Source of the DNA: a virus
Taxonomy: Duplodnaviria > Caudoviricetes
DNA length: 64,000 nt
Virus record (IMG/VR): IMGVR_UViG_3300035208_005226
Location: 12,315 to 76,314 of that record
Reading direction: 5' to 3' (one strand)
Positions 1 through 64,000 of this stretch are shown here, piece by piece. Numbering within the stretch: the stretch's first letter is position 1; each line of letters starts with the position of its first letter. The notes beneath the pieces are model-generated. The model saw only the letters and a program-made list of their open reading frames with translations. It was not told the DNA's origin and did no database searches. A program made the position numbers and the translations under genes.

Positions 1-2062
1 AAGGATCAAATATGTGTTGGTATTGAACCTTTGCTACTTCTCTCCCACGATACCACGGATCGTCATGTTCAGTATGTATTCCCTTAGGTATAGAGACATC
101 GTATACTGATAACTTTCCGGATTTTATGTCCTTCCAGCGTTGTCTTATGAGAGCCAGTGCTTTTGGTAGATCATCTTCAATGAATAGTATGTTGAAAAAT
201 TCTGTTTGGAGATCTTTTACCGCTTTTGCCTGATCTGATCTTTTGATTTCGACTCCAACATAACTCATCTTTTTACAGAACCCGTAATCCTGATGCCACA
301 ACAACAATCCCACATATTTCTTTTTAGCTGCTTCATTACCTTTTTTTCTCATCTTGAAGAACAGTGAGTCATGTATTTTTTCGAGCTTTAACGTAAAATC
401 TACAATGGCATTTGTGGCTATGGAGTATGTTTTAAGATCACCATTTAATATATCTTGAACTTTTAAACCCTCTTCAAGCGTATTTACAGGATTAAACGCT
501 GCTGAGTCCGTGTCGCAATATATTACGTGATATCCAAGCGATTCTATTTTATCCCGTACTATTTTTGAGATTTCTCTGCCATAGCGAGTGACTGACGCAG
601 CTGTTGCTTCGTTGTATAAACGGAAGCTTTTGGCTCCAAGAACTCCATAGAAGCTGTTTGCTAGATACTTTAGGACTTGTTCCTGATATTTTAGATTTAT
701 ATCCTGGCTTGTTTTGTTTATGGTTCTGAGTCTGTCACGCTCTGCTACGATGTGTTTCAGGATTTTTGGAACTAATTTATCTACATCCGGGGAGATGTCA
801 TATGCCATCATAATAGTTGGATATAGGGATTTTAAGTCTACCCAGCCTACGTTTTTGTGCAGGCCAAACGGCGGGAGAATTACTGTTGCGCCTTCAAATG
901 TACTGTCTGAATTATTTGGAAGTCGTCTTGGCATCGGTTTGATGCCAGATTGCATGAGATATGATTCTATGATTTTGCTGTTGTATATGGTGTCTTCAAG
1001 TTTGCAGCCTGTAAAATGACGAACTGAATCAAAAAACCGAAACATCTGTGTCTTTTCTTCAATGATCATCAGGCTGGTGATATCATTTTCACAGTACTGA
1101 AGTAGGGTATCCCAGTCATGAGTAGCATACAGGTGTTTTATTTGGGCACCATAGTCTTTATATGGGAATCCGTATTCGGCCGACACTGTTTTGAGTCCGT
1201 TGTCTTCACGTTCCGACTCAGATGATTTTAGTTTTTTAAATCCGTCTAACATGTCAAAACATTGACGACCCGGAGTTCTTACGATGTATTTTCCGTTTGG
1301 CATTAAGTCGCATCGTGCGTCATTTAGCCTGCATAAAGCAGTTGTTCTCATGCCTATGACGTTTGCCCTGCGTACGAGATATGGCAAATCAAATTGAAGA
1401 CAATACCATCCGGTGTAAACATCGGGATCAATCTTTTTGATTAGTTGATAAAAAATTTCAAACAGTTCTTTTTCCGACTTTGCAACAATATGATTGGATT
1501 TTATTCTGTGATCTATTCCATTTGTGATTATGAATTTCTTTCCGGTGTAACTGTCGCCAAATTGAATGGTTGCGACCGGATATTTTACAGTTGATGGATT
1601 TGGCATGTCCCCGGGATCATTGTCGATTTCGATATCGAAAAACAGGATTCTTGGAGGAATGTAACCGTCGTACTGCACCGATGATACTGCGCTGTTGCTC
1701 TCGATTTTATATGCTTTTTTTAGCTTTTTGTCTGCAATAAATCTCTTTTCAAACAGAATGTCGCTCTCATCTGTGAAACTAAACTGATCTCGTACTTCTG
1801 AGACCCGTCCAGGGAGGTCTGTAAATACCTTGACGACGTTTCTGCCAAAACAATCGGTTGCGGATTCTCCTCGTCTACATCCATCCAGTTGAGTAATTCT
1901 ACCTGCTTCATCATATGGAACATAAAAATATGGTTCGAAGTCTTTTATCTTTGTTACGGTTGGTTCTCTTGTGGTAGTGTCTCTTCCAAAAACATGCAGG
2001 ATTGGCTTCCGATTTTTAAAATCTATTTGATATGCTACATCCTGAACAATCGAAATAGACAT
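1..2062 (-). CDS. polB: Family B DNA polymerase (3' end runs off window; absent from ORF track)
   Basis: Hand translation from ATG at 2062 (MSISIVQDVAYQIDF...). ExoI FFDIEID, ExoII GWYCLQFDLPYL, ExoIII YCEND, motif A VDLKSLYPTIM, motif B KYLANSFYGVLG, motif C YCDTDS, then KKKYVG. Frame is open to the window edge. Confidence 0.96.
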   Translation of the reverse strand, partial: MSISIVQDVAYQIDFKNRKPILHVFGRDTTTREPTVTKIKDFEPYFYVPYDEAGRITQLDGCRRGESATDCFGRNVVKVFTDLPGRVSEVRDQFSFTDESDILFEKRFIADKKLKKAYKIESNSAVSSVQYDGYIPPRILFFDIEIDNDPGDMPNPSTVKYPVATIQFGDSYTGKKFIITNGIDHRIKSNHIVAKSEKELFEIFYQLIKKIDPDVYTGWYCLQFDLPYLVRRANVIGMRTTALCRLNDARCDLMPNGKYIVRTPGRQCFDMLDGFKKLKSSESEREDNGLKTVSAEYGFPYKDYGAQIKHLYATHDWDTLLQYCENDITSLMIIEEKTQMFRFFDSVRHFTGCKLEDTIYNSKIIESYLMQSGIKPMPRRLPNNSDSTFEGATVILPPFGLHKNVGWVDLKSLYPTIMMAYDISPDVDKLVPKILKHIVAERDRLRTINKTSQDINLKYQEQVLKYLANSFYGVLGAKSFRLYNEATAASVTRYGREISKIVRDKIESLGYHVIYCDTDSAAFNPVNTLEEGLKVQDILNGDLKTYSIATNAIVDFTLKLEKIHDSLFFKMRKKGNEAAKKKYVGLLLWHQDYGFCKKMSYVGVEIKRSDQAKAVKDLQTEFFNILFIEDDLPKALALIRQRWKDIKSGKLSVYDVSIPKGIHTEHDDPWYRGREVAKVQYQHIFDP

Positions 2063-2070
2063 GACAAATC

Positions 2071-2922
2071 CTATACAAATTCAAGAGAACTGTATGTTCC
2101 CACTTTGTTTTTGACATCTTCCCATGTAGGGTTTATCATGGGTTCGATCTCGGGAATATCGCCAAATCTTCCACCTTTGAAGTAAAACCAGTGTTCGTTA
2201 AGCCCTGTGATTGGTTCCGGGACTTTTTTAACTTCCATAACAAGATTCAGCCAGAAATCTGTATTTTTTTGCCATTTTGGCAGATCAAATTTCAGTGGAG
2301 TAGATCCATCAAATGCCTGATGGGCTCTAAATGTAATTATGACATGCCATTTGGTGGCTAAAAGCATCCGTAGCATATCCATATACTTGCGGTTTGCCTT
2401 ACCCCACTCAGTTTGCATCATCAAATCTTTGCCGGATTTATCTTTTACCTTTTTCGTCTCTATGGTTTCAAGCCAAAGACTTAGCCATTCCCAGGCATCG
2501 GTTCCAGAATCAATTACAATGAATCCGTATTTGCGATCTTCCTCTGGTAATTCTTCATTGGACAGTATCATGTCGGTTAAAACATCAATTGCCTCTTCGT
2601 ATAGGGTCAGAGACTTTACCAGATCAACGGTTTTGTTCTTTTTGTCCAGATATTCCACAGCATTGAACAATCTTATTCTGTCTTGGACTTCCTGAGGCCA
2701 AGTTGATACATTTATGTGGAAATCACCTTCTGTATCTATTGCCCAGACATAACCCGGGAGATTATGACTGATAAGATATTGTGCAGACGATATGCAAAAA
2801 TGAGTTTTGCCTTGTTTTGCCCTGGAATATACCGCAATTCGAATTGTTGCTTTCTGATGGCTTATAGGTTTAAAATAGTCGTCCACTGATTTTTTGGTTT
2901 TAATTGTGCTACCAAATGCCAT
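2071..2922 (-). CDS. P-loop ATPase, AAA_24/Sak4-like single-strand annealing recombinase
   Basis: Walker A-like SRAKQGKT, IDTEG, Walker B-like IVIDSGT. Lies between PolB and the SSB. Likely start MAFGST at 2922. Confidence 0.7.
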   Translation of the reverse strand: MAFGSTIKTKKSVDDYFKPISHQKATIRIAVYSRAKQGKTHFCISSAQYLISHNLPGYVWAIDTEGDFHINVSTWPQEVQDRIRLFNAVEYLDKKNKTVDLVKSLTLYEEAIDVLTDMILSNEELPEEDRKYGFIVIDSGTDAWEWLSLWLETIETKKVKDKSGKDLMMQTEWGKANRKYMDMLRMLLATKWHVIITFRAHQAFDGSTPLKFDLPKWQKNTDFWLNLVMEVKKVPEPITGLNEHWFYFKGGRFGDIPEIEPMINPTWEDVKNKVGTYSSLEFV

Positions 2923-2924
2923 GA

Positions 2925-3095
2925 TTATATTCCCAATTTTTCTGCTGCGTCTTGTGCAAATTTCACTGCACAATCTTTGCTGCATACATCTGCGTAATCT
3001 GATTTATCACCATAATTCGCAATCATATGAAGCGCAAATGGCTTTTCCTGTGTTTTATTGCAGACATCACATGTATAAATAGTATGTTTTGACAT
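2925..3095 (-). CDS. 56-aa zinc-finger micro-protein
   Basis: Hand translation MSKHTIYTCDVCNK...VCSKDCAVKF...LGI*; two CxxC/CxxxC pairs; fits between neighbours. Confidence 0.65.
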   Translation of the reverse strand: MSKHTIYTCDVCNKTQEKPFALHMIANYGDKSDYADVCSKDCAVKFAQDAAEKLGI

Positions 3096-3115
3096 AATGT
3101 TCACCTAAAAAATAG

Positions 3116-3424
3116 TTATGCAGTTGTGTCTTCTGGTTTGGAAGGCGGCAATTGCTGCTTTTTTGAAGACTTATGGATATCGGTGGGTATGTCTGTTGAC
3201 TTTGAATTCTCCAGTCTTCCGGTTGGTGTTGAGTTTGGCTTGGCGTATTCTTTGGGATCTTGCACTTCTCGTAATCCATCAGGACGCTTCTCCCATTTCC
3301 TACACCAGGAATTTGGTTTTTTGTAGATAGACTCGGGATTTATGCAGCAATTTGATGTTTCTTCATCGTAATTCCCACAATCAATGCATGTTCCGAGTCT
3401 AAGATCATTCTTGAATGTTTTCAT
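3116..3424 (-). CDS. Cys-rich hypothetical protein
   Basis: CIDC...CC...WC motif, operon-oriented. Confidence 0.6.
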   Translation of the reverse strand: MKTFKNDLRLGTCIDCGNYDEETSNCCINPESIYKKPNSWCRKWEKRPDGLREVQDPKEYAKPNSTPTGRLENSKSTDIPTDIHKSSKKQQLPPSKPEDTTA

Positions 3425-3434
3425 GTTCGCCTCG

Positions 3435-4436
3435 TTAGATTTCTATGTCGTCAATTGCAGTCAATGCACCAGACAACTCACTGCTTGATGGATTCAATAA
3501 CACACCGAGTAAATTTATGTTCTGGTTTTCATTCCCATCTCTGCCCTTATACTTGTTTACGGTCCCGAACATGATTACTTCAGAACCACGTGGGATGTTT
3601 TCGGATTGTTCCTTGATTACTTCATTAGAGACGTCTGCAAACCCTACAATATCATCTGCAAGACCAATGTCGGTAATTCCCACCATTACTCCACCTGCAC
3701 CGTCCTTTGTGACTTTTATTGATGTTACCTTACCAATTACCGCCACGAGTGTTCCGGGATCATTGTCAAACACCGATTCAATCGGAACCGACATATCTGA
3801 GTTACTCAGGATATCGTAAGTTGTGTTCCAAAGCTCTTGCGGATCGGATGTTCCTTTTGGTTCCCATCCTTCTTTGTATATGAATGCCTTTGTGAGTTTT
3901 CCGTCATCGGTCTTGTTAATCTTCCCGGTCATTATACCGTTGTCGCCGGCGTTTGCATCAAGCTTGCCGTTGAATGGAACACAGAATACATCACCACTTT
4001 TGTCCTCGATTAATAAGATGCCTTCGCGCTTGAGCTCCTCTTCAATGTCCTTCCTAAAATTTGGGTTCTTCTGTGTTTTCTTAGCGTCAAAGAATTCCTT
4101 GGAGTAGATTGGAATAGGCTGTCTATTTTCATCTAATCTTACCAGTCCTTCCGTAAGAGCAAGTTGCGGGTTTTCTGCATATTTGTTCAGAGCGTGCTTT
4201 TTGGATGGAAAGTTCACATCTCGATATGAGGTTATGGATACAATTACTGCCTTTGCTTTTTCTCCACCGGATCTTTTCGCCAAGCTGATTTTCATGTAAA
4301 GAATTTTTTCAATTTCTTCTGGAGTTTTTCCTGGACTTCGTTCTGCAATTTGCTTTCGTATGCTGTCTACTGCTGCTTTTGCATCTTCAGCAGGTATTCC
4401 CTTTATTTTTGCGTAGAGCTCTTCGCTTGATGTCAT
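3435..4436 (-). CDS. OB-fold single-stranded DNA-binding (RPA/SSB-like) protein
   Basis: C-terminal OB-like strands (VAVIGKVTSIKVTK...EVIMFGTVNKYKG...INLLGV), acidic tail IDDIEI, next to recombinase and PolB. Confidence 0.6.
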   Translation of the reverse strand: MTSSEELYAKIKGIPAEDAKAAVDSIRKQIAERSPGKTPEEIEKILYMKISLAKRSGGEKAKAVIVSITSYRDVNFPSKKHALNKYAENPQLALTEGLVRLDENRQPIPIYSKEFFDAKKTQKNPNFRKDIEEELKREGILLIEDKSGDVFCVPFNGKLDANAGDNGIMTGKINKTDDGKLTKAFIYKEGWEPKGTSDPQELWNTTYDILSNSDMSVPIESVFDNDPGTLVAVIGKVTSIKVTKDGAGGVMVGITDIGLADDIVGFADVSNEVIKEQSENIPRGSEVIMFGTVNKYKGRDGNENQNINLLGVLLNPSSSELSGALTAIDDIEI

Positions 4437-4500
4437 GTTCTATCTCTGTTATTTTGTACAAAATGCCTCAAGACATGTTATCTATCATTGGCCGATTTAT

Positions 4501-4749
4501 TCACCTATATTCTACAGATACACCAACTGGTTTATACTGTAAAAATCGTTCCGCAACTTCCGGACGTACATACCATACGTGCCGTTTATATTTTATCCTG
4601 ACGACTTTATGTTGTGTCACAACCTTGTTTAAATACCATTTTGCCATTCCCCTTCCAGATCCAAAATAGTCTCCTAACCACGGAGCTGATGGTGCCATAC
4701 AGGTATGCCAGTTGTATTTTATAAAGTCATCAAGATCTTGTTCATTCAT
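4501..4749 (-). CDS. Hypothetical protein
   Basis: 82-aa ORF overlapping upstream stop, operon orientation. Confidence 0.55.
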   Translation of the reverse strand: MNEQDLDDFIKYNWHTCMAPSAPWLGDYFGSGRGMAKWYLNKVVTQHKVVRIKYKRHVWYVRPEVAERFLQYKPVGVSVEYR

Positions 4750-5110
4750 GCTGTTGTTTTTTCTTTACTGCCATTAGTCCCTGAATAAATCCTTCTTTAT
4801 AGTTGGAATCTCCTGCAATTTTCTTTATGTATTCCTCATGTGCTTTAGACATATCGCGTCTATACAAATATAATTTTTCTCCCCGTAATGCAATATCGGT
4901 TTCAAGTTCCGGATGCATATGGAGATATCTATTGAGTTTCCCGTATAAACTATCGCGTTTTTGATCTACCGGCACATTAACCTCAGCAATGTTCTCTTCT
5001 GTTTTTAAAAATTCCAATACGATGTTTGCAGAACGAGCATAACACGGCAGAATTAATGGGATCTCTCCTTTTGAGTTTACTATTAGGTTAAATTGTTTAT
5101 CTAGCGTCAT
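4742..5110 (-). CDS. Hypothetical protein (possible small DNA-binding protein)
   Basis: 122-aa ORF, tight packing. Confidence 0.6.
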   Translation of the reverse strand: MTLDKQFNLIVNSKGEIPLILPCYARSANIVLEFLKTEENIAEVNVPVDQKRDSLYGKLNRYLHMHPELETDIALRGEKLYLYRRDMSKAHEEYIKKIAGDSNYKEGFIQGLMAVKKKQQHE

Positions 5111-5120
5111 GATTCTCTGT

Positions 5121-5444
5121 TTATAAAATTCGCCTTATATAAACACTGCCATGTATTGGCATGCTTGTGTCTATATGTAATACTCCATCCATATCCTTCT
5201 CGCTTTCCCAAGTTCCCAGAATAATTTTTTCAAAATATGATTTCCGTATTGAATACCCGGTAGATTGTATATATGCATTATGCAGGACAAATACAGCAAG
5301 TTTTGTGTCGTGAACTTCCTCTGCGTAATGCAACACAAATGCACGAATGGAGTTTGATATAGATGGTTTATTTTTCTTCTTTCGATTCATTTCATCTGTA
5401 AAATATGCATGAAGATCTCCGATCGTATCGCATCCGTCTTTCAT
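5121..5444 (-). CDS. Hypothetical protein
   Basis: 107-aa ORF in operon orientation. Confidence 0.6.
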   Translation of the reverse strand: MKDGCDTIGDLHAYFTDEMNRKKKNKPSISNSIRAFVLHYAEEVHDTKLAVFVLHNAYIQSTGYSIRKSYFEKIILGTWESEKDMDGVLHIDTSMPIHGSVYIRRIL

Positions 5445-5508
5445 AGTAATAAATAGATCTCAATACATATATCATTTAATGCAAATGATGTGGTAACATA
5501 TAGGTTGT

Positions 5509-5652
5509 CTAATGCTTGCCATTTACTGAAATCCATCCACGACCACCACAATAACTGCACTGAGTTATTTCGTATGGTGGGATATCTCCTATGATTTTTC
5601 CGGATCCTCTGCATTCTTTACATATCTTGCCTTTCTGTTTCTTTTTCGACAT
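5509..5652 (-). CDS. 47-aa DnaJ-type zinc-finger micro-protein
   Basis: Hand translation MSKKKQKGKICKECRGSGK...CSYCGGRGW...; two CxxCxGxG motifs. Confidence 0.7.
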   Translation of the reverse strand: MSKKKQKGKICKECRGSGKIIGDIPPYEITQCSYCGGRGWISVNGKH

Positions 5653-6010
5653 TTCCCTTTGATATTATTTCTTTGATCAATTCAATCTTTTGGATTTTAT
5701 AGTTGTGTTCATTTGTATTCCAAAGACCTATTTTGTCTAGAACACGGGAATTAGATGAATAGAGATTGGCACATCTTCCCATCACAGTCTTTTTAATTGC
5801 TCTTTGTTTTACCTTTATGAGTTCTAATTGCAAGAGTCGTTTTAGAGATAGGGAGACTGCCGGTTCATCTCTATTGGTACACATTACAATCTCTTTCATT
5901 GTTGCAGGAGACTTGATCAGTAGATATGCTAGCACATCTGAGTCTACCGCATTCAATTTACATAATTGTAATGAGGTACTGATTTCATGTAGTTTTTCTA
6001 TATCAGGCAT
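5618..6010 (-). CDS. Winged-helix transcriptional regulator (TrmB/MarR-like, archaeal type)
   Basis: LNAVDSDVLAYLL..PATMKEIV...RDEPAVSLSLKRLLQLELIK...GR..NLY pattern; likely start MPDIEK at 6010. Confidence 0.7.
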   Translation of the reverse strand: MPDIEKLHEISTSLQLCKLNAVDSDVLAYLLIKSPATMKEIVMCTNRDEPAVSLSLKRLLQLELIKVKQRAIKKTVMGRCANLYSSNSRVLDKIGLWNTNEHNYKIQKIELIKEIISKGNVEKETERQDM

Positions 6011-6130
6011 AGATTTATTACCTCTCGTGTTAATATTTATTTCCCCAAACACAAACAACAAGCAAGATCGGAATTGTCTTTTTCCTTTTCTTCTTGTTTA
6101 GAATCGATTGTTTGAGGAGTTGCGTCTGTC

Positions 6131-6478
6131 TTATTTTTCCGCGGTTATTCTAAGCAAGGCATTGTGTGCTGTTATAACGCATATCATATGTTTTTCCTCA
6201 TAGCATTCGTCATTCCTGTAATAACAAATGGTATCTCCCTGGGATAGGTGCATATTAATGTGATCTACGTCTACAACTTTTCCTCTATCCAGATATGACT
6301 GCAATCCAAGTTTTTCTTTTGGCTCGTAATACTTGCAAAATGTTTGTGCTTGCGTCCAGGGGTTATTAACTATCGTTGCAAAAATACAGTGGTTTAATTC
6401 TTTGGTCGCTGCACATATGTTTGATATGTGCACTGCGCCCGGGTCAGGTTTAACGTAATGTTTGCATTGTTCTGTCAT
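6131..6478 (-). CDS. Cys-rich hypothetical protein
   Basis: 115-aa ORF, CKHY...C...C...CKYYEP. Confidence 0.55.
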   Translation of the reverse strand: MTEQCKHYVKPDPGAVHISNICAATKELNHCIFATIVNNPWTQAQTFCKYYEPKEKLGLQSYLDRGKVVDVDHINMHLSQGDTICYYRNDECYEEKHMICVITAHNALLRITAEK

Positions 6479-6505
6479 GGTTTTGCCTTGTTGTTATTCG
6501 CAGTT

Positions 6506-6748
6506 TCAAACTCCATTTTTACATTGTTTCCAAAGTTTCCTGGCTTGTTCCATATCCGTTCCATATGGTCCACAAGCATTGCATTTGCGGCAATATACAA
6601 ATACATAATTAGTGAAGAGAGTCCCTCCCTCACAATAGTCAAGATCTATGCCTTTGCAAAACGGACAAGGACAGTCTTTGCCTAGATTGTTTAGCTCTTG
6701 GATGATTAGGCGACTTCTTGATGATCCAGGCGGCCAGTTTTCAGTCAT
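6506..6748 (-). CDS. Lar-like restriction alleviation protein
   Basis: CPFC...VYCRKCNACGP...EQARKLW matches the Lar CPFCG..C..CGA.GP..EA..WN pattern. Confidence 0.65.
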   Translation of the reverse strand: MTENWPPGSSRSRLIIQELNNLGKDCPCPFCKGIDLDYCEGGTLFTNYVFVYCRKCNACGPYGTDMEQARKLWKQCKNGV

Positions 6749-6992
6749 GAGTATTCACCTCCCCAACCGGGCTATAATTTATACAATACTTTCGATTGGG
6801 TAAATCTAATGGGCATATAATTTCCCAAAAATCACAGTCATATACACTCGGATCATATCTTTGCATTTCATCGCAATGGTTTACGCAATCAACTGTACTA
6901 TCATTTGGCCTGCAAACATAAACCATGTCATCTTTGATGTAGACTGGCTGGCCTCGTTGGATGTATTCACCTGCTAGTAATATTTCTTTCAT
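6741..6992 (-). CDS. Cys-rich hypothetical protein
   Basis: 83-aa ORF with overlapping start/stop junctions. Confidence 0.55.
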   Translation of the reverse strand: MKEILLAGEYIQRGQPVYIKDDMVYVCRPNDSTVDCVNHCDEMQRYDPSVYDCDFWEIICPLDLPNRKYCINYSPVGEVNTHD

Positions 6993-7384
6993 TTTAATTT
7001 CCTTATAACCCTATCTTGATTGTAAGTTGGACCTTCATGTAGGGTGAGGTTTTCATCCTGATATTGAACAGATACACCATTAATATAAGTGGCATCTTGA
7101 TTGAATTGTATATGTAAGGGTTCTCCGTTTATGGATACCCATCTGGCAATAGGTAATATACAAGGATACAATTTAGTCACTTTAATATCTATACCTTGAA
7201 TTGATAATTCGCCTATATTCAATAATTCATCGCCTTTATCCATCCTAGAACAATAAGTAGGATACTTTTCATTATGACAAGTTTTACGGTTTATGCACTT
7301 ATAGCAGAATTTGTGGCCCTGACTCTTCATCTCATTGATGGTTTCTTCTTCCCGGAGGATTTGCATTTCATAATTTTCAGTCAT
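6989..7384 (-). CDS. Hypothetical protein
   Basis: 131-aa ORF with CYKC motif. Confidence 0.55.
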   Translation of the reverse strand: MTENYEMQILREEETINEMKSQGHKFCYKCINRKTCHNEKYPTYCSRMDKGDELLNIGELSIQGIDIKVTKLYPCILPIARWVSINGEPLHIQFNQDATYINGVSVQYQDENLTLHEGPTYNQDRVIRKLK

Positions 7385-7386
7385 GA

Positions 7387-7590
7387 TTATTCATCTCCTA
7401 TATATTCACATAAAACATCCACCGTATCCGGAAAGAGACAATGGTAACCAATTACTATGTATTTCTTGTATCCAAACATGATTATAGAATTAACTGGGGG
7501 AATCCAAGTAGAATTAGATAGATCACCCAATGGTGGATTAATCCATTTATCATATTTAACTTCTACATATAATGTAAATTTTGGTATCAT
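7387..7590 (-). CDS. Hypothetical protein
   Basis: 67-aa ORF, ATGA overlap with upstream micro-ORF. Confidence 0.5.
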   Translation of the reverse strand: MIPKFTLYVEVKYDKWINPPLGDLSNSTWIPPVNSIIMFGYKKYIVIGYHCLFPDTVDVLCEYIGDE

Positions 7591-7715
7591 GATTCATCTG
7601 CACCATCTTCAATTGTTCCTGATCCATTACATTGCCTACAAGTTAGATCTGTTTCAGGATCATAACCATTGCCTCTGCATCTAGGACATGTCTTTGTATA
7701 CTCTTCACGAGTCAT
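7587..7715 (-). CDS. 42-aa DnaJ-type zinc-finger micro-protein
   Basis: Hand translation MTREEYTKTCPRCRGNGY...CRQCNGSGT...; two CxxCxGxG motifs; ATGA overlaps at both ends. Confidence 0.7.
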   Translation of the reverse strand: MTREEYTKTCPRCRGNGYDPETDLTCRQCNGSGTIEDGADES

Positions 7716-7994
7716 GATTCATCCTTTATAAGTTTGAATGAAATATGCATTAGTTCAGAACTAACTCCGATTGTTTTATGACAGTGGGGGCATTTTGTTG
7801 TATAATTTTTAAATACTATATCACCAAAGTGCGATTCAAATTCTTTCCCACAGTAAACGCAAGTAATCATACCATTAATGTTGATTATCATTGAAACATT
7901 TCCTCATGAATTCGTTAAATGAAAGTTTCTATCCAGAGTAAGTCAACTCTGATTGACTCTGGAGTTGGCTCATCTAGTATTATCATTAATTTAC

Positions 7995-8267
7995 TCACCA
8001 TAATTCATCCTTTATATTGTCTACTATCATCATTGCATAGTTTGCTATGTCAGCACAGTCATCAATACTCTTCATTTGTGTTATGTCGGTAGAACTTCGG
8101 CTCATAACTGCATCATTAAATAGTTTTTCTACGTTGACTTGGAGTTTGAGTAATAGGGTTGTGATGTCATCTTGTTTCCACCCACCCTTGAAATCGTTCT
8201 TTCGAAGTTTATCTTCCATAAGGATTGCAAAATCTTTTACTTCGGTCCTACAATAAATATCAATCAT
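7995..8267 (-). CDS. All-alpha NTP pyrophosphohydrolase-like (MazG-related) phage protein
   Basis: F..LMEDKLRKNDFKGGW...DCADIANYAMMI pattern; the usual EExxE acidic motif looks degenerate (VNVEKL). Confidence 0.5.
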   Translation of the reverse strand: MIDIYCRTEVKDFAILMEDKLRKNDFKGGWKQDDITTLLLKLQVNVEKLFNDAVMSRSSTDITQMKSIDDCADIANYAMMIVDNIKDELW

Positions 8268-8428
8268 TTTTCTCGCATTATCTCCTGAGTTTATTGTATC
8301 CGATTTCTGATAAAATTCCTATGCTAAACACCGGGGTAACAATCAGAATGGTGAAATATGTGGCGTACCGATATACCCTAAAACCGGAATAACCTGTCTG
8401 GCAAATTATTATGTGTCCTATTCTCATT

Positions 8429-8668
8429 CTATCCACCGATATTTTCTTTGAGTCTTCCATAACTATTTATAGTGAAGTCTTGTTCTGTTATGTTCGTAAG
8501 ATTTGTTTGGTGTCTACTGCCGTTGATCTCTGATGTGTGGGTTATGGTGAGATTGTCTCCGGAGATCTTAAAGTCTGAGAAGTCATTACATGTTCGATCC
8601 ATAACGTAGATGTTAATAACTCCGGCTGTAAATACCAGAAATAATAGGATAAATTGTATAATCTTCAT
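8429..8668 (-). CDS. Small membrane-anchored/secreted protein
   Basis: N-terminal hydrophobic helix; four N-X-S/T sequons (NLT, NGS, NLT, NIT). Confidence 0.55.
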   Translation of the reverse strand: MKIIQFILLFLVFTAGVINIYVMDRTCNDFSDFKISGDNLTITHTSEINGSRHQTNLTNITEQDFTINSYGRLKENIGG

Positions 8669-8681
8669 TTTAACGCTCCTG

Positions 8682-9359
8682 CTATGTGTTGCATGGTTCC
8701 TCCAGTTTGTCCGATGTTGAAAATGTTAAGCCGTCAATGCGTCCTTCCATAAAAACAAGTTGATGAGATCTGTTGATTTTGGGTCGTATGTTTTCTGTTT
8801 TGATTGATGCTACCTTGTTGTATGTTTCGGTTACCTTTGTATCTGGTATCATGGCAAGTGCAACACTGGAATTACTGGATTTCTGTTCTTTATAGTTCTG
8901 GTGGAGTCCTGCTGCAAACCCGGTTGCATATGAGTCTTCGAGATCTCTTGTGGATTGATTGTGCCTTTTGTATTCTTTTTTGAGTTCTGTAGACCGCTTT
9001 AGTATGAATGATGTGGCGTATTTGTATACCTCCATGCATACGTCTACATCGTCTTTCAGTCCCAAAAACACAATGCATTTGGTCCCGCAATGTCTTGGCT
9101 GAATTAGACAATAACAGCTGAAGTTTGATGATATTATGCTGGCTAGCAGCATCCTCCATTTTTTATGTCTGAATGTATATTGGTGGATCTGGACTGTAAT
9201 ATCTGATTCTGGTATCTGGATATCTTTAATGGATAGTTTATGCTTGGATAGGAGTTCTTGGGCTTTTAATAATGCGGTGTTTGCTTCGTGTTCGTTGGTG
9301 CTAGATGACAGTTCCAGCAACTTGCTTATTTTGGATTTTATTTCAGAAATAGGTGTCAT
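8682..9359 (-). CDS. DUF2786-family protein
   Basis: N-terminal IKSKISKLLELSSSTNEHEANTALLKAQELLSKHKLS is the typical DUF2786 signature. Confidence 0.8.
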   Translation of the reverse strand: MTPISEIKSKISKLLELSSSTNEHEANTALLKAQELLSKHKLSIKDIQIPESDITVQIHQYTFRHKKWRMLLASIISSNFSCYCLIQPRHCGTKCIVFLGLKDDVDVCMEVYKYATSFILKRSTELKKEYKRHNQSTRDLEDSYATGFAAGLHQNYKEQKSSNSSVALAMIPDTKVTETYNKVASIKTENIRPKINRSHQLVFMEGRIDGLTFSTSDKLEEPCNT

Positions 9360-9531
9360 AATCCTCCAGTGTATTTGTGGCGTCGTCGTCTATATTGTAT
9401 GATGGTGATCCGGGATTCCCATACTTGTTGCATAACTGTGGTTCTTTGTATTTGCATCGTTTGTAATTCGCACAATCAGCACAAAAATAGATTTCGTCGC
9501 TATCTGTTATGTCTGACATGCTATGCCACAC
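9343..9531 (-). CDS. Cys-rich micro-protein
   Basis: CADCANY..C......C; operon-packed. Confidence 0.5.
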   Translation of the reverse strand: MWHSMSDITDSDEIYFCADCANYKRCKYKEPQLCNKYGNPGSPSYNIDDDATNTLEDYDTYF

Positions 9532-9821
9532 AAATCAAGAAGTGACTTTATGGTATATTCGTTTATGTTGCCAAGTGAGTCAAACAGATCTGATATTTGG
9601 TATATGGCATCTGCACGAACATCAGAGTCGTGAGTTATAAGTAATACTGGTGCCTGAATTGCAAAACAACTACGATATCTGAGTTCGCATAGGGCATTTT
9701 TGCTTTGCATATCCTCAGTTATATACGGAATATTATATGCATCTAGTTTCTCTTTGAGTTTTTCGCAATTTGGACAGTTTTCTAACGTAAAAATGGTTAT
9801 TGTAATGTCTGGGTCATTCAT
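9507..9821 (-). CDS. Glutaredoxin/NrdH-like redoxin
   Basis: TIFTLENCPNCEKLKEKLDAYNIPY (CxxC thioredoxin fold), QAPVL; start MNDPD at 9821 overlapping upstream stop. Confidence 0.8.
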   Translation of the reverse strand: MNDPDITITIFTLENCPNCEKLKEKLDAYNIPYITEDMQSKNALCELRYRSCFAIQAPVLLITHDSDVRADAIYQISDLFDSLGNINEYTIKSLLDLCGIACQT

Positions 9822-10203
9822 TTGGTTCACCTTGGGATTTAATTGGTTCTGGGGTTTTATGGATAAAGTTGCCTTCCGAGTCAAACATTTCAGGATGTGT
9901 TTTTTTAAGCCATAATTCAGATCTTTTCCTGTGGATCTCTGAATATTCTATCCAGTGTTTTTTATGGAGTGGTGGTATGATAAACGGCAGAGTTAGGGAT
10001 CCCGGGTGTGCTTTGTCTACGCTAAATATCCAGGATAATTCCGAGTTGGCGTCATTAAATTCTGGGTTTCCCATGGCTCTGTTTATCATAAGAAATGCTG
10101 CATTTAGGAATACCAGGTCCCCCCTGGTAATCCGTATTGTTTTTACCACGTCTTTTAGCGTTGATCTTGGATCGACTGGTGTGTCTCTTGCAGGTTTAAT
10201 CAT
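9814..10203 (-). CDS. Hypothetical protein
   Basis: 129-aa ORF with overlapping junctions. Confidence 0.6.
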   Translation of the reverse strand: MIKPARDTPVDPRSTLKDVVKTIRITRGDLVFLNAAFLMINRAMGNPEFNDANSELSWIFSVDKAHPGSLTLPFIIPPLHKKHWIEYSEIHRKRSELWLKKTHPEMFDSEGNFIHKTPEPIKSQGEPNE

Positions 10204-10528
10204 GTTGTCGCCTCATGAGTTTATCTGAGAATTGTTTGAATCTGTTTAGCAATCTTACTGTTATATTTCCTTCAACACAGTTTAACATATTACGCAGACA
10301 TTCTTCACATATGCGGGGATATTCGCGGTGATCGATTCTATACTCGTCCATATCCCAGAATGATGTAGTGTGGACGACTCTTGGCTGTATGTTTATTGAG
10401 ATGTCCACGTAATGATATAGTTTGCGGCCACATGCATTACAATATATGGGATCATCTGGAATTTCCTTGATTTTACTCAAGTCGATTACAGATGCCATGC
10501 ACAGGTTACCAAATGATTTTTCCCCCAT
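10196..10528 (-). CDS. Zinc-finger hypothetical protein
   Basis: CNACG ... CEEC pairs. Confidence 0.55.
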   Translation of the reverse strand: MGEKSFGNLCMASVIDLSKIKEIPDDPIYCNACGRKLYHYVDISINIQPRVVHTTSFWDMDEYRIDHREYPRICEECLRNMLNCVEGNITVRLLNRFKQFSDKLMRRQHD

Positions 10529-10531
10529 GTT

Positions 10532-10810
10532 TTAGTCCTCATAGTATAGTCGAACAAAGTTTAATGTGGTGTTGCCGGGGTGTTCTCCTTCCTTTATCCA
10601 CAGTCGATACTTTGGCCTCCCGTAATATTGGATGTGTTGTTTTAGTAGTCGCTGAACCATTTTGGATATATAGTTCATTGAGTAGTCTTTTCCGTTCGAT
10701 GCCTTCATCCAAGAGTTTATGCCTGTTCTTACGTAAAGGATTTCATTGCCTTTTTTCTTGATTACTATGTGTTTTACACTTGCAACTTCGATTTGTTTTG
10801 TTAGTTTCAT
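10532..10810 (-). CDS. Hypothetical basic protein
   Basis: 92-aa ORF. Confidence 0.55.
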   Translation of the reverse strand: MKLTKQIEVASVKHIVIKKKGNEILYVRTGINSWMKASNGKDYSMNYISKMVQRLLKQHIQYYGRPKYRLWIKEGEHPGNTTLNFVRLYYED

Positions 10811-10927
10811 AAGAAATCACACCGGAATATTAGTTTTAGATTTGTTGATCGTAATGTCGGGTTTCCATTTATCATGCTATATTTTCCTCATTGGGTTAAT
10901 TTGTATGTAATTTTTTGCCTTATTGTA

Positions 10928-11293
10928 TCATTCTTCGAACTTTGTTGAGTGAGGACAATGTTCTGGGAATGGACATATCCCGGCTTTAATTTTTTCCTGG
11001 TCGTCTGTAGATAGTTCAGTGTCGTTCTGTAAGATGCATTCTGTTAATTCACATGCCATTTTTTCTCCGAATTGCTCATTTATGTCTGATATGATAGATC
11101 CTAATATGAGGTCATATGACTGTTTTATTAGGTTTGCTGTTTTTAATTTGTCTATACTATGGTTTATGTATGGAGATACGTCAACCATCATGGCAAATGT
11201 GTCAAATTTACCAGTTTTTGTTCTATACCAGAATGCTGTCTCATATGAGAATGGCGCTGTCTGGATTATTGTGCTGAAGCTTGTGGATGTCAT
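10928..11293 (-). CDS. Hypothetical protein
   Basis: 121-aa ORF. Confidence 0.55.
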   Translation of the reverse strand: MTSTSFSTIIQTAPFSYETAFWYRTKTGKFDTFAMMVDVSPYINHSIDKLKTANLIKQSYDLILGSIISDINEQFGEKMACELTECILQNDTELSTDDQEKIKAGICPFPEHCPHSTKFEE

Positions 11294-11347
11294 AATAGAT
11301 CATCAGATATGTGGATTTACTGATTTCATAGTGTTACCGCTTGCGAT

Positions 11348-11379
11348 TGGCGGGAATGGGGTTTGATCCCACTCCTGCC
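11348..11379 (-). ncRNA. tRNA-like minihelix (acceptor stem + T-arm only)
   Basis: GGCAGGA-GTGGG-ATCAAAC-CCCAT-TCCCGCC-A: 7+5 bp stem (one A-C), 7-nt T-like loop, discriminator A. Confidence 0.45.
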
Positions 11380-11574
11380 TATTGTATCTCCCTGGAGAAG
11401 AAAGAAATGAAAAAACATCGGACCTATGTTGTCCCTACATAGTTTAGCCTCCGTGCCCAGAGTAAAGATTATGTGGGACTGAACCCATCATAACCTCCCA
11501 CATATTTTCTACACCCAGTGATTTTCTGCTCTGGAATTTTTGTTCCGTCATTGCAGGAGTCAATTGAAAATATG

Positions 11575-11814
11575 TTATACGTTGAATATTGCAATGTCAT
11601 CTGCAATATCTGCTGATTTCTTTAGTTCTGCTCTTACTAGGGTTCTTGAGATGTTTTCAAGTTTGTTTATTTTCTGCTGAAGTTCTGTAATAGTTAGTTC
11701 CGTTTCTTTTATTCTGTCTTTGAGATATGACAGTTCATTCTTAAGATTTTCAATTTCTGGATCTGGTTTTATTTCAGATATATAAGATGTTAATTGTGGT
11801 AACTTTTTGCTCAT
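11575..11814 (-). CDS. Coiled-coil hypothetical protein
   Basis: Heptad-like segment IENLKNELSYLKDRIKETELTITELQQKINKLENI. Confidence 0.6.
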   Translation of the reverse strand: MSKKLPQLTSYISEIKPDPEIENLKNELSYLKDRIKETELTITELQQKINKLENISRTLVRAELKKSADIADDIAIFNV

Positions 11815-11876
11815 TGTGGTTCCTCGGTTAGAATTCTGTTTATTATCTTATTTATAGTATTGGTTTCGTTAAGATA

Positions 11877-12002
11877 TGTCGATTGTAGGATTTGAACCTA
11901 CTTCTGTGGCTTGAGACCACCGTCTTTACCAATCTAATAAAATACAAATGATAGATCTATATTTCCCACGGGCATGATTTTATTAGACCAGACCAAATCG
12001 AC
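11877..12002 (-). tRNA. tRNA-like gene with ~54-nt hairpin insertion in the D-arm and aberrant anticodon loop (identity ambiguous, Glu-like)
   Basis: Acceptor GTCGATT/AATCGAC, D-stem GTCT/AGAC, anticodon stem GTGGT/GCCAC around CTCAA, T-arm GTAGG-TTCAAAT-CCTAC. Insert is bounded by CTAATAAAAT/ATTTTATTAG. Confidence 0.7.
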
Positions 12003-12029
12003 AATGGGAATTGTTAACATTCTTTGAAA

Positions 12030-12200
12030 TGGCACCAGTGAGATTCGCACTCACGTAGCCCTACGGCGGCAGATTTTGAGTTTGTTGTTCTCTGGTAACA
12101 GGCTGACCCGTCGTGGGTCGATTTAAGCTGACTTTACAGACACCCTCATATGAAGCAATTAGTCGCTACACGCTGCTGGTTCTTCATAGTTTCTGATACC
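12030..12200 (-). tRNA. tRNA-Leu(CAA)-like element; 3' two-thirds recognisable, 5' domain expanded
   Basis: CT-CAA-AA-TCTGC, long variable arm, GTGAG-TGCGAAT-CTCAC, TGGTGCC-A. A matching 5' acceptor strand GGTATCA lies at 12200-12194. Confidence 0.5.
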
Positions 12201-12205
12201 AGAGA

Positions 12206-12263
12206 TAACCAGAATCGGGGATCGAACCCGAACGGCGCTACATGTGCCAACCCACTTCCGGTT
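12206..12263 (-). ncRNA. Anticodon-less tRNA-like element
   Basis: AACCGGAA/TTCTGGTT acceptor, 24-nt linker, T-arm TCGGG-TTCGATC-CCCGA. Confidence 0.5.
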
Positions 12264-12285
12264 TTTGTTATAACTCATCCTGATG

Positions 12286-12336
12286 ATCGGATGTAGAGGG
12301 TTTGAACCTCCATTGATCTCATATCAAACATCCGAT
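12286..12336 (-). ncRNA. Anticodon-less tRNA-like element
   Basis: ATCGGATGT/ACATCCGAT stem, single small hairpin TTGAT-ATGAG-ATCAA, T-arm GGAGG-TTCAAAC-CCTCT. Confidence 0.5.
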
Positions 12337-12421
12337 AGGCTGATTGTTTTTATAGAGGTATCAACCTATGAATTTAACCTCTTTTTGATTCAAACGTCTT
12401 TAAATCTCATCCATTTCTGGA

Positions 12422-12456
12422 TAACCGAATAGTGGAATTTAACCACAATTCAATCA
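12422..12456 (-). ncRNA. Degenerate tRNA-like minihelix
   Basis: TGATTGAAT/ATTCGGTTA stem (G-U rich) stacked on GTGG-TTAAATT-CCAC. Confidence 0.35.
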
Positions 12457-12704
12457 GACTTATGGAGGTCTTACCCCTGATTTGACCCAGGGATAAGATT
12501 ATTGTTATTTGCGACAGGAAGTTGAGTAAGTTTCCTGTATGAGTTATATTTGCGAAGGGTATCAGTCTGATGAGGATAAAATGTTTGTACTAAGTAGGTG
12601 CATTCGATGGCTTGTTTCCGTGTCTTGTGGTCCTCCTGTAGTTGTTTGGCCTCACCAAGATGTGATTATTGGATCACCGGCCAAAAAAGTTTGAGTTAAT
12701 AAGG

Positions 12705-12995
12705 TTAATAAGCTCTGCTTATTATGTAATTCGACTGAGCCACAACTTCTGATGTGTTTGTTGTCAGGTTGTTATAGATGGTCAGGGTTGCAGCAAGAGA
12801 TGCCTGTTGTCCTGTAACATAAAGTACTGATTGGTTTGTGATGAACTCACCATAGTAAAGTGGTGTCGCCCCACCTGCAATAACCAGGGACTTTGATGTT
12901 ACGTTTATGGTCTGATTGGTATCTGCCATTGCGATACTAGATAGCATCAGTAATGTTGCTATCAGAAGAACTATGTAAAGCGCTTTTGTCTCCAT
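12705..12995 (-). CDS. Small secreted protein with signal peptide
   Basis: METKALYIVLLIATLLMLSSIAMA-D signal peptide; five N-X-S/T sequons (NQT, NVT, NQS, NLT, NTS). Confidence 0.7.
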   Translation of the reverse strand: METKALYIVLLIATLLMLSSIAMADTNQTINVTSKSLVIAGGATPLYYGEFITNQSVLYVTGQQASLAATLTIYNNLTTNTSEVVAQSNYIISRAY

Positions 12996-13558
12996 AATAT
13001 GTGGTTGGTGTTCCCTGGTATTATTTTTGTTGGATGATAATACCACATTTTGGATATTTTGCTGGGATTTTTCCTGGCGGTCCGAGGTATATGTGATAAA
13101 ATTTGCAGGAGTATCCGGATTTCTGTCCGTTTATCAGGTACCCGCAATGGTTGCATGTTGGTGGGGTTTCTATGTCATCTTTAAATAGTTTTTTTGCCAT
13201 GTTACCACTTCTTTTGTGGGCATGATATCATTTGGTACCGGAGGTCTCCGGATATGTTGCATTTATACATTCCGTTTTTTACTGAACTTTCTGTGCAGTC
13301 TCTACATGAGTTTATTTGTTTGAATTCGTTGTTGTTTCTGTCTGTCATATATCATTCCTCAATTTATGCTTAATTGTTTCCATAATATTAGCATCTCACG
13401 TTGTGATTCTCTGTCTAAATTTCCGATTTCATACATTATGGTTGTTAATTCTGGTGTAAAAAATATGCTGTGGACCTTTATCTGGTGGTATATCACACCG
13501 GAGAATGAGCGAGTTGTTAATTTAAGTGTCATATCATCACTATGTTATCCCAATATTG

Positions 13559-14038
13559 TTAATATCCATTTCCATTGATAAACATCCTTTTTGGATATAT
13601 CATCATGAAAAGTCCACGTTTTATCATAAGTTTTGCGTCATCTCCGGTGATTCCCAATGACATGGGAGATATTATGTCGCATATTTCCAGGTATGACCCT
13701 AATGCTGCGATCCTGAATGCTGCTTCTTGGGAATCTAGTGTTGCCCCAATTTCTATGTAACTTGGGCCTTGAGAGAGTCGTTTTGGATCGGGGTAGTTGT
13801 CTAGGATGTCTATCAGACTTTGTTTATTCCGTTCTGCTTTTTCTACTATTATACCTACCTTGAATAATCCCACATCTATTTTTAGAATATCGGTATAGTC
13901 CGGATCTGATTCGTGTGGCATATTCCAAATTTCAGTTACAGTGAGATCTTTGTATTCAATTTGTTCAGATGGTTTTCCGATCCTGAGGCATATAGTTGAT
14001 TCAGATAATATTTTGTGTAATTTTGTCAGGTCAAACAT
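13559..14038 (-). CDS. Hypothetical phage protein
   Basis: 159 aa with GPSYIEIGATL.SQEAA motif, recalled from uncharacterised phage proteins. Confidence 0.6.
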   Translation of the reverse strand: MFDLTKLHKILSESTICLRIGKPSEQIEYKDLTVTEIWNMPHESDPDYTDILKIDVGLFKVGIIVEKAERNKQSLIDILDNYPDPKRLSQGPSYIEIGATLDSQEAAFRIAALGSYLEICDIISPMSLGITGDDAKLMIKRGLFMMIYPKRMFINGNGY

Positions 14039-14162
14039 TGTGTCACCATATTTTGGAGTTCATCCATATAATGTCGAATATATAAACAGTATTAGTGTTA
14101 TGATAACCATTAGTAATGCACATATGAGTAGGGCATCATTTAAGTATTGTTCGATGTTTCTG

Positions 14163-14414
14163 TTAGACATAATCGCCCTCTTTAGCGTCGTAATACTTTG
14201 ATCCTTTTATGAACATAGTGTATCCTCGTTTTTTATAGCAGTCTGGCTTCCGTTGCTTTGGATATTTCCAGTAATCTCTCGGGTAAGCATCACGCGATAT
14301 TACTTTACACCATACCATTTTGGCATCTTTTAACCTCCAGCATTCCTTGACATTTAAGTCGTTATTGCCGTTGTAGAAGTTATCTTCACAACATATACAG
14401 TGTGCTTTGTTCAT
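14163..14414 (-). CDS. Cys-rich hypothetical protein
   Basis: C..C.DNFYNGNN....KECW...PDCY pattern. Confidence 0.6.
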   Translation of the reverse strand: MNKAHCICCEDNFYNGNNDLNVKECWRLKDAKMVWCKVISRDAYPRDYWKYPKQRKPDCYKKRGYTMFIKGSKYYDAKEGDYV

Positions 14415-14617
14415 AATGCTATTTCCCCGATTTCATTATCATCAATTGAGTGCTGTGACTTACGACCATTCCAGCACCATGCATTTGCTCTTATAATTGG
14501 GAACCCGTCAATTGAAGGGTTATCTCGCCTGCATTCGATCATATCGTTACAAGTTATTTCAAAAACATCACTTGAAAATCTGCATGTTTTACAAGTATAT
14601 CCTGGATTATCTCCCAT
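14411..14617 (-). CDS. Cys-rich micro-protein
   Basis: CKTCRF...CRRDNP...FP.....WC. Confidence 0.6.
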   Translation of the reverse strand: MGDNPGYTCKTCRFSSDVFEITCNDMIECRRDNPSIDGFPIIRANAWCWNGRKSQHSIDDNEIGEIAL

Positions 14618-14752
14618 ATCATCACTTCTTTTTTGGCGTTTGCTTCTGTTCTACAAATATACACCAGATTGGTTTGGTTGATTGGTATGCCGGACACTCC
14701 TCCAGGTAACAGGATGTAAAGCCTTTGTATGGACATCGTCTAGTCGAGATAG

Positions 14753-15532
14753 TCATGAGAATTGCTTCCTGCCTTGTATAAATCTGGATAATTCTTCAAT
14801 GTCTCGTTTGTAATAGATGTGGGGTGAATTGCTTATGGTTTCAAGCCACCCGGATTCAATTTCATGGGATAACATTGTATTAATGTCATTCACTAGTTTC
14901 TGCTGTAGATATGCTAGTGCTATGGCGTTCATCCCCCAGGCAGATAGCATGTCATTGGAGCGGAATATGGAAATTAAGTTTAGATGATTTGTTCTATCGA
15001 TTAGTGCCTGGATTAGTTGGAGACATGGGGGTTCAGATGATATTATGTCAATCTCTGGAGACCAAGTGATTGCTATGGCTCTTCTACTGTTTGGGGTGTT
15101 GATTAGTCGAGTTATTATGCTGAGTTTGAGCTGATTTATTCCCCCTAGATTTCCATTGCCAATTTGCCCATCTTCAGTTGGATAATCGCACAATCTGTTA
15201 CCATAGGTGTATGTTGCGTCAGTGTTGTCGTTTTTTCGCGTTGTAATTGAATACATAGATGATTTGTATTGATCTATGAATTTGTCGCCAAACATAGAGT
15301 ATTGGGATTTCATTGGGGACTGCATTGGATTTTTTATATGAACACAGAGAGGTTGTTCCAGGTCCCATATGTGTTCGTTGTCTTCGGTTAGTTTATCAAT
15401 GCCGAGACATGTGTCATGGATAAGATTTACGATGGAATTATGTGCCTCTCCAATTGTTGATTTTGATAGTAGGATCATGGGATCATTTATTCTCCTCAAT
15501 TTTGTTGTAATAGTCGACATGTAGTCTAACAA
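14753..15532 (-). CDS. thyA: Thymidylate synthase, archaeal/methanogen type
   Basis: YTYGNRL, SRRAIAITWSP, catalytic PPCLQ, FRSNDMLSAWGMN; true start uncertain. Confidence 0.85.
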   Translation of the reverse strand: MLDYMSTITTKLRRINDPMILLSKSTIGEAHNSIVNLIHDTCLGIDKLTEDNEHIWDLEQPLCVHIKNPMQSPMKSQYSMFGDKFIDQYKSSMYSITTRKNDNTDATYTYGNRLCDYPTEDGQIGNGNLGGINQLKLSIITRLINTPNSRRAIAITWSPEIDIISSEPPCLQLIQALIDRTNHLNLISIFRSNDMLSAWGMNAIALAYLQQKLVNDINTMLSHEIESGWLETISNSPHIYYKRDIEELSRFIQGRKQFS

Positions 15533-15640
15533 AATGTTTAAAATCGTGCTCCAATCTAATCACCAGGCTATATAGATATAATAGCATGATAACATATATT
15601 ATGATAAATGTTACTATGCAAATTAGATATGTGGATTCAG

Positions 15641-15946
15641 TCATGATCTGTTTCCGATTTCTTCAGGGAACCCATGCAATTTGATTGCGATAGATTGTCT
15701 ACACGATCCACTCTCTCTCTCTCTCTCTGTATCGTATAATAAAATTGCCTGATAAAGTGGGCAAAATCCATCAGATTCTCTCCCTCCGAACCAACACGAA
15801 GACGATTGCAACTTGTATCCTGCTTTAAGGAGACCATTTACCAGTTCCTCAAATTTATCACAATCTGAACTTTCTACAACTTTAATTGAGGATGGGGCAA
15901 TCATTATATATCTTCCTCCCCCGGTTTCTTCAATGATAAAACCCAA
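15641..15946 (-). CDS. DUF1737-like small protein with microsatellite in 3' part
   Basis: IKVVESSDCDKFEELVNGLLKAGYKL...YQAILL resembles DUF1737; the tail reads through (AG)9. Confidence 0.45.
   Translation of the reverse strand: MGFIIEETGGGRYIMIAPSSIKVVESSDCDKFEELVNGLLKAGYKLQSSSCWFGGRESDGFCPLYQAILLYDTERERESGSCRQSIAIKLHGFPEEIGNRS
15711..15728. repeat. (CT)9 dinucleotide microsatellite
   Basis: ctctctctctctctctct read directly. Confidence 0.95.
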
Positions 15947-16395
15947 CCCAATATTTTAATTCCACATATCCGTGTTGTCGAACGAACTGTTTCATCTGTT
16001 TTCATTTCATCTATTTTACTCTGGAGTTTTGCCAATATCCATTCTGGTAGTTCTTCAGATTTATTGGAGTTTAATAAATTCCATGGATAATCTTCTGGAC
16101 AAATTTCTTTTCGTTTGGATAATGCCTGGACAAGATCTTCAGTAGAAATGGTGGAGCCGGGTTTAATGTGCTCATTCCACGCATCGGTTATTTTTTTCTC
16201 ATTTATACCACAAGGGCATAACACGATAGGTCCTACGTACTGGCATTTGTTACAACCGATAAAGAAAATTGTTCCAGGTAATTTAAGTCGAGTTGGATCT
16301 TGCGGGTGGAAGCCAATTATCAATCCCACACCGTTACAATCTTCATCTGCATCTCCTGCTCCACATTCCGGGCAGGGTTCAACATGATATTTCAT
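15904..16395 (-). CDS. Lar-like zinc-finger protein with C-terminal extension
   Basis: PCPECG...IGCNKCQYVGP...ITDAWN. Confidence 0.55.
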   Translation of the reverse strand: MKYHVEPCPECGAGDADEDCNGVGLIIGFHPQDPTRLKLPGTIFFIGCNKCQYVGPIVLCPCGINEKKITDAWNEHIKPGSTISTEDLVQALSKRKEICPEDYPWNLLNSNKSEELPEWILAKLQSKIDEMKTDETVRSTTRICGIKILGWVLSLKKPGEEDI

Positions 16396-16651
16396 ACTTG
16401 TTCACCATTTTACCTTCTGTTAACATCTCTTCAGGCCACCCGCAAAATGGACAATGGAGTAATTCTTCAGTCATTTCTTATCACTCTTTGATTAACTCTG
16501 TTCGCTATATCTACAATCCAGGGAGTACTCGTTGTGACCTCGATAATAGTCGCAGTCTTCGCAATATGCTGGATCTTTGTAGTCATCTAACATTGGACAC
16601 AACACGATTTTCTTAAATGATAGGGATGTCATGATGTAGATTCTCCTGTCA

Positions 16652-16834
16652 TTATGTAGATCCGTGTTGTAGTCTTATGCAATCCCACTTTCCGGTGTTG
16701 ATTTCCCGCCATGCCATACATTCGTTACCTAGGCATTTCACCATGTTGAACTGTGCAATTAGAATCCTGGGATCTCTGAAAGAACTTGCTGCGACTGGTA
16801 TGCTCATGAATGGACAGATTTTTTCTTCTGCCAT
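16652..16834 (-). CDS. Cys-rich micro-protein (KICPF family)
   Basis: KICPFMS...KCLGNECMAW...C. Confidence 0.6.
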   Translation of the reverse strand: MAEEKICPFMSIPVAASSFRDPRILIAQFNMVKCLGNECMAWREINTGKWDCIRLQHGST

Positions 16835-16836
16835 GC

Positions 16837-17142
16837 TTAATCACCATCCAAAAATATATTTGGTAGAAATGTTACGTCTGGTTCGCTCGCAGGAATTAAC
16901 ATACAGTAACCTGGCCTGTAATGACAGCCGTTACCAATTTTCTTGTGATAGTGGGTGTCACCAAATTTTAGTTCTGGAGACCATGCTCTGCAGATTTCCT
17001 CACCCAGAATGCCAACTCGCTGATTTCCAATTCTCCCTTCAGTACAATATAGAAGATTTCCCGAAGAAAGAGAGAATGGGCAGATTTTGCTGTTTTCTGT
17101 TGTGTCTTCCATTATTTTATCTCCGGGATTAAAGCACGACAT
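16837..17142 (-). CDS. Cys-rich protein, paralog of 16652-16834
   Basis: KICPFSL...C...ICRAW...GYC. Confidence 0.55.
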   Translation of the reverse strand: MSCFNPGDKIMEDTTENSKICPFSLSSGNLLYCTEGRIGNQRVGILGEEICRAWSPELKFGDTHYHKKIGNGCHYRPGYCMLIPASEPDVTFLPNIFLDGD

Positions 17143-17306
17143 ATATCATTATATGACAATTTATCATGATGTAGCGGGCATCCTTGTCGTTCTAGCATTT
17201 CGACAAGAATCTGATTTAGGTTGTTTGATATGGTGGATGATATCTTGTGGTCCTTTAGCAGTTCTATGGCCGTTGCCAACTTCAATATAAGTGTTATGTT
17301 GTTCAT
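17112..17306 (-). CDS. Hypothetical protein
   Basis: 64-aa ORF. Confidence 0.45.
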   Translation of the reverse strand: MNNITLILKLATAIELLKDHKISSTISNNLNQILVEMLERQGCPLHHDKLSYNDICRALIPEIK

Positions 17307-17952
17307 TGTTTTTCCTGTATTTTAACAGTAGATAATGGAAAAATGGGCTTGGGTTACTCCCAGGTTAACTATTGGTTTGACCCAATTTGTTAACAATAAT
17401 AGAATGGTTGTAGAATTGTTCTACAGGGTTGCAGCATTCTGTTTTATAGAGTGCTGTTTTGTTCTTGATTAATGCCCGGATTAATGTCACACTAATCAGC
17501 TTTACCTACCCAGTTACAGCCGCATATAATATGCTGTTAATGCTGTTGCCTGCATCATTCCTGGACAGATGTTATTCTGTCGTCATTTGGCAGGGCCGGG
17601 TGTGGTTGCCTTGCCTCACGGAACTCATCGGTATAATTACATTTGATGATTTGACTATTAAGTGTTTCGGTTTAATATGCAGAAAAAGTAGGTGTTTTGT
17701 GGATTTGGTGGAGATATGAGGTGTTGTGTTAATGTTGTTTGATTAACTGCACAGACGGTGGGGAGTTAAATTGTAGTTTGTAATTGCAGGTGAGGTGTCC
17801 TGGATAACAACAGGGGCGATTTCTGATTTTTTCTGCGCAGATAAAGGCGTTGTGGAATGGAATGCAGGAAAAACAATGGGGGATCATTGGGGATATAATT
17901 GGGTGATATTACATGTTATGTTATTCATTGGATGGTTCGTTGTTTGCATTTT

Positions 17953-18135
17953 TTATTTAGATATGGTCTTGTAATGTTTGCATAGAAGGGCTGCAAATTC
18001 CCAGGCGCTTGGATCTGGAGATGAGGTGCCGTTGTCTGATAACATGGCAAATGGACATCCTGAGTTGATTTTGGTGCAGATATGTCCAGTGTGTTGATAG
18101 TTGTGGTGTTTACATGTGGTGTATTGTGTTGTCAT
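17953..18135 (-). CDS. Cys-rich micro-protein
   Basis: CKHH...C......CPF...CKHY. Confidence 0.5.
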   Translation of the reverse strand: MTTQYTTCKHHNYQHTGHICTKINSGCPFAMLSDNGTSSPDPSAWEFAALLCKHYKTISK

Positions 18136-18379
18136 TGTTTTTCCTTGGGTTTGTTGTTAGGCTGCCTGAGTTTAGTAGTCTGGTGAGGTATGAAATTACG
18201 TTGTCTTCTATACCGGTGTAGACTGTTGTGGTATTGTTTATAGATAGGGTTACGGTGTTATGTCCGGTGTGGTTAAGACTGGAAGATAGAATGGATTCTA
18301 TGATGGGTAGAGAGGTCGGATGTATTGGATATGTCCTGTCTTGGTATGTTAGAGATATGTTGGGCGTAATTGTTGTCAT
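18110..18379 (-). CDS. Thr/Asn-rich hypothetical protein
   Basis: 89-aa ORF, operon-packed. Confidence 0.5.
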   Translation of the reverse strand: MTTITPNISLTYQDRTYPIHPTSLPIIESILSSSLNHTGHNTVTLSINNTTTVYTGIEDNVISYLTRLLNSGSLTTNPRKNNDNTIHHM

Positions 18380-18394
18380 GGGTTATCCGTGTAT

Positions 18395-18721
18395 TTAGTC
18401 ATCATAAATTTTATTTTCACAATTATAGCAGTGTAATACCAGTGTTATTGCGTCGTCCATTTCCGTATGTAGTTTACCACCACAGATGGGACAGATAATT
18501 TCGCCACACTCTAAACATCTACAACAGTCCATTGGATTCGGATCGTCAATTATTGCATTACAATTAAAACATTTTATAGTGTGACTTTCTGGAAGCCTCC
18601 TTTTTTCTATGTCATAATATTTTATTTTATCAAATTCATTCATTCCCGAATGATTTTCTCCATGATTCTTATGTGCTCTCATAATAATGCTACGTATCTT
18701 GTCTATTATAATTATTGTCAT
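18395..18721 (-). CDS. Multi-zinc-finger hypothetical protein
   Basis: CFNC, CLEC, CPIC, CYNC. Confidence 0.6.
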   Translation of the reverse strand: MTIIIIDKIRSIIMRAHKNHGENHSGMNEFDKIKYYDIEKRRLPESHTIKCFNCNAIIDDPNPMDCCRCLECGEIICPICGGKLHTEMDDAITLVLHCYNCENKIYDD

Positions 18722-18894
18722 GATTGTTTCAATCTTTGTTTCATTGGATGTTCCTCTGATACTTGACAGTAACCCACTTCATAATATTATTCCTCAATTT
18801 TACGAATGTATTTGTGCATGTCAATACTACACCTAAAATTTGGATAGTTGTCGGAATCATCGCAGTTTGATCCTTTTGCCGTGTCTACCATAGT

Positions 18895-19128
18895 CTATTC
18901 CACACCCTTCAATTTTCTTTGAACAACTCTATAAATACTACAAATTGACAAAACTAATTCATCTGGAATTACCAGGATGGGTTCTCCGCAAAATGATGGT
19001 TCCCATACAACAAGACCCATGTCTATTAATGCTAAAACTTTATCTTTATCTTCGGGATTGAACTCTTCAAGCAGTAGTCCTTTACCACTACGATTTTCAA
19101 TGTATATCTTTAACAATATCTCTATCAT
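18895..19128 (-). CDS. Hypothetical protein (possible winged helix), flanked by 15-bp direct repeats
   Basis: 77-aa ORF; catagtctattccac at 18889-18903 and 19126-19140. Confidence 0.55.
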   Translation of the reverse strand: MIEILLKIYIENRSGKGLLLEEFNPEDKDKVLALIDMGLVVWEPSFCGEPILVIPDELVLSICSIYRVVQRKLKGVE

Positions 19129-19925
19129 AGTCTATTCCACCAGTGTTTTTTCGTCACGTTTAACCATAGTGTTTTCTTTAGATTTTGTATGGTTTCGTCT
19201 TTGGCTGCTATAAATTCCGTTAATTGTTTGTTATGGATGGTAAGCGCTTCGATTTTCGTACTTTGATCTTCAGTTGTCCACTCTCTTCGGTCTTCTTTTT
19301 TGGCATAAACTGTCAACATTTGATTATAGGATTTTATCTCATCATCTAATTTGGTATTTAGTTCTTGTATGGTGTTATCGCGATCCGATAATATTTTCTT
19401 TAGTGCTTGTATGGTGTTATCCTTGGCTACCATCATTATGCTGTCTGCTGATGCAATGCTATGTATTTTGGAGTTTAGATGCTGTATGGTTGCATGTCGT
19501 GATTCTATGCAGGCATTGAGTTCATGTATTGCCCGACATGCTGAATACATGTGGCAGTCAGCATTACAATTGCTGTTGTAGTTGTTGTAGTTGTGGCATT
19601 CGGGAATTAGACTTCTTGCAGTTGTCGTGCTAGTGGATTTGGCTGCATGATATGCGTCTCTATATTTGTTGAGAGACTGGGTTAGTGATTTCACTTCGAT
19701 CTGTTGTATGTGAATCCTGGTGCACATGTTGTAGTGTTTGCATTTAACTTTGCAATTGCTGTTGTAGTTCTGATAAGTGTTGCATTTGGATGGCTTTGTA
19801 ATGGTGCCTGTTGTTGTTTTAGGATGTTCTATGGTAGTCCCGCATTGTTTGGCTGACTTTGTCGTGTGCTTTGATTCTTTGCATTTGTTGCATTTGGTTT
19901 TTGGTATGGTGCTCTTGTGTTGCAT
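19125..19925 (-). CDS. Cys-repeat plus coiled-coil protein ending KKHWWNRL
   Basis: Two copies of C..Y.NYNSNC...C..Y..C..I; coiled-coil KDNTIQ/RDNTIQ/KDETIQ repeats. Confidence 0.65.
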   Translation of the reverse strand: MQHKSTIPKTKCNKCKESKHTTKSAKQCGTTIEHPKTTTGTITKPSKCNTYQNYNSNCKVKCKHYNMCTRIHIQQIEVKSLTQSLNKYRDAYHAAKSTSTTTARSLIPECHNYNNYNSNCNADCHMYSACRAIHELNACIESRHATIQHLNSKIHSIASADSIMMVAKDNTIQALKKILSDRDNTIQELNTKLDDEIKSYNQMLTVYAKKEDRREWTTEDQSTKIEALTIHNKQLTEFIAAKDETIQNLKKTLWLNVTKKHWWNRL

Positions 19926-20099
19926 ATGATTACCTCAGGTCGTGGAATGGATTAAATCATCTATTTCTTTTTTCCTAGCAGCATATCTATCCATAGCCAC
20001 AGGACTCCCTGCACATATGAAATAGTGTATGCAGGATATGTTACGGCATTTTCCATCATGAATATATGATGAACATGGCTCATACATATGCTAATGATT

Positions 20100-21750
20100 G
20101 CGTTCTGTTGTATTTAATGCTGTGGTTTTCGGTAGGAGATGACGGATTTGGTGAATTGAATGGTGAATTATGAAATGCGGTGGGTGATAAGTTTTGGGGC
20201 AATTTTGAGGTTATTGTGAGATGAGTTGATGCGCTGTTTAAATATGGTTAGGGAATTGTGGCAAGTGGCTTGCCATTAGGTATTTAATTGTTTTGAATGG
20301 TGTTATATATGTATTAGGTTCAATCCTTACAACAACACTGATAAAATAGTAATAAGATTTGGTATAATTAATTCTCTTTTCAACTCAAAAATGATAATGT
20401 AATGATGTTCTGTATAATTTTTTATTTGGTTTTTACCTTATTGGGTTAATTGTCATGATAGATCATGTGGGATATGATTGGGGGATAGTTTGGGCTTTGT
20501 TTCCGGTTAATGTTTTTTGGTGGGATATACTGGGTTAATTTTTTGATTGCGGCTTAATTATGCCTGATGTATTATATGGTAACACTGCAATATAAGTAAA
20601 ATGAAGGAATCGAAAAAAGGGTTATTGGCAAAAGGAGAGCATACCTTTATCCGATTGCGCCTCATTACTGCCAGGGATTCAAAATCGTTAGCCAAAACGT
20701 TAATATCAGTTTCCTTCTATTCTATCCTGACCGATAGGTTTATGTTGTGGTAATTTTGTCCGGAAATGAGGGTTAAGTGGGCGGCGAAAACACAAATATA
20801 ACATGTAGTGGTACAAAAGTTGAGATTTAGTTTAAAAAATATGAAAAAAAGTTTAACACTAATTTTTTTTTAGTGTGATTTTGTTATACTTTTGAATCGG
20901 GGTTCAATTTGGCTTTAATATTAATACTTTTATTTAAATATGGTTTATTTAATGATTTATGGAGCGCACACGCATCGTGATGAAGCCGGATATCGATTTA
21001 TCTACGTTGGTTTTGTAATATAGTTTGTGATGGATAAAATAGGCGCGAGTCTGGCGTGGTGTTGCGCGTGTGGAAAATGGTTGGATAGATGCTAACTCAA
21101 TGTTTTTTGAGTTAAGTTAAGTTTTGTTTTCGCTTATTTGATACCGCACTTTTTTGAGAAAATTTCAATTTTTGTAGTATTTATATGTTTGGGATGATTT
21201 CGGAAAATGTAGAATCGTGATAGATTTGTGCTACTAATTCAATTTTATATTCTACTGATGATTTAAATCTGGATTGGTGAAATAAGTGAGATACGGATGC
21301 AACTAGTTGCAACTGGCAGAATGGGCTTGGATTGAAATAAGGACAGAATGGGCGTATTTTCCAGTGGAAATAGTGGGAGTGTGACGTTAATTATAGGTCG
21401 GAATGATGAATAAGCAGTGTATATGCCGTTTCTTGACTTGTCCGGACTGGTTGACAACTATTTTGGGGCTGATTTGGGCTTGGTTTTTATTTTTGATTTA
21501 AAGCCGCGCTAATGTAAAACATGGCTGGATTGGTTTAACTTATAAAGCATGGCTATTGCTGGGGTAGATTGAAGAATGCGGCTTTAGCGCGTTAGCTATC
21601 GCTATAATAATTGCGCAAACTGGTTTTTGATGAATCAGGTGGTGTTAAGTATATATACTTAACAAAATTGCAGTAACACTTATACCAATTGGTATTAGTG
21701 TAGTGTGTTAATAATTTGTGTATTTTTTTTACTGTCGTATTATTTGATTA
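20100..21750. other. ~1.6 kb AT-rich non-coding gap with palindromes (candidate origin/control region)
   Basis: No convincing ORF. Perfect 20-bp palindrome gttaagtatatatacttaac at 21644-21663, near-perfect 26-bp palindrome at 21676-21701, acactaa-T7-ttagtgt hairpin near 20855-20876. Confidence 0.5.
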
Positions 21751-21758
21751 AAAAATTG

Positions 21759-21965
21759 TTATCTGAAGGATCTTGTCCACTGGTATAACCTAGTGAGTGA
21801 TGTGTTTACCTCCACAATCTTTTTATGTATTGAAATTAGGCTGTCAATACGACTCCTATTCATTTTTCCGTCACAATTACACTTTATTTGTGATATAATT
21901 GTGCTCGACTTCTCAAACTCCTGTTCGATCTCCTCAAACAGGTAGTCCTCTATGATTGTCCTCAT
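21759..21965 (-). CDS. Hypothetical protein
   Basis: 68-aa ORF, ATGA overlap. Confidence 0.55.
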   Translation of the reverse strand: MRTIIEDYLFEEIEQEFEKSSTIISQIKCNCDGKMNRSRIDSLISIHKKIVEVNTSLTRLYQWTRSFR

Positions 21966-22690
21966 TGTATAATTCCAATAAGTTTTAAATACTTGGCCTC
22001 ATCGCTTTTCAGCAACTCATTGACCACTTTTGGCTTATGTTTTTGTTCTCCATAACAACGCTTACATAGCCTGCATGCACCAATACAATTGATATTTATG
22101 TCATTTTCAATTGCAAAGTCTGCTGTGAATATGTTGAATGATGCCCGCGACAGTGGATGCCTGTCGAAGTCCACATCGTTTATCATCGGGTTAGAATGAA
22201 CAAACGTGTAGTTTGAGGGCATTTTGCTTTCAACTCTCTCAATTATGTCTGGATTTTTAGTCCACGATGTACATGTTGCATAGTTTACAACAGAACATAT
22301 GGCAAAATCCACAAGAACATCTCGTTCGTCCTGATAATCTCCATTCCAATTAGATCTCCAAGTAAGATCATTATTTAAATGAAAGACAGGAGGATGATCA
22401 TATACATCTTCCGGGGACAGATCTCGGTTGCGTTGTAGTGCCTGTCCAACAGCAGGATATATTTGATTTATCCGTGTTGCATAGCACTTTTGGCAAATAC
22501 ATCCTGGTATTTCGTGTCTGGGTTGACATCTGTCGGTCATCGGCCGACCAATTGCACGCTTTCCAAACATCTTCCCGGTCATCGTGCTCCAATGAACGCA
22601 CCCAAGGTCATCAAAAAGTTTCTCCTTTGGGAGGATGTTATAGATGTTCTTCTTGAGAGCAACCTCTCTACTAATTATGGTTGTTTTCAT
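21962..22690 (-). CDS. Gene-product-88-like Cys-rich (putative Fe-S) protein
   Basis: GKM, C..C..KCYA...Y...LQRN, RSNWNGD, WTKN, PSN..F..S, C.GAC..C..CY. Start MKTTII at 22690 behind GGAGAAG. Confidence 0.6.
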   Translation of the reverse strand: MKTTIISREVALKKNIYNILPKEKLFDDLGCVHWSTMTGKMFGKRAIGRPMTDRCQPRHEIPGCICQKCYATRINQIYPAVGQALQRNRDLSPEDVYDHPPVFHLNNDLTWRSNWNGDYQDERDVLVDFAICSVVNYATCTSWTKNPDIIERVESKMPSNYTFVHSNPMINDVDFDRHPLSRASFNIFTADFAIENDININCIGACRLCKRCYGEQKHKPKVVNELLKSDEAKYLKLIGIIQ

Positions 22691-22770
22691 TTCTTCTCCT
22701 GGGATCAGAATTAACCTCATTTCCCAAGAGAGTCCTATTTTTGGAGCAATGAACCAAAAAATAAGAGAAT

Positions 22771-23019
22771 TTATCGATCTACTACAACTAAAGGTGCTGC
22801 CATACACGCAGCATCTTCAAATCTGTAGTGAACGACATCAGAACCAGATGTTATAAGAACAGTTTCTCCACAGTATGGACATATACTGTGAGCATTGCAG
22901 TCTGTAGTGCCATGTGCATATACCCAAAATGTTATATTATAGGCTTTTGTTATCAATCCATACTGGCAGCTTGGGCATAAAACTGCCCCGGCACCATATA
23001 TTTCTATTTCTTCTTTCAT
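22771..23019 (-). CDS. Zinc-ribbon protein
   Basis: CPSC ... CPYCG; GGAG leader. Confidence 0.6.
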   Translation of the reverse strand: MKEEIEIYGAGAVLCPSCQYGLITKAYNITFWVYAHGTTDCNAHSICPYCGETVLITSGSDVVHYRFEDAACMAAPLVVVDR

Positions 23020-23410
23020 GTTTTCTTCTCCAGTAGGCTCAGAATTAACCTCATTGCCAAAAGTTATTCAACAACTATACAATAGGATACAAATTGATAG
23101 TATCCATGGGATTAGAACCAAAATGGTTGTGGTGTGGTTTTTCATATAATTTGATCGTTATCCCTTAACCTTACTTGACAAGCCATAAGGTATTTCATGA
23201 TCTGTTCCGATGTATCGATGTTCAATGCTTCTTCTGGCGAATTGGCCTCAACATCGGCGTAACTGTGGTAATAGATTCTAAATCTCATTTAATCAACGCT
23301 CCAGTCAAATTCATTGTCGCAGTTGTGACAGATGAAGTGGATGTAACCAGATCCACAGCTGGTGTCTTCTAGGTTCTCATCTTCTCCGCAATAAGGACAT
23401 GTTAATCTAA

Positions 23411-23851
23411 TCATATGCATCCTAGTCTTCTTAACGATGCTATCCCTGCCTTTGCCACTATTATGTGGTCTAGCAGTTCTATTCCAATAATCTTACCAGC
23501 ATTGACAATCTGCTTGGTAACTTCTATGTCTGCACTGCTTGGTGTGAGACAGTTGCTTGGGTGATTATGCACAATAATTATGCTGTGTGCATTATCCATT
23601 ATTGCTTCCCGGAATACCTCACGTGGGTGGACCAATGAATGATTCATCAATCCTTTGGTAATGATTCTGCACCTGATAACCTTTGAATCAGCACCAAGAG
23701 TCAGTACCAAGACGTGCTCCTGTTTTTGTCCAGATATCCTGGATACCTGCTTATATGCCAGGATATCTTCAGGAGATACAATAGTTCTCCTGCTGTCTGC
23801 CGTGTATTCTGACCTTACGGCTTCATACACAGCCTTACAGATGTTTTCCAT
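23411..23851 (-). CDS. radC: RadC-like JAB/MPN domain protein
   Basis: QEH, HPREVFREAI, VHNHPS...PSSADI, ELLDHIIV: complete JAB motif. Confidence 0.93.
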   Translation of the reverse strand: MENICKAVYEAVRSEYTADSRRTIVSPEDILAYKQVSRISGQKQEHVLVLTLGADSKVIRCRIITKGLMNHSLVHPREVFREAIMDNAHSIIIVHNHPSNCLTPSSADIEVTKQIVNAGKIIGIELLDHIIVAKAGIASLRRLGCI

Positions 23852-23860
23852 TTCTTTTCT

Positions 23861-23898
23861 TCTCCAGTGGATAGGATTGATTACCTATCCAGATCCGG
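23861..23898 (-). promoter_or_regulatory. Leader hairpin element (BHB-like) upstream of radC-like gene
   Basis: CCGG-ATC-TGGATAGG-loop-CCTATCCA-CTGG-AGA, then A-rich spacer and ATG. Confidence 0.6.
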
Positions 23899-23915
23899 GA
23901 AAAATAGAAGGAGGA

Positions 23916-24272
23916 TTATAGAGATTTAGCCCACTTCAGCAATGCAGTATAGTTATTGCCATATCTATGATCTATATTATCAGACAGACCGTATGAATCG
24001 CAGACTTCAAGTAATAATAGTTGATCCTTCATCACTTCTTTAATTGGCTCTCCACACGTCTTTGATGCATTAGACACACCTGTATACGATAAAGATGACA
24101 AATCTATGTTTCTTACTATAACTAAGTATTTGCCGTTTGATATGTTATCACAGCAATCTTGCATATTACAAAATTCAATGATCGTGTAACATGAACATCC
24201 ATCGTATCTATACCATTTTCCGCCATAGTCCTTCCAGTTCACGTCTCCTGTTAGAAACTTGAATTTTTCCAT
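23916..24272 (-). CDS. Hypothetical protein
   Basis: 118 aa; GGAGAAAAGAAATG leader. Confidence 0.7.
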   Translation of the reverse strand: MEKFKFLTGDVNWKDYGGKWYRYDGCSCYTIIEFCNMQDCCDNISNGKYLVIVRNIDLSSLSYTGVSNASKTCGEPIKEVMKDQLLLLEVCDSYGLSDNIDHRYGNNYTALLKWAKSL

Positions 24273-24353
24273 TTCTTTTCTCCATACCCTAGATGCTTAC
24301 TCTAGGGATGGAATCCTCTATCCGGATTGAACCGACTTCTAAAAAGTAGAGGG

Positions 24354-24530
24354 TTATTCTCTCATCAGATATCGATTCATTTCAGTGTCTTCAGTTCCAT
24401 CATCATACTGGACCATTGCCCAGTAATGCTCCCAATCCTTGCCATATCTAGATCTTATAACTTTACCATGAAGACCGCATTTAGGAGAGAGTGTGTATTG
24501 GTTTACAACTCTCGTTCCAATCTTAATCAT
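24354..24530 (-). CDS. 58-aa SH3-like micro-protein
   Basis: Hand translation MIKIGTRVV...GLHGKVI...WAMVQYDDGTED... Confidence 0.6.
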   Translation of the reverse strand: MIKIGTRVVNQYTLSPKCGLHGKVIRSRYGKDWEHYWAMVQYDDGTEDTEMNRYLMRE

Positions 24531-24966
24531 CTGCTTTTACCATCCTTGGCTTTCTTGATGCCGCCGGACTATGCTTCTGCTCAATCTTGATTATCATAAT
24601 CAAGAATTCTAATGATGCAAAGACGGTCACCGGCGGGACCACATACATACACATGGTAAGTGGATTCTGGGTATACCAGACACTTGCCACATTGAATGCA
24701 GTCGATGCTGCTGTAGTTGCTACCACAATAGCCCACGGGAATATGGTATTCTCCTTGAGCATACTGAACCTGATAACAGTGAGGCAACCAATCACCATGA
24801 ACAAGTCAAGACATAGAGGCCACAGATAGGATAGATATGATAATCCGTGTTCTAGCCCCATTATTACCAGGCTGCTGTAAGACAGGGTGAATGCAGCAAT
24901 ACACACTGCAATCAGTCCTACAGTGACTACATCAGCAATTCTCTTGCTGGATTTCGTTAGTTTCAT
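24523..24966 (-). CDS. DUF2637-like multi-pass membrane protein
   Basis: AAFTLSYSSL...G...LWPLCLD pattern, four hydrophobic segments. Confidence 0.65.
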   Translation of the reverse strand: MKLTKSSKRIADVVTVGLIAVCIAAFTLSYSSLVIMGLEHGLSYLSYLWPLCLDLFMVIGCLTVIRFSMLKENTIFPWAIVVATTAASTAFNVASVWYTQNPLTMCMYVVPPVTVFASLEFLIMIIKIEQKHSPAASRKPRMVKADD

Positions 24967-24973
24967 TTCTTTT

Positions 24974-25011
24974 CCTCTAGGGATAACAGAATGTTCTGTT
25001 ACCCAATCTAG
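24974..25011 (-). promoter_or_regulatory. Leader hairpin element (BHB-like)
   Basis: CTAG-ATT-GGGTAACAGA-loop-TCTGTTATCC-CTAG-AGG; compensatory T-A pair in the 4-bp helix. Confidence 0.6.
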
Positions 25012-25032
25012 GGAATTAATGTCTTAAAAAAG

Positions 25033-25458
25033 TTAGATTTCATTCCTAGCACTTTGGATCAATGCTTCTACATTGATCGATAATGCTATGGTCTTAATTT
25101 TCTCACAATCTTTTCGGATTGTTTTCATAGTCTTGACAGACAGTCTTGTGTTACCGAACGCTTCAGTCTTTGTGAGTAGATTCTCACAATATCTGATGTC
25201 ATTGACTAGACTGTCTATTGTAATAACTCCAAGGAGATCACCACTGTTTTTCCTAGTTGTTCTCTGTCTAGATACAACTGATAATACGTGATTCTCCAGG
25301 GTATCACACAGTGCAATAGTTGTTTCTGCCAGATCTAATCCAACATTGATCTGATTTTCTAGATCGATGTGGTATTCAGTCAGAAATTCTACTGCCTTTG
25401 CAAGGTCGTCCTTTGAGACCTTAACTGAATTGAGTTCTGCTGCCATTTCTTTCTCCAT
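25033..25458 (-). CDS. Hypothetical alpha-helical protein
   Basis: 141 aa; GGAGAAAGAAATG leader. Confidence 0.7.
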   Translation of the reverse strand: MEKEMAAELNSVKVSKDDLAKAVEFLTEYHIDLENQINVGLDLAETTIALCDTLENHVLSVVSRQRTTRKNSGDLLGVITIDSLVNDIRYCENLLTKTEAFGNTRLSVKTMKTIRKDCEKIKTIALSINVEALIQSARNEI

Positions 25459-25472
25459 CCAAGTTACTGCCT

Positions 25473-25517
25473 GGTGCAGGCATATCAGTCATACATGGGC
25501 TGACATGCTATCTGCCC
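25473..25517 (-). promoter_or_regulatory. Leader hairpin element (variant)
   Basis: GCAG-ATA-GCATGTCAG-loop-CTGATATGC-C-CTGC. Confidence 0.5.
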
Positions 25518-25738
25518 GTTAAAAAATTAGAGTGATAAGGTCTACATTGTATAAAACTTATCAATTACTTTCCATGCTTTCCTTCTATTGCCGTGTTTTG
25601 TATAGAATTCTACCAAGTCGATTGAATGACCGATAAATTCTTTAAACCTATCATTTTCTGGTAGCAAAGCGTACATATTCCGTAGATATGCAACCTCTGT
25701 TTCTAGTTTTCTTCTCATTACTTCTCCAAAAATAAGGG

Positions 25739-25924
25739 TTAGTAATCGTCTTCTTCACAAAGACGACGATCTCTTTCTACTTCATAGCAATGGTCCTCAT
25801 AACCGGACCAAAAGATGTCTAATATCTCTCCATCAGACATCCTTTCGTATTCTTCTCGCTTTTCGTCGGTATCTGCATTATCTGCAAGATACTCTCGATA
25901 CTCGTCTACATTGCAGTTAATCGT
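25739..25924 (-). CDS. 61-aa highly acidic protein with ACG start
   Basis: GAGGTGA SD, then TAA-ACG-ATT-AAC-TGC...; INCNVDEYREYLADNADTDEKREEYE...EEDDY*. Confidence 0.5.
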   Translation of the reverse strand, partial: TINCNVDEYREYLADNADTDEKREEYERMSDGEILDIFWSGYEDHCYEVERDRRLCEEDDY

Positions 25925-26125
25925 TTACTTCACCTCAAGCTGTTGTCTTGCATACTCAAGTGCAATCTTTGCGTTGTCAATCTTACTCTTGAAGTCAGCA
26001 ATATCACTGATATCACCGTGTATGTCCATACTTCCCCCTTTACCAGGAGTGCCAATCCTAAGCACATCCTGTTGCTTGACAAGTGTGGATTGTGATCCAT
26101 GCACCTGTATTTCTCGGTCTTCCAT
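25925..26125 (-). CDS. Hypothetical protein
   Basis: MEDREIQVHG..., start behind GGAGAAGAAA. Confidence 0.65.
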   Translation of the reverse strand: MEDREIQVHGSQSTLVKQQDVLRIGTPGKGGSMDIHGDISDIADFKSKIDNAKIALEYARQQLEVK

Positions 26126-26130
26126 TTTCT

Positions 26131-26171
26131 TCTCCAGGGACATCAGTCTAGCATGCTGATGTCCTATCTGT
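26131..26171 (-). promoter_or_regulatory. Leader hairpin element (BHB-like)
   Basis: ACAG-ATA-GGACATCAG-loop-CTGATGTCC-CTGG-AGA. Confidence 0.6.
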
Positions 26172-26172
26172 G

Positions 26173-26460
26173 TTAAAAATGGGTTGATTTAACCCATTTG
26201 CCTTCTATTACAAAGTCTAATGAGTGCTGTTCTACTATCTTCTCTATAGTAAGATGGATGCCATTGTATGACACCACATCTGCAAGCTTAAGCCTTCTTG
26301 AGGCTTCCTTGATTGTTACAGGCTTAACAAGCACTATATCGTTGAGCTTCTTTGAAATGCTGTATTCTACATACTGTTGCTTCACAGCAAGTTTGCTATG
26401 AAACTTGACTGCTGCTTTCTTTGAGGATACAATCATATACCCCTTCAAGTTTCCATTCAT
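26173..26460 (-). CDS. Hypothetical basic protein
   Basis: 95 aa; GGAG leader. Confidence 0.65.
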   Translation of the reverse strand: MNGNLKGYMIVSSKKAAVKFHSKLAVKQQYVEYSISKKLNDIVLVKPVTIKEASRRLKLADVVSYNGIHLTIEKIVEQHSLDFVIEGKWVKSTHF

Positions 26461-26470
26461 TTCTTTCTTT

Positions 26471-26510
26471 TCTCCAGGGATAGCAGGTTGTCATCTGCTA
26501 CCCTATCTGG
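26471..26510 (-). promoter_or_regulatory. Leader hairpin element (BHB-like)
   Basis: CCAG-ATA-GGGTAGCAG-loop-CTGCTATCC-CTGG-AGA. Confidence 0.65.
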
Positions 26511-26521
26511 GTTAAAAAGGA

Positions 26522-26743
26522 TTAGATGTTAGGCACAAAGTGCCTTCCATCTATGCTGCACCCTAATGGGTGTGTGCATGTCATTAGACCCGCCGCACAG
26601 CAACCAGTGCTTTTGCCGCAGTGATACCCACACGATCTTGTGTCGTACGCCGGCCCATGCCAGTAACACATAAAACATGGGTTCGTAAATTTATCACCGC
26701 ATGGTGCTACATACACCATGTCGAACTTCTTTTCTGTTTTCAT
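26522..26743 (-). CDS. Cys-rich micro-protein
   Basis: 73 aa, about ten Cys; GGAG leader. Confidence 0.6.
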   Translation of the reverse strand: MKTEKKFDMVYVAPCGDKFTNPCFMCYWHGPAYDTRSCGYHCGKSTGCCAAGLMTCTHPLGCSIDGRHFVPNI

Positions 26744-26750
26744 TTATTTT

Positions 26751-26789
26751 TCTCCAGGCATGACAGATTGATTCTGCCATGCTATCTGG
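26751..26789 (-). promoter_or_regulatory. Leader hairpin element (BHB-like)
   Basis: CCAG-ATA-GCATGGCAGA-loop-TCTGTCATGC-CTGG-AGA. Confidence 0.65.
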
Positions 26790-26978
26790 GAAACGATGAG
26801 AGTTAGGTGTGTACTAACTCCCTGACTATTTTACCCACAGTGCGATACTGTAGGTAAACGTCTAGCCAGGTGTTACCCTGACAGTATTCTACCTTCTTGC
26901 CACCGTTAAACATCTCTATGGTTACTCTCCACACAGAGGTGCTACATGATGCTAAGTAAGCATCTAAAACCAACTGCT

Positions 26979-27083
26979 TCATTTAATCAGCCCAATACAT
27001 CCCACCCATAATGCTATGTTCATCAATACCATGTTGAGTGCAAATAACCACTCAATCTTAAGATTGTATTCTCGTCTTGTCAT
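26979..27083 (-). CDS. 34-aa single-TM micro-protein
   Basis: MTRREYNLKIEWLFALNMVLMNIALWVGCIGLIK; leader CCAG-loop-CTGG-AGA. Confidence 0.5.
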   Translation of the reverse strand: MTRREYNLKIEWLFALNMVLMNIALWVGCIGLIK

Positions 27084-27169
27084 GTTGTTCTCCAGTGATA
27101 CTCTGGCTATATGAATGGAAGAAAAAAAGCATCTATATAGCCTCATAATATCACAAATCATCCTCACCT

Positions 27170-27399
27170 TCTACCCGGATAAAAAAAAATTTCACTAAAT
27201 CTACCAATTATTATAAAAAACAAAACATATATATCGTTATTATATATTGCAGTCGAGTTTATCACCTATCTTACCCACATTATGTTATGGGATGTAAAAA
27301 GCCGAAAAGGCCGAAGAAATAATTTCTTGATATTATCACTATTTTTGCCGGGGTTTCGTTACGCAATCATTATAATGCTGGACATCCATACATTCGTGT
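27170..27399. promoter_or_regulatory. Divergent promoter region between early (-) and late (+) operons
   Basis: Strand switch point; AT-rich with TATA-like ttataaaa, atatatat and ttatatat boxes. Confidence 0.55.
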
Positions 27400-28044
27400 A
27401 TGACGTTCAAATACGGCAATAGTTACATGGGGATAACTGACGTGTCTATTGAGACCAGAGCGAGAGAACCATGGACTTTGAAGTTTGGTGGTGCAATTAG
27501 ACCGGAGTTTATGGAGTTATTGCGGAATGAATTAATTCCGGACGGTGTCCATCCTGCATATTCTGTGAGTAGATTTCATGTTCCTAAAGGTAGATTTTCA
27601 AGTATATTTATGGATTTTATTCCCCAAAATTATGCGACTTTTTACCTAGAGAGGGAAATATTAGATCAAAACCTTATACTATTAGGCAAAAGTATTGATT
27701 TTCCAAGAGATCATGTCATGCCAGTTCTTGCTCCAGGATATTATACTTCTGTCGTTATAAATGGCAACAAATGTGAGGCAAAACACATGTCAATATTATT
27801 TGATCAGATCGGCAACATTGGCGCTGATGCCATTGCAACGATGGGAACAATCTGTATTACTGGGGGCGACCTTGTGGAATTTGACGGAGAGATCCCCTTA
27901 ACCATAGACCTAAAATTTGTAGACAATTCGCGTTCCAACATTGCATTTGTGGTATCCAAACGGAACAAATATACCACCGGTGGCGTAATATCCCGAATTG
28001 TGTATAATATTGTCAGGATTGAAAACATTTCGCGTGTAGTTTAA
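27400..28044 (+). CDS. Hypothetical protein, first gene of plus-strand operon
   Basis: 214-aa ORF, no recognised motif. Confidence 0.65.
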   Translation: MTFKYGNSYMGITDVSIETRAREPWTLKFGGAIRPEFMELLRNELIPDGVHPAYSVSRFHVPKGRFSSIFMDFIPQNYATFYLEREILDQNLILLGKSIDFPRDHVMPVLAPGYYTSVVINGNKCEAKHMSILFDQIGNIGADAIATMGTICITGGDLVEFDGEIPLTIDLKFVDNSRSNIAFVVSKRNKYTTGGVISRIVYNIVRIENISRVV

Positions 28045-28213
28045 ATCAATTATCTGCAATTATCTGCAAAGTTTGCAGGTTGCTTATTTTTTATCCCGAT
28101 ACAACATTTGTCAATATTGCATGGTAATGGTTTTCTTTGTAAGCGAAATCATTCATGAGACTCCCAATGTATTTTGGCAGTTGCGTGGTGTGTCGGGTTG
28201 CGTTATTTAAACA

Positions 28214-28750
28214 TTGAACCACAAATACTGTCTCATGCCATATGATGAGAACTGTCCATTGTGTCGAAGTCCTATCCAGGCGGATGCATGGAGCAGGCTT
28301 ATTTTATCGAATGAAAAGTCTTCTATGGAGTGTGCTAAAGAATTTGACATATCTGTGGAAGAAGTAAATGAACACATATACAAACATTCATCTGGATTGG
28401 ATGCCGACGGCGACCCTAATACACCAGAACATCTAAAGAATAAGCTGCTTAGATTTTCTCATATTTGTGAGATCTGGATGGATGAAATGATAGTGAGTAA
28501 GGAACTAGATCCGTCGAAGTTAGACAAGGTGCTTAAACTGATGGATGTAATTGAGAAGCAACTGGTGTCCAGGGCACAAATAGCAGGCATAATTAAGAAA
28601 GATGCTCCACAAATACAGATAACAAATGTCCAAAATAATATTGATAATTTGACTAATGTTATTATGATGAAATTATGTCCGGAATGCAAGAAAATTGCAA
28701 TTGCTGAAATGGAAGGGTTTGTATACGGAGAACAGAAACTTCTGGCGTGA
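28214..28750 (+). CDS. terS: Putative terminase small subunit
   Basis: Directly upstream of TerL; N-terminal CxxC plus HTH-like segment ending EH..KH; helical core; QIQITNVQNN tail. Confidence 0.55.
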   Translation: MNHKYCLMPYDENCPLCRSPIQADAWSRLILSNEKSSMECAKEFDISVEEVNEHIYKHSSGLDADGDPNTPEHLKNKLLRFSHICEIWMDEMIVSKELDPSKLDKVLKLMDVIEKQLVSRAQIAGIIKKDAPQIQITNVQNNIDNLTNVIMMKLCPECKKIAIAEMEGFVYGEQKLLA

Positions 28751-28756
28751 TAGGTC

Positions 28757-30301
28757 TTGACAAAATCCAAAAAAGAGTTTAATGAGTTTAAGATAAAGCC
28801 CGGGGAGACTTTAGACGGGAAAGATCTGATCCGGTTTAAGTTGGATTTGATTAAGGGGAAATCAGATCCGGTTTGGGCGGTCCAAAATATTTTGGGATTT
28901 GGAGATCTGTTCCCCTGGCAGGAAGAATACCTGAGATTGTTTTACCGGAATATTTATGATGCCAGTTTAATGCCGATAAGAGATGCATATCTATCAGCGG
29001 GCCAGCGTAGTGGAAAAACTATGTGGGCTGCAATGATTGGGTCATATGACTTTTTTAACGTGGTGACTATTCCAGAACCACAAAAGTTCTTCGGGGTTAA
29101 AAATTCACAGAAGCTTTTTGCCACCTGCATGAGTACCAGCGGGAAGCTTGCGGAGGATGGAATTTATGCGCACATGCTAAATGCCATTGAAGCAAGCGAA
29201 TGGATGAATCAGTGGTTTGACATAAGATCTGTGACCTCTCCTATACCCCAAATCAGTGTTGATGATAAACAAGTGTATGCCCAGGTATTAGGTTCCTGGA
29301 TGAATACAGCAGTTGGCAGGACCAACTTCTGCGTATTGCTGGACGAAATAGATTATTTTGAGGAATCTACTTCTAAACGGTCTGGAATGGAGGTATATTC
29401 CAGGATGACAAAATCCAGGGACACCTTAAGAGAATGGGGGCATCTGGTTGCAATTTCGTCTCCAAAGTCTATATCCGGTCCAATTTTGTCATTGGTAAGA
29501 GTAGCACAAAAACGTATTGAGGAATTTGGCATAAATGGAACCGACACAATTGGATTTAATAAGCCCGTATGGGAACTAAATCCAGATCCGTTCTTTTCAT
29601 TCCCGGAATTATGTAAGCGATATGCCCATGATATGATTGCGATGTGGAGAGACTTTGGATGCAAACCCGAAATGGCAGGTGGCATGCAGTTTCCTGAAGG
29701 CATATTCATGGATGAGACCCTGACTAACATATTAAAGGAAAAGGTCCGTCCGAAGTTTCAATACCCCCATGTCATGTACATAGATCCGGCTGCAAGATCA
29801 GATAAATTTGGGATATCCGTTGGCTGTAGGGTGCCATTTAAAGGAATGGTGGTAGACGGCACAACATATTTTAAGAAGAAAACGGGCGACCCGTTTATCA
29901 TGCCGTCTGATGTCTGGGACTTTATAAATGAAGCAATCCCAAGATGTAATGTCCGATACTTTTGCTTTGATACCTGGATGTTCACTGAAATCCTGGAGCG
30001 AGTCTGGAAAAAGCATGGAATTAAGCCAGAACAGCATTTCGTGACTAAATCCGATTATGATACCTGGAGGTCCTATCAAAGCCCTAACGCACCACACCCG
30101 ATGCGATTGTGCTACGATAAAGAACTAAAGGACGAAGCCGATCAGCTCATAGTTAAGGAAGGCAAACGCGGACATGTGGTAGATCATGCCTGGAACCAGT
30201 ATAAAGATCAGTCGGATACTGTGGCAGGCGTCTGCTGGTTCCTAACGAATTTTGAGGTCGAATCAACTGTAGTGCCGTATATCGGGCTTCAAATAATTTA
30301 A
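28757..30301 (+). CDS. terL: Terminase large subunit
   Basis: Walker A AGQRSGKT, Walker B VLLDEID, nuclease YIDPA...D and D.SD.VAG. Confidence 0.92.
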   Translation: MTKSKKEFNEFKIKPGETLDGKDLIRFKLDLIKGKSDPVWAVQNILGFGDLFPWQEEYLRLFYRNIYDASLMPIRDAYLSAGQRSGKTMWAAMIGSYDFFNVVTIPEPQKFFGVKNSQKLFATCMSTSGKLAEDGIYAHMLNAIEASEWMNQWFDIRSVTSPIPQISVDDKQVYAQVLGSWMNTAVGRTNFCVLLDEIDYFEESTSKRSGMEVYSRMTKSRDTLREWGHLVAISSPKSISGPILSLVRVAQKRIEEFGINGTDTIGFNKPVWELNPDPFFSFPELCKRYAHDMIAMWRDFGCKPEMAGGMQFPEGIFMDETLTNILKEKVRPKFQYPHVMYIDPAARSDKFGISVGCRVPFKGMVVDGTTYFKKKTGDPFIMPSDVWDFINEAIPRCNVRYFCFDTWMFTEILERVWKKHGIKPEQHFVTKSDYDTWRSYQSPNAPHPMRLCYDKELKDEADQLIVKEGKRGHVVDHAWNQYKDQSDTVAGVCWFLTNFEVESTVVPYIGLQII

Positions 30302-30625
30302 AAGAGATTGACAGGGGACCACTCTTATAGACCCTGTCTATACAGAGTAAGTTGGGTTGATATTTAAGTTGATTGATTTGAATCCTGGAGCAACTTGTGT
30401 CTTGAATGTAGATTCGCCGCGAATCATTAGGTAATAAGAATAGAACACAAATCAACCACTAATTGCGCAAATGATCTTGCTTAAACAGAAGAAAGGAAAT
30501 TGATTTCTCCTGCTTGGTTTGTTTGTGGAAATAAGTATAAGATGTCTTGTAACTTAAGGGTTGCTAAATTATCTCAACGGTTACGATTGTGCTCCAACAT
30601 CTATATCAGTTCTTGTGTTTAATAT

Positions 30626-32116
30626 TTGGATATGGGACTGATTAAACATATACGAGAGGTGTTTTCGGGATTTGCAAGGGTTAGACAGGCACCTGGTGGA
30701 AGTGTGGGTGCCAGAATGCAATCCAATTCTTTTGTAAATTTTGTAATTAATTTGTTTTCTGATTGGGATACGAAACAAGAAGAAGAAATTTTCCAGGATA
30801 TGTATTGCTATGATGATGCTGTAGGAGGTGGGATAGATAGAGTTTCCACGATGTGTGGACAGGCATTTATAGGGTTTGAAGCATGTTCGAATGAAGAAAT
30901 GTTTACTGATGGACCTCCACCGGATAAGAAAAAGTTAGATGAGATGGTTAGAAGAGCAAATTATCTCAAAATTAAGAATGATTTGTCTTCGGTTGCAGCT
31001 ACATACGGTGGGGTGCTGTCGATGTATGGATTACTGGTGCTTCACGAAGATCCAGGAACGTATGATATCGATATTTTGCCAAATAGTTTAATTACGTTTC
31101 TTGATTATGAAAGCAGAATAACAACTCCTCCTACCGATATAAAGAAACAGGTTATTACAAAGGCAAATATAGTTTGTGTCAATGAACCGGTGCCAGACTT
31201 AATGGACAAATATCCGGTGTCTGAATGCTATATTGTTAAGATGCGGGATATTCCGTTATGGGCAAAAGATAGATTATGCAGGCTGACATATGGATTGTAT
31301 CCGGTTAGTCCATTGCAGCGTGCTATTATTCCAGTTTGGCAAAAATCAATTATTATTGCCATTGATGCAATGTGGAGATGGGCAAATGTTCCCAGGGATC
31401 ACCATAAGTTGAATTCTGAGATGTTTAGCCTGGATAAATTTCCTGGGTCTGATATGGACAGCGTTGTGGATCAGTCGATAAAGGCAGCAGATAAGGTTAT
31501 AAAAGCATATGCTGCTGAAGTTAGTGCAAAGGCACCTGATCAGGGATATGTTACATTAGATACAGTGACTATTGAGCCGTTGGAGCATGCAAACGCCGGA
31601 TATATGGCACCAAATGATTTGTTGACACAGATCTCTGATCAGGTATGGGGTGCAATTGCGATACCTAAGAGCATTGTTACTGGGGTTTCCGGCAATAGTT
31701 ATGCTAGTGAGCTTACCATTGCAAACTACACCAACACTATGATTTTGCATTTGGCTGGAAGGGCAACAATACCAATACTGGAAAATATGAAAAAAAGGCT
31801 TCAGGCATATAACAAAGGGTATCCTGTTGATTATTTAAAGGTTAAATTGGAGTTTAAGCTTGCTACAACTGAGTTGGATGAGATTAAGAGAGGTGCTGCA
31901 ATGGCATCTACAAATTGTTATACGATCGATGAATGTAGGAATGAGACCGGACATTCACATTTAGATCCAAAGGATTATGATAAGATGCCTGGTGCTGTAA
32001 ATGCGGCAAGTAGTATGAAGAATGAGATGAACTATCCGGATACACCACAGAGTGCAAATCAGAGACCTACTGTTGCAGGTATGAGCAAGGCTGAAAAGTC
32101 TGTCAGCGCAACGTAA
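30626..32116 (+). CDS. Portal protein
   Basis: 496 aa right after TerL; portal-like C-terminal pattern (GAIAIPKSIV.G...YASE...TIDECRNETG). Confidence 0.8.
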   Translation: MDMGLIKHIREVFSGFARVRQAPGGSVGARMQSNSFVNFVINLFSDWDTKQEEEIFQDMYCYDDAVGGGIDRVSTMCGQAFIGFEACSNEEMFTDGPPPDKKKLDEMVRRANYLKIKNDLSSVAATYGGVLSMYGLLVLHEDPGTYDIDILPNSLITFLDYESRITTPPTDIKKQVITKANIVCVNEPVPDLMDKYPVSECYIVKMRDIPLWAKDRLCRLTYGLYPVSPLQRAIIPVWQKSIIIAIDAMWRWANVPRDHHKLNSEMFSLDKFPGSDMDSVVDQSIKAADKVIKAYAAEVSAKAPDQGYVTLDTVTIEPLEHANAGYMAPNDLLTQISDQVWGAIAIPKSIVTGVSGNSYASELTIANYTNTMILHLAGRATIPILENMKKRLQAYNKGYPVDYLKVKLEFKLATTELDEIKRGAAMASTNCYTIDECRNETGHSHLDPKDYDKMPGAVNAASSMKNEMNYPDTPQSANQRPTVAGMSKAEKSVSAT

Positions 32117-32158
32117 TTACCCATTTCTTTTTTATCATGGAAATTTCATAGCCTAATT

Positions 32159-33265
32159 ATGGTATTCCAGTGGAAACAGGAAGACGTTTTGCTTTCTGAA
32201 GGCGATGTTGTCAAAGCTGGTACTTGGCACGGAAACAATGTCGTTGATAATAAGCCATATGTCTCTACTTTCACTAATTCTGATGTAAGGAAGATCTATG
32301 ACAGAATTCCAAAGGGATTAATTCCGATTTATGTAGATCTGCATGGCAGGAGAGGAGATCGGAGTGAACCCGATGGATATGCAATGAGCTTTGGAATATC
32401 AGAAGACAGCAGTAAAATTGCCCATAAAGGATTTGTGTATAATTTGGATGCGCAAAAGGCAATTGTAAGCGGGGATAACGAGTGCTCTCCAGAATTTAGT
32501 ACATTAATTGATTCAAAAGGAAATGCTGATAGAACTCTTACTGCACTTTGTTATATTCCCAATTCTGCGATGAAAAATGATGTGAATTTTATGTTCGAAA
32601 AATTTGAAGAAGCTCCAGAAAAAGGGGCAGACAAGACAGATGGAAATGCTGGAAATATTTCCGGACAAGATCAGAAAAAGGAGTCTGGAAATGATGCTAA
32701 GGATAAGTTTGCCGGGTTGTTCGACGGGGGAAAGAAGGCAGAACAAGCACCGGTAGAGGTAGATTATAATAAGATTGTTAGTATGACAATAGATGCATTA
32801 AAGCCGTTTCTTACCGCTGGAGGGAATACTACTCCTGGTGTTTCTGATGGTGGTAAGAAGGAGGAATCTAAAGGCGGTGATAATGTAGATAAGAAGACTA
32901 TAAAGCAAGATGGGGGTTCTGATCCGGGAGTAGATGCTTTAAAAAGCAGACTTGATGAACAGGGCGCCATGCTTGATGGTATGATGGACGAAAAGATCGA
33001 GGCCCTTGTAAATCAGATTAAAGGGTTTGGTGTGTCCGATCCAATGTCATTGATTCCGGCTGGAGCTTCGAAGAAGGGCACTATTGAGTTTCTGACCAAA
33101 ACAAAGGATCTTAGACTGGATTTGATCAAGTTAAACGGTGTTCCACAGAATCTTGGTGGTGGTGAATCTTCGAAAGCTTCTAGGATGGAATTTGAGAAAA
33201 CTATGACAGAACTTGGGTTTGGAGACAAACATTATACGGAAATGTTTCCGGAAATGTATCAGTGA
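32159..33265 (+). CDS. Prohead protease/scaffold fusion
   Basis: N-terminal AGTWHG...IPIYVDLH...SPEF...ALC protease-like domain; charged low-complexity scaffold C-terminus. Confidence 0.65.
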   Translation: MVFQWKQEDVLLSEGDVVKAGTWHGNNVVDNKPYVSTFTNSDVRKIYDRIPKGLIPIYVDLHGRRGDRSEPDGYAMSFGISEDSSKIAHKGFVYNLDAQKAIVSGDNECSPEFSTLIDSKGNADRTLTALCYIPNSAMKNDVNFMFEKFEEAPEKGADKTDGNAGNISGQDQKKESGNDAKDKFAGLFDGGKKAEQAPVEVDYNKIVSMTIDALKPFLTAGGNTTPGVSDGGKKEESKGGDNVDKKTIKQDGGSDPGVDALKSRLDEQGAMLDGMMDEKIEALVNQIKGFGVSDPMSLIPAGASKKGTIEFLTKTKDLRLDLIKLNGVPQNLGGGESSKASRMEFEKTMTELGFGDKHYTEMFPEMYQ

Positions 33266-33276
33266 GGTTGTAAATT

Positions 33277-33801
33277 ATGGTGATGCCAATAAGCAACGAT
33301 CAGCAGATCAGTACTGGTGGAACTCTGCAAGATGCTCCAAGGAGGATGTATTTTGTAGACTCTGCTGTGTATTGGCCTGGAACAGCAGTGACGTTTAAAA
33401 CAAGCGAGGTTGATGAAAACGGAGATCCTTATGTGACACTTGCAGATAAAAATGATGTGCCTGTGGGGTTTGCATATCTGTCTACGGTAGATCCGAGGAT
33501 ACCATATGAATATCAGACTTCGAGTAGTTATCAGAGCGATGTCCCATGTTCTGTAAATAGATATGAAAGAGGGCAGAGAATATCAGTTCCGCTTTGTGCC
33601 GGACATGCAGCAATTGCGATAGGAGAAAAAGTTGCAATTTATGCAAACGGTGAGCATGATAAACTGTCTGCTGTTTCTGGTGCAACCTGGTCTATTGGGT
33701 ATGCATTGAGGGCGATTGATGCAAACACTGATAGCTTGGGGACTGCTGGACTTGATGCTGACTTTATGCTTATCTGGGTTGATGTCCAGAAGGAGAGCTA
33801 A
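33277..33801 (+). CDS. Capsid decoration/cement protein (putative)
   Basis: 174 aa between scaffold and MCP; AIAIGEKV...IGYAL beta-rich pattern. Confidence 0.55.
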   Translation: MVMPISNDQQISTGGTLQDAPRRMYFVDSAVYWPGTAVTFKTSEVDENGDPYVTLADKNDVPVGFAYLSTVDPRIPYEYQTSSSYQSDVPCSVNRYERGQRISVPLCAGHAAIAIGEKVAIYANGEHDKLSAVSGATWSIGYALRAIDANTDSLGTAGLDADFMLIWVDVQKES

Positions 33802-33803
33802 TT

Positions 33804-34709
33804 ATGGTGCTTAAATTTGGTGCGTTAACTTCTGATAAGGACGCAATGAAAAAAGACATTGTTAAGCGGATTTTATATACCGAAGCTGAAACAATGCTTG
33901 AAATGGGCAGAGCTGTTGTAGTTCAGGGAATAGATCAGCTGAGTTATGGGATGACATTTCCCACGGTTGAGAGGCTTGATCCTCAACAGGTAACAGAAGG
34001 AACAATTGCTGATTACCAGAAACTTAGCTGGGCAGAGTTTTATGGGAGCATGAAAAAGTTCCAGGATATCATTCTGACGACTGATGAAGCAAATGCCAGA
34101 AACCAGATGAATATCCAGATGCCATATACCATGACTGCAATTGCAAGAGGTCTGGCATGGGCAAAAGATAAGGAGATAAAGACCGTTGTAAAAGCTGCTG
34201 CTGGAAAGACGGTTAGTGTGTCTGCTTATTGGGATGACCCGGTTTCGAGCAACTTGCCTAAGGATATTGCTGAAGCTATGGCATTTGCTCTTTCGACTAC
34301 CTATATGAATGTGGTTGATTTAAAAGGTGGAATATTGTTTTATCCTGCTGAGCTTTGGGCATTTATGAATCAGCCTGCAAGACCAAACGAATATACCATG
34401 CTTGGTATGAGTCCTATTGAATGGGTTCAGCAGAAATATGGAGTCACATTTATTCCAACCAGGCAACTTGACGCAGAAGCAATGTTGGTATTTCCAGGAC
34501 AGTGGACTGCACTTCATATGATATATATGGGTGGAGATATTCCGCTTGTTGAGTATGCAAGAGAGTACGGAACCGGTAACAAGTTCTATGTAACTCAGAT
34601 GTACTCGACTCTTGCTATGCCGAATAGCACTACTGATAGACTTAAGAATAACCGGATTATTTTGTTAAGTGGCGTATGTCAGACTAGAGCTACAAGAGCA
34701 TCTAGTTAA
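33804..34709 (+). CDS. Major capsid protein (HK97 fold)
   Basis: 301 aa; position; VTEG...KKF..I..TDE...A.GLA..KD.EI pattern. Confidence 0.75.
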   Translation: MVLKFGALTSDKDAMKKDIVKRILYTEAETMLEMGRAVVVQGIDQLSYGMTFPTVERLDPQQVTEGTIADYQKLSWAEFYGSMKKFQDIILTTDEANARNQMNIQMPYTMTAIARGLAWAKDKEIKTVVKAAAGKTVSVSAYWDDPVSSNLPKDIAEAMAFALSTTYMNVVDLKGGILFYPAELWAFMNQPARPNEYTMLGMSPIEWVQQKYGVTFIPTRQLDAEAMLVFPGQWTALHMIYMGGDIPLVEYAREYGTGNKFYVTQMYSTLAMPNSTTDRLKNNRIILLSGVCQTRATRASS

Positions 34710-34722
34710 GGAGGGATCCATT

Positions 34723-35133
34723 ATGGATCTCTCTATTATAGTCGATCGGGTTATTGATAATTTACATGGAATAACTCAGTCATATCTTGATGAAAAATTT
34801 GTAAGGAATGACGCCAGAAGAGCTTATTCATTTGTAAACTTTTATCTGCCTGCTGATTCTGATGCTACTGATGATCAGGTTTATGATGCAGTTGAAGCAT
34901 TAACTACGTTTTATTCATATGTTACATGGACAACATTGGTAGAACCAGAATTGGGATATTTACCTGCTGCAAACATGAACAAAGCAGCGATGTTGAGATC
35001 TACGGCAAAAGGTATGATTCAGATGTTGACGTCATTTCCGCTTACAGATGAGTTAACTATTGATATGAAAGTGATGTCTAAACGAACGGTATGTTGTTTT
35101 GGACTCACAAAATCTGTTGCTGATCCGATATGA
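34723..35133 (+). CDS. Head-tail adaptor (putative)
   Basis: Position after MCP, helical; start MDLSII behind GGAGG. Confidence 0.5.
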   Translation: MDLSIIVDRVIDNLHGITQSYLDEKFVRNDARRAYSFVNFYLPADSDATDDQVYDAVEALTTFYSYVTWTTLVEPELGYLPAANMNKAAMLRSTAKGMIQMLTSFPLTDELTIDMKVMSKRTVCCFGLTKSVADPI

Positions 35134-35750
35134 CAGAAATACTTAAGGTGTATGAATATGGGAATCCGGGGTTATTGGGTAGCGTGGACTATGATGATTA
35201 TAGATTGGCACTTTTAATGGCCGGAGATAATCTGATATTTTTTTGGAACAACCGGGTAAAATATTATTTTAGACGGAGTGAAAATCAAAGTCTGTTTAAG
35301 AAAGGATCTAAATTTAAGCTGGTGTCGCCATCTAAATCGTCTGTGCTTCAGAATGCATTGTTGAAGCCTACAATAAACGCTAGAAATATGGGGATATTGG
35401 GGTTAAAAAATGTTGTGAAGAAAAATCCAAATGGGACTTCCGTTCAGCTTATTAAGGCGTTGTCTCATGGTGTTCCTGGAAGAGATGGGATGCATTATGA
35501 TCCATTTTCTGGGGTTATGGAAAAAGGTGGAAAATGGAAAGGATTTAGCGCGGAGTATTGGAGACGATGGGATACTGTATTTACGAATAGGTGTAGGGAG
35601 GAGAGCGATAGGATTGCAGGGTATGTTGCGGATATAAAGGGAGCTGGTTATGAGGATAAGGAAGGACATGCATTTAGCAATTCTGGTGAGGTTGTTAAGG
35701 CATATCTGAATAGAGGAGTGGAAAGTACAAGATCACTTACACGGTTTTAA
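35130..35750 (+). CDS. Neck/head-completion protein (putative)
   Basis: Basic 206 aa in neck position. Confidence 0.4.
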   Translation: MTEILKVYEYGNPGLLGSVDYDDYRLALLMAGDNLIFFWNNRVKYYFRRSENQSLFKKGSKFKLVSPSKSSVLQNALLKPTINARNMGILGLKNVVKKNPNGTSVQLIKALSHGVPGRDGMHYDPFSGVMEKGGKWKGFSAEYWRRWDTVFTNRCREESDRIAGYVADIKGAGYEDKEGHAFSNSGEVVKAYLNRGVESTRSLTRF

Positions 35751-35752
35751 GT

Positions 35753-36133
35753 ATGGAAGAAAATGTTGACGAGTATAAGAGTTTGATTGGAAAGTGTCTT
35801 AAGGACTTAGGATATAAGATATTTTATTCAAAGAAGGATAGTATGGCACCAAACGAGTGTGCCATATATTATACGGATGTAGATCTTGAACTTGAAACTA
35901 CGGAGGACTATATTCAGTGGAACACACTGGTTATACAATGGGAGGAGAAAATAGATACAAATCTTAGGCTCCAGGTAAGGAGAATGGTGGAAAATGTTGA
36001 GAAGACCGTTAAGTTAAGCGGAGTGCTTCATGTATCTAGCTTTATGTTTGGGAAAGTAAAAATAATAGATTTAGGAACATCGTATAGATCCGTAATGACT
36101 GTATCGTTTAGGGAATTAGTAAGTCATGGGTGA
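35753..36133 (+). CDS. Tail terminator-like protein (putative)
   Basis: 126 aa directly before tail tube. Confidence 0.45.
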   Translation: MEENVDEYKSLIGKCLKDLGYKIFYSKKDSMAPNECAIYYTDVDLELETTEDYIQWNTLVIQWEEKIDTNLRLQVRRMVENVEKTVKLSGVLHVSSFMFGKVKIIDLGTSYRSVMTVSFRELVSHG

Positions 36134-36139
36134 AAATAA

Positions 36140-37165
36140 ATGACAGATAGATTGGTTGCAATTGCAATAAATTCTACTTCTGATTATGGAGTAACCACCA
36201 TCGGAACTGATATCGCCGGAACTTATTATAAGTTCAGGGGTAGTGCTGATACTGATGGGGTGAACAGGACTCCTATATCAGAAGAGAACATGGATACTAT
36301 GGCACCGGGTGAAATAGACGGTGGTGGATATGCTGTTACCGGTAATATTGATGGAACACTTAGGACTGATCCTGGGACTCTTAATCTGATTAGTTGTTTC
36401 ATGGGGGTTCAAGCTAGTGGAACAACCGCCGGTACTTATTATATGACGAATATCCCGCTTACCACATGCACGTTGCTTGTGTATGATGAGCAGGCAAATG
36501 ATAATGCCGGGGTTGCCACATATTATACCGGTGTCGGGATGACGTCCATGGAAATAAGCTGTAAGGTAGAAGATTACGCCAAGCTTAAGTTTGCATGGAT
36601 TGGAAGACGGGCTATAACAGTTCATGGGGCATTATCGGCTGCACCAACGGAACCAACCTGGACAAGTTTTCCGATGTCAGTATATTATAATGCAGTGTTG
36701 ACATTTGGAGGAACTGTCTTACAGACCAAAGGAATTACTGTTAAGGCTGAGAGAAAATATGCTCAGGATTACAGGTTCTTGGGGTCACAGTTTTTGCAGG
36801 GCTTGTATATTAACGGTATGAGCAACCTTTCAGGAACTATGGATATTGGAGCTGGTGAATGGGATCTCGTAAGTCAGATCATTAATGGGTCCTCAATTGG
36901 CGGTGCTCTCGATTCAGGTCATACGGAGTTTGATGGTAGTCTGGCAAACACGATGGCCTCTGGAGAATTGAAGTTGAAGTTCTATAGGCCGGCTGGTAGC
37001 GGTGCGACAAATGGACTGCTTTTGACTGTTACGATAGCTAAATGTGTTGTTACTGATTTTAACCGGAGTGTCCAGAACCGGAATATGTGGGAAAAGACCG
37101 TGAATTGGAAAGCTGCACTACCTACAAGTGCTGATTTCAGTATTACTGTGGCAGCAGTAACATAA
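36140..37165 (+). CDS. Major tail tube protein
   Basis: 341 aa, Gly/Thr-rich beta pattern (TGNIDG, YTGVGMTSMEIS, SGTMDI); upstream of chaperone and TMP. Confidence 0.75.
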   Translation: MTDRLVAIAINSTSDYGVTTIGTDIAGTYYKFRGSADTDGVNRTPISEENMDTMAPGEIDGGGYAVTGNIDGTLRTDPGTLNLISCFMGVQASGTTAGTYYMTNIPLTTCTLLVYDEQANDNAGVATYYTGVGMTSMEISCKVEDYAKLKFAWIGRRAITVHGALSAAPTEPTWTSFPMSVYYNAVLTFGGTVLQTKGITVKAERKYAQDYRFLGSQFLQGLYINGMSNLSGTMDIGAGEWDLVSQIINGSSIGGALDSGHTEFDGSLANTMASGELKLKFYRPAGSGATNGLLLTVTIAKCVVTDFNRSVQNRNMWEKTVNWKAALPTSADFSITVAAVT

Positions 37166-37212
37166 TTACTTTTTTTCGATATATTGATATCCAGGTAATA
37201 TCATTATATCTT

Positions 37213-37752
37213 ATGGGTTTTGATAAAGAATCTGGACAGATTATCGAATGCAAAGATAATATTATGAAGGTACTTATTCCATCCACTGGAAACGTATATA
37301 AGATCCAGGAGCCTGTTGGGAATCTTGCACCTGATCATTTTATTTTGATGTCTAAAGGAGTTCCTATGGACATGCAGTTTGAGGATGAGAGAGTTCCAAA
37401 ATATGAATATCCCAGGGATGAAAACGGAGATATTATCGAAGGAGCAGAGAGAATTCCAGTATTTAAGACAAATGAAGATGGGACGTTTAAGATTGATGAA
37501 GATGGAGATCCCATTCCGGTGATGACAAAGGTTAGAACGCCTAGGTGGTCTGATGCAAACTGGAGAAATTTATTCGAGGCATTTAAAGCATGGTGCGAAA
37601 ATATACTGAATAAACCGGGTGCCGTGGTTGTAGAAGGACTACCGTTTGATAAGATGCCTCCTGCTGACATGTTTGGGATTTTTATGGCGCTATACAACAG
37701 GTGTAATAGTGGCGTTACGCCCTTTCGGTTACTTGTCGGTGATGGCGTCTAA
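37213..37752 (+). CDS. Tail assembly chaperone (G-like)
   Basis: Between tail tube and TMP; CCC TTT CGG near 3' end. Confidence 0.65.
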   Translation: MGFDKESGQIIECKDNIMKVLIPSTGNVYKIQEPVGNLAPDHFILMSKGVPMDMQFEDERVPKYEYPRDENGDIIEGAERIPVFKTNEDGTFKIDEDGDPIPVMTKVRTPRWSDANWRNLFEAFKAWCENILNKPGAVVVEGLPFDKMPPADMFGIFMALYNRCNSGVTPFRLLVGDGV

Positions 37753-37939
37753 AGAGAAAGGACAAGAACAGAAACGAGTAAACAGTCTGATGGATAGCCT
37801 CAATGATATAGGTGAGCGATATCATATAAGGCCAACTTCTATTTTTGGATGGGACGATCCTAAAGATTGGTATAGGCGATTGTTGTTTGACCTCTACATA
37901 GTTAATAATACTAGGAAAGAATCAAATTCTAGTAATTAA
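37727..37939 (+). CDS. Tail assembly chaperone extension (T-like), +1 frame
   Basis: Open +1 frame overlapping the chaperone 3' end; ERYHIRPTSIFGW...FD T-like motif; alternative ATG at 37742. Confidence 0.55.
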   Translation, partial: GYLSVMASKEKGQEQKRVNSLMDSLNDIGERYHIRPTSIFGWDDPKDWYRRLLFDLYIVNNTRKESNSSN

Positions 37940-37957
37940 TATTAGAGGTTTTATTTT

Positions 37958-40900
37958 ATGGTGGATCCTAAAAAAAATATCAATGATAATGTAAGAGTTA
38001 AGATCTTGCTTGACGCCGCAAAGAAAGGCGATGAGAATCTTGAGCACATTAGAACGCGATATAAGGATGCCATAAAGGAGTATGGGGCCGATGAAGACAT
38101 CATACTTGTTAATCCTAAGCTGGTGAGTGATCGCAAAGAGCTTAATGACATGATGCAACATGTCATGCTGGATAAAACTTTTGCTGTGGATACCGAGGTA
38201 AATCCTAGGGCCGGAAAACCCGGGACTATTCAAATTGCATCTAGATCAGGTGTACATACTATTGCGGTTAATGCATTTAGAGAAAACGAAGCGGATATGA
38301 CATATCTTAGAAATAAGATAGGGTCGTTGTTAAACCGGGATGACGTGCATTCATATTACCATAATAGAATGTTTGATATGGACTTTCTCACCAGGGATGG
38401 GTTTAATCTGGCATTGACAAATTCAGGGGGGGAAGTTACAGCACATGATACAGTTGCATTGGCATCCAGACTTGGGAAGGCAAACTTGCTTGCTAATCCA
38501 GAAATGGGAAATTCTCTGGCATCATTTGTACTGAGATCTTTGGGAAAATATCTGCCTAAGAAGTTGTCTGGGTCTGGATTTGGATTTAACTATAATGTTG
38601 AGACATCCAAAACCAAAGATTTTGATAAGTGGTTTCTTAGGTATGGTGCTGGAGATGCACTAGCACTGTATGAAGTGGTATCTAAGTATTATGGAGAGCA
38701 CAATGATCTTAAGAACCTGAAGAATATTGGAGCATCCAAGGATCAGATTGATTTTATAAATAAGATTGATGAGATAGAGCATGCAAAGAGATCAATGTTT
38801 AGGCCACCGCCTAGTGTTCAGGATTTCATGGAAGGACGGAATATTATAGCAACCAGGGTTAAAAAGGGAAATGATGGGAAGTTATATGTTGAAAGTTATT
38901 TGTCACCGTCTGATGAATCCCAAAATGCAGTGATGAATTACCTAAGCGACAATAATATTTTAGATATTAAAAAAAAGCACGAAACAGGAATATTGGAAAA
39001 GGCAGCAGCAGTAGGAGTAAAACTAAAAAAAGGAGAAATTGCAGAGGAAGTAAATCTAAAAGCAGAAAGAGAAATAGCAAGTTATCTGCATACAAACCAC
39101 GGAATAGACATTTATAAAGCAGTTGCAGATGCATTATCCGGAACTGCAAAGACCGATGTAAAATCCGGGATTAATCCAATTGCAAGGATGTATGCAAAGG
39201 GTGTAGCCGGAAGACTTGGGATGTTTAGATCCAACCGGGTGTATGTATCTGATGCATATCGAAACAAACCTGGGCAGGGCGGATCATATGCTAAATATGC
39301 CAGTGCATACAGCAAGGACAACAAGATTGGAATTGGATATATTCCGGAAATAAGAAGCGGGGATTTTTCAATTGTAAAGGCATTCAGACAGATGTATGAA
39401 GCATCTCCCGAATACCTGATGAAATCTGTGGGGCACTTTGTTAAAGGGGATATAAACAAGGGAAATGTAGAATCTGCAACATCTGACATATTTAATAGGG
39501 TAAAGAGTCTGCCTACCGATATAAACGAGGTAAAGAATTATTTTGGTGCATTGGGAATTTCACCTGATGTTATTGATGCAAACCCGGAGATGTGGATTAG
39601 GGATTATCATAGACATGGCCTTGTGGGAACATGGCTTGGACTTAGTAATGTGGCAAAAGGATTGACTGGAAAGAAAAGTATAGAACGAAATGTGGTTGGT
39701 GCAATTAAACAGGTTGGGTTTGATCCTACAACCGGAGATCCTATTTATGCAAGGAAGTTACAGGAATCGAAGTCTGAAATATCGGAGTCCGGATTAAACT
39801 CGTTGCTTAATGGAGTATATGAATCGTTTGCCGGGATAAAAATAGCAAAACATAGTGTTCCAGGATTTACTCCCGGAAAGTCTGCTGCTGCATTTGGATC
39901 GTTGCTTGGTAGTGGAAGAGCTGTTGAAATTATAACAAAGATGGGATTACCGGAAAGTGTGGCTGCCATACCAGGAAAGTTTAGATTCAGACAGCAATTG
40001 ATGTCATCTGCTGTTAATTATGGTGCGGCATATGAGAACATGGACGAGCGGATGCAATCCGTAAATGCAATCAACACACCCGAAATGAATGAGTTATATG
40101 GGGAAACAGAGCTGCTTAACAAGATGCCTATACGATCCAGGTTTAAAGAAGGAGATGTTGATGAATCACATAGAGAACGGTTGAGATCATTGGGATTTGA
40201 ACCTGAAAAGATTGAAGAACTGGTTGCAAATGGCGGAGAAATATTAAGAGAGGCACTGACATCCCCGGTATTGTATGGAAAAGGAAACGAATGGTGGAAA
40301 CAGTCCAGAATTATTGTTACAGATGATGTAAAGCAGAAGTTTACTGACTTGTGGGAAAATATTGAGAATTATTCGCCTGAAGTTCAGAATAAGATACGAT
40401 CTGCTCTTGCTATAGGAACAAAAGGGCCGTTTAGAGATGCAAACGGACTGGTGCAGGTTGGAGATCTTGATACCAGGATGGTGGGACATAATAAGAATTA
40501 TGAGTTATCCACAGGGTTCTATCAGGGAACTGTAGGTCAGGAAATAACATCTATGCTGACTGATAAGCAGTTTAGACATGAGGCATTTATTGAAAATATA
40601 CCAAAGATGATTCCAGAAATTTATGCAAGCGGCGATAAGGGAATTACACCCGGTGGAAGATCGCAATATATAAAAGACTCCTATGATTTTTTTGCTCAGA
40701 TAGGACTGCTTAAGAGCATTCCGGATAAAAAAGTGGGAATCAAAGCAGCAAAAGGCATCAAAAACACCATATTAACTGAAATGAGTTATAGGAAGGCATA
40801 TGGGAAAAATGTACTTAGTGATGCTGAAGTTCTGAAGATGTCTCGTTTGTTTAATTTAGTGATGTCAAAAAGAGTTGCCAGAGACGAAACTATAATGAGG

Positions 40901-43900
40901 GCAGATCTAGACAAAAGTCTTGATTATATAGGGAATATTAAGAACGAGGTTGGATATAACCCCAATGTATTGCATGGATCTTATAGAAATTATAATGAAG
41001 AAACAGGAATGAGTACCATTGTACCATATCAGACATTATCTACACTCCCGACGATGAGTGAAAAGGAAGCCAGGAAACTGGAAGGAAGTTATATAAACAG
41101 AGTTAAGGAACTGTCTGAAGTAATAAGGCCGAAAGAATTGTTGCAAGTAGAAAAGTTTATTTCTGGAATAGAAAAGGGATATGCCCCAAATGCAACTGAG
41201 TCTGTTAATGCAGCATCAATATATGACACGGTGAAGAAGCTGGGATTGAATGAAGACGATGCATATTCGTTGGTAAATAATGCCACAACTGAGGCTTATG
41301 ATATAGGACAGGCGTTTTCTCCGGAATCAAAAATTCCTGCTACCTTGGCAGTCAGCAGAACGTTATTTCCACCATTAAAAAAGGCAATTGCCTCTGTTAT
41401 TCCAGATGTTGCACCGGTCATTTCAGATACAGGAGTTGGAAGATCTCATTCTCCGCTACTGAACGCAATATTTGATATATCGTCTGAGACTGGAGGACGA
41501 ACTCCATTAATGTCTCACCCCATTGGTATAACCGATCCGGATGTTTTAATGTCTATGCTGGAGTCTGGTGCAATAACGGATAAAGAATATGCAAAGGCTG
41601 TTGTGTTGTCTGCGAAACCAATTACAGATCAGAAAGGAACTAGATGGGAAAAACATATTCCGAGGGCATTTGCAGATATTTCTAAAGTTGATTTCTCCAG
41701 TGGATTTATACGACCGCCTAATGTAGGAGATGAATATATTCAGACACGTGGATCTGGTCCATCTCGTTTATACTACAGTACATTCCGGGGAATGATGGGA
41801 GAAACCTTGTCTGTAATGGCTGAGAATGCAGCACGTAAGAAACAAGATTTGAGAAGGCTCGAGAGCGAACGGGTTTTAGATAAGCTTGCTGGATCTCATT
41901 CCATTCAGGTTGATTACTTGAAAGGACACAAGGTTGCTACCGGTGCAAATGCTGTGATGGAAGAAGGAAAGGTTGGAAATCTTGTTAAGACATATGAGAC
42001 ATATAACAAGGTTTCTGATGCTATAGGAGAGAGACACAGCGATATAATAAAGCCAGGATATGTTCCTAAGAAAACAATATCAAGAAATCGCATACTTGGG
42101 GAATATTCTCCAGAAACAGCAAATGTTAGATATAATAGAGACATTGGACAGATAATTGGAAGCGTATCTGATTATGCTGGAATGGCTAAAGATGTTGGAG
42201 GATTTAAAGATAGCAAGGAGGCATTAAAGAAGGCTCCTGGAATCATATCAAAGTTTTTAAACATATGGGGTCCAAGGAAACCAGACACTTGGAAAAGCAG
42301 TGATGCCAGATTGTTTGCTCCTGGATATTATCCAGAAAATGATGTGTCTGATTTGGTTTCCATAGATTTTTGGATGAACAAAGAGTTGGAGCGGGTATGG
42401 AGTGGAAAGACTCCATTTAGTCTGATGCCGAAGGGAGAGAACGAAGATATAAAAGGGTCTGATATATTTGGACTGGACTTTACCAGGGAAACCACAACCG
42501 AGAGTTCAAAGGACTTTAAGAGAATAAGCAGAGATGTAATGGAGAAATCAATTCTCCAGTCCATTAAGGAATCTGATAACCCGGTTGAACTTATAAATCA
42601 AATGCATAGATCTATTGAAGGATTCAATCAATGGAAGAAAGAAGGGGTTGAGGGAACTTATCCATATATTCCAGATTACTTGGCATTGTCTAAATCACCA
42701 GGTATGAGTTCTGGATTGGGAACTTCGCTATTTGACTGGCTTACAAAAGGCAATACAAAGGAGTTATCTGCTGCATTTTCTGAGAATGAGAAAGGATATG
42801 GTACGTTGTCCAGTATGCTTGAGGAGGTTGCGGAGATACAAGAAAGCGGGATGTTAAATGGAAAAAGGATAGGGAAAGACGCATCCGATTATGATGTGGT
42901 ATCTCACGTAATAAATAAATACAGGACTGGAGAAACCGGAGAAATAAGTCTTGAATATCTTGATGCGGTTAACTTGGTTTCTGGATATAGACCATTAAGA
43001 CCTGAATATGGAATACAACATGTTAATCCATATTATAAGGGAATACCAAGGAAGTTGTCTGAATATAATCCACGCGATTATGGACTTGGGATGAAAAGCG
43101 GGAGATCATCTGTGCTTACTGATCTGTACTCAGATGTCATTGATTACAGTAAGGGTAGAAGTATTGGATTTAGACTGCCTAAATTTGGAAAAGGAACTCC
43201 AAATATAAATGGAATTACATTATCTGGTAAGGCATTTGGATTATCGGTGGTAGGCGATGGCGGACCTGAAATATCAATCTCAGATGATGGGACCATTAGA
43301 ACCCACAATACGGAAGAAGTGGTTAATTTTAGATCTCCTACTACTGTAATACCAAAGAATAGACTTCCACACTTTGCTTTTGGAACCCCAGACTTCAACA
43401 GAAATGACATAATACGGTCTATTGCGGAATCTATTGAAAATAGTTTTGAAGAATATAATGCTCTTGGATCAGATTTATTATCAACAAAGGGAGTCACAAG
43501 GACCACCACACCGTCTGAAATCCAGTCGATAAAAAGTGTGGTGGCGGAACATATGAATTCCGGATTGGCTAAATCCGGGAAGCATCCTGAAAGGGCTGGG
43601 TTGTTTAGGACGGAAGGAAGTGGAATAATCAGTGGTATTGGAAGATTTATGGACTTTGGTAATACTGATTATACGCTTAGTGGTCCTGGTAATGTAAGAA
43701 AAGATATTGGGCGGCATGATATCATGGGACAAGATATATCTGGTAGAATCCAGAGAATGTCGGATGTCACAAATATCACAGATAATAGATTTATACGAAA
43801 TAAAAACCGGGGGATTGCAGATGTATATGAAGATGCCACCATTCCTGGAATTCAAAAAGTAGTAACATCATTGCCTCAGCCTGGTGGAGTCGCACAATCC

Positions 43901-46900
43901 GGAGCAAGATTGTCTGCAACAGAAATTAATAGTCTTAAAGATATGCTGGGGGATTTAAATGCGTCGATGAGAGATCTTGGTAGCGATACTGATTATGGTG
44001 GATTCATTAAGAGTCTTGAAACATCAATTGGGGCAAACAGGGGTATTGATGTAACAAAAGGTGTGGCAGAACAGTTTAAGCTACTTAGTGATCAGCTTAG
44101 GATTATTGTTCCGGAATTGAAGTCGTTTTCTGATGTTGCAAAGATAGAGAATATTGCAAAGGCAAGAAAGGTATCTCCTGAATATCAGGAAGAAATCATG
44201 AAAAAGGGGTACTTTAAGGAAGGCCCTATAAGCAGCATCAGATACATGATGGCAAAGAGGAGAGATCCCGGATTGACTCCGGAAGAATGGAATGCAGATA
44301 GGTTTGAAGCATCATTTTCAGAAAGCAGAGATCAGAGATTAGCTAGGTGGTTAAAGAAGAGGGCTTTGAAGGGGACCGAAGAAACTGAGACATTTGCATT
44401 CCAAGCCAATTATGCATTGGAGTCTCCAGCAGCTAAGTCGGAAATGACAAGGGTGCAGTCAGAGTTCTCTGCATTTGTATCTGAATTGTCTAAGATTGAC
44501 AAAAATATTAAAATAAATACTCAGACGGGGACAAAATTCTCACCGGGCGAAAAGTCAAAACAAGTTGAGAGCGTCTTTGGGGAACAACTTGGGATGAATG
44601 TAGAGGTGAGTAAAGAAGCTCTGAGATTGAAGTTTGGCAAAGATTATAGGAAGATATTACAGGGTATGTTTGGGCCGTCTTTAATTGATCAGCCAGGATA
44701 TATTTCAAATGCAAACCTGGATATTGTGGAAGGCAGGAGAACCACAAGACCTACAGAAGAATCATCTGGATATTTATCTGCATCTTCCACTCTTCAGGGA
44801 TATGGCAGAAAAATGACGGCATTGAGCATGGGTGCAATGGGTACCTACTTTTCAATAACTGGTATCTATAGTGTGATATCTCAAGGCGTTCGTATGGTAA
44901 CCGATTCACTGAAGGATCTTAGTTCTCAGATGAAATCAATTGCCATAATGGATAACTTCAGCAATGGGCTACTTAGATCTAAGGATATAATGGCTACGAT
45001 GGGAATAACCCAGCAGGATTTCATTAATGGGTGGAAAGGCATAACATCTATCCAGGCATCGTTCCAGGTATTTTTGGGATCTATTGCTGCTAAGATGATG
45101 CAGGTAGGAGAAGACGGAACTTCAGCGTTCAAAACCATTGCTGATACACTGATGAAGGCATTTACAGATAAAAGAAGCATAGATGAATTGGTGAGTTCTG
45201 TTAAGACACTGGTTGTGGCGGGTGCAGAATTGCTACCGATGTTTATTGGGTTTGCTAAAACTCTTGCTAATCTGGTTGCTGGAATTGCAAAAAGTCCGTT
45301 TGCTCCACTTATTACTGGATTTACGCTTATTGCGTTTGTAATGCAACCGGTGCTTACACTGATTGCTGTTACACTGGAAGGATTTGCATCATTGCTTACC
45401 CTTATGGCATTCATGGGTCCGGCAGCATCAACCGGAGCACTTGGAATGACACAGTTTGCAGCTGGTACCACAAGTGCAGCTGGTGGTGTAATGGTTCTTA
45501 ATGGGGCATTGGGAACTACACTTGCAATGTTATCAACTGTAGTTGTGGTTGTAGGAGCTGCTGTTGCTGCTTGGCAGTTACTAGGAATGGCTATAAATTT
45601 TGCATCAAATAAAGAGGTTGTTCCTACCCCGGTTGGATTAATTGGGGGTGCACTTGGATTCAATAAGGGTGGATTGGTGGAGTGTTTTGCAGAGGGAGGA
45701 GAAAAAGGAACCGACATCGTTCCCTCAATGCTTACACCCGGGGAGTTTGTAGTTAGGAGAGATTCTGCTAAGAAGTTTGGATATGACAGGCTTGACAAAA
45801 TTAATAAAATGGCAGATGGAGGTGTTGTAGGCGGACTGATGCCATCATCCTCTCCTGTTATGGATTCAGATAACCGGATGAATATAAACAATAAGTTTGG
45901 GTTGTTGACAAATGTGAGTGAGGCAGGAGCCAATGCAAATAAAAATACCGCAAAGACGTTATCTGATGCAAGTGGAGGGAAATATCTTAATGTTAAGTTG
46001 TATGGAGAAGAAGGGCAGATCGGCGGTAAAGGCGATGTAGAAACTGAAGGTGGATATCTAGGAAATCTAATGGATACTCTAGGAAATGCAGCAGATGAAT
46101 TTGCGAAGGGGCTATCTGATACATTTACCCCAAGTGGACTCAAGAATGTAGTAACAACTGGAGCAGCTGGAGCAACGTTGTCTACTCCATTTAATGAACT
46201 TACTAAAAAAGTAAAGGAATGGTGGGATAAAATAGAATGGCCTGATGTCGGAAAATGGATTAAAGAAAGATTTAAGTTTTTGGATGATACAGATCTTGGA
46301 GAAAAATTTAGGGAATTTAAGGAAAGGTTAATTGAGTTGACTACCGGAAAGGAGAGAACCGGTAGAACTGAGAATGTAGACATCGATAGGAATGAAAAGA
46401 TAAAAGGAAGGAAGACACCTGGGGAAGAAAGTCTCGAAAGTAAAACTAATAAAAGGGTTGTAGACTGGTTTAGAGGGGATAAAGGATTAGAAGGCTGGGA
46501 AAAGGTAGATACAGGAACCGAAAAACAACCTAGCAGACCAAAGATGACCTGGTCATATGAGAATGAATATGGGAATGTAGAGGCAGAAAAACCAATTTAT
46601 GAACCAGGAAGAAATGCATTACCAAATCAAATATGGGAGGTAACTCCAGAAGGAGGTATAGGAAAAGGAGTTGAAACACCAGAGAGCGGGTTTAAAACCG
46701 CAAAGCCACCTGTTGGAGTTTCAACTACCCAAGAGATTATTGGTGGTGCTAAAGGAGGTGGTATTCTTGGTGGTATATTAGCTGCTGTGGATGAGATACT
46801 TGTAAAGGGAAAATCTCCGGTAGAGGCAGCACCTACGGTTGGAGTGAGTGCAGCAGCAGGAGCGGGACTTGGAGCTGCAACAGCTGCATTTCCTATTTTG

Positions 46901-47950
46901 GGTCTTCCAGTAGCTATGCTTTCTCATGAGTGGATGGCAAACTTCGGCGCAAATGTAGCAGAAAAAGCAACTGGAGGAACATGGATAGAAGAGAAAAAAG
47001 ACAAACAGGGCAATGTTATTACTCCTGGATATATGGAGGGAGGAAATAAAGAACTTGGTGCGGCATCTGGCATTGCAGGTGCCACAATAAATGATGTCAC
47101 TGGTGGAGCAGTGACCGGTGGTGCAATAGGATCTGTGGTTCCAGTTGTTGGAACTGGCATTGGAGCACTTATAGGTGCAATTGCTGGCATAGTTAGTGGC
47201 GGGGTTCTTGATATTCAGGATATAAATAAACAGGTTTCGTCTGGCAAAACCAATATTGAGGGCAATTATGGTGTAATTGGATCGGTTTCAAAGTATGCAA
47301 CTAATTTATCCATGAATCCAACTGCCGCAAATGGTGAAGCAAACCCGATGTATTATGATGCAACAAAGGCACAAAATATGCTGAGTGGAACGCTTGATTC
47401 CATAAAAACAAGTATATTGAGCGGGCTTGGAGATGCATCCGCCACACTTGGTACTATATGGGGTTCAGTTTATAATATGGCAATATCAGGATTTGGAGAT
47501 GCAGCATCGGTGCTTGGAGGACTGTGGACCTGGATATCAGATGCGGTTAAGTCGGCTATTGGTATTGGAGGCAGTGTAGTAAGTACGGTGTCAAATGCTG
47601 CAACTGGTATAGCAAGCGGTGTAACTGGAACTGCAAGTGGGATTGTAAAGGCAATTACTGGTGCTGCTGATGGAGGACTGATAACTTCAACGGGATTGAT
47701 TAATGCTCATGCTGGAGAAGTTATAGGTCCAATTGATAAAGTATCGAGTATTTTATCTGGTGCATCAAGCAGCAGCAATACAAATTCTACATCGTCTGTT
47801 TCATCATCTGGTGGTAATAATATCTCAATAACAATTCCAATAACTATAGGAAGTGCATCATCGTCCACAGTTAATGATATCAAGAGCGAACTTGAATATT
47901 GGTTACCACGGCTGCTCAAACAGTATGACATAAAAGGAATTAGCTTATGA
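37958..47950 (+). CDS. Giant tape-measure-like protein (3330 aa) with N-terminal DEDDy 3'-5' exonuclease
   Basis: TMP position. C-terminal hydrophobic Ala/Gly segments and FAEGG..GTDIVPSMLTPGEFVV and ADGG..HAGEV motifs. N-terminal AVDTE / HNRMFD / HDT / YGAGDA. Confidence 0.85.
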   Translation: MVDPKKNINDNVRVKILLDAAKKGDENLEHIRTRYKDAIKEYGADEDIILVNPKLVSDRKELNDMMQHVMLDKTFAVDTEVNPRAGKPGTIQIASRSGVHTIAVNAFRENEADMTYLRNKIGSLLNRDDVHSYYHNRMFDMDFLTRDGFNLALTNSGGEVTAHDTVALASRLGKANLLANPEMGNSLASFVLRSLGKYLPKKLSGSGFGFNYNVETSKTKDFDKWFLRYGAGDALALYEVVSKYYGEHNDLKNLKNIGASKDQIDFINKIDEIEHAKRSMFRPPPSVQDFMEGRNIIATRVKKGNDGKLYVESYLSPSDESQNAVMNYLSDNNILDIKKKHETGILEKAAAVGVKLKKGEIAEEVNLKAEREIASYLHTNHGIDIYKAVADALSGTAKTDVKSGINPIARMYAKGVAGRLGMFRSNRVYVSDAYRNKPGQGGSYAKYASAYSKDNKIGIGYIPEIRSGDFSIVKAFRQMYEASPEYLMKSVGHFVKGDINKGNVESATSDIFNRVKSLPTDINEVKNYFGALGISPDVIDANPEMWIRDYHRHGLVGTWLGLSNVAKGLTGKKSIERNVVGAIKQVGFDPTTGDPIYARKLQESKSEISESGLNSLLNGVYESFAGIKIAKHSVPGFTPGKSAAAFGSLLGSGRAVEIITKMGLPESVAAIPGKFRFRQQLMSSAVNYGAAYENMDERMQSVNAINTPEMNELYGETELLNKMPIRSRFKEGDVDESHRERLRSLGFEPEKIEELVANGGEILREALTSPVLYGKGNEWWKQSRIIVTDDVKQKFTDLWENIENYSPEVQNKIRSALAIGTKGPFRDANGLVQVGDLDTRMVGHNKNYELSTGFYQGTVGQEITSMLTDKQFRHEAFIENIPKMIPEIYASGDKGITPGGRSQYIKDSYDFFAQIGLLKSIPDKKVGIKAAKGIKNTILTEMSYRKAYGKNVLSDAEVLKMSRLFNLVMSKRVARDETIMRADLDKSLDYIGNIKNEVGYNPNVLHGSYRNYNEETGMSTIVPYQTLSTLPTMSEKEARKLEGSYINRVKELSEVIRPKELLQVEKFISGIEKGYAPNATESVNAASIYDTVKKLGLNEDDAYSLVNNATTEAYDIGQAFSPESKIPATLAVSRTLFPPLKKAIASVIPDVAPVISDTGVGRSHSPLLNAIFDISSETGGRTPLMSHPIGITDPDVLMSMLESGAITDKEYAKAVVLSAKPITDQKGTRWEKHIPRAFADISKVDFSSGFIRPPNVGDEYIQTRGSGPSRLYYSTFRGMMGETLSVMAENAARKKQDLRRLESERVLDKLAGSHSIQVDYLKGHKVATGANAVMEEGKVGNLVKTYETYNKVSDAIGERHSDIIKPGYVPKKTISRNRILGEYSPETANVRYNRDIGQIIGSVSDYAGMAKDVGGFKDSKEALKKAPGIISKFLNIWGPRKPDTWKSSDARLFAPGYYPENDVSDLVSIDFWMNKELERVWSGKTPFSLMPKGENEDIKGSDIFGLDFTRETTTESSKDFKRISRDVMEKSILQSIKESDNPVELINQMHRSIEGFNQWKKEGVEGTYPYIPDYLALSKSPGMSSGLGTSLFDWLTKGNTKELSAAFSENEKGYGTLSSMLEEVAEIQESGMLNGKRIGKDASDYDVVSHVINKYRTGETGEISLEYLDAVNLVSGYRPLRPEYGIQHVNPYYKGIPRKLSEYNPRDYGLGMKSGRSSVLTDLYSDVIDYSKGRSIGFRLPKFGKGTPNINGITLSGKAFGLSVVGDGGPEISISDDGTIRTHNTEEVVNFRSPTTVIPKNRLPHFAFGTPDFNRNDIIRSIAESIENSFEEYNALGSDLLSTKGVTRTTTPSEIQSIKSVVAEHMNSGLAKSGKHPERAGLFRTEGSGIISGIGRFMDFGNTDYTLSGPGNVRKDIGRHDIMGQDISGRIQRMSDVTNITDNRFIRNKNRGIADVYEDATIPGIQKVVTSLPQPGGVAQSGARLSATEINSLKDMLGDLNASMRDLGSDTDYGGFIKSLETSIGANRGIDVTKGVAEQFKLLSDQLRIIVPELKSFSDVAKIENIAKARKVSPEYQEEIMKKGYFKEGPISSIRYMMAKRRDPGLTPEEWNADRFEASFSESRDQRLARWLKKRALKGTEETETFAFQANYALESPAAKSEMTRVQSEFSAFVSELSKIDKNIKINTQTGTKFSPGEKSKQVESVFGEQLGMNVEVSKEALRLKFGKDYRKILQGMFGPSLIDQPGYISNANLDIVEGRRTTRPTEESSGYLSASSTLQGYGRKMTALSMGAMGTYFSITGIYSVISQGVRMVTDSLKDLSSQMKSIAIMDNFSNGLLRSKDIMATMGITQQDFINGWKGITSIQASFQVFLGSIAAKMMQVGEDGTSAFKTIADTLMKAFTDKRSIDELVSSVKTLVVAGAELLPMFIGFAKTLANLVAGIAKSPFAPLITGFTLIAFVMQPVLTLIAVTLEGFASLLTLMAFMGPAASTGALGMTQFAAGTTSAAGGVMVLNGALGTTLAMLSTVVVVVGAAVAAWQLLGMAINFASNKEVVPTPVGLIGGALGFNKGGLVECFAEGGEKGTDIVPSMLTPGEFVVRRDSAKKFGYDRLDKINKMADGGVVGGLMPSSSPVMDSDNRMNINNKFGLLTNVSEAGANANKNTAKTLSDASGGKYLNVKLYGEEGQIGGKGDVETEGGYLGNLMDTLGNAADEFAKGLSDTFTPSGLKNVVTTGAAGATLSTPFNELTKKVKEWWDKIEWPDVGKWIKERFKFLDDTDLGEKFREFKERLIELTTGKERTGRTENVDIDRNEKIKGRKTPGEESLESKTNKRVVDWFRGDKGLEGWEKVDTGTEKQPSRPKMTWSYENEYGNVEAEKPIYEPGRNALPNQIWEVTPEGGIGKGVETPESGFKTAKPPVGVSTTQEIIGGAKGGGILGGILAAVDEILVKGKSPVEAAPTVGVSAAAGAGLGAATAAFPILGLPVAMLSHEWMANFGANVAEKATGGTWIEEKKDKQGNVITPGYMEGGNKELGAASGIAGATINDVTGGAVTGGAIGSVVPVVGTGIGALIGAIAGIVSGGVLDIQDINKQVSSGKTNIEGNYGVIGSVSKYATNLSMNPTAANGEANPMYYDATKAQNMLSGTLDSIKTSILSGLGDASATLGTIWGSVYNMAISGFGDAASVLGGLWTWISDAVKSAIGIGGSVVSTVSNAATGIASGVTGTASGIVKAITGAADGGLITSTGLINAHAGEVIGPIDKVSSILSGASSSSNTNSTSSVSSSGGNNISITIPITIGSASSSTVNDIKSELEYWLPRLLKQYDIKGISL

Positions 47951-48453
47951 CCGAACTTGCTGAATATGCTCCATTGCAGTTTGCAGAAAGCACATTGAAT
48001 ATAACTATGGAATATAATGGAGATCATGGAAGAAAGGGATATGCTCCCGGATCAACTGGATTTACCCATAATATTTTTGCTAAAAAACACAATAACACCA
48101 GAGAACTCAACGTAGATTCTATTCCTGGTGGAGCAATACCAGTGTCTAATTATTATGGGAAAAAAGTCCAGGTAGTAACACTAGAGGGATATTTTCCTTA
48201 TAGATACCCAGATGATTTCTGGAATGTTTTTATGGCTGCATTGTCTCCATATCGGTATCTTTGCGTTCCTAAGAATATTTTTCTATGTGGTAGTGTAATT
48301 CAGGTTAGTAAAAATGTAACATTCCCAGATTTACCGGTTGGATCATACTGGTATATAAAACGCTACACATATAAACGGGGTGTTGATATGCCAGAAGTAG
48401 CGGGATTTAACTTGGTTTTATGGAGGTGGTATAACCTTGACATCTTTGAGTAA
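47947..48453 (+). CDS. Distal tail protein (putative)
   Basis: 168 aa immediately after TMP; IPGG...G..VQVVTLEG pattern. Confidence 0.5.
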   Translation: MTELAEYAPLQFAESTLNITMEYNGDHGRKGYAPGSTGFTHNIFAKKHNNTRELNVDSIPGGAIPVSNYYGKKVQVVTLEGYFPYRYPDDFWNVFMAALSPYRYLCVPKNIFLCGSVIQVSKNVTFPDLPVGSYWYIKRYTYKRGVDMPEVAGFNLVLWRWYNLDIFE

Positions 48454-50233
48454 TACATATGCATATTTCAATCTCATGAGATCAGAATATGGGAGCGATG
48501 GATCTCTTATATGGTCCACAATATATGAGCTCCCGCCGGCATCATTAAGCAGCATAGAGATTGTTACAGACTCGTATGAGGAAAAAACAGAATATGGAGC
48601 AGAACCAGATATAGTTCCAATGGGAATTAATTCGTGTTCTGCCACAATGTCTGGTCAGTTTATGCGAAAAGTAGCATCTGGTAATAAACTAAATGCCTCG
48701 TATCCATTCCCGGCAGGCAATCTATCTCCCGTAATAGTAAGTTCAGATGATTTGTTTCCATTGTTTGTGGATATAAGCGGGAATACTCATGTGTTTGCGA
48801 TCCAAAGAACTGCTACCGGAACTGGAGGGAGAGATCTTGGAAGCGGAATATGGAGAATAGATAAATTTGTTTTTGATAGAGATTCTAATAATGCCGGGAT
48901 ATTTAGGTTTAACATGGTGCTTGGGTATGTATGGACTAATCCGCTTGAGCAACAGATATTTTATGGAAATACTGGGGTCAATAAGAAACAGACATGCAAA
49001 TTCCAGGCTACAATAACTCCAAGTGATAATGACCAAGATGAATTAAATGCAGTTGAAATATTTAATACTAAGATTACTAAGTCGCTTTATGTAAAGAATA
49101 CAGCTAAGTTCGATTACACTGTTAACATATTTAAAAATTCTTTTGTCTTGATTGGAAAGATGGGAGCAACCAGTGATTCAGAATCTAAAGTCTTTCTCGG
49201 AATAGTTACGGATTGCGAAAACAATAGGGATGGCACGTTTACTGTGTCGTGTAAAGAAGTTTGTGACCTGTTATACCGTGGTGTGTGTAGTCAAGGGGGA
49301 CTGTTGGGTGCATTATTTCCAAAGGTTATAATTCCAAACCCTGATGCATATACCGCAACAGACTTGACTATAGATCAGATACTAAATAAGATTCTCCAAT
49401 ATTATAAGGCTAAAACCGGATATGAGAGATTTGTTCCCGGATATATAGGAAATGATAGAACGCACGGACTCGGTGGATCTATTTATCTACCTGGTCATGA
49501 TTCAGATACAGAATCTCCAATTAAAATCAGTACTCAGGTTATGTCATGTATGAGCGTAGGAACAGCAGTAACTAATTTTCTGTATCAGCAGTGCGGGTTT
49601 AATATATGGTATAACTATAATACAAATGGAACGATAGAATATGGATACATAAGAGATAGAATAACCATCGACATTACAAAGGAGGTTATTGAAAAGAGTG
49701 AATTAATCTCAACAAATAACGAAGAAACTGTTCCGGATGGCGTTATGGTATGGGATTCAGCAGGAGAATATAACGGAAGTTATGGGGATATAGACATAAA
49801 TAAACATGTATTGGTTTATGTTATGACCGATAGTAAATTTGATGGGGCGTTAAACGCAATTGCAGAAAGAATATTTAAATTGTATGATGGAATTGATTTG
49901 TCTAGTTATAGCGTGAGATTTCCGGCTGGAACTGTAAGGTTTAAAGAGGGAGACTATTTTGATGGGCTAGGCGACGAAACAGTATCCGATAGAATTATGG
50001 AATACAGGGAAGGAACCGATGTAGATCCATTGGAAGATCCAACTGATGCAGTATGGCAAATTAAGGAACTCACTATAACTGAACAAAGTACCACGGTAAC
50101 TGTTGGAAGCTCGTATGTATCGGTTCTCGACATATATAGAGGGGTACTTAATAAGAATAAAGATGGTATTCCGGCACCAGTTGAAAATAAGGTTCTTCAG
50201 TCAAAACCGATTGTGGTAGGAAGAGCAACATGA
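48437..50233 (+). CDS. Tail tip/baseplate hub protein (putative)
   Basis: 598 aa; VFLGIVTD...FTVSCKE, CGFNIW, IEYGY, FKEGD hub-like pattern. Confidence 0.55.
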   Translation: MTSLSNTYAYFNLMRSEYGSDGSLIWSTIYELPPASLSSIEIVTDSYEEKTEYGAEPDIVPMGINSCSATMSGQFMRKVASGNKLNASYPFPAGNLSPVIVSSDDLFPLFVDISGNTHVFAIQRTATGTGGRDLGSGIWRIDKFVFDRDSNNAGIFRFNMVLGYVWTNPLEQQIFYGNTGVNKKQTCKFQATITPSDNDQDELNAVEIFNTKITKSLYVKNTAKFDYTVNIFKNSFVLIGKMGATSDSESKVFLGIVTDCENNRDGTFTVSCKEVCDLLYRGVCSQGGLLGALFPKVIIPNPDAYTATDLTIDQILNKILQYYKAKTGYERFVPGYIGNDRTHGLGGSIYLPGHDSDTESPIKISTQVMSCMSVGTAVTNFLYQQCGFNIWYNYNTNGTIEYGYIRDRITIDITKEVIEKSELISTNNEETVPDGVMVWDSAGEYNGSYGDIDINKHVLVYVMTDSKFDGALNAIAERIFKLYDGIDLSSYSVRFPAGTVRFKEGDYFDGLGDETVSDRIMEYREGTDVDPLEDPTDAVWQIKELTITEQSTTVTVGSSYVSVLDIYRGVLNKNKDGIPAPVENKVLQSKPIVVGRAT

Positions 50234-51972
50234 GTAATAATGAAGTGGTGTCACTGGATAAGTTTTTTATTGATCCGCTGTGTAATGGAACAATTACCAT
50301 TTCTTCGAGTGTTGCAGAGGTTGTAGATACAGTTGATTATCCGGAGTCAAATAATACTGCTGCTGAGTGTAGTGCGTCATATGGAACCGCAATAACAATA
50401 ACTCCCGGGGGATTGTTTGAGTTTGACTTTGATAGCACAACCACATCATATGGGGATAATTTGGGCATTCTTAAATATATTCCAGCATTTTATTCATCCG
50501 GATCCATCGTGATTAATGCAATTGTCCAGGAATCTGATGATGAGGACGGAGCCGTTGATTTAACATTTGATGCTATGATGTATGTAGCGGATGCTGATAA
50601 ACCAACCTGGTATCCATATAGCTTAGAGTTGGTTACAGATCCGGATGATGTCACTCTTGAACGAATGCCATACCCGATGGACGGAATGATAACATCACCA
50701 AACGATAATACCAAACATGACAGCATTGGCGAAAATACAAATCTCACACACACGTTTACCATTGGTTCCTGGGTTGGTATGAGACCAATGGTAGAGTCGT
50801 TTAATACAGATGGGATTAAAAGAGGACATCTACCTCCATTGTCGTTTAAAGTTACGTGTAAGAATAACTTGGAGTCTTCTGTTACATTTTCAAGTCTTAA
50901 AGTCTCAATTTCATTTAATTATGCATCAGACGGAACCTTGATGAATCTGGGAAGTACTGCGGTTGCTGATTTCTGTAAGTTGTATTGTGATCCTAAATTT
51001 ATTAATAATGATGAGAAAACCGATCCATCGGACGGCGAAGATAGATATCTTTGGGCAATTGCAGATGGATATTCAAAAGGAGAAATTCTTCATGTATTTG
51101 GATACTATAGGCAGACTCAGAGTGACAGTACTACAAAGTTAAAATGCGTATATCTGAAGAAAGTAGCTGCAACAGAGGGAACAAACCACGCTGCATTTGT
51201 TTATAAATCTGACATAGCGGTTAATCCGGTGGATTTTTCTGATAACTATCGCATGGTGTTTAGGGGATTTTACTCCGATGAATATGCATATGTGGTAACT
51301 CCAAAAGTCATTTGTCAAAGTGATAAGTTTAAAGACATAAGCGTAACTTGTATGAAAGAAGTAATATCCGATGATGAGGAAGCAGACACGTCATACATTG
51401 AATGCTCTCCATCTGATGTCGATGCTATTTTCATGATTGTGGTTAAACTACGGGATGATGATATAGATGAGATTGCAATCGTCGGAACAAGACTTGGGGT
51501 AACATCTGACGACTTTAATTCCGCTATCAAAACGATAAAGTTTTATGATGTTGATACCGCTTTTGTGCCATATACGGAAAATGAAGATGGAACGAATACT
51601 GCGATTCAAGTGTTGAGATCCGACATAAATAAAATATTTTATGATACGCTGGCAAAGAGCTTTGAAGAGGATGTAATTTTAGTTTCTAGTTTTAATGATG
51701 TAATTCCATATGTTGAACTCAAGATAAACTCATATGCCGATTATATATTCCCGTTATATGACGGCAAGTCTATTACATTTAATGAGAGTTTATCCAGGTG
51801 TACTGATGGTGTAAGAAGTAGAGAGTTGTTTTATTTTACTAAGAAGACATCCGGTATATTTAATACGATTACTTTGCAGGATTCAGATAAGCGATATACT
51901 GCTACGCTACAAATAACATATGGCAAGTACAAAGGTATGATTGTTCATAAAGATAGAGATATAACAACTTAG
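50230..51972 (+). CDS. Acidic tail protein
   Basis: 580 aa in tail-tip region. Confidence 0.5.
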   Translation: MSNNEVVSLDKFFIDPLCNGTITISSSVAEVVDTVDYPESNNTAAECSASYGTAITITPGGLFEFDFDSTTTSYGDNLGILKYIPAFYSSGSIVINAIVQESDDEDGAVDLTFDAMMYVADADKPTWYPYSLELVTDPDDVTLERMPYPMDGMITSPNDNTKHDSIGENTNLTHTFTIGSWVGMRPMVESFNTDGIKRGHLPPLSFKVTCKNNLESSVTFSSLKVSISFNYASDGTLMNLGSTAVADFCKLYCDPKFINNDEKTDPSDGEDRYLWAIADGYSKGEILHVFGYYRQTQSDSTTKLKCVYLKKVAATEGTNHAAFVYKSDIAVNPVDFSDNYRMVFRGFYSDEYAYVVTPKVICQSDKFKDISVTCMKEVISDDEEADTSYIECSPSDVDAIFMIVVKLRDDDIDEIAIVGTRLGVTSDDFNSAIKTIKFYDVDTAFVPYTENEDGTNTAIQVLRSDINKIFYDTLAKSFEEDVILVSSFNDVIPYVELKINSYADYIFPLYDGKSITFNESLSRCTDGVRSRELFYFTKKTSGIFNTITLQDSDKRYTATLQITYGKYKGMIVHKDRDITT

Positions 51973-51981
51973 AGGGCTATT

Positions 51982-52542
51982 ATGATACATGATAAATTTA
52001 AGGTGATGGATCGGGTTGAGTTTAGAAAAATAAAGGTTGAAGAACTTCCAGAAAATTATACTCAAGAAGATCTTATTAATGCCATAGACTATTCGGATGA
52101 TGGGATAATTCAACAGACAATATGTCACCCTACTGTTTTCCAGAGAGTTCTTAATAAACTTGGATTGTTTCATTATCTTAAGGACGCTCCAATGGACTAT
52201 GAAATACAGAGAATTGCAACATCTGTATATACGACATACGGCTATATAAGCGTTGGAATAAGTAGTTCAAGCCCCACAGATTATACATTGAATAATTTGG
52301 TTTCATCTGTTCTTACAAGAGTTACAGCACTTAAGGGATATGAGACGCTGTATGTAACAAACGACACTGCAACATTCATTGGTGTGTTTACTCCAGATGG
52401 AACATATACTATTGTGGAGACTGGACTTCATACAGCTGCGACCAGCGGATATATGGGATACAGACAGACAAGTTGTTCAATTTCTACTACCGCAAGTATT
52501 CCATTTGCAATTTTCTGGAAGGTAACAATAGCAAGAGGTTAA
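51982..52542 (+). CDS. Minor tail/fibre-attachment protein
   Basis: TATFIGVF...IVETGLHTAATSG...IFWKVTI pattern common in tail modules. Confidence 0.55.
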   Translation: MIHDKFKVMDRVEFRKIKVEELPENYTQEDLINAIDYSDDGIIQQTICHPTVFQRVLNKLGLFHYLKDAPMDYEIQRIATSVYTTYGYISVGISSSSPTDYTLNNLVSSVLTRVTALKGYETLYVTNDTATFIGVFTPDGTYTIVETGLHTAATSGYMGYRQTSCSISTTASIPFAIFWKVTIARG

Positions 52543-52544
52543 GA

Positions 52545-52865
52545 ATGTCAGACGAAGTAAGCATGGCATATGGGTTGCAGCAAGTGTCTGCTGGTGGAGT
52601 TCTTGGAATAAGACCAATTACATCTGGAGAAGAATGGGTGATACATAATATATATATTCCAGAGGGGGTTGTGTCGGTTATTGAAGTATATGTAAGTACT
52701 GATCCCACATATGTAAGTCTCCCAATTAAAATAAAGACGTTGATTGAAAGCCAGACGGGTATGAACAATTTTCATGTTAATAATTCTCAATTTCTTGTAG
52801 CTAAAAATACCAGTGCGTCTGCTGTATATATTGCATTTGATGGAGTGGTGAGCAAACAATCATGA
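52545..52865 (+). CDS. Small virion protein
   Basis: 106 aa, start MSDEVS. Confidence 0.55.
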   Translation: MSDEVSMAYGLQQVSAGGVLGIRPITSGEEWVIHNIYIPEGVVSVIEVYVSTDPTYVSLPIKIKTLIESQTGMNNFHVNNSQFLVAKNTSASAVYIAFDGVVSKQS

Positions 52866-53818
52866 AACCAGATCAACAGATAATCATGCTTACTAATGCA
52901 GAATGGATTGCATTAGATCCGATTGTTCCAATTAATATTGTGGCGTGGAGTAGCGACACCGGAGTTTTTAAAATTGGAAATGGGACTGATATCTGGAGTG
53001 ATCTAGATTACAGTGCGGGAAAGTTGATTGGAAATAAATATGTGGAAAGTGATAGGGAACCAGTTGACCAGGAGGAATTAAGGTTTTGTTCAGCAGAGGA
53101 CAAATGGATCTTCAAATTAAAGGGATGTTTTTTATCCGAAACTGAAATTACAACAATTACGACTACTATTTATCCAAAGTTTTGTGTTATTGGAGAAGTT
53201 TCAGATTCAACCGGATATCCTACAGGAAGATATAAAATATGTGATGGAGTAAACACCTTTGTTAATATCCCATGGATAGATTATACTGAGCAATATTTTG
53301 ATACTGATGGTACTCTTACAGCAAATTCCGATGTATTGTTGGCTACTCAGAAAGCTACAAAGACATATGCAGATACCAAAATAAGTTTAAGTGATGTGGA
53401 TACAGATGGAACTTTGGCGGCTAATTCTGATTCTAAAGTACCGTCACAGAAAGCTGTAAAGACGTATTCGGATACAAAGATCCCGTCAACCTATTTGGAC
53501 ACCGATGGGACATTATCAGCAAATTCCGATACTAAAATTGCATCTCAAAAAGCGACCAAAACTTATGCCGATACTAGAATACCAAATTCTTATTTAGATA
53601 CCGACGGAACCCTGGCTGCAAATTCAGATACCAAGATAGCAACGCAGAAATCTGTAAAAACTTACTCAGATACTAAAGTTCCACTCACTTATTTAGACAC
53701 AGATGTTACTTTGGCTGTGAATTCTGATTCTAAAGTTGCAACACAAAAAGCTGTAAAAACTTATGCAGATGCAATTGCAGAACAATCAATTGCAATGGCA
53801 ATAGTTTTTGGAGGATAA
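52862..53818 (+). CDS. Tail fibre protein with Mtd_N-like N-terminus and 33-aa repeats
   Basis: AEW...DP.......SSDTGVFKIGNG...WSDLDY (Mtd_N-like, partial second copy); five DTDGTL.ANSD.K...QKA.KTY.DT repeats. Confidence 0.7.
   Translation: MKPDQQIIMLTNAEWIALDPIVPINIVAWSSDTGVFKIGNGTDIWSDLDYSAGKLIGNKYVESDREPVDQEELRFCSAEDKWIFKLKGCFLSETEITTITTTIYPKFCVIGEVSDSTGYPTGRYKICDGVNTFVNIPWIDYTEQYFDTDGTLTANSDVLLATQKATKTYADTKISLSDVDTDGTLAANSDSKVPSQKAVKTYSDTKIPSTYLDTDGTLSANSDTKIASQKATKTYADTRIPNSYLDTDGTLAANSDTKIATQKSVKTYSDTKVPLTYLDTDVTLAVNSDSKVATQKAVKTYADAIAEQSIAMAIVFGG
53300..53775 (+). repeat. Five ~99-bp degenerate tandem repeats
   Basis: Protein-level repeat period of 33 aa read from the translation. Confidence 0.85.
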
Positions 53819-54137
53819 AATGACAGATAAATTTACTTCGGCGTTTATAGAACTTACAACCACAAATGAAACAGATATCTATCAGTCTACAGAAAGTAAT
53901 CAGGTGATAGTAAACATCCGGATTACTAATGTAACAAATGGAGGAGTAACGGTAGAAATGTGGGTTACAGATGGATTAGATGTTCATTGCGGAAATCTTA
54001 TCCCGCCGAATACGGTGATAGAAGCATACGGGGGGTTAGAAGACTCCTTTAAAATAGCTCTGCCTTTAAATTATAAAATAAGGGCTACTGCTGATACCGC
54101 AGATGCAATATTTGTAACTACAACGGTGATGTTATGA
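53808..54137 (+). CDS. Small beta-rich virion protein
   Basis: 109 aa; IRITNVT...IPPNT...L...KIRATADTA pattern. Confidence 0.55.
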   Translation: MEDKMTDKFTSAFIELTTTNETDIYQSTESNQVIVNIRITNVTNGGVTVEMWVTDGLDVHCGNLIPPNTVIEAYGGLEDSFKIALPLNYKIRATADTADAIFVTTTVML

Positions 54138-55069
54138 AATTATTTAATCAAACTGTTGGCAACTCCAAGAATGTAATTGTCGATAATGCAACCTACATGA
54201 AGTTGGAATTTCGGGATTTTGGATATCAAGAAAACGTAGGAAAATATAAAGCCTGTATTGGAAATCCAAACTTTTCAGATGATTTAAGTGGGTGGGTTGC
54301 AACTGGAAGTGCCAATGTAACTGTGAATTCAACCACCAGGGAAGCGGATGAAAACAATTTTGGTAGTTATGCATTAGAAGCCAATATCACTGTATCCGAT
54401 TCAACAGATTCAACTTTAAAATTTACATATAATACGGCCCATAGACTATCATATCCTGTAACTGCTCAGACTGGAATCAAATTTGGATCATCGCCTCTTG
54501 GTACCTCGTATCTTACTATCGAGACAATATCTTACCATCTTGGTCAACGATGGGTTTATACGAGCGATATACTTACCGGGACGACATGGAAATATCCTAA
54601 TTTAAAGAGTCCGTTTCTCGATGAAACATATGTTGGTGTAGATGAAAACGAAACGGTTATTTTAACCATATTAAACCTACCAACTGGTACATATACAATT
54701 AGAATTGCCGGAGTAATGCTATATGGTGTGGGCAAAACTTATTTTGAAATCCTCGACGATGGATCAGATATATCCGGAATTAATCTAACCAGTGGTGAAG
54801 ATGTTCCTGTAAAACTCTATATCGATTCATCTATAGTTGCAAAGATATCAGATGTCACATATGATAATCTAAACGCAAATGGAGATGTGGGAACCGGGTC
54901 TGATCAGGTAGCGGTTGGAAACCATACGCATCCACTGGTGACTTGGGGTGGAGCATTATCTGCTGATCCGGCATCACCGGCTGATGGCACCATGTACTGG
55001 AATACAACTACTCCGGCAATGAGATTTTACGTGAATTCTTCTGTTGGATGGAAAACCATTACAACATAA
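54134..55069 (+). CDS. Tail fibre/adhesin with carbohydrate-binding-like module
   Basis: IGNPNFSDDLSGW CBM-like start; VAVGNHTH; P..PADGTMYWNTT. Confidence 0.5.
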   Translation: MKLFNQTVGNSKNVIVDNATYMKLEFRDFGYQENVGKYKACIGNPNFSDDLSGWVATGSANVTVNSTTREADENNFGSYALEANITVSDSTDSTLKFTYNTAHRLSYPVTAQTGIKFGSSPLGTSYLTIETISYHLGQRWVYTSDILTGTTWKYPNLKSPFLDETYVGVDENETVILTILNLPTGTYTIRIAGVMLYGVGKTYFEILDDGSDISGINLTSGEDVPVKLYIDSSIVAKISDVTYDNLNANGDVGTGSDQVAVGNHTHPLVTWGGALSADPASPADGTMYWNTTTPAMRFYVNSSVGWKTITT

Positions 55070-55078
55070 CTTATTTTT

Positions 55079-57496
55079 ATGACAACAGAATTTGATGACA
55101 TAATTATGAGAGGATCTCAACAAAGAGATTACGGAACACTAGTTGGAAATTGTCAAATATATTTAGATAGGTTTGCAATTGTTCTAGGAAGTGAAACTGA
55201 ATCACCATCAACTGCGTCATCTATAGTGGTTGGATCTGATTTAAGTTTCTACCAATGTGGGTTTGAGCATAGCGGTAATTTCAGTTTGCTATATTTTTTA
55301 ACTTTAACTGCATTACTTCCTGCTGCTGCATTTGAAGTTCGTATTTGTAAGAACGACAATAAACGTATTGTGATTGAGACTTATGGTGATGTTGCTGCGA
55401 CACAAGCAATGAGTTTGTGGTTTAATACAGCGAAATCGGCACATAAAGAGTCAAGTGTTCCTACTTGGGTTAAGTTGAATGGGGTGGCAAGTGGTAGCAC
55501 AATGACATACGCTACAACATCGTATGTATTTAAAGAAGATGTAAGTGAAAGTAGAGGTTCTGTTGTAATTGATTGCTGTAAAAAGTGTCCAACTTGTCAG
55601 TGTTTGAATTGTTATATTTGCGATAGGTTATATCTAAAGGCAGTTGGCAGTGAAACTAAAATATATGGCACATCTATTAAACATGGATATGGTAAGAATC
55701 TAGGTAATTCAGCATGTGTATTTAAAAAATCAGGTACAATTCCAGTTACAAGTTTTTGCCCATTTTCAATGACATTAGATATGTCAAATTACAAATTCAA
55801 TTTATATTTTTTAGACGATGATGGAACTACAGAACACCTAATAGAAACTTATGAATGGTTTCAATCTACTGCTGACTATGATTTAATTGTAGAATATAAG
55901 ATCGAATGTGACACTGTCGCTATATGGTCATATTTGGATGATGAAGTTGTAAGCATTGACAGCAATATTGCTGGAAAAACAGTGACTACACATGGATATC
56001 CTTTTGAAATTGAATCATTTGATAGCGTTACTAATAAATTAACAGTGAATAGAAATACAATACCGTTCAGAAGTATATCCAGTGAAAATACTAATGCATT
56101 TAGATATGGTGGCCCTCTTAAATTATCTACCTCAATAACCCTTGGTAAAATATGTCTGACACAACAACGCATATTGGGAAATGTTGATATCTCATGCCCA
56201 TTATGGCTCCCTACTGGAAATACTAGAGTAAAGATGAAATTCACATTAACTCACGACGCCCCAACAATAAATAGTTATGGAACAAACGGGGGCATGTACT
56301 ATGTAAGATGTGAGTGTACTGGCGGAACTGGATATAGTGTTTTTATATATGAATATTTCGGGGAAGATACAAAAAGCATCTCATTAGATGTTGATTTCTC
56401 GGAACTGGATTATGAATATTATACATATGATACGGGTTATATATTCTATTTTGGTATAATTATAGAATACGAAAACTGCGATGGTGCGATATTAAATAAA
56501 ACATTATCTGCCTCAATTGAAATATTAGATGTATATGATGGATGCACCGGTGAAAGTTTATTGAGTTCGCTACCACAGTTTAATACAATAGCATTACAAT
56601 ATCCAAACAGAGATGGCATTTCATTTACTGCAACTTTTTCATCATTAGGCGCTACAACTAACCCGGTGACAACGAGCACATTTGACTTTGATTATTTAAA
56701 TAATTGCGTGGGAACAAGATCTGTTAAAGTTTGTAAAAATTATATACATACCATATCTCCAGCACTCACAGTTAAATCATCTAATTGTCAAATTGGAAAA
56801 ACTATAAAACTATACATAGATGTTCGTTCAGCATACGGTATGACATTATATATTTATAAAGGAACTTATATAGCAGATGTGGAATCAGTAGATCAGGTTA
56901 ATAATTTAATAACCGTAACAAATATTATTCATATTGGAGATTCTAGTGAGGGGTTATCAGATAGATCGGCACACGTAACAGATTCATTTACATCGTCTGG
57001 ATGGTCATCATGGTGGGGGTGGATGTCTGGGCAGTCTCATAGTCCAGATCCAGTAAATATAGGATATATAGGTCCAATTGCAGGTAGAGATGCTATAGTA
57101 ACTGGAACCATAGTAGCAACAATCACAACAACAGCAGGATTTTTTAATAATGGACTTGAGTGTAGTTTTGACTGTGGAAATGGTCTATTAGCATCAAGAA
57201 CATTATCTTATCCTTTAACAAATGGATTGCTTCAACAAGTTGTCACATTAACACTTTTATCAACCCCGGTTACAAATATACCATACATATATGCCCCAAA
57301 AACTACGGTTTATTTTAAGTATTATGTATCTGATGAAACACCAAGAGGATCTGTATACAATATTAGTATAGAAGCATCAAATATGAAAATTGTAGATTGC
57401 AAAGGAAACAGTTATAATGAAAATGATATATTACCTGGATCAATATTAGACTCTGGGACAACACTATCGAGTATATTAATGACTACATATTTATAA
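55079..57496 (+). CDS. Large Cys/Tyr/Thr-rich tail or receptor-binding protein
   Basis: 805 aa; CCKKCPTCQCLNCYIC cluster; visibly more AT-rich codons. Confidence 0.6.
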   Translation: MTTEFDDIIMRGSQQRDYGTLVGNCQIYLDRFAIVLGSETESPSTASSIVVGSDLSFYQCGFEHSGNFSLLYFLTLTALLPAAAFEVRICKNDNKRIVIETYGDVAATQAMSLWFNTAKSAHKESSVPTWVKLNGVASGSTMTYATTSYVFKEDVSESRGSVVIDCCKKCPTCQCLNCYICDRLYLKAVGSETKIYGTSIKHGYGKNLGNSACVFKKSGTIPVTSFCPFSMTLDMSNYKFNLYFLDDDGTTEHLIETYEWFQSTADYDLIVEYKIECDTVAIWSYLDDEVVSIDSNIAGKTVTTHGYPFEIESFDSVTNKLTVNRNTIPFRSISSENTNAFRYGGPLKLSTSITLGKICLTQQRILGNVDISCPLWLPTGNTRVKMKFTLTHDAPTINSYGTNGGMYYVRCECTGGTGYSVFIYEYFGEDTKSISLDVDFSELDYEYYTYDTGYIFYFGIIIEYENCDGAILNKTLSASIEILDVYDGCTGESLLSSLPQFNTIALQYPNRDGISFTATFSSLGATTNPVTTSTFDFDYLNNCVGTRSVKVCKNYIHTISPALTVKSSNCQIGKTIKLYIDVRSAYGMTLYIYKGTYIADVESVDQVNNLITVTNIIHIGDSSEGLSDRSAHVTDSFTSSGWSSWWGWMSGQSHSPDPVNIGYIGPIAGRDAIVTGTIVATITTTAGFFNNGLECSFDCGNGLLASRTLSYPLTNGLLQQVVTLTLLSTPVTNIPYIYAPKTTVYFKYYVSDETPRGSVYNISIEASNMKIVDCKGNSYNENDILPGSILDSGTTLSSILMTTYL

Positions 57497-57568
57497 CATG
57501 TAAATAACACAATCATTAGCAATGACATTGGGTGGTTGGACTAAATCTATTAATATTCAGTTGTATAG

Positions 57569-58954
57569 GTGTTGATTATGGTGTATGATGATTGGTTATA
57601 CAATAAAAGTCACGTTATAACATCAGCAAGCACTTTAACTGATTATCAAGTTAAATTAACAGTTTACTATGGTAGTGGAACCGATAGCGGATCATCTGTT
57701 TATCTTAATTCTCATTGTAATGTAGATTTTAGTGATATTAGATTTACAAATAGTTCAGGCGCAGCACTTCCCTATTGGATTGAAAGTTATACAAGTGGTG
57801 TTAGTGCAGTTGTTTGGGTAAAGATTGATTCAATTACTACGTCTACTACGATTTATGTTTATTATGGAAATGGTAGTGCGGTAAGTGAGAGTAATGGAGA
57901 TAGTGTTTTTGAATTCTTTGATGATTTTGAAGGGTCAACATTATCTAAATGGACCGGCGATACTACATATGGAACCATTTCAAATGGTATCCTATCTTAC
58001 ATGTATAATACCACGTCAGAAACGTGGAAATATATATTTTCAAATGTTACATTATCCACATCTACTACCCCCTACGCCATTAGAACCCGATGCTCTATAG
58101 TTGCGTCAACACCATGGGCTTTATATCAAATGTGTGGATTTCAATTATCAGACACAATAGGAACTGGGCGAGCAATATTAACATCAATTGGATCATATCC
58201 ACTTACTGTTTTAACAGAATCTCAAGGATTTGGGGCTGCAAATATATATACGACAGGTTACAAGATATTTGAAATTCAATACAATCCAAGTGTAAATACT
58301 AAATTTTATGTAGATGGTTCATTAGTTGTAACTCATACATGCAATTCACCGGCAAATACCAAAGTTAGTATAGGATCATGTAATGGTGGAACACATACCA
58401 ACGATTGGATCGTAGTAAGGAAATATGCGGCAACAGAACCCACTCATTCAACTTGGGGAACTGAAACCTTTAACATTGATGTGTACATTGCATCGGAGAC
58501 TATTGCATTGACGGATATTCCATGTGGCGAAGTTGATACCGGATCTGCGTTTGAAATCATTACGATATCAGACACAGCAACGAGATTACTCCACACAAGA
58601 ATACTACACGAAATAATTACTGTGTCTGATTCCATAATCAATCCGATTATATACCTTGCACAGGAAGTAATTGAATTGATCGACACCACAATACGAGGAT
58701 ATGTCGTAACTGAACTAATCAAGGTGTTTAACGGCAATGACATGGATAGAGCAGCAGTTGATGAGTATGGCGGGAGCTGTGGTAAGCGACTGGATGAATA
58801 TGGGAATTTGATTGGTGGTAAGATAAAGGCAACCGGACAGATGATTGTAAGAGCACTGCACTACAGGACAAATACCAATTGCCAGGTTATAGAAGATGTG
58901 GCTATATGTAGTGAATTAATCAAGGTGTCAAGTAATGGAGACGAGCAGGAATAA
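57569..58954 (+). CDS. DUF2341-domain tail protein
   Basis: DYQVKLT...DFSDIRFT...LPYWIE...VWVKI...IYVYYGN...VFEFFDDFEG is the classic DUF2341 pattern. Confidence 0.85.
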   Translation: MLIMVYDDWLYNKSHVITSASTLTDYQVKLTVYYGSGTDSGSSVYLNSHCNVDFSDIRFTNSSGAALPYWIESYTSGVSAVVWVKIDSITTSTTIYVYYGNGSAVSESNGDSVFEFFDDFEGSTLSKWTGDTTYGTISNGILSYMYNTTSETWKYIFSNVTLSTSTTPYAIRTRCSIVASTPWALYQMCGFQLSDTIGTGRAILTSIGSYPLTVLTESQGFGAANIYTTGYKIFEIQYNPSVNTKFYVDGSLVVTHTCNSPANTKVSIGSCNGGTHTNDWIVVRKYAATEPTHSTWGTETFNIDVYIASETIALTDIPCGEVDTGSAFEIITISDTATRLLHTRILHEIITVSDSIINPIIYLAQEVIELIDTTIRGYVVTELIKVFNGNDMDRAAVDEYGGSCGKRLDEYGNLIGGKIKATGQMIVRALHYRTNTNCQVIEDVAICSELIKVSSNGDEQE

Positions 58955-59099
58955 GACCACATGTTATATAATTTAGGCTCACAAATTTAAAATCTGTAGT
59001 AATAAATTAATTTATCTTTTTGTTTCACTATGAGATTACAAACGTGAGATGTAATACCCCGATTACTATATTTCATGTAAACTGCCATATACTGATATT

Positions 59100-59486
59100 A
59101 TGGGAGTTGACAATCGTTCTATCCTTCGAGTGGGTCTACTCAAAAAGGCTGTGACTGCAAACACCGCGATAATTAGTGCAGCAGACATTTTGTTAACTGA
59201 TCCTGGATACACCGGTAATGATATAAAACCAAATCAAACTGGATTTGTTGCATATACTGTTGAGGTATTGCCATCTGTGTCTGGATTAGTCAGTGCGGTA
59301 TTTACAAATGCAGCTGGGACTGTAACTGATAGCGGAGTATGTTATACATGTACTGCCGGTTATTTCAATATATTTGAGATTACAATGCGGGCTAAAACAA
59401 ACGAAGGACCGTGGACATTAAATCTTAAGTATAGTCAGACGTGCACTATGACGCTATGTATATCTGAACATGGGGGAGTTGTATAA
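59100..59486 (+). CDS. Small virion protein
   Basis: 128 aa; stop overlaps next ATG. Confidence 0.55.
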   Translation: MGVDNRSILRVGLLKKAVTANTAIISAADILLTDPGYTGNDIKPNQTGFVAYTVEVLPSVSGLVSAVFTNAAGTVTDSGVCYTCTAGYFNIFEITMRAKTNEGPWTLNLKYSQTCTMTLCISEHGGVV

Positions 59487-62400
59487 TGGTGTCATTTCCT
59501 CCAAATCCTTCAAGTGGTGGAGGTAGTGGAACAACAGATCATAGAGTTTTAACAAACCGGGACGCCGAAGAGCAACATCCATCTGAGTCTGTCACTGTTG
59601 ACACCACTAATTTTAATAGAAATTTAACTGAGGCTGATGACACCGTTCAGAAGGCACTTGAAACCCTGGATGAAATGTCGGGTGGATTCACCCCGCAAGT
59701 TACCCACACGATCTATGTAGACAATGCTAGAACTGATGATTACACGCCCGATGGAACGATCGAAAAGCCGTATTTATCAGTTCAAGATGCACATGACAGT
59801 ATAACCGGTACACCGAGCATCACAAATACTTATGGTATTGCGTGTGCTCTAGGAAAACAATATACTGGGACATTAAATATATCAAAAGATTATATAAGTA
59901 TTTTTGGGCACGGGATGAGTAAAGGTGCTGGATTTAAAGGGACACTAAATATCACTTCAAAGCACTTAACTCTTCAGGGAATTCATCTTACTGGAACTTC
60001 ATCGGCAACCAGAGATTGTTATATTAATCTTTCACAAACTGGAGACTTTCTGCTTGAAATTAAAGATTGCAGATTGTCGTATTGTACGATGGTTATTGAG
60101 GCAACTGGAACAAGTGGACAACTTTCAAACAGTTATGTTCAGGTTACTGGTGCAAATGGTCTATGGTTACAAAACACAATTACCTGCACTGGAATCAAAG
60201 GGACTTTGGCTTTAGTTGGTGGATTATACGCTGTAAATACACTAAATGCTTATAATTGTTATTTAATTATGGGTGCAGCAGTTGCAGATAGTAATACAAT
60301 TAATTTAGAATCCGGAACTCTTGCAGAACTTGGTGGTGGATTTCCAGAGAGAAATACCACAAACTTAAAAACTGGTGCTACACTGTATGCTGATGGACTG
60401 TTTGCTGGAAACAGTTTACTCACTGGATACAAAAATGTATTGAATAATACCGGTGGGACTTTACATTTATTGACGGATGGTGGTGGTATTGCTCTTGATA
60501 CTACTAATTTTGATAACAATCTTTCATCTACAGACACAACCGTTCAGACAGCAATGGAGACCCTCAATGATGTTATTGGTGGGTTTACTCCACAGGTTAC
60601 AAAATTACTGTTTGTCGATAAAAACCGGACTGATAGTTATACTCCAGATGGTAGCATAGATAAACCATTTTTGACTATTGGAGCAGCTACAGCAATTGCG
60701 ACAAGCGGAACCACTATTAAAGTTATTCAAGGAACTTATACAGAAGATGTGACGTTACCATCTGGAGTTTGTCTTGAAGGATTTGGCGCAAATTCATTAA
60801 CAATCACTGGAAATGTAGTGGTTTCATCTGGTGCCAATTCATCACTGCGTTACATGATTATTAATGGGGCGCTTACAGTTAATGCGAATTGTATTTTGAT
60901 TGATACTTATGTTGCTGGAGCAATGACTGTAACCGGAACTGCTACAATACAGGCATGGAACTCACATGCAATTCCAGGAACGTCAGGTGTCACTGCACTC
61001 ACAATGTCATCATCTGGGAAGTTCCTGGCAGCATTGTCAACCATTGCTTCCACTGGAGACGCACCATCCATTGCGCAATCAGCAGGACAGGTCATTCTAA
61101 ATACCGTCACAGTTACCGGAGGACGTGCCTCATCTCCAGTAATTAATTCGACTGGCGGAACATTTGTAGGACTCAACACCCAGGTTACAAATTCGCTTGG
61201 TGGACCTGCAATTGATGTGTCATCTTCCGGGTCAACATCATCAAATCCAAATATGCTAGATGGCGTAATAGCAACTGGTAATGTAGTGTGTGGATCTAAA
61301 TCTACAGTTGTTGGAGCACTTGTATTTATTGTTGTGGGTGCATTAACCGGATCGGCGTTGACTTATAAGCCTGCCAGCAGGATTACAAACGATTCGTCTG
61401 TTAGTGGTGCAACGGTAAAAGATGCATTAGAAACACTAGCAGCAAATAGTTACACCCTGCCCACCGCATCCAGTACAATTCTTGGCGGAGTCAAGATAGG
61501 TACAGGAATTGCCATCACAGATGGGGTTATTTCTGTATCTATTGGTAGCCCTCTTATCTTTAAGGGAGTTATTGATTGTTCCGCTTCTCCTAACTACCCT
61601 GCTGCTACAGTCGGAGACGTATACAAAGTTTCAGTAGCCGGAAAGATTGGAAGCAGTTCAGGACCGAATGTTGAAGTAGGAGATATCCTATTATGTTGTG
61701 TAACTTCTGCTGCAGGAACTCACGCGAGTGTAGGAGCAAACTGGTCAATCGAACAGGTTAATATAGACGGGGCTGTTATAGGGCCGGCTTCTGCAACTGA
61801 TAACGCTATTTCCAGATTCGATTCTACAACAGGTAAGATAATTCAGGATTCTCTTGTCACTGTTGATGATTCGGGGTCTATTAATATTCCATCTGGACAG
61901 TCATATAAGAAGGCTGGGACCGCACTCGCTGCAGTAGATGTAGGAGCAGAACCTACAATAGCCACGAAGAACACGGCATTTAATAAGAATTATGGGGCTA
62001 CTGCAACCGATGTTAAGATCAACGGTACTCAGTCAGTTGGATCAATCGATGCAATTGCAAGGATAGACCATATCCATCCGGTAGATACATCAAGAGCAGC
62101 AGTATCTCATTCCCATACAGAGAGCGATGTCACTAACTTGGTAACTGATTTGGCTGGAAAACAACCGATTGATACATTATTAACTGCGATAGCAGCCCTT
62201 ACAGGCACATCAGGGCTTATTCGGGTAACTGGAGACGGAACTTGTGCTCTTGATACTAATACATACCTAACTGCTATCACAAAAACATTGGTGGAGGCTG
62301 TTTTAACCGGAACAATTACATCACACGATCATTCGGGCGTTTATCAATTACTTGATGCCGATCTAACTGCAATAGCCGCATTAACCGGATCCATTGGATT

Positions 62401-62983
62401 ACTCAAAAAGACAGCCGAGGGGACCTGGGTTATTGATACTAGTTCCTACCTGACAGCAAACCAGTCGATCGCTGTCTCCGGCGATGCAACCGGATCAGGT
62501 ACAACCGCAATAGCCCTGACTCTTGCCAATTCCGGGGCAACAGCCGGTACTTACAAATCAGTCACAGTTGATGCAAAAGGCCGGGTTACTGCTGGTTCTA
62601 ACCCGACAACTTTAACCGGATTCGGTATAACTGACGCTGCCTTGGCAGATGATGTCAAGACATGGACCGAAGTCACTGGAACTACACAAGCAATGGCCGT
62701 AAACCGGCGGTATATCGCAAATAACGCCGCACAGGTTGTTTTTACATTGCCGGCGACTGCTGTAGTTGGAGATATCATTGAAGTTGCAGGAAAAGGAGCT
62801 GGAGGATGGCGGATATCGCAAAACGCAAGTCAGCAAATCGTATTCGGAAGTGTGATAACCGCCACCGGGACTGGGGGATACATGTATAGCAATAGCCAAT
62901 ATGAGGCGGTAAAATTGCTTTGTCTGACTGCAAACACGCTGTTTACTGTGCTGCGAGCAACAGGCAGTCCGGAGTTGATATAA
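59486..62983 (+). CDS. Large tail fibre/adhesin with two beta-helix-like modules
   Basis: Duplicated GFTPQVT..VD..RTD.YTPDG.I.KP module; VTVDAKGRVTAG.NPTTL.G.GITDA fibre repeat; C-terminal FTLPATAVVGD. Confidence 0.75.
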   Translation: MVSFPPNPSSGGGSGTTDHRVLTNRDAEEQHPSESVTVDTTNFNRNLTEADDTVQKALETLDEMSGGFTPQVTHTIYVDNARTDDYTPDGTIEKPYLSVQDAHDSITGTPSITNTYGIACALGKQYTGTLNISKDYISIFGHGMSKGAGFKGTLNITSKHLTLQGIHLTGTSSATRDCYINLSQTGDFLLEIKDCRLSYCTMVIEATGTSGQLSNSYVQVTGANGLWLQNTITCTGIKGTLALVGGLYAVNTLNAYNCYLIMGAAVADSNTINLESGTLAELGGGFPERNTTNLKTGATLYADGLFAGNSLLTGYKNVLNNTGGTLHLLTDGGGIALDTTNFDNNLSSTDTTVQTAMETLNDVIGGFTPQVTKLLFVDKNRTDSYTPDGSIDKPFLTIGAATAIATSGTTIKVIQGTYTEDVTLPSGVCLEGFGANSLTITGNVVVSSGANSSLRYMIINGALTVNANCILIDTYVAGAMTVTGTATIQAWNSHAIPGTSGVTALTMSSSGKFLAALSTIASTGDAPSIAQSAGQVILNTVTVTGGRASSPVINSTGGTFVGLNTQVTNSLGGPAIDVSSSGSTSSNPNMLDGVIATGNVVCGSKSTVVGALVFIVVGALTGSALTYKPASRITNDSSVSGATVKDALETLAANSYTLPTASSTILGGVKIGTGIAITDGVISVSIGSPLIFKGVIDCSASPNYPAATVGDVYKVSVAGKIGSSSGPNVEVGDILLCCVTSAAGTHASVGANWSIEQVNIDGAVIGPASATDNAISRFDSTTGKIIQDSLVTVDDSGSINIPSGQSYKKAGTALAAVDVGAEPTIATKNTAFNKNYGATATDVKINGTQSVGSIDAIARIDHIHPVDTSRAAVSHSHTESDVTNLVTDLAGKQPIDTLLTAIAALTGTSGLIRVTGDGTCALDTNTYLTAITKTLVEAVLTGTITSHDHSGVYQLLDADLTAIAALTGSIGLLKKTAEGTWVIDTSSYLTANQSIAVSGDATGSGTTAIALTLANSGATAGTYKSVTVDAKGRVTAGSNPTTLTGFGITDAALADDVKTWTEVTGTTQAMAVNRRYIANNAAQVVFTLPATAVVGDIIEVAGKGAGGWRISQNASQQIVFGSVITATGTGGYMYSNSQYEAVKLLCLTANTLFTVLRATGSPELI

Positions 62984-64000
62984 ATGACAAGACAAAACCA
63001 AATTTTCAGCCGTGGGTATTACGGGCTGGATGATATAATCGGTGTACAGTGGGATTCATCACAAACAACACCTACTTTAAAACGAATCGATGAGGACTTA
63101 GAAGAACTTCCCACAGATTATAACTGGAATAAATATTTTGCAAATCACCCGCTTTTCGGACAGATTAGAAGATGCTCGTTGACTGATGCCGGTGTTGCCA
63201 CGTTTGGAAGCGATGGTAAAGGAACCGGGTTGACGCTTACCTCTGATTACATAATGACTCGTTACAAGAAGCATCATTTCAAATATATCAAAACTGACGG
63301 CACAAAACACAATTGGTTAATCAGTCTTGAACCATCAGCAGGATTTACGAGGCATTACGCGTTTAACCAGCGGGGGCACTCAAGTACTCCGGCAGAACAG
63401 GTCTATGTAGGCTCGTATATGGCGGGGGCGAATGGTGGCACTACAGCGGATAACGGAACAGCCAATACAATTTATGCGACTGATTGGACCGGGCTTAAAC
63501 TTACTAGCAAGTCAGGCAGTAAAGCACTATCTGGTAGTGGTTCTTCCGGCACAATGGCACAATTTGAGGCTGCTGGGAATGCAATTGGAACTGGATGGGG
63601 GAGTGAAAATTTCTGGACTTACTGTATGAGACAACTGTTGTTTTACATCAGATATGCGTCGCTAAACAGTCAGGTTGTCCTCGGAGATGGCAGGACAAAC
63701 CCTAGTAACTTTTGTGCTTCGATTCCAGGAACTTATTTAGATCAAACATCGGCTGGTGCTGGGGTAGATATCCAATCGCTACTCGCTTCAGATGGGAGTT
63801 ATGGGGACCTAGTAGGATCATCATATCGCCCAGTGGTCTATCCTGGGGGAGTCGAAGGACTAATAGGGCTTTGGGAGTTTAAACCTGGGTACAACACAAC
63901 AGATATAAGCCATAGAATTCTTAATCGGGATGGAACCGGGACAATCGCGTCTGTATTGGCTTCTGGGTCATATGAAGAGGTCACGGATCCTGTGCCTTTG
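62984..64000 (+). CDS. C-type-lectin/FGE-like receptor-binding protein (runs off window; absent from ORF track)
   Basis: Hand translation open for 339 codons; VYVGSY, LTSKSG, QFEAAG..IG.GW, QLLFYIRYASLNSQ..LG.G.T, VEGLIGLWEF. Confidence 0.65.
   Translation, partial: MTRQNQIFSRGYYGLDDIIGVQWDSSQTTPTLKRIDEDLEELPTDYNWNKYFANHPLFGQIRRCSLTDAGVATFGSDGKGTGLTLTSDYIMTRYKKHHFKYIKTDGTKHNWLISLEPSAGFTRHYAFNQRGHSSTPAEQVYVGSYMAGANGGTTADNGTANTIYATDWTGLKLTSKSGSKALSGSGSSGTMAQFEAAGNAIGTGWGSENFWTYCMRQLLFYIRYASLNSQVVLGDGRTNPSNFCASIPGTYLDQTSAGAGVDIQSLLASDGSYGDLVGSSYRPVVYPGGVEGLIGLWEFKPGYNTTDISHRILNRDGTGTIASVLASGSYEEVTDPVPL

Follow-up and report, generated by a model that had tools for sequence, protein, structure and literature searches.

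Miniature tRNA look-alikes beside a structured RNA in the reduced tRNA array of a probably archaeal virus

The array and the virus that carries it

An array of about 650 non-coding bases lies in the window, by which we mean the whole 64,000-nucleotide stretch analysed (G000:C44:12315-76314), and its elements follow one another on one strand in the order A1, A2, B, C, X, a tRNA-Leu stump and E (Table 1). No ORF of at least 50 codons was found over 11877-12520, and the genes on either side are likewise encoded on the minus strand. Between A2 and B, an 85-nt stretch (12336-12421) holds small hairpins that are unexplained.

Table 1. Elements of the array and, below it, two outlying hairpins, in window coordinates.
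Element	Coordinates	Strand	Description
A1	12469-12498	-	12-bp hairpin, 6-nt loop GTCAAA
A2	12423-12454	-	Bare minihelix, 7-bp closure stacked on 4-bp stem
B	12287-12334	-	Mini tRNA look-alike, 47 nt plus discriminator A
C	12207-12262	-	Mini tRNA look-alike, 55 nt plus discriminator T
X RNA	12089-12205	-	117-nt structured RNA, 12-13-bp closing stem, three hairpins
tRNA-Leu(CAA) 3' stump	12030-12081	-	Anticodon loop through discriminator
E	11877-12002	-	tRNA, anticodon TCA (11914-11912), 55-nt D-loop hairpin (11987-11933)
F	11471-11503	-	Ambiguous hairpin, degenerate T-arm-like core, z = -2.3
G	11348-11379	-	12-bp (7+5) GC-rich hairpin, z = -5.5

Contig C44, from which the window is taken, is 76,314 bp long with a 127-bp terminal overlap and a G+C content of 38.8%, whereas the bin that holds it is otherwise at about 69%. 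Because of this low G+C and the overlapping ends, C44 is regarded as a complete virus genome of 76,187 bp that was mis-binned with a bacterial genome of about 69% G+C. Further low-GC outlier contigs of the same bin are C137, C200, C226 and C242. The gene products of C44 include a large terminase, a tail tube protein, a family-B DNA polymerase and a thymidylate synthase, and the virus is a tailed one whose host is probably a methane-producing archaeon of the Methanomicrobiales. An archaeal host seems likely because the thymidylate synthase has its nearest relatives, at about 50% identity, among proteins of Methanospirillum and other Methanomicrobiales, because histone-fold genes are present (weak in the window virus, clear in its relative L010), and because tRNA-Tyr(GTA) of the related contig L008 (1568-1661, plus strand) carries a 23-nt intron in the anticodon loop. 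The same virus was found in two other assemblies with a tRNA-like cluster that is 100% identical across all three, and therefore offers no within-lineage covariation.

The tRNA-type features of the array are real and strongly concentrated. When both strands of the 76,187-bp genome were scanned, a strict T-arm motif (5-bp stem closed by G-C, loop TTCRA) occurred three times, always on the minus strand at 11885-12311, against 0.47 in shuffles. Full modules, defined as a T arm followed by 7/7 acceptor closure, occurred five times at 11878-12334 of the minus strand against 0.4 per shuffled genome, as counted by a scanner that demanded intact stems and would pass over any with broken ones. Both sets share one strand and about 460 nt. 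The shuffle test proposed by an earlier reading of the sequence alone (hereafter the sequence-only reading) came out in favour of T-loop motif enrichment. Hairpins of at least 10 bp are common genome-wide, at about 59 per strand. No tRNA was found in the window by ARAGORN at default settings or by Rfam at the gathering score, which for RF00005 is 29 bits; B (19.3 bits) and E (21.7 bits) stay under this threshold, and C is absent from the matches.

The sequence-only reading had described 11348-12497 as a cluster of anticodon-less tRNA minihelices, which holds for B, C, A2 and plausibly G, while the span also contains tRNA E, the X RNA and the tRNA-Leu stump, then left unseparated. C and B, which it had placed at 12206-12263 and 12286-12336 as acceptor plus T-arm modules with a linker or one hairpin, are clear miniature tRNA look-alikes (minis), in which a single short hairpin replaces the D and anticodon arms beneath 7-bp acceptors and perfect T arms. 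In B the acceptor is perfect, the one hairpin has 5 bp and a 5-nt loop, the T loop is TTCAAAC (fold z = -2.4), and the weak Rfam tRNA match shows the D and anticodon arms deleted. C, 24 nt away, has one G-U pair in its acceptor, a 24-nt core without cloverleaf and the T loop TTCGATC. A 7-bp acceptor with a 5-bp T stem and a TTCRA-type loop is present in B, C and E. Neither B, with its 5-nt loop on the sole central hairpin, nor C, without any such arm, has an anticodon arm with a 7-nt loop and U33, and the minis are unable to decode; E does possess an anticodon arm.

Of the copies that had been called more degenerate, the one at 12422-12456 is upheld as A2, whose 7-bp closure contains two G-U pairs and whose loop is TTAAATT; with A1-U72, U73 and the trailer ATC it belongs to the same mini subfamily as C. 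The shared (A/T)ATC trailer was also correctly seen, as T-ATC follows C, A2 and two minis of a relative. For G, previously taken for a pure minihelix (11348-11379), the 7+5-bp geometry agrees with that description and the hairpin is very stable, but the stem has one A.C mismatch and the 7-nt loop ATCAAAC, followed by A and ATC, is a non-canonical T-loop, which makes G a plausible minihelix. It lies between two genes, 55 nt ahead of the next one. The remaining two copies drop out: A1 (12470-12497) is minihelix-like only loosely and is a plain hairpin, in a stretch that folds together with A2 at z = -5.1, and F (11471-11503), located within what may be an ORF of 35 codons, is a hairpin of ambiguous character. 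A1, A2 and G have no T-run after them.

Relatives and the other RNAs of the array

The informative relatives are different viruses or viral contigs, namely L010/L014 (43 kb), whose terminase and portal are only about 30% identical to those of the window virus, L001/L006 (76,278 bp), which has only thymidylate synthase and X in common with it, and L008 (3.1 kb), which carries 13 tRNA genes and X. Relatives hold 7 to 13 canonical tRNAs, and none in the window virus is accepted by ARAGORN. Searches with the flanking small ORFs, and with the terminase in IMG/VR, returned no relatives; the cluster had no DNA-level counterpart among GenBank phages, in which the terminase could be matched only at protein level, at about 21%. 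Pattern scans for the E insert, X and the GGT-T-ATC end recovered, besides chance matches, no more than these same two contigs of viruses, and the scan of genome contigs had no match. Apart from RNA genes, the sole DNA match between the window and L010 is 15651-15946 (86.5% over 297 bp; protein 81% identical), a shared stretch that hints at recent module exchange. L001 also encodes a class II-type nucleotidyltransferase with an HD domain, resembling CCA-adding enzymes, beside a metallophosphatase (5430-6815, plus strand, and 6824-7609, minus strand); the two may form a tRNA-end repair pair and have no counterpart in the window virus.

X is a new conserved structured RNA that is not a tRNA and is known from viruses only. 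Copies were found in L010 (9846-9961), in L008 (1905-2020) and, in two parts, in L001 (1226-1293) and L006 (about 7310-7350), and their identity across viruses is 81-92% (92% for L010) although the proteins are about 30% identical or unrelated. Four compensatory pairs occur among three sequences, and an X covariance model has one match each in L010, L008 and L001. No match was obtained for X among Rfam families, for its covariance model in 151 Methanomicrobiales genomes, or for the cluster by BLAST against 301 Methanomicrobiales genomes. The predicted closing stem of X begins 0-1 nt past the discriminator of whatever precedes it, which is C in the window virus (1 nt), the mini M3 in L010, tRNA-Trp in L001 and tRNA-Gly in L008; this slot is never empty and always holds a tRNA or a mini. 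In L008, tRNA-Met follows a few bases after X.

In the 76,278-bp virus a TnpB-only insertion sequence (L001 72-1214, plus strand, and flanks; L006 7350-8750) sits inside the X gene, and a TnpB on G000:C137:71336-72430 is 48% identical to the TnpB of this virus. X was considered as the end or guide RNA of such an element and rejected, as its 3' end in L001 lies across the element beside tRNA-Tyr, and as L008, L010 and the window virus all carry X without TnpB.

Next to X, the tRNA-Leu stump is the product of a deletion of about 388 bp that joined X to the Leu anticodon loop, as shown by L010, which, with the order X, ORF, tRNA-Leu, keeps an intact tRNA-Leu(CAA) there (10324-10408). A tRNA-Leu shell enclosing a 110-nt domain (12030-12200) was also considered and rejected, since its 5' strand GGTATCA is part of the closing stem of X itself; the acceptor stem that seems to close this region is an accident of the deletion. 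A 25-nt spacer (12005-12029, minus strand) separates the stump from E, while in L010 the two genes are 1-2 nt apart with no spacer. The block of Leu 3' part and E is 84.5% identical to L010 over a BLAST alignment that includes a 25-nt indel, and E alone is about 97% identical, with 4 differences in 127 nt.

E becomes a tRNA(tca) of 73-75 nt for ARAGORN once the insert is removed in silico. The insert hairpin is identical in L010, where position 33 is U and the anticodon loop canonical; in the window virus it is C33. No repeat of the insert was found elsewhere in the assembly, and in IMG/VR it is present only in the L010 contig. A search for a host tRNA parent of E yielded only T-arm-level matches in three Methanospirillum genomes. 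Two assignments suggested by the anticodon were rejected: tRNA-Sec needs a long variable arm and a 6-bp D stem, whereas E has a variable region of 4 nt and a D stem of 4 bp, and a suppressor for TGA recoding is at odds with the ORFs, of which 45 out of 120 end in TGA and the long ones are barely extended when TGA is read as sense.

In the archaeal bulge-helix-bulge motif, a 3-nt bulge on each strand, the two separated by 4 bp, marks the borders of an insert, and inspection of the borders in E showed a continuous helix of 11-15 bp that gives way to an internal loop of 3 x 8 nt. A bulge-helix-bulge finder reported nothing there, though it also missed the tRNA-Tyr intron of L008 used as control and made about 900-1900 calls per strand of the window. 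With introns allowed, the output of ARAGORN was limited to a forced call on E plus noise at low scores. The array as a set of intron-bearing, split or permuted tRNAs was rejected, the minis being too short rather than too long. Inserts in tRNA-like genes are also seen elsewhere: the 340-kb low-GC phage C200 has several tRNA-like genes of about 122-128 nt with perfect acceptor and T arms and inserts of about 55 nt in the 5' half, three of them in tandem sharing a motif (loci 333600-334080, 73873-73994 and 38839-38965). In L023 (IMGVR_UViG_3300028888_000045, 334,687 bp), a tRNA-Thr(TGT)-like gene at 12184-12315 (minus strand) has an insert of about 58 nt between D and anticodon arms together with A1-U72, U73 and the trailer ATC, and may belong with the C200 genes.

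Descent of the minis

Minis were found in only two viruses, the window virus and L010, whose minis M1, M2 and M3 (65, 68 and 60 nt) each combine a perfect acceptor and a T arm with a single central hairpin. M3 sits where C does in the window virus, immediately before X. It passes the Rfam tRNA model (34.7 bits) and retains the acceptor, a D arm that includes GG, and the T arm; the anticodon arm alone is absent. Since the slot before X is filled by a true tRNA (tRNA-Trp in L001, tRNA-Gly in L008) or by this tRNA without anticodon arm, comparison of the viruses shows the minis to be reduced genes descended from tRNA genes.

All five clear minis (B and C; M1 to M3) have 7/7 acceptor pairs, T stems of 4-5 bp and canonical T-loops, and differ in their cores; intact acceptor and T stems in all five are not predicted by simple decay. 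A1-U72, U73 and the ATC trailer are common to C, A2, M2 and M3, and the inner pairs of acceptor and T stem differ among them in compensatory fashion. When C and M3 are aligned, the match is significant in the shell only (z = 3.9) and not in the cores (z = 1.0); because the cores fail to align, the two may be replacements rather than orthologues. Nor are minis a routine by-product of viral tRNA arrays, since the 340-kb phage of the same assembly has 65 ARAGORN tRNAs and no mini.

Possible roles of the minis and their known counterparts

RNase P, tRNase Z and CCA-adding enzymes recognise the acceptor/T-arm half of a tRNA, which is the half that the minis keep. We favour the reading, at a probability of roughly one half, that the minis persist as processing handles for RNase P and tRNase Z, in the manner of t-elements, within a reduced tRNA array, because their top halves are intact and X starts one base after the discriminator of C. 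The array would be transcribed as one or a few precursors, in which host RNase P would cut at the 5' ends of the minis and tRNase Z past their discriminators. The precursor would thus be diced to free X RNA, E and perhaps downstream mRNAs, given that G lies so close to the following gene, and the minis would emerge as by-products, top-half RNAs of 30-55 nt that a CCA-adding enzyme could tail. A role as transcript processing signals was among the suggestions of the sequence-only reading, and it gains contextual support from the position of C and from the tRNAs that fill the same slot in relatives. Such cleavage has precedents: tRNA-like t-elements of plant mitochondria are cleaved by RNase P and tRNase Z (PMC1920247), and in the archaeon Haloferax volcanii the same enzymes cut a t-element to form the 5' end of 5S rRNA, while t-elements made by design free an RNA that they flank (PMC4326828). 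A non-canonical tRNA-like fold with T-arm consensus and acceptor-like closure, by which t-elements are defined (PMC1920247), is what the minis display. Several points speak against processing handles: minis occur in only two viruses, the cores of C and M3 do not match, B, so close to C, frees nothing obvious, and the Leu stump and the hairpins at 12336-12421 show plain decay to be active in the same array.

Plain decay is the main rival, possible though clearly less probable to us than processing handles. It holds that the minis are dead relics, functionless tRNA pseudogenes whose cores were lost by internal deletion and whose stems are intact only because they are young. The sequence-only reading had itself named decaying full-length tRNA genes in homologous loci as an outcome that would count against it, and part of the locus looks just so: a deletion demonstrably cut tRNA-Leu in the window virus, and M3 is still close enough to a tRNA to pass the Rfam model. 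For decay, too, relatives are rich in canonical tRNAs where the window virus has none that ARAGORN accepts, and there is hairpin debris between A2 and B. Mini sequences are moreover unconserved between the two viruses, and the scanner was blind to any mini with broken stems. Dead relics do not readily explain, on the other hand, that five out of five clear minis in viruses as distant as about 30% protein identity have perfect acceptor and T stems with canonical T-loops, that one subfamily keeps its ends while its inner pairs vary in a compensatory way, and that the slot before X is never vacant. Should the minis be relics only, the locus would still be a clean snapshot of the erosion of a viral tRNA array.

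It is considerably less probable that the minis, with the conserved X, are a deliberate counter-defence, in which CCA-tailed top-half mimics made on purpose occupy, soak up or misdirect host factors that read the acceptor/T-arm end. Candidate targets are enzymes that bind tRNA, or nucleases of host defence acting on the 3' tails or the acceptor stems of tRNAs, and the minis do retain exactly the part of a tRNA that end-directed enzymes read. To our knowledge, no tail- or acceptor-cutting defence of this kind is known in the presumed host, relatives have no mini sequence in common beyond the ends that one subfamily shares, and in these data a decoy looks the same as a processing by-product. Precedents exist in that Cas12a3 cuts the CCA tail, contacts the T arm through REC2 and accepts truncated substrates that retain acceptor stem and tail (PMC12851939), and in that phage tRNAs are known counter-defences against tRNA-targeting defences (PMC10264068, PMC11555353). 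If true, it would make a first case of a decoy system of this kind in a virus of archaea.

That the hairpins, above all A1, F and G, have nothing to do with tRNA and are terminators, regulatory stem-loops or DNA-level recombination or attachment sites is very improbable: long hairpins are indeed common in this genome, A1 and F lack a T-loop, the loop of G is off consensus and G stands between two genes, but terminators and attachment sites cannot explain why B, C and E fit the tRNA model or the T-arm consensus and are closed by 7-bp acceptors, attachment sites hold only the 3' part of a tRNA and not both acceptor strands, and A1, A2 and G are not followed by T-runs.

If the minis are indeed processing handles, an archaeal virus uses the tRNA-end machinery of its host to cut a non-coding transcript, on the principle of t-elements, known until now in organelles and a single haloarchaeon, and selection can continue to act on just the top half of a tRNA once decoding is lost. 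The array yields, besides, a virus-only structured RNA of 117 nt and a tRNA(UCA) whose D-loop accommodates a conserved hairpin of 55 nt.

Several known classes of RNA share part of this description. Truncated tRNA pseudogenes have the same origin by deletion from tRNA genes, shown here for tRNA-Leu, but are expected to gather stem mismatches, which are absent from the minis. Armless mitochondrial tRNAs of nematodes and mites, 42-60 nt long, are also reduced, but they keep the anticodon arm, lose the D and/or T arm and still decode, whereas the minis keep the opposite half. Phage tRNA clusters encode non-decoding stable RNAs of unknown function, the species 1 and 2 RNAs of T4 (rnaC, rnaD) and RNA1 of T5, which are co-transcribed and processed with the tRNAs. 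Like the minis, these are small RNA genes in a viral tRNA cluster that have tRNA-like ends and do not decode, a description that fits X too; they differ in coming from phages of bacteria and in their size of 66-140 nt, and we found no sequence relation to them and no Rfam match. The MHV68 tRNA-miRNA units and MALAT1 mascRNA are tRNA-like RNAs, viral and cellular, from which a neighbouring RNA is released (PMC3482243, PMC8457004). There, as is proposed for the minis, a tRNA look-alike outside translation recruits RNase P or RNase Z to set the end of the adjoining RNA and is itself CCA-tailed, but these systems are eukaryotic nuclear and keep a fuller cloverleaf. The t-elements of plant mitochondria and Haloferax volcanii have the same non-canonical fold of T-arm consensus and acceptor-like closure, directly adjoin the terminus of a further RNA, serve as substrates of RNase P and tRNase Z and include one archaeal example among known systems (PMC1920247, PMC4326828). 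The minis differ from them in being viral, in standing several in a row in a former tRNA array and in being smaller (31-55 nt), with ends that are predicted here. The array is real and tRNA-derived. With a function read from its layout, it fits best among t-elements and the non-decoding RNAs found in tRNA clusters, as a viral variant of both that is probably archaeal.

Follow-up and report, generated by a model that had tools for sequence, protein, structure and literature searches.

A giant phage tape-measure protein with an N-terminal DEDDy exonuclease domain

RESULTS

The tape-measure protein is a composite of three parts

An uncultivated, complete phage of the siphovirus type (~76.2 kb) carries a giant tape-measure protein (TMP) gene, whose 3330-aa product is a composite of three parts: an exonuclease domain of the DEDDy type, a lineage-specific middle region and a canonical TMP module. 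The gene occupies positions 37958..47950 of the window (the whole 64,000-nucleotide stretch of viral DNA that was analysed; all features described here are on its plus strand) and is one uninterrupted ORF, with no internal stop in 9993 nt. The first-pass annotation had placed it at 37958-44800; the start is correct, but the gene continues to 47950, and position 44800 (approximately residue 2281) falls at the beginning of the conserved tape-measure core.

We found eight full-length metagenomic relatives of the giant TMP (3349-3910 aa), which come from different samples, are 26-43% identical and have the same uninterrupted architecture and synteny as the window, while sequence similarity to isolate phages was not detectable. 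It is thus extremely improbable that an assembly or gene-calling error joined two genes, one for an exonuclease and one for a tape measure, even though the source contig belongs to a metagenome bin with mixed composition and the protein collection holds a record of a 1482-aa internal fragment, spanning residues 556-2037. In both of two sequencing runs (word depths 357 and 59), a single contig spans the ORF, with neither variants nor joints. Fusion of two genes during assembly, which the first-pass annotation had itself named as a refutation of its reading, is excluded because both the architecture and the synteny are common to the eight relatives.

Gene order and the C-terminal module identify a tape-measure protein

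The giant ORF occupies the tape-measure slot, and we identify it as a TMP, in agreement with the first-pass annotation, from synteny, a shifted-frame chaperone extension, a match to phrog_58, motifs common to TMPs and hydrophobic segments. The order in all relatives is tail tube gene, chaperone, giant ORF and then three further genes. The tube protein gene (341 aa; 36140..37165), which keeps its position in all relatives, matches PF18906 Phage_tube_2 (E=1.3e-12) and phrog_290 (E=7e-14). In every relative, the tube gene and the giant ORF directly flank the gene for a G-like tail assembly chaperone (179 aa; 37213..37752 in the window), which had no family match in Pfam or PHROG. The 3' end of the chaperone gene is overlapped by a stop-to-stop ORF in the +1-shifted frame (37634..37939), which ends 19 nt upstream of the giant ORF and is likely the 'T' part of a frameshift product of the G/GT type; in a distant relative, the equivalent ORF in the +1 frame (L006:725-919) encodes a protein 46% identical to this one (E=2e-20), and similar small ORFs are called in two relatives. 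Downstream of the giant ORF, genes for proteins of 168, 598 and 580 aa (47947..51972) have equal-sized counterparts in every relative; they found no family match in Pfam or PHROG, and we presume that their products are distal tail or tip proteins.

Judged by its sequence, the last ~1080 residues (approximately 2250-3330) look like a canonical TMP module, composed of a core, membrane-type segments, TMP motifs and a Gly-rich end. The core (residues 2251-2560; 44708..45637) is the best-conserved region of the protein among the nine relatives, with an identity of 0.55 and 22% invariant columns. Hydrophobic segments (19-mers) are found at residues 2415-2549, inside the core, and at residues 2969-2989 and 3054-3086. 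The motif GG-x-KGTDxVPxMLTPGEFV (residues 2574-2620; 45677..45817) is 55-57% identical to a motif that is repeated fourfold in P0007, a protein of 2722 aa that carries PF10145, and it also matches the annotated TMP of Gordonia phage GMA4. The Gly-rich C-terminal part (residues 2641-3309; 45878..47884) matches phrog_58, 'tail length tape measure protein', with E=9.1e-7, while the Pfam TMP families gave no direct match to the giant ORF.

The N-terminus carries an apparently intact DEDDy exonuclease domain

Based on sequence motifs, residues ~52-245 (38111..38692) are a diverged, apparently intact and catalytically complete exonuclease domain of the DEDDy (PolA/RNase D/EXD2) type. The motifs noticed in the first-pass annotation begin exactly where it had put them: A76VDTE80 at 38183, HNRMFD (H135-D140) at 38360, HDT at 38444 and YGAGDA at 38642. 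ExoI is D78-T-E80 (38189..38197), ExoII is N136-R-M-F-D140 (38363..38377), H163-D164-T165 follows (38444..38452), and ExoIII is Y229-G-A-G-D233 (38642..38656). Both the order and the spacing agree with ExoI (DxE), ExoII (Nx2[F/Y]D) and ExoIII (Yx3D), and the presence of Tyr rather than His in ExoIII places the domain in the 'y' subgroup. D78, E80, N136, D140, H163, D164, Y229 and D233, as well as G230 and A231 of ExoIII, are invariant in the nine aligned sequences, whose exonuclease domains are 31-48% identical, and the residue preceding D140, at the aromatic position of ExoII, is F, W or H. With a mean pairwise identity of 0.48 among the nine relatives, the domain is second in conservation only to the TMP core.

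The match of the window protein to PF01612 (DNA_pol_A_exo1) covers residues 55-242 and profile positions 3-166 of 173, but its hmmscan score of 16.5 bits (E=0.0076) is lower than the Pfam gathering threshold of 23.6 bits. In a six-frame search of the genome, the score was 23.0 bits, or 23.7 with neighbouring in-frame matches. Half of the six relatives searched also match this family (best E=2.2e-5), and NCBIfam models of PolA-type exonucleases and polymerases match the same stretch; like those to Pfam, these matches are weak.

Structural comparison leads to the same fold. The Foldseek matches listed for the domain are DEDDy exonucleases or family-A polymerases, with Nibbler the best (E=2e-6) and EXD2, Rrp6, RNase D and the exonuclease domains of Pol I also among the top matches. 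In VIA-align, which is independent of Foldseek, the best 36 chains are all DnaQ-like, EXD2 being first (Z 12.4, rmsd 2.0, 102 aa); for residues 50-173, the superpositions on EXD2, Nibbler, Rrp6 and RNase D have Z of 9.5-12.4. The β1-β2-β3-αA-β4-αB core overlays solved DEDDy structures over ~100 residues (rmsd 1.7-2.8 Å, Z 8-12), although identity to these structures is merely 13-20%. The fold matches rest on residues ~50-173, the only part of the domain that the confident model covers; residues 153-260 have pLDDT <50, and the ExoIII motif within them sits in a predicted helix (225-245) of low pLDDT. The motif match is more than chance, because PF01612, NCBIfam, two fold searches and the invariance of the catalytic residues in nine sequences all agree, and the first-pass annotation's reading of the N-terminus as a DEDDy domain is supported, the DnaQ fold being seen for residues ~50-173.

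The domain shares ExoI-III, including the ExoIII Tyr, with other PF01612 DEDDy domains (EXD2, Nibbler, Rrp6, RNase D and the Pol I/Klenow 3'-5' exonuclease). Unlike these, it is never free-standing or joined to a polymerase or HRDC domain, and all its occurrences are N-terminal in giant TMPs: among 1.84 billion representative proteins, a HMMER search recovered it only within proteins of 3349-3791 aa, in just five representative clusters.

A domain of this fold need not be a nuclease. It might serve as a plug, either structural or binding 3' ends in a metal-dependent manner, that keeps hold of the leading end of the genome or caps the TMP; alternatively, proteolysis during tail maturation might remove it, so that it would never be delivered. 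The TMPs of some phages do undergo proteolytic processing. Non-catalytic DEDD-fold domains (Exd1 and the exonuclease-like domains of polymerases theta and nu) are among the fold matches, and the C-terminal half of the domain gave no confident model. Inactive DEDD relatives typically lack the catalytic residues, however, whereas here the five catalytic residues do not vary, and neither do N136 and H163/D164, among nine sequences with identity down to 31%, and we regard a non-nuclease role as quite unlikely.

The middle region may be ruler or cargo

Residues 290-2250 (38825..44707) form a lineage-specific region in which searches of Pfam, PHROG, NCBIfam, the PDB, Foldseek and the Atlas found nothing; no shorter or stand-alone homologues were found, and tblastn gave no phage match. 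The AF2 model of residues 291-1480 (mean pLDDT 41, 54% helix, 3% strand) had no Foldseek match; it suggests, at low confidence, mostly short helices, and as a model it neither proves globular enzymes nor rules against an extended ruler. Within the region is a conserved block (residues 640-1000; 39875..40957) with a mean pairwise identity of 0.44, in which 43 of the 360 columns are invariant and for which stand-alone homologues were likewise not found. Residues ~880-980 of this block are the only stretch of the 291-1480 model that reaches a pLDDT of 58-80.

The first-pass annotation had argued that 3330 residues would imply an implausible tail of ~500 nm, and hence that most of the protein was probably globular cargo. 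This argument is not supported: Thermus phages P23-45 and P74-26 have tails of >800 nm with a TMP of 5002 aa (PMC10770324, PMC9022992), and two canonical TMPs reach 2311 and 2722 aa. We give a little under an even chance to the view that all 3330 residues are a length ruler for a tail of ~400-500 nm, with the middle an extended helical tape and the exonuclease the sole addition. The model of residues 291-1480 is mainly helical and has no compact β-containing domain, no enzymatic family matches the middle region, and all relatives keep their total length within the range given above. Against this view, a mean pLDDT of 41 makes the secondary structure of the model unreliable, and the middle is richer in Pro (4.3%) and aromatic residues (8.1%) than two canonical giant TMPs and has fewer long runs free of Pro and Gly (10% of residues versus 17-21%). 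The 640-1000 block, moreover, resembles a folded functional domain more than a tape, because its 43 invariant residues are often polar or aromatic.

The same observations lend some weight to the opposite view, which is that of the first-pass annotation and to which we give roughly one chance in three, that the middle ~2000 residues are further ejected cargo, with at least one unrecognised enzyme or host-manipulating domain, and that the protein is polyvalent-like. The middle is nearer to globular proteins in composition, the conserved block has invariant D, R, K and Y residues at 770-975, and the P23-45 TMP hides an enzyme of 1200 aa that has no similarity detectable by sequence. Family, PDB and fold searches nevertheless gave no match for any part of the middle, stand-alone homologues were not found, and the predicted structure is nearly all short helices and coil. 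The metal-binding DxDxD (DFDGD) signature of the P23-45-type RNA polymerase is absent from the entire window TMP, and the nine relatives show no aligned or conserved copy of it. The label 'polyvalent protein', used in the first-pass annotation, lacks justification: polyvalent proteins have several recognisable enzymatic domains, whereas in this protein the exonuclease is the only one.

DISCUSSION

TMPs have long been regarded as passive rulers, some of which, such as T5 pb2 and that of mycobacteriophage TM4, have embedded cell-wall hydrolase domains. By analogy, these resemble the window TMP in having an enzymatic module within the TMP that would be delivered by ejection, as we propose here; the hydrolase modules target envelope peptidoglycan, however, whereas a nucleic-acid enzyme would need to reach the cytoplasm. 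Podoviruses too eject giant proteins (N4 vRNAP, crAss-like cargo), and these, like the polyvalent proteins, are large, delivered by the virion and equipped with nucleic-acid enzymes, but are packaged in the capsid and not in the tail lumen. An N-terminal exonuclease would be a type of enzyme cargo new to TMPs, which are normally shot into the host before the DNA. The precedent is gp96 of Thermus phage P23-45 (Chaban et al. 2024, PMC10770324), a TMP of 5002 aa with an active virion RNA polymerase as its N-terminal part. Both are giant siphovirus TMPs (3330 versus 5002 aa) with a nucleic-acid enzyme at the N-terminus and membrane and TMP modules at the C-terminus; in both the enzyme is barely or not detectable by sequence, and each is proposed to work on the incoming genome at the TMP pore, ahead of the expression of phage genes. 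They differ in the enzyme, which is a ~200-aa DEDDy 3'-5' exonuclease in the window TMP and a two-barrel RNA polymerase in gp96, and in that activity and virion presence have been shown for gp96, while the window TMP is known from its sequence.

We consider it reasonably probable that the protein as a whole is a TMP with an N-terminal DEDDy exonuclease, delivered ahead of the DNA and acting on entry; virion incorporation, ejection, the orientation of the N-terminus, catalytic activity and substrate are what we infer for it. Going by other TMPs, including that of P23-45, the protein would be loaded into the tail lumen with the assistance of the G/GT-type chaperones. At infection it would be expelled before the DNA, and the hydrophobic C-terminal module would form a conduit through the envelope. 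In other siphophages the N-terminus of the TMP is directed to the head; by this analogy, the exonuclease is assumed to be head-proximal, beside the leading DNA end, and would thus leave last, arriving on the cytoplasmic side as a pre-made nuclease ahead of any phage gene expression. There it would remove 3' nucleotides, most likely from the ends of the entering genome, and such trimming might, for example, expose a terminal redundancy for circularisation or clear a 3' block; small host nucleic acids may be an alternative substrate. A proofreading role in the phage's own replication is argued against by the separate family-B polymerase of this phage, which has an exonuclease domain of its own. 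What speaks against delivery of a TMP-borne exonuclease is that it is not obvious how a folded domain of ~200 aa, in at least three copies, would fit in a tail lumen of ~4 nm (PMC9022992).

A more ambitious proposal, which we think rather unlikely, is that the exonuclease and the 640-1000 block make up one nucleic-acid machine, assembled beforehand, delivered by the virion and placed where the TMP pore opens into the cytoplasm. This machine would either process incoming genome ends, an as yet undescribed entry step, or destroy nucleic acids of the host defence (guide RNAs, signalling oligonucleotides) before expression of phage genes begins. If true, this would be the first nuclease-type counter-defence or genome-processing cargo sent through the tail tape measure.

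Because the exonuclease domain is very diverged and so rarely represented, it is useful for mapping the limits of the DEDDy fold. The clade also raises the questions of how genome ends are processed on entry, whether injected nucleases act against host defence nucleic acids, and how a folded enzyme is stored in or above a 4-nm lumen. The P23-45 RNA polymerase-TMP fusion, described in 2024, established that TMPs are able to deliver nucleic-acid enzymes; the exonuclease-TMP clade would add an independent second case, with another enzyme class, and would point to the TMP N-terminus as a general site for proteins that have to meet the genome on entry.

A predicted DEDDy exonuclease domain at the N-terminus of a giant tail protein

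The window contains an uninterrupted ORF (37958..47950, + strand) of 3330 amino acids, which the first-pass annotation had read as a tape-measure protein that carries an intact DEDDy exonuclease. The motif coordinates in that reading are exact, and all of them lie within an intact ORF: AVDTE at nt 38183 (A76), HNRMFD at 38360 (H135), HDT at 38444 and YGAGDA at 38642 (Y229). The order and spacing of these motifs are those of DEDDy ExoI (DxE), ExoII (Nx2[F/Y]D) and ExoIII (Yx3D).

Taken alone, sequence matches provide a weak assignment of this domain. The Pfam profile PF01612 (DNA_pol_A_exo1) aligns over nearly its full length to residues 55-242 with 16.5 bits (E=0.0076), under its cut-off of 23.6 bits; the exonuclease stretch scores 23 bits in a six-frame search of the genome, and the profile matches three of six relatives (best E=2.2e-5). 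NCBIfam models of the PolA-type ‘bifunctional 3'-5' exonuclease/DNA polymerase’ also match the region, with the best E value (9.5e-7) in a relative. PDB sequence searches returned no match, either with the domain alone or with a whole-protein profile of six sequences, and an HMM of the domain matched no ORF in the assembly except the giant ORF itself. When the domain profile was compared by hhalign with the exonuclease domain of the PolA encoded in the bin, ExoI alone was aligned (probability 0.3), a comparison that is too weak given its single-sequence template.

The strongest argument that this domain is an exonuclease comes from its conservation across diverged relatives. The exonuclease domains of nine relatives have a mean identity of 48% and a minimum of 31%, and none of the nine varies at D78, E80, N136, D140, H163, D164, Y229 or D233. 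Within the giant protein, the domain is second in conservation only to the tape-measure core.

The predicted structure is consistent with a DnaQ-like fold for the larger part of the domain. A model of the region built from a seven-sequence alignment was poor overall (mean pLDDT 49.6) and confident at residues 52-150 (pLDDT 64-91), with the topology beta1-beta2-beta3-alphaA-beta4-alphaB. In a Foldseek search of the PDB, the matches listed were all family-A polymerases or DEDDy exonuclease domains, including Nibbler (E=2e-6), EXD2, Rrp6, RNase D, apicoplast Pol and Pol I. VIA-align, which is independent of Foldseek and covered 48,161 representative chains, placed EXD2 first (Z 12.4, rmsd 2.0 A over 102 residues), followed by Nibbler (Z 11.8), Rrp6 (Z 11.4) and RNase D (Z 9.5); the best 36 chains were all DnaQ-like nucleases, and DEDDy dinucleases such as diDNase were among the fold matches. 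The C-terminal third of the domain, which includes ExoIII, has low model confidence. Thus, both fold searches support the predicted DEDDy fold, but because the C-terminal third lacks a confident model, we consider it established for only about two-thirds of the domain.

The exonuclease and tape-measure regions belong to one gene in a small clade

The first-pass annotation had allowed that an assembly error might have fused two separate genes. We can exclude such a fusion, as relatives from different metagenomes keep the single ORF. Word-based searches and exhaustive searches with HMMER identified eight full-length relatives (3349-3910 aa, 26-43% identical) in different metagenomes, and among 1.84 billion representatives the N-terminal exonuclease domain was found solely in these giant proteins. 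All relatives viewed have a single ORF and the same gene order, six at loci with DNA and a seventh by gene table only. Similarly, when JGI metagenomes were scanned with the tape-measure core, every match belonged to the same clade and had a full-length ORF and the exonuclease motifs, and no version of the giant protein that lacks the exonuclease was found. The whole gene is also present in one piece, with no variants or joints, in contigs of two runs labelled landfill and groundwater (word depths 357 and 59); these contigs are not independent evidence, because they are possibly the source of this same DNA. Wastewater runs contain only small shares of the gene.

So far, the finding is confined to a small uncultivated clade. 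In 50,697 isolate phage records, neither megablast with the gene nor tblastn with the middle region and the exonuclease domain gave a match. No relatives of the exonuclease domain came up when GTDB genomes and IMG/VR were scanned by pattern, the IMG/VR scan yielded none of the tape-measure core, and no RNA dataset was listed as containing the giant gene. A separate record, P0012, is a 1482-aa protein from a 40,953-bp contig that matches an internal part of the giant protein (residues 556-2037, window ~39623-44068) except for two substitutions, M1334L and R1848S; its first residue is encoded by a GTG Val codon, and it stops short of E2038. This record may represent a near-identical strain with an interrupted copy, or an ORF divided by gene calling.

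The C-terminal region resembles canonical tape-measure proteins

The tape-measure call is borne out by gene order, by a chaperone pair, and by profile and motif matches. The genes run from the terminase (514 aa, phrog_17415; PF27249 in relatives) through a presumed portal and head genes to the tail tube (PF18906 Phage_tube_2, phrog_290), which lies directly before a 179-aa chaperone, the giant ORF, and genes of 168, 598 and 580 aa. A +1 ORF (window 37634-37939, + strand) overlaps the 3' end of the chaperone gene and terminates 19 nt short of the giant gene; the product shares 46% identity (E=2e-20) with that of the matching shifted-frame ORF in a distant relative. A G/GT-type chaperone pair is a hallmark ahead of tape-measure genes, and the chaperone with its conserved +1-frame extension is probably such a pair. 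The frame of the extension is +1 in the window and two relatives, not the usual -1.

Within the protein itself, residues 2641-3309 match phrog_58, ‘tail length tape measure protein’ (E=9e-7), residues 2251-2560 form the most conserved block, and there are hydrophobic segments at residues 2415-2549, 2969-2989 and 3054-3086. The motif KGTDxVPxMLTPGEFV (residues 2574-2620) occurs in four copies in a 2722-aa PF10145 protein (P0007) and also matches the annotated tape-measure protein of Gordonia phage GMA4. By these sequence features, the C-terminal ~1080 residues appear to behave like a canonical tape-measure protein.

In a relative (L007:1-2547), the terminase large subunit has 892+ aa and includes an intein with a LAGLIDADG homing endonuclease (PF14890, PF14528), which is missing from the 514-aa terminase of the window. 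In the tail-fibre region, a window gene (57569-58954, + strand) matches DUF2341 (E=7e-26), and genes of relatives (L002:26527-27798, L006:19129-20097 and L004:28575-30050) encode Mtd_N and PKD domains. The target protein of diversity-generating retroelements has the Mtd_N fold, and the DUF2341, Mtd_N and PKD domains suggest that the receptor-binding proteins of this clade are variable.

The middle region is compatible with a ruler or with cargo

The first-pass annotation had taken ~2000 residues of the protein to be probable globular cargo, on the argument that a protein of this length would otherwise imply an implausible tail of ~500 nm. The literature does not support the tail-length argument: tails of the Thermus phages P23-45 and P74-26 exceed 800 nm (PMC9022992). 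Residues 290-2250 had no match in Pfam, PHROGs, NCBIfam, PDB sequences or a phage tblastn search; ESM Atlas scores (0.77-0.83) are leads only and were counted as no match. No shorter or stand-alone homologues of the region were found, and there was no internal duplication by self-BLAST or by hhalign of three motif-bearing windows (best E=0.049). The AF2 model of residues 291-1480 has a mean pLDDT of 41, with 54% of residues in helices (55 of them, all short), 3% in strands and 43% in coil, and Foldseek matched it only to generic helical repeats (E>0.01).

The composition of the middle region is intermediate: it has 4.3% Pro, 8.1% aromatic residues and 10% of residues in Pro/Gly-free runs of >=30, compared to 2.5-3.3%, 4.4-6.0% and 17-21% for two canonical giant tape-measure proteins (P0007 and P0008). 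A conserved block spans residues 640-1000 and contains 43 invariant positions, with invariant D, R, K, Y and W clustered between residues 770 and 975, which hints at a folded functional domain. The middle region may be either a ruler or cargo.

The phage genome lies in a mixed bin

The window covers positions 12315-76314 of the contig C44 (76,314 bp, 38.8% GC). The two ends of C44 share an exact direct overlap of 127 bp, so the contig represents a complete phage genome of ~76.2 kb, either circular or circularly permuted. Binning placed C44 in a 6.2-Mb, 64%-GC bacterial assembly, of which it is not necessarily a part. The main contigs of this assembly have 68-70% GC, and it also includes further contigs of low GC (C200, 340 kb; C137, 145 kb; C226, 102 kb; C242, 97 kb). 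In such a mixed bin, the high-GC bacterium does not have to be the phage's host; the only SSU rRNA of the bin sits on another contig than C44. ARAGORN found no tRNA in the window. An archaeal host was considered and set aside: a 75-aa ORF ~3.8 kb before the window start (L011:8284-8511, - strand, identical to C44:8284-8511) has a weak match to the histone-fold family PF00808 CBFD_NFYB_HMF (E=0.0016, 19.1 bits, under the 21.4-bit cut-off), and the bin has no archaeal ribosomal protein L15e.

A possible role for the exonuclease in genome entry

The phage encodes a separate family-B DNA polymerase (window 2-2062, - strand, running off the 5' edge; PF00136, PF03104, PF10108), near genes for an AAA_24 protein (2071-2985) and a thymidylate-synthase-like protein (14753-15532). 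Because this polymerase carries its own exonuclease domain, the domain on the tape measure is not the replicative proofreader. In other siphophages, the tape-measure protein exits the tail before the DNA, its hydrophobic C-terminal part forms a conduit, and its N-terminus is head-proximal, beside the leading DNA end. By analogy, a ready-made predicted 3'-5' exonuclease would reach the cytoplasmic face along with the leading DNA end. Processing of the genome 3' ends seems the most economical role, for instance by uncovering complementary 5' tails so that a terminally redundant genome can circularise, or by removing a 3' block. Degradation of small host nucleic acids would be a less likely, though more novel, role than 3'-end processing.

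The closest precedent for such an arrangement is P23-45. Its tape-measure protein has 5002 residues, of which the N-terminal ~1200 were shown to form an active virion RNA polymerase, and membrane and peptidase domains follow (Chaban et al. 2024, PMC10770324). This polymerase is proposed to sit at the tape-measure pore and to transcribe the genome during entry (PMC10770324). Both proteins have a nucleic-acid enzyme at the N-terminus of the tape measure, and in both a folded domain would have to be accommodated within or above a lumen of ~4 nm, but the enzymes are of different classes. A P23-45-type RNA polymerase was rejected for the giant ORF, which does not belong to that family because it has no conserved DxDxD motif. 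The top-ranked full-text literature matches included no report of a tape measure fused to an exonuclease, nuclease, DEDD, DnaQ or RNase D domain. Overall, the first-pass observation is confirmed and its interpretation is partly supported. Enzyme-bearing tape measures are already known, and this protein would add a predicted exonuclease to them.
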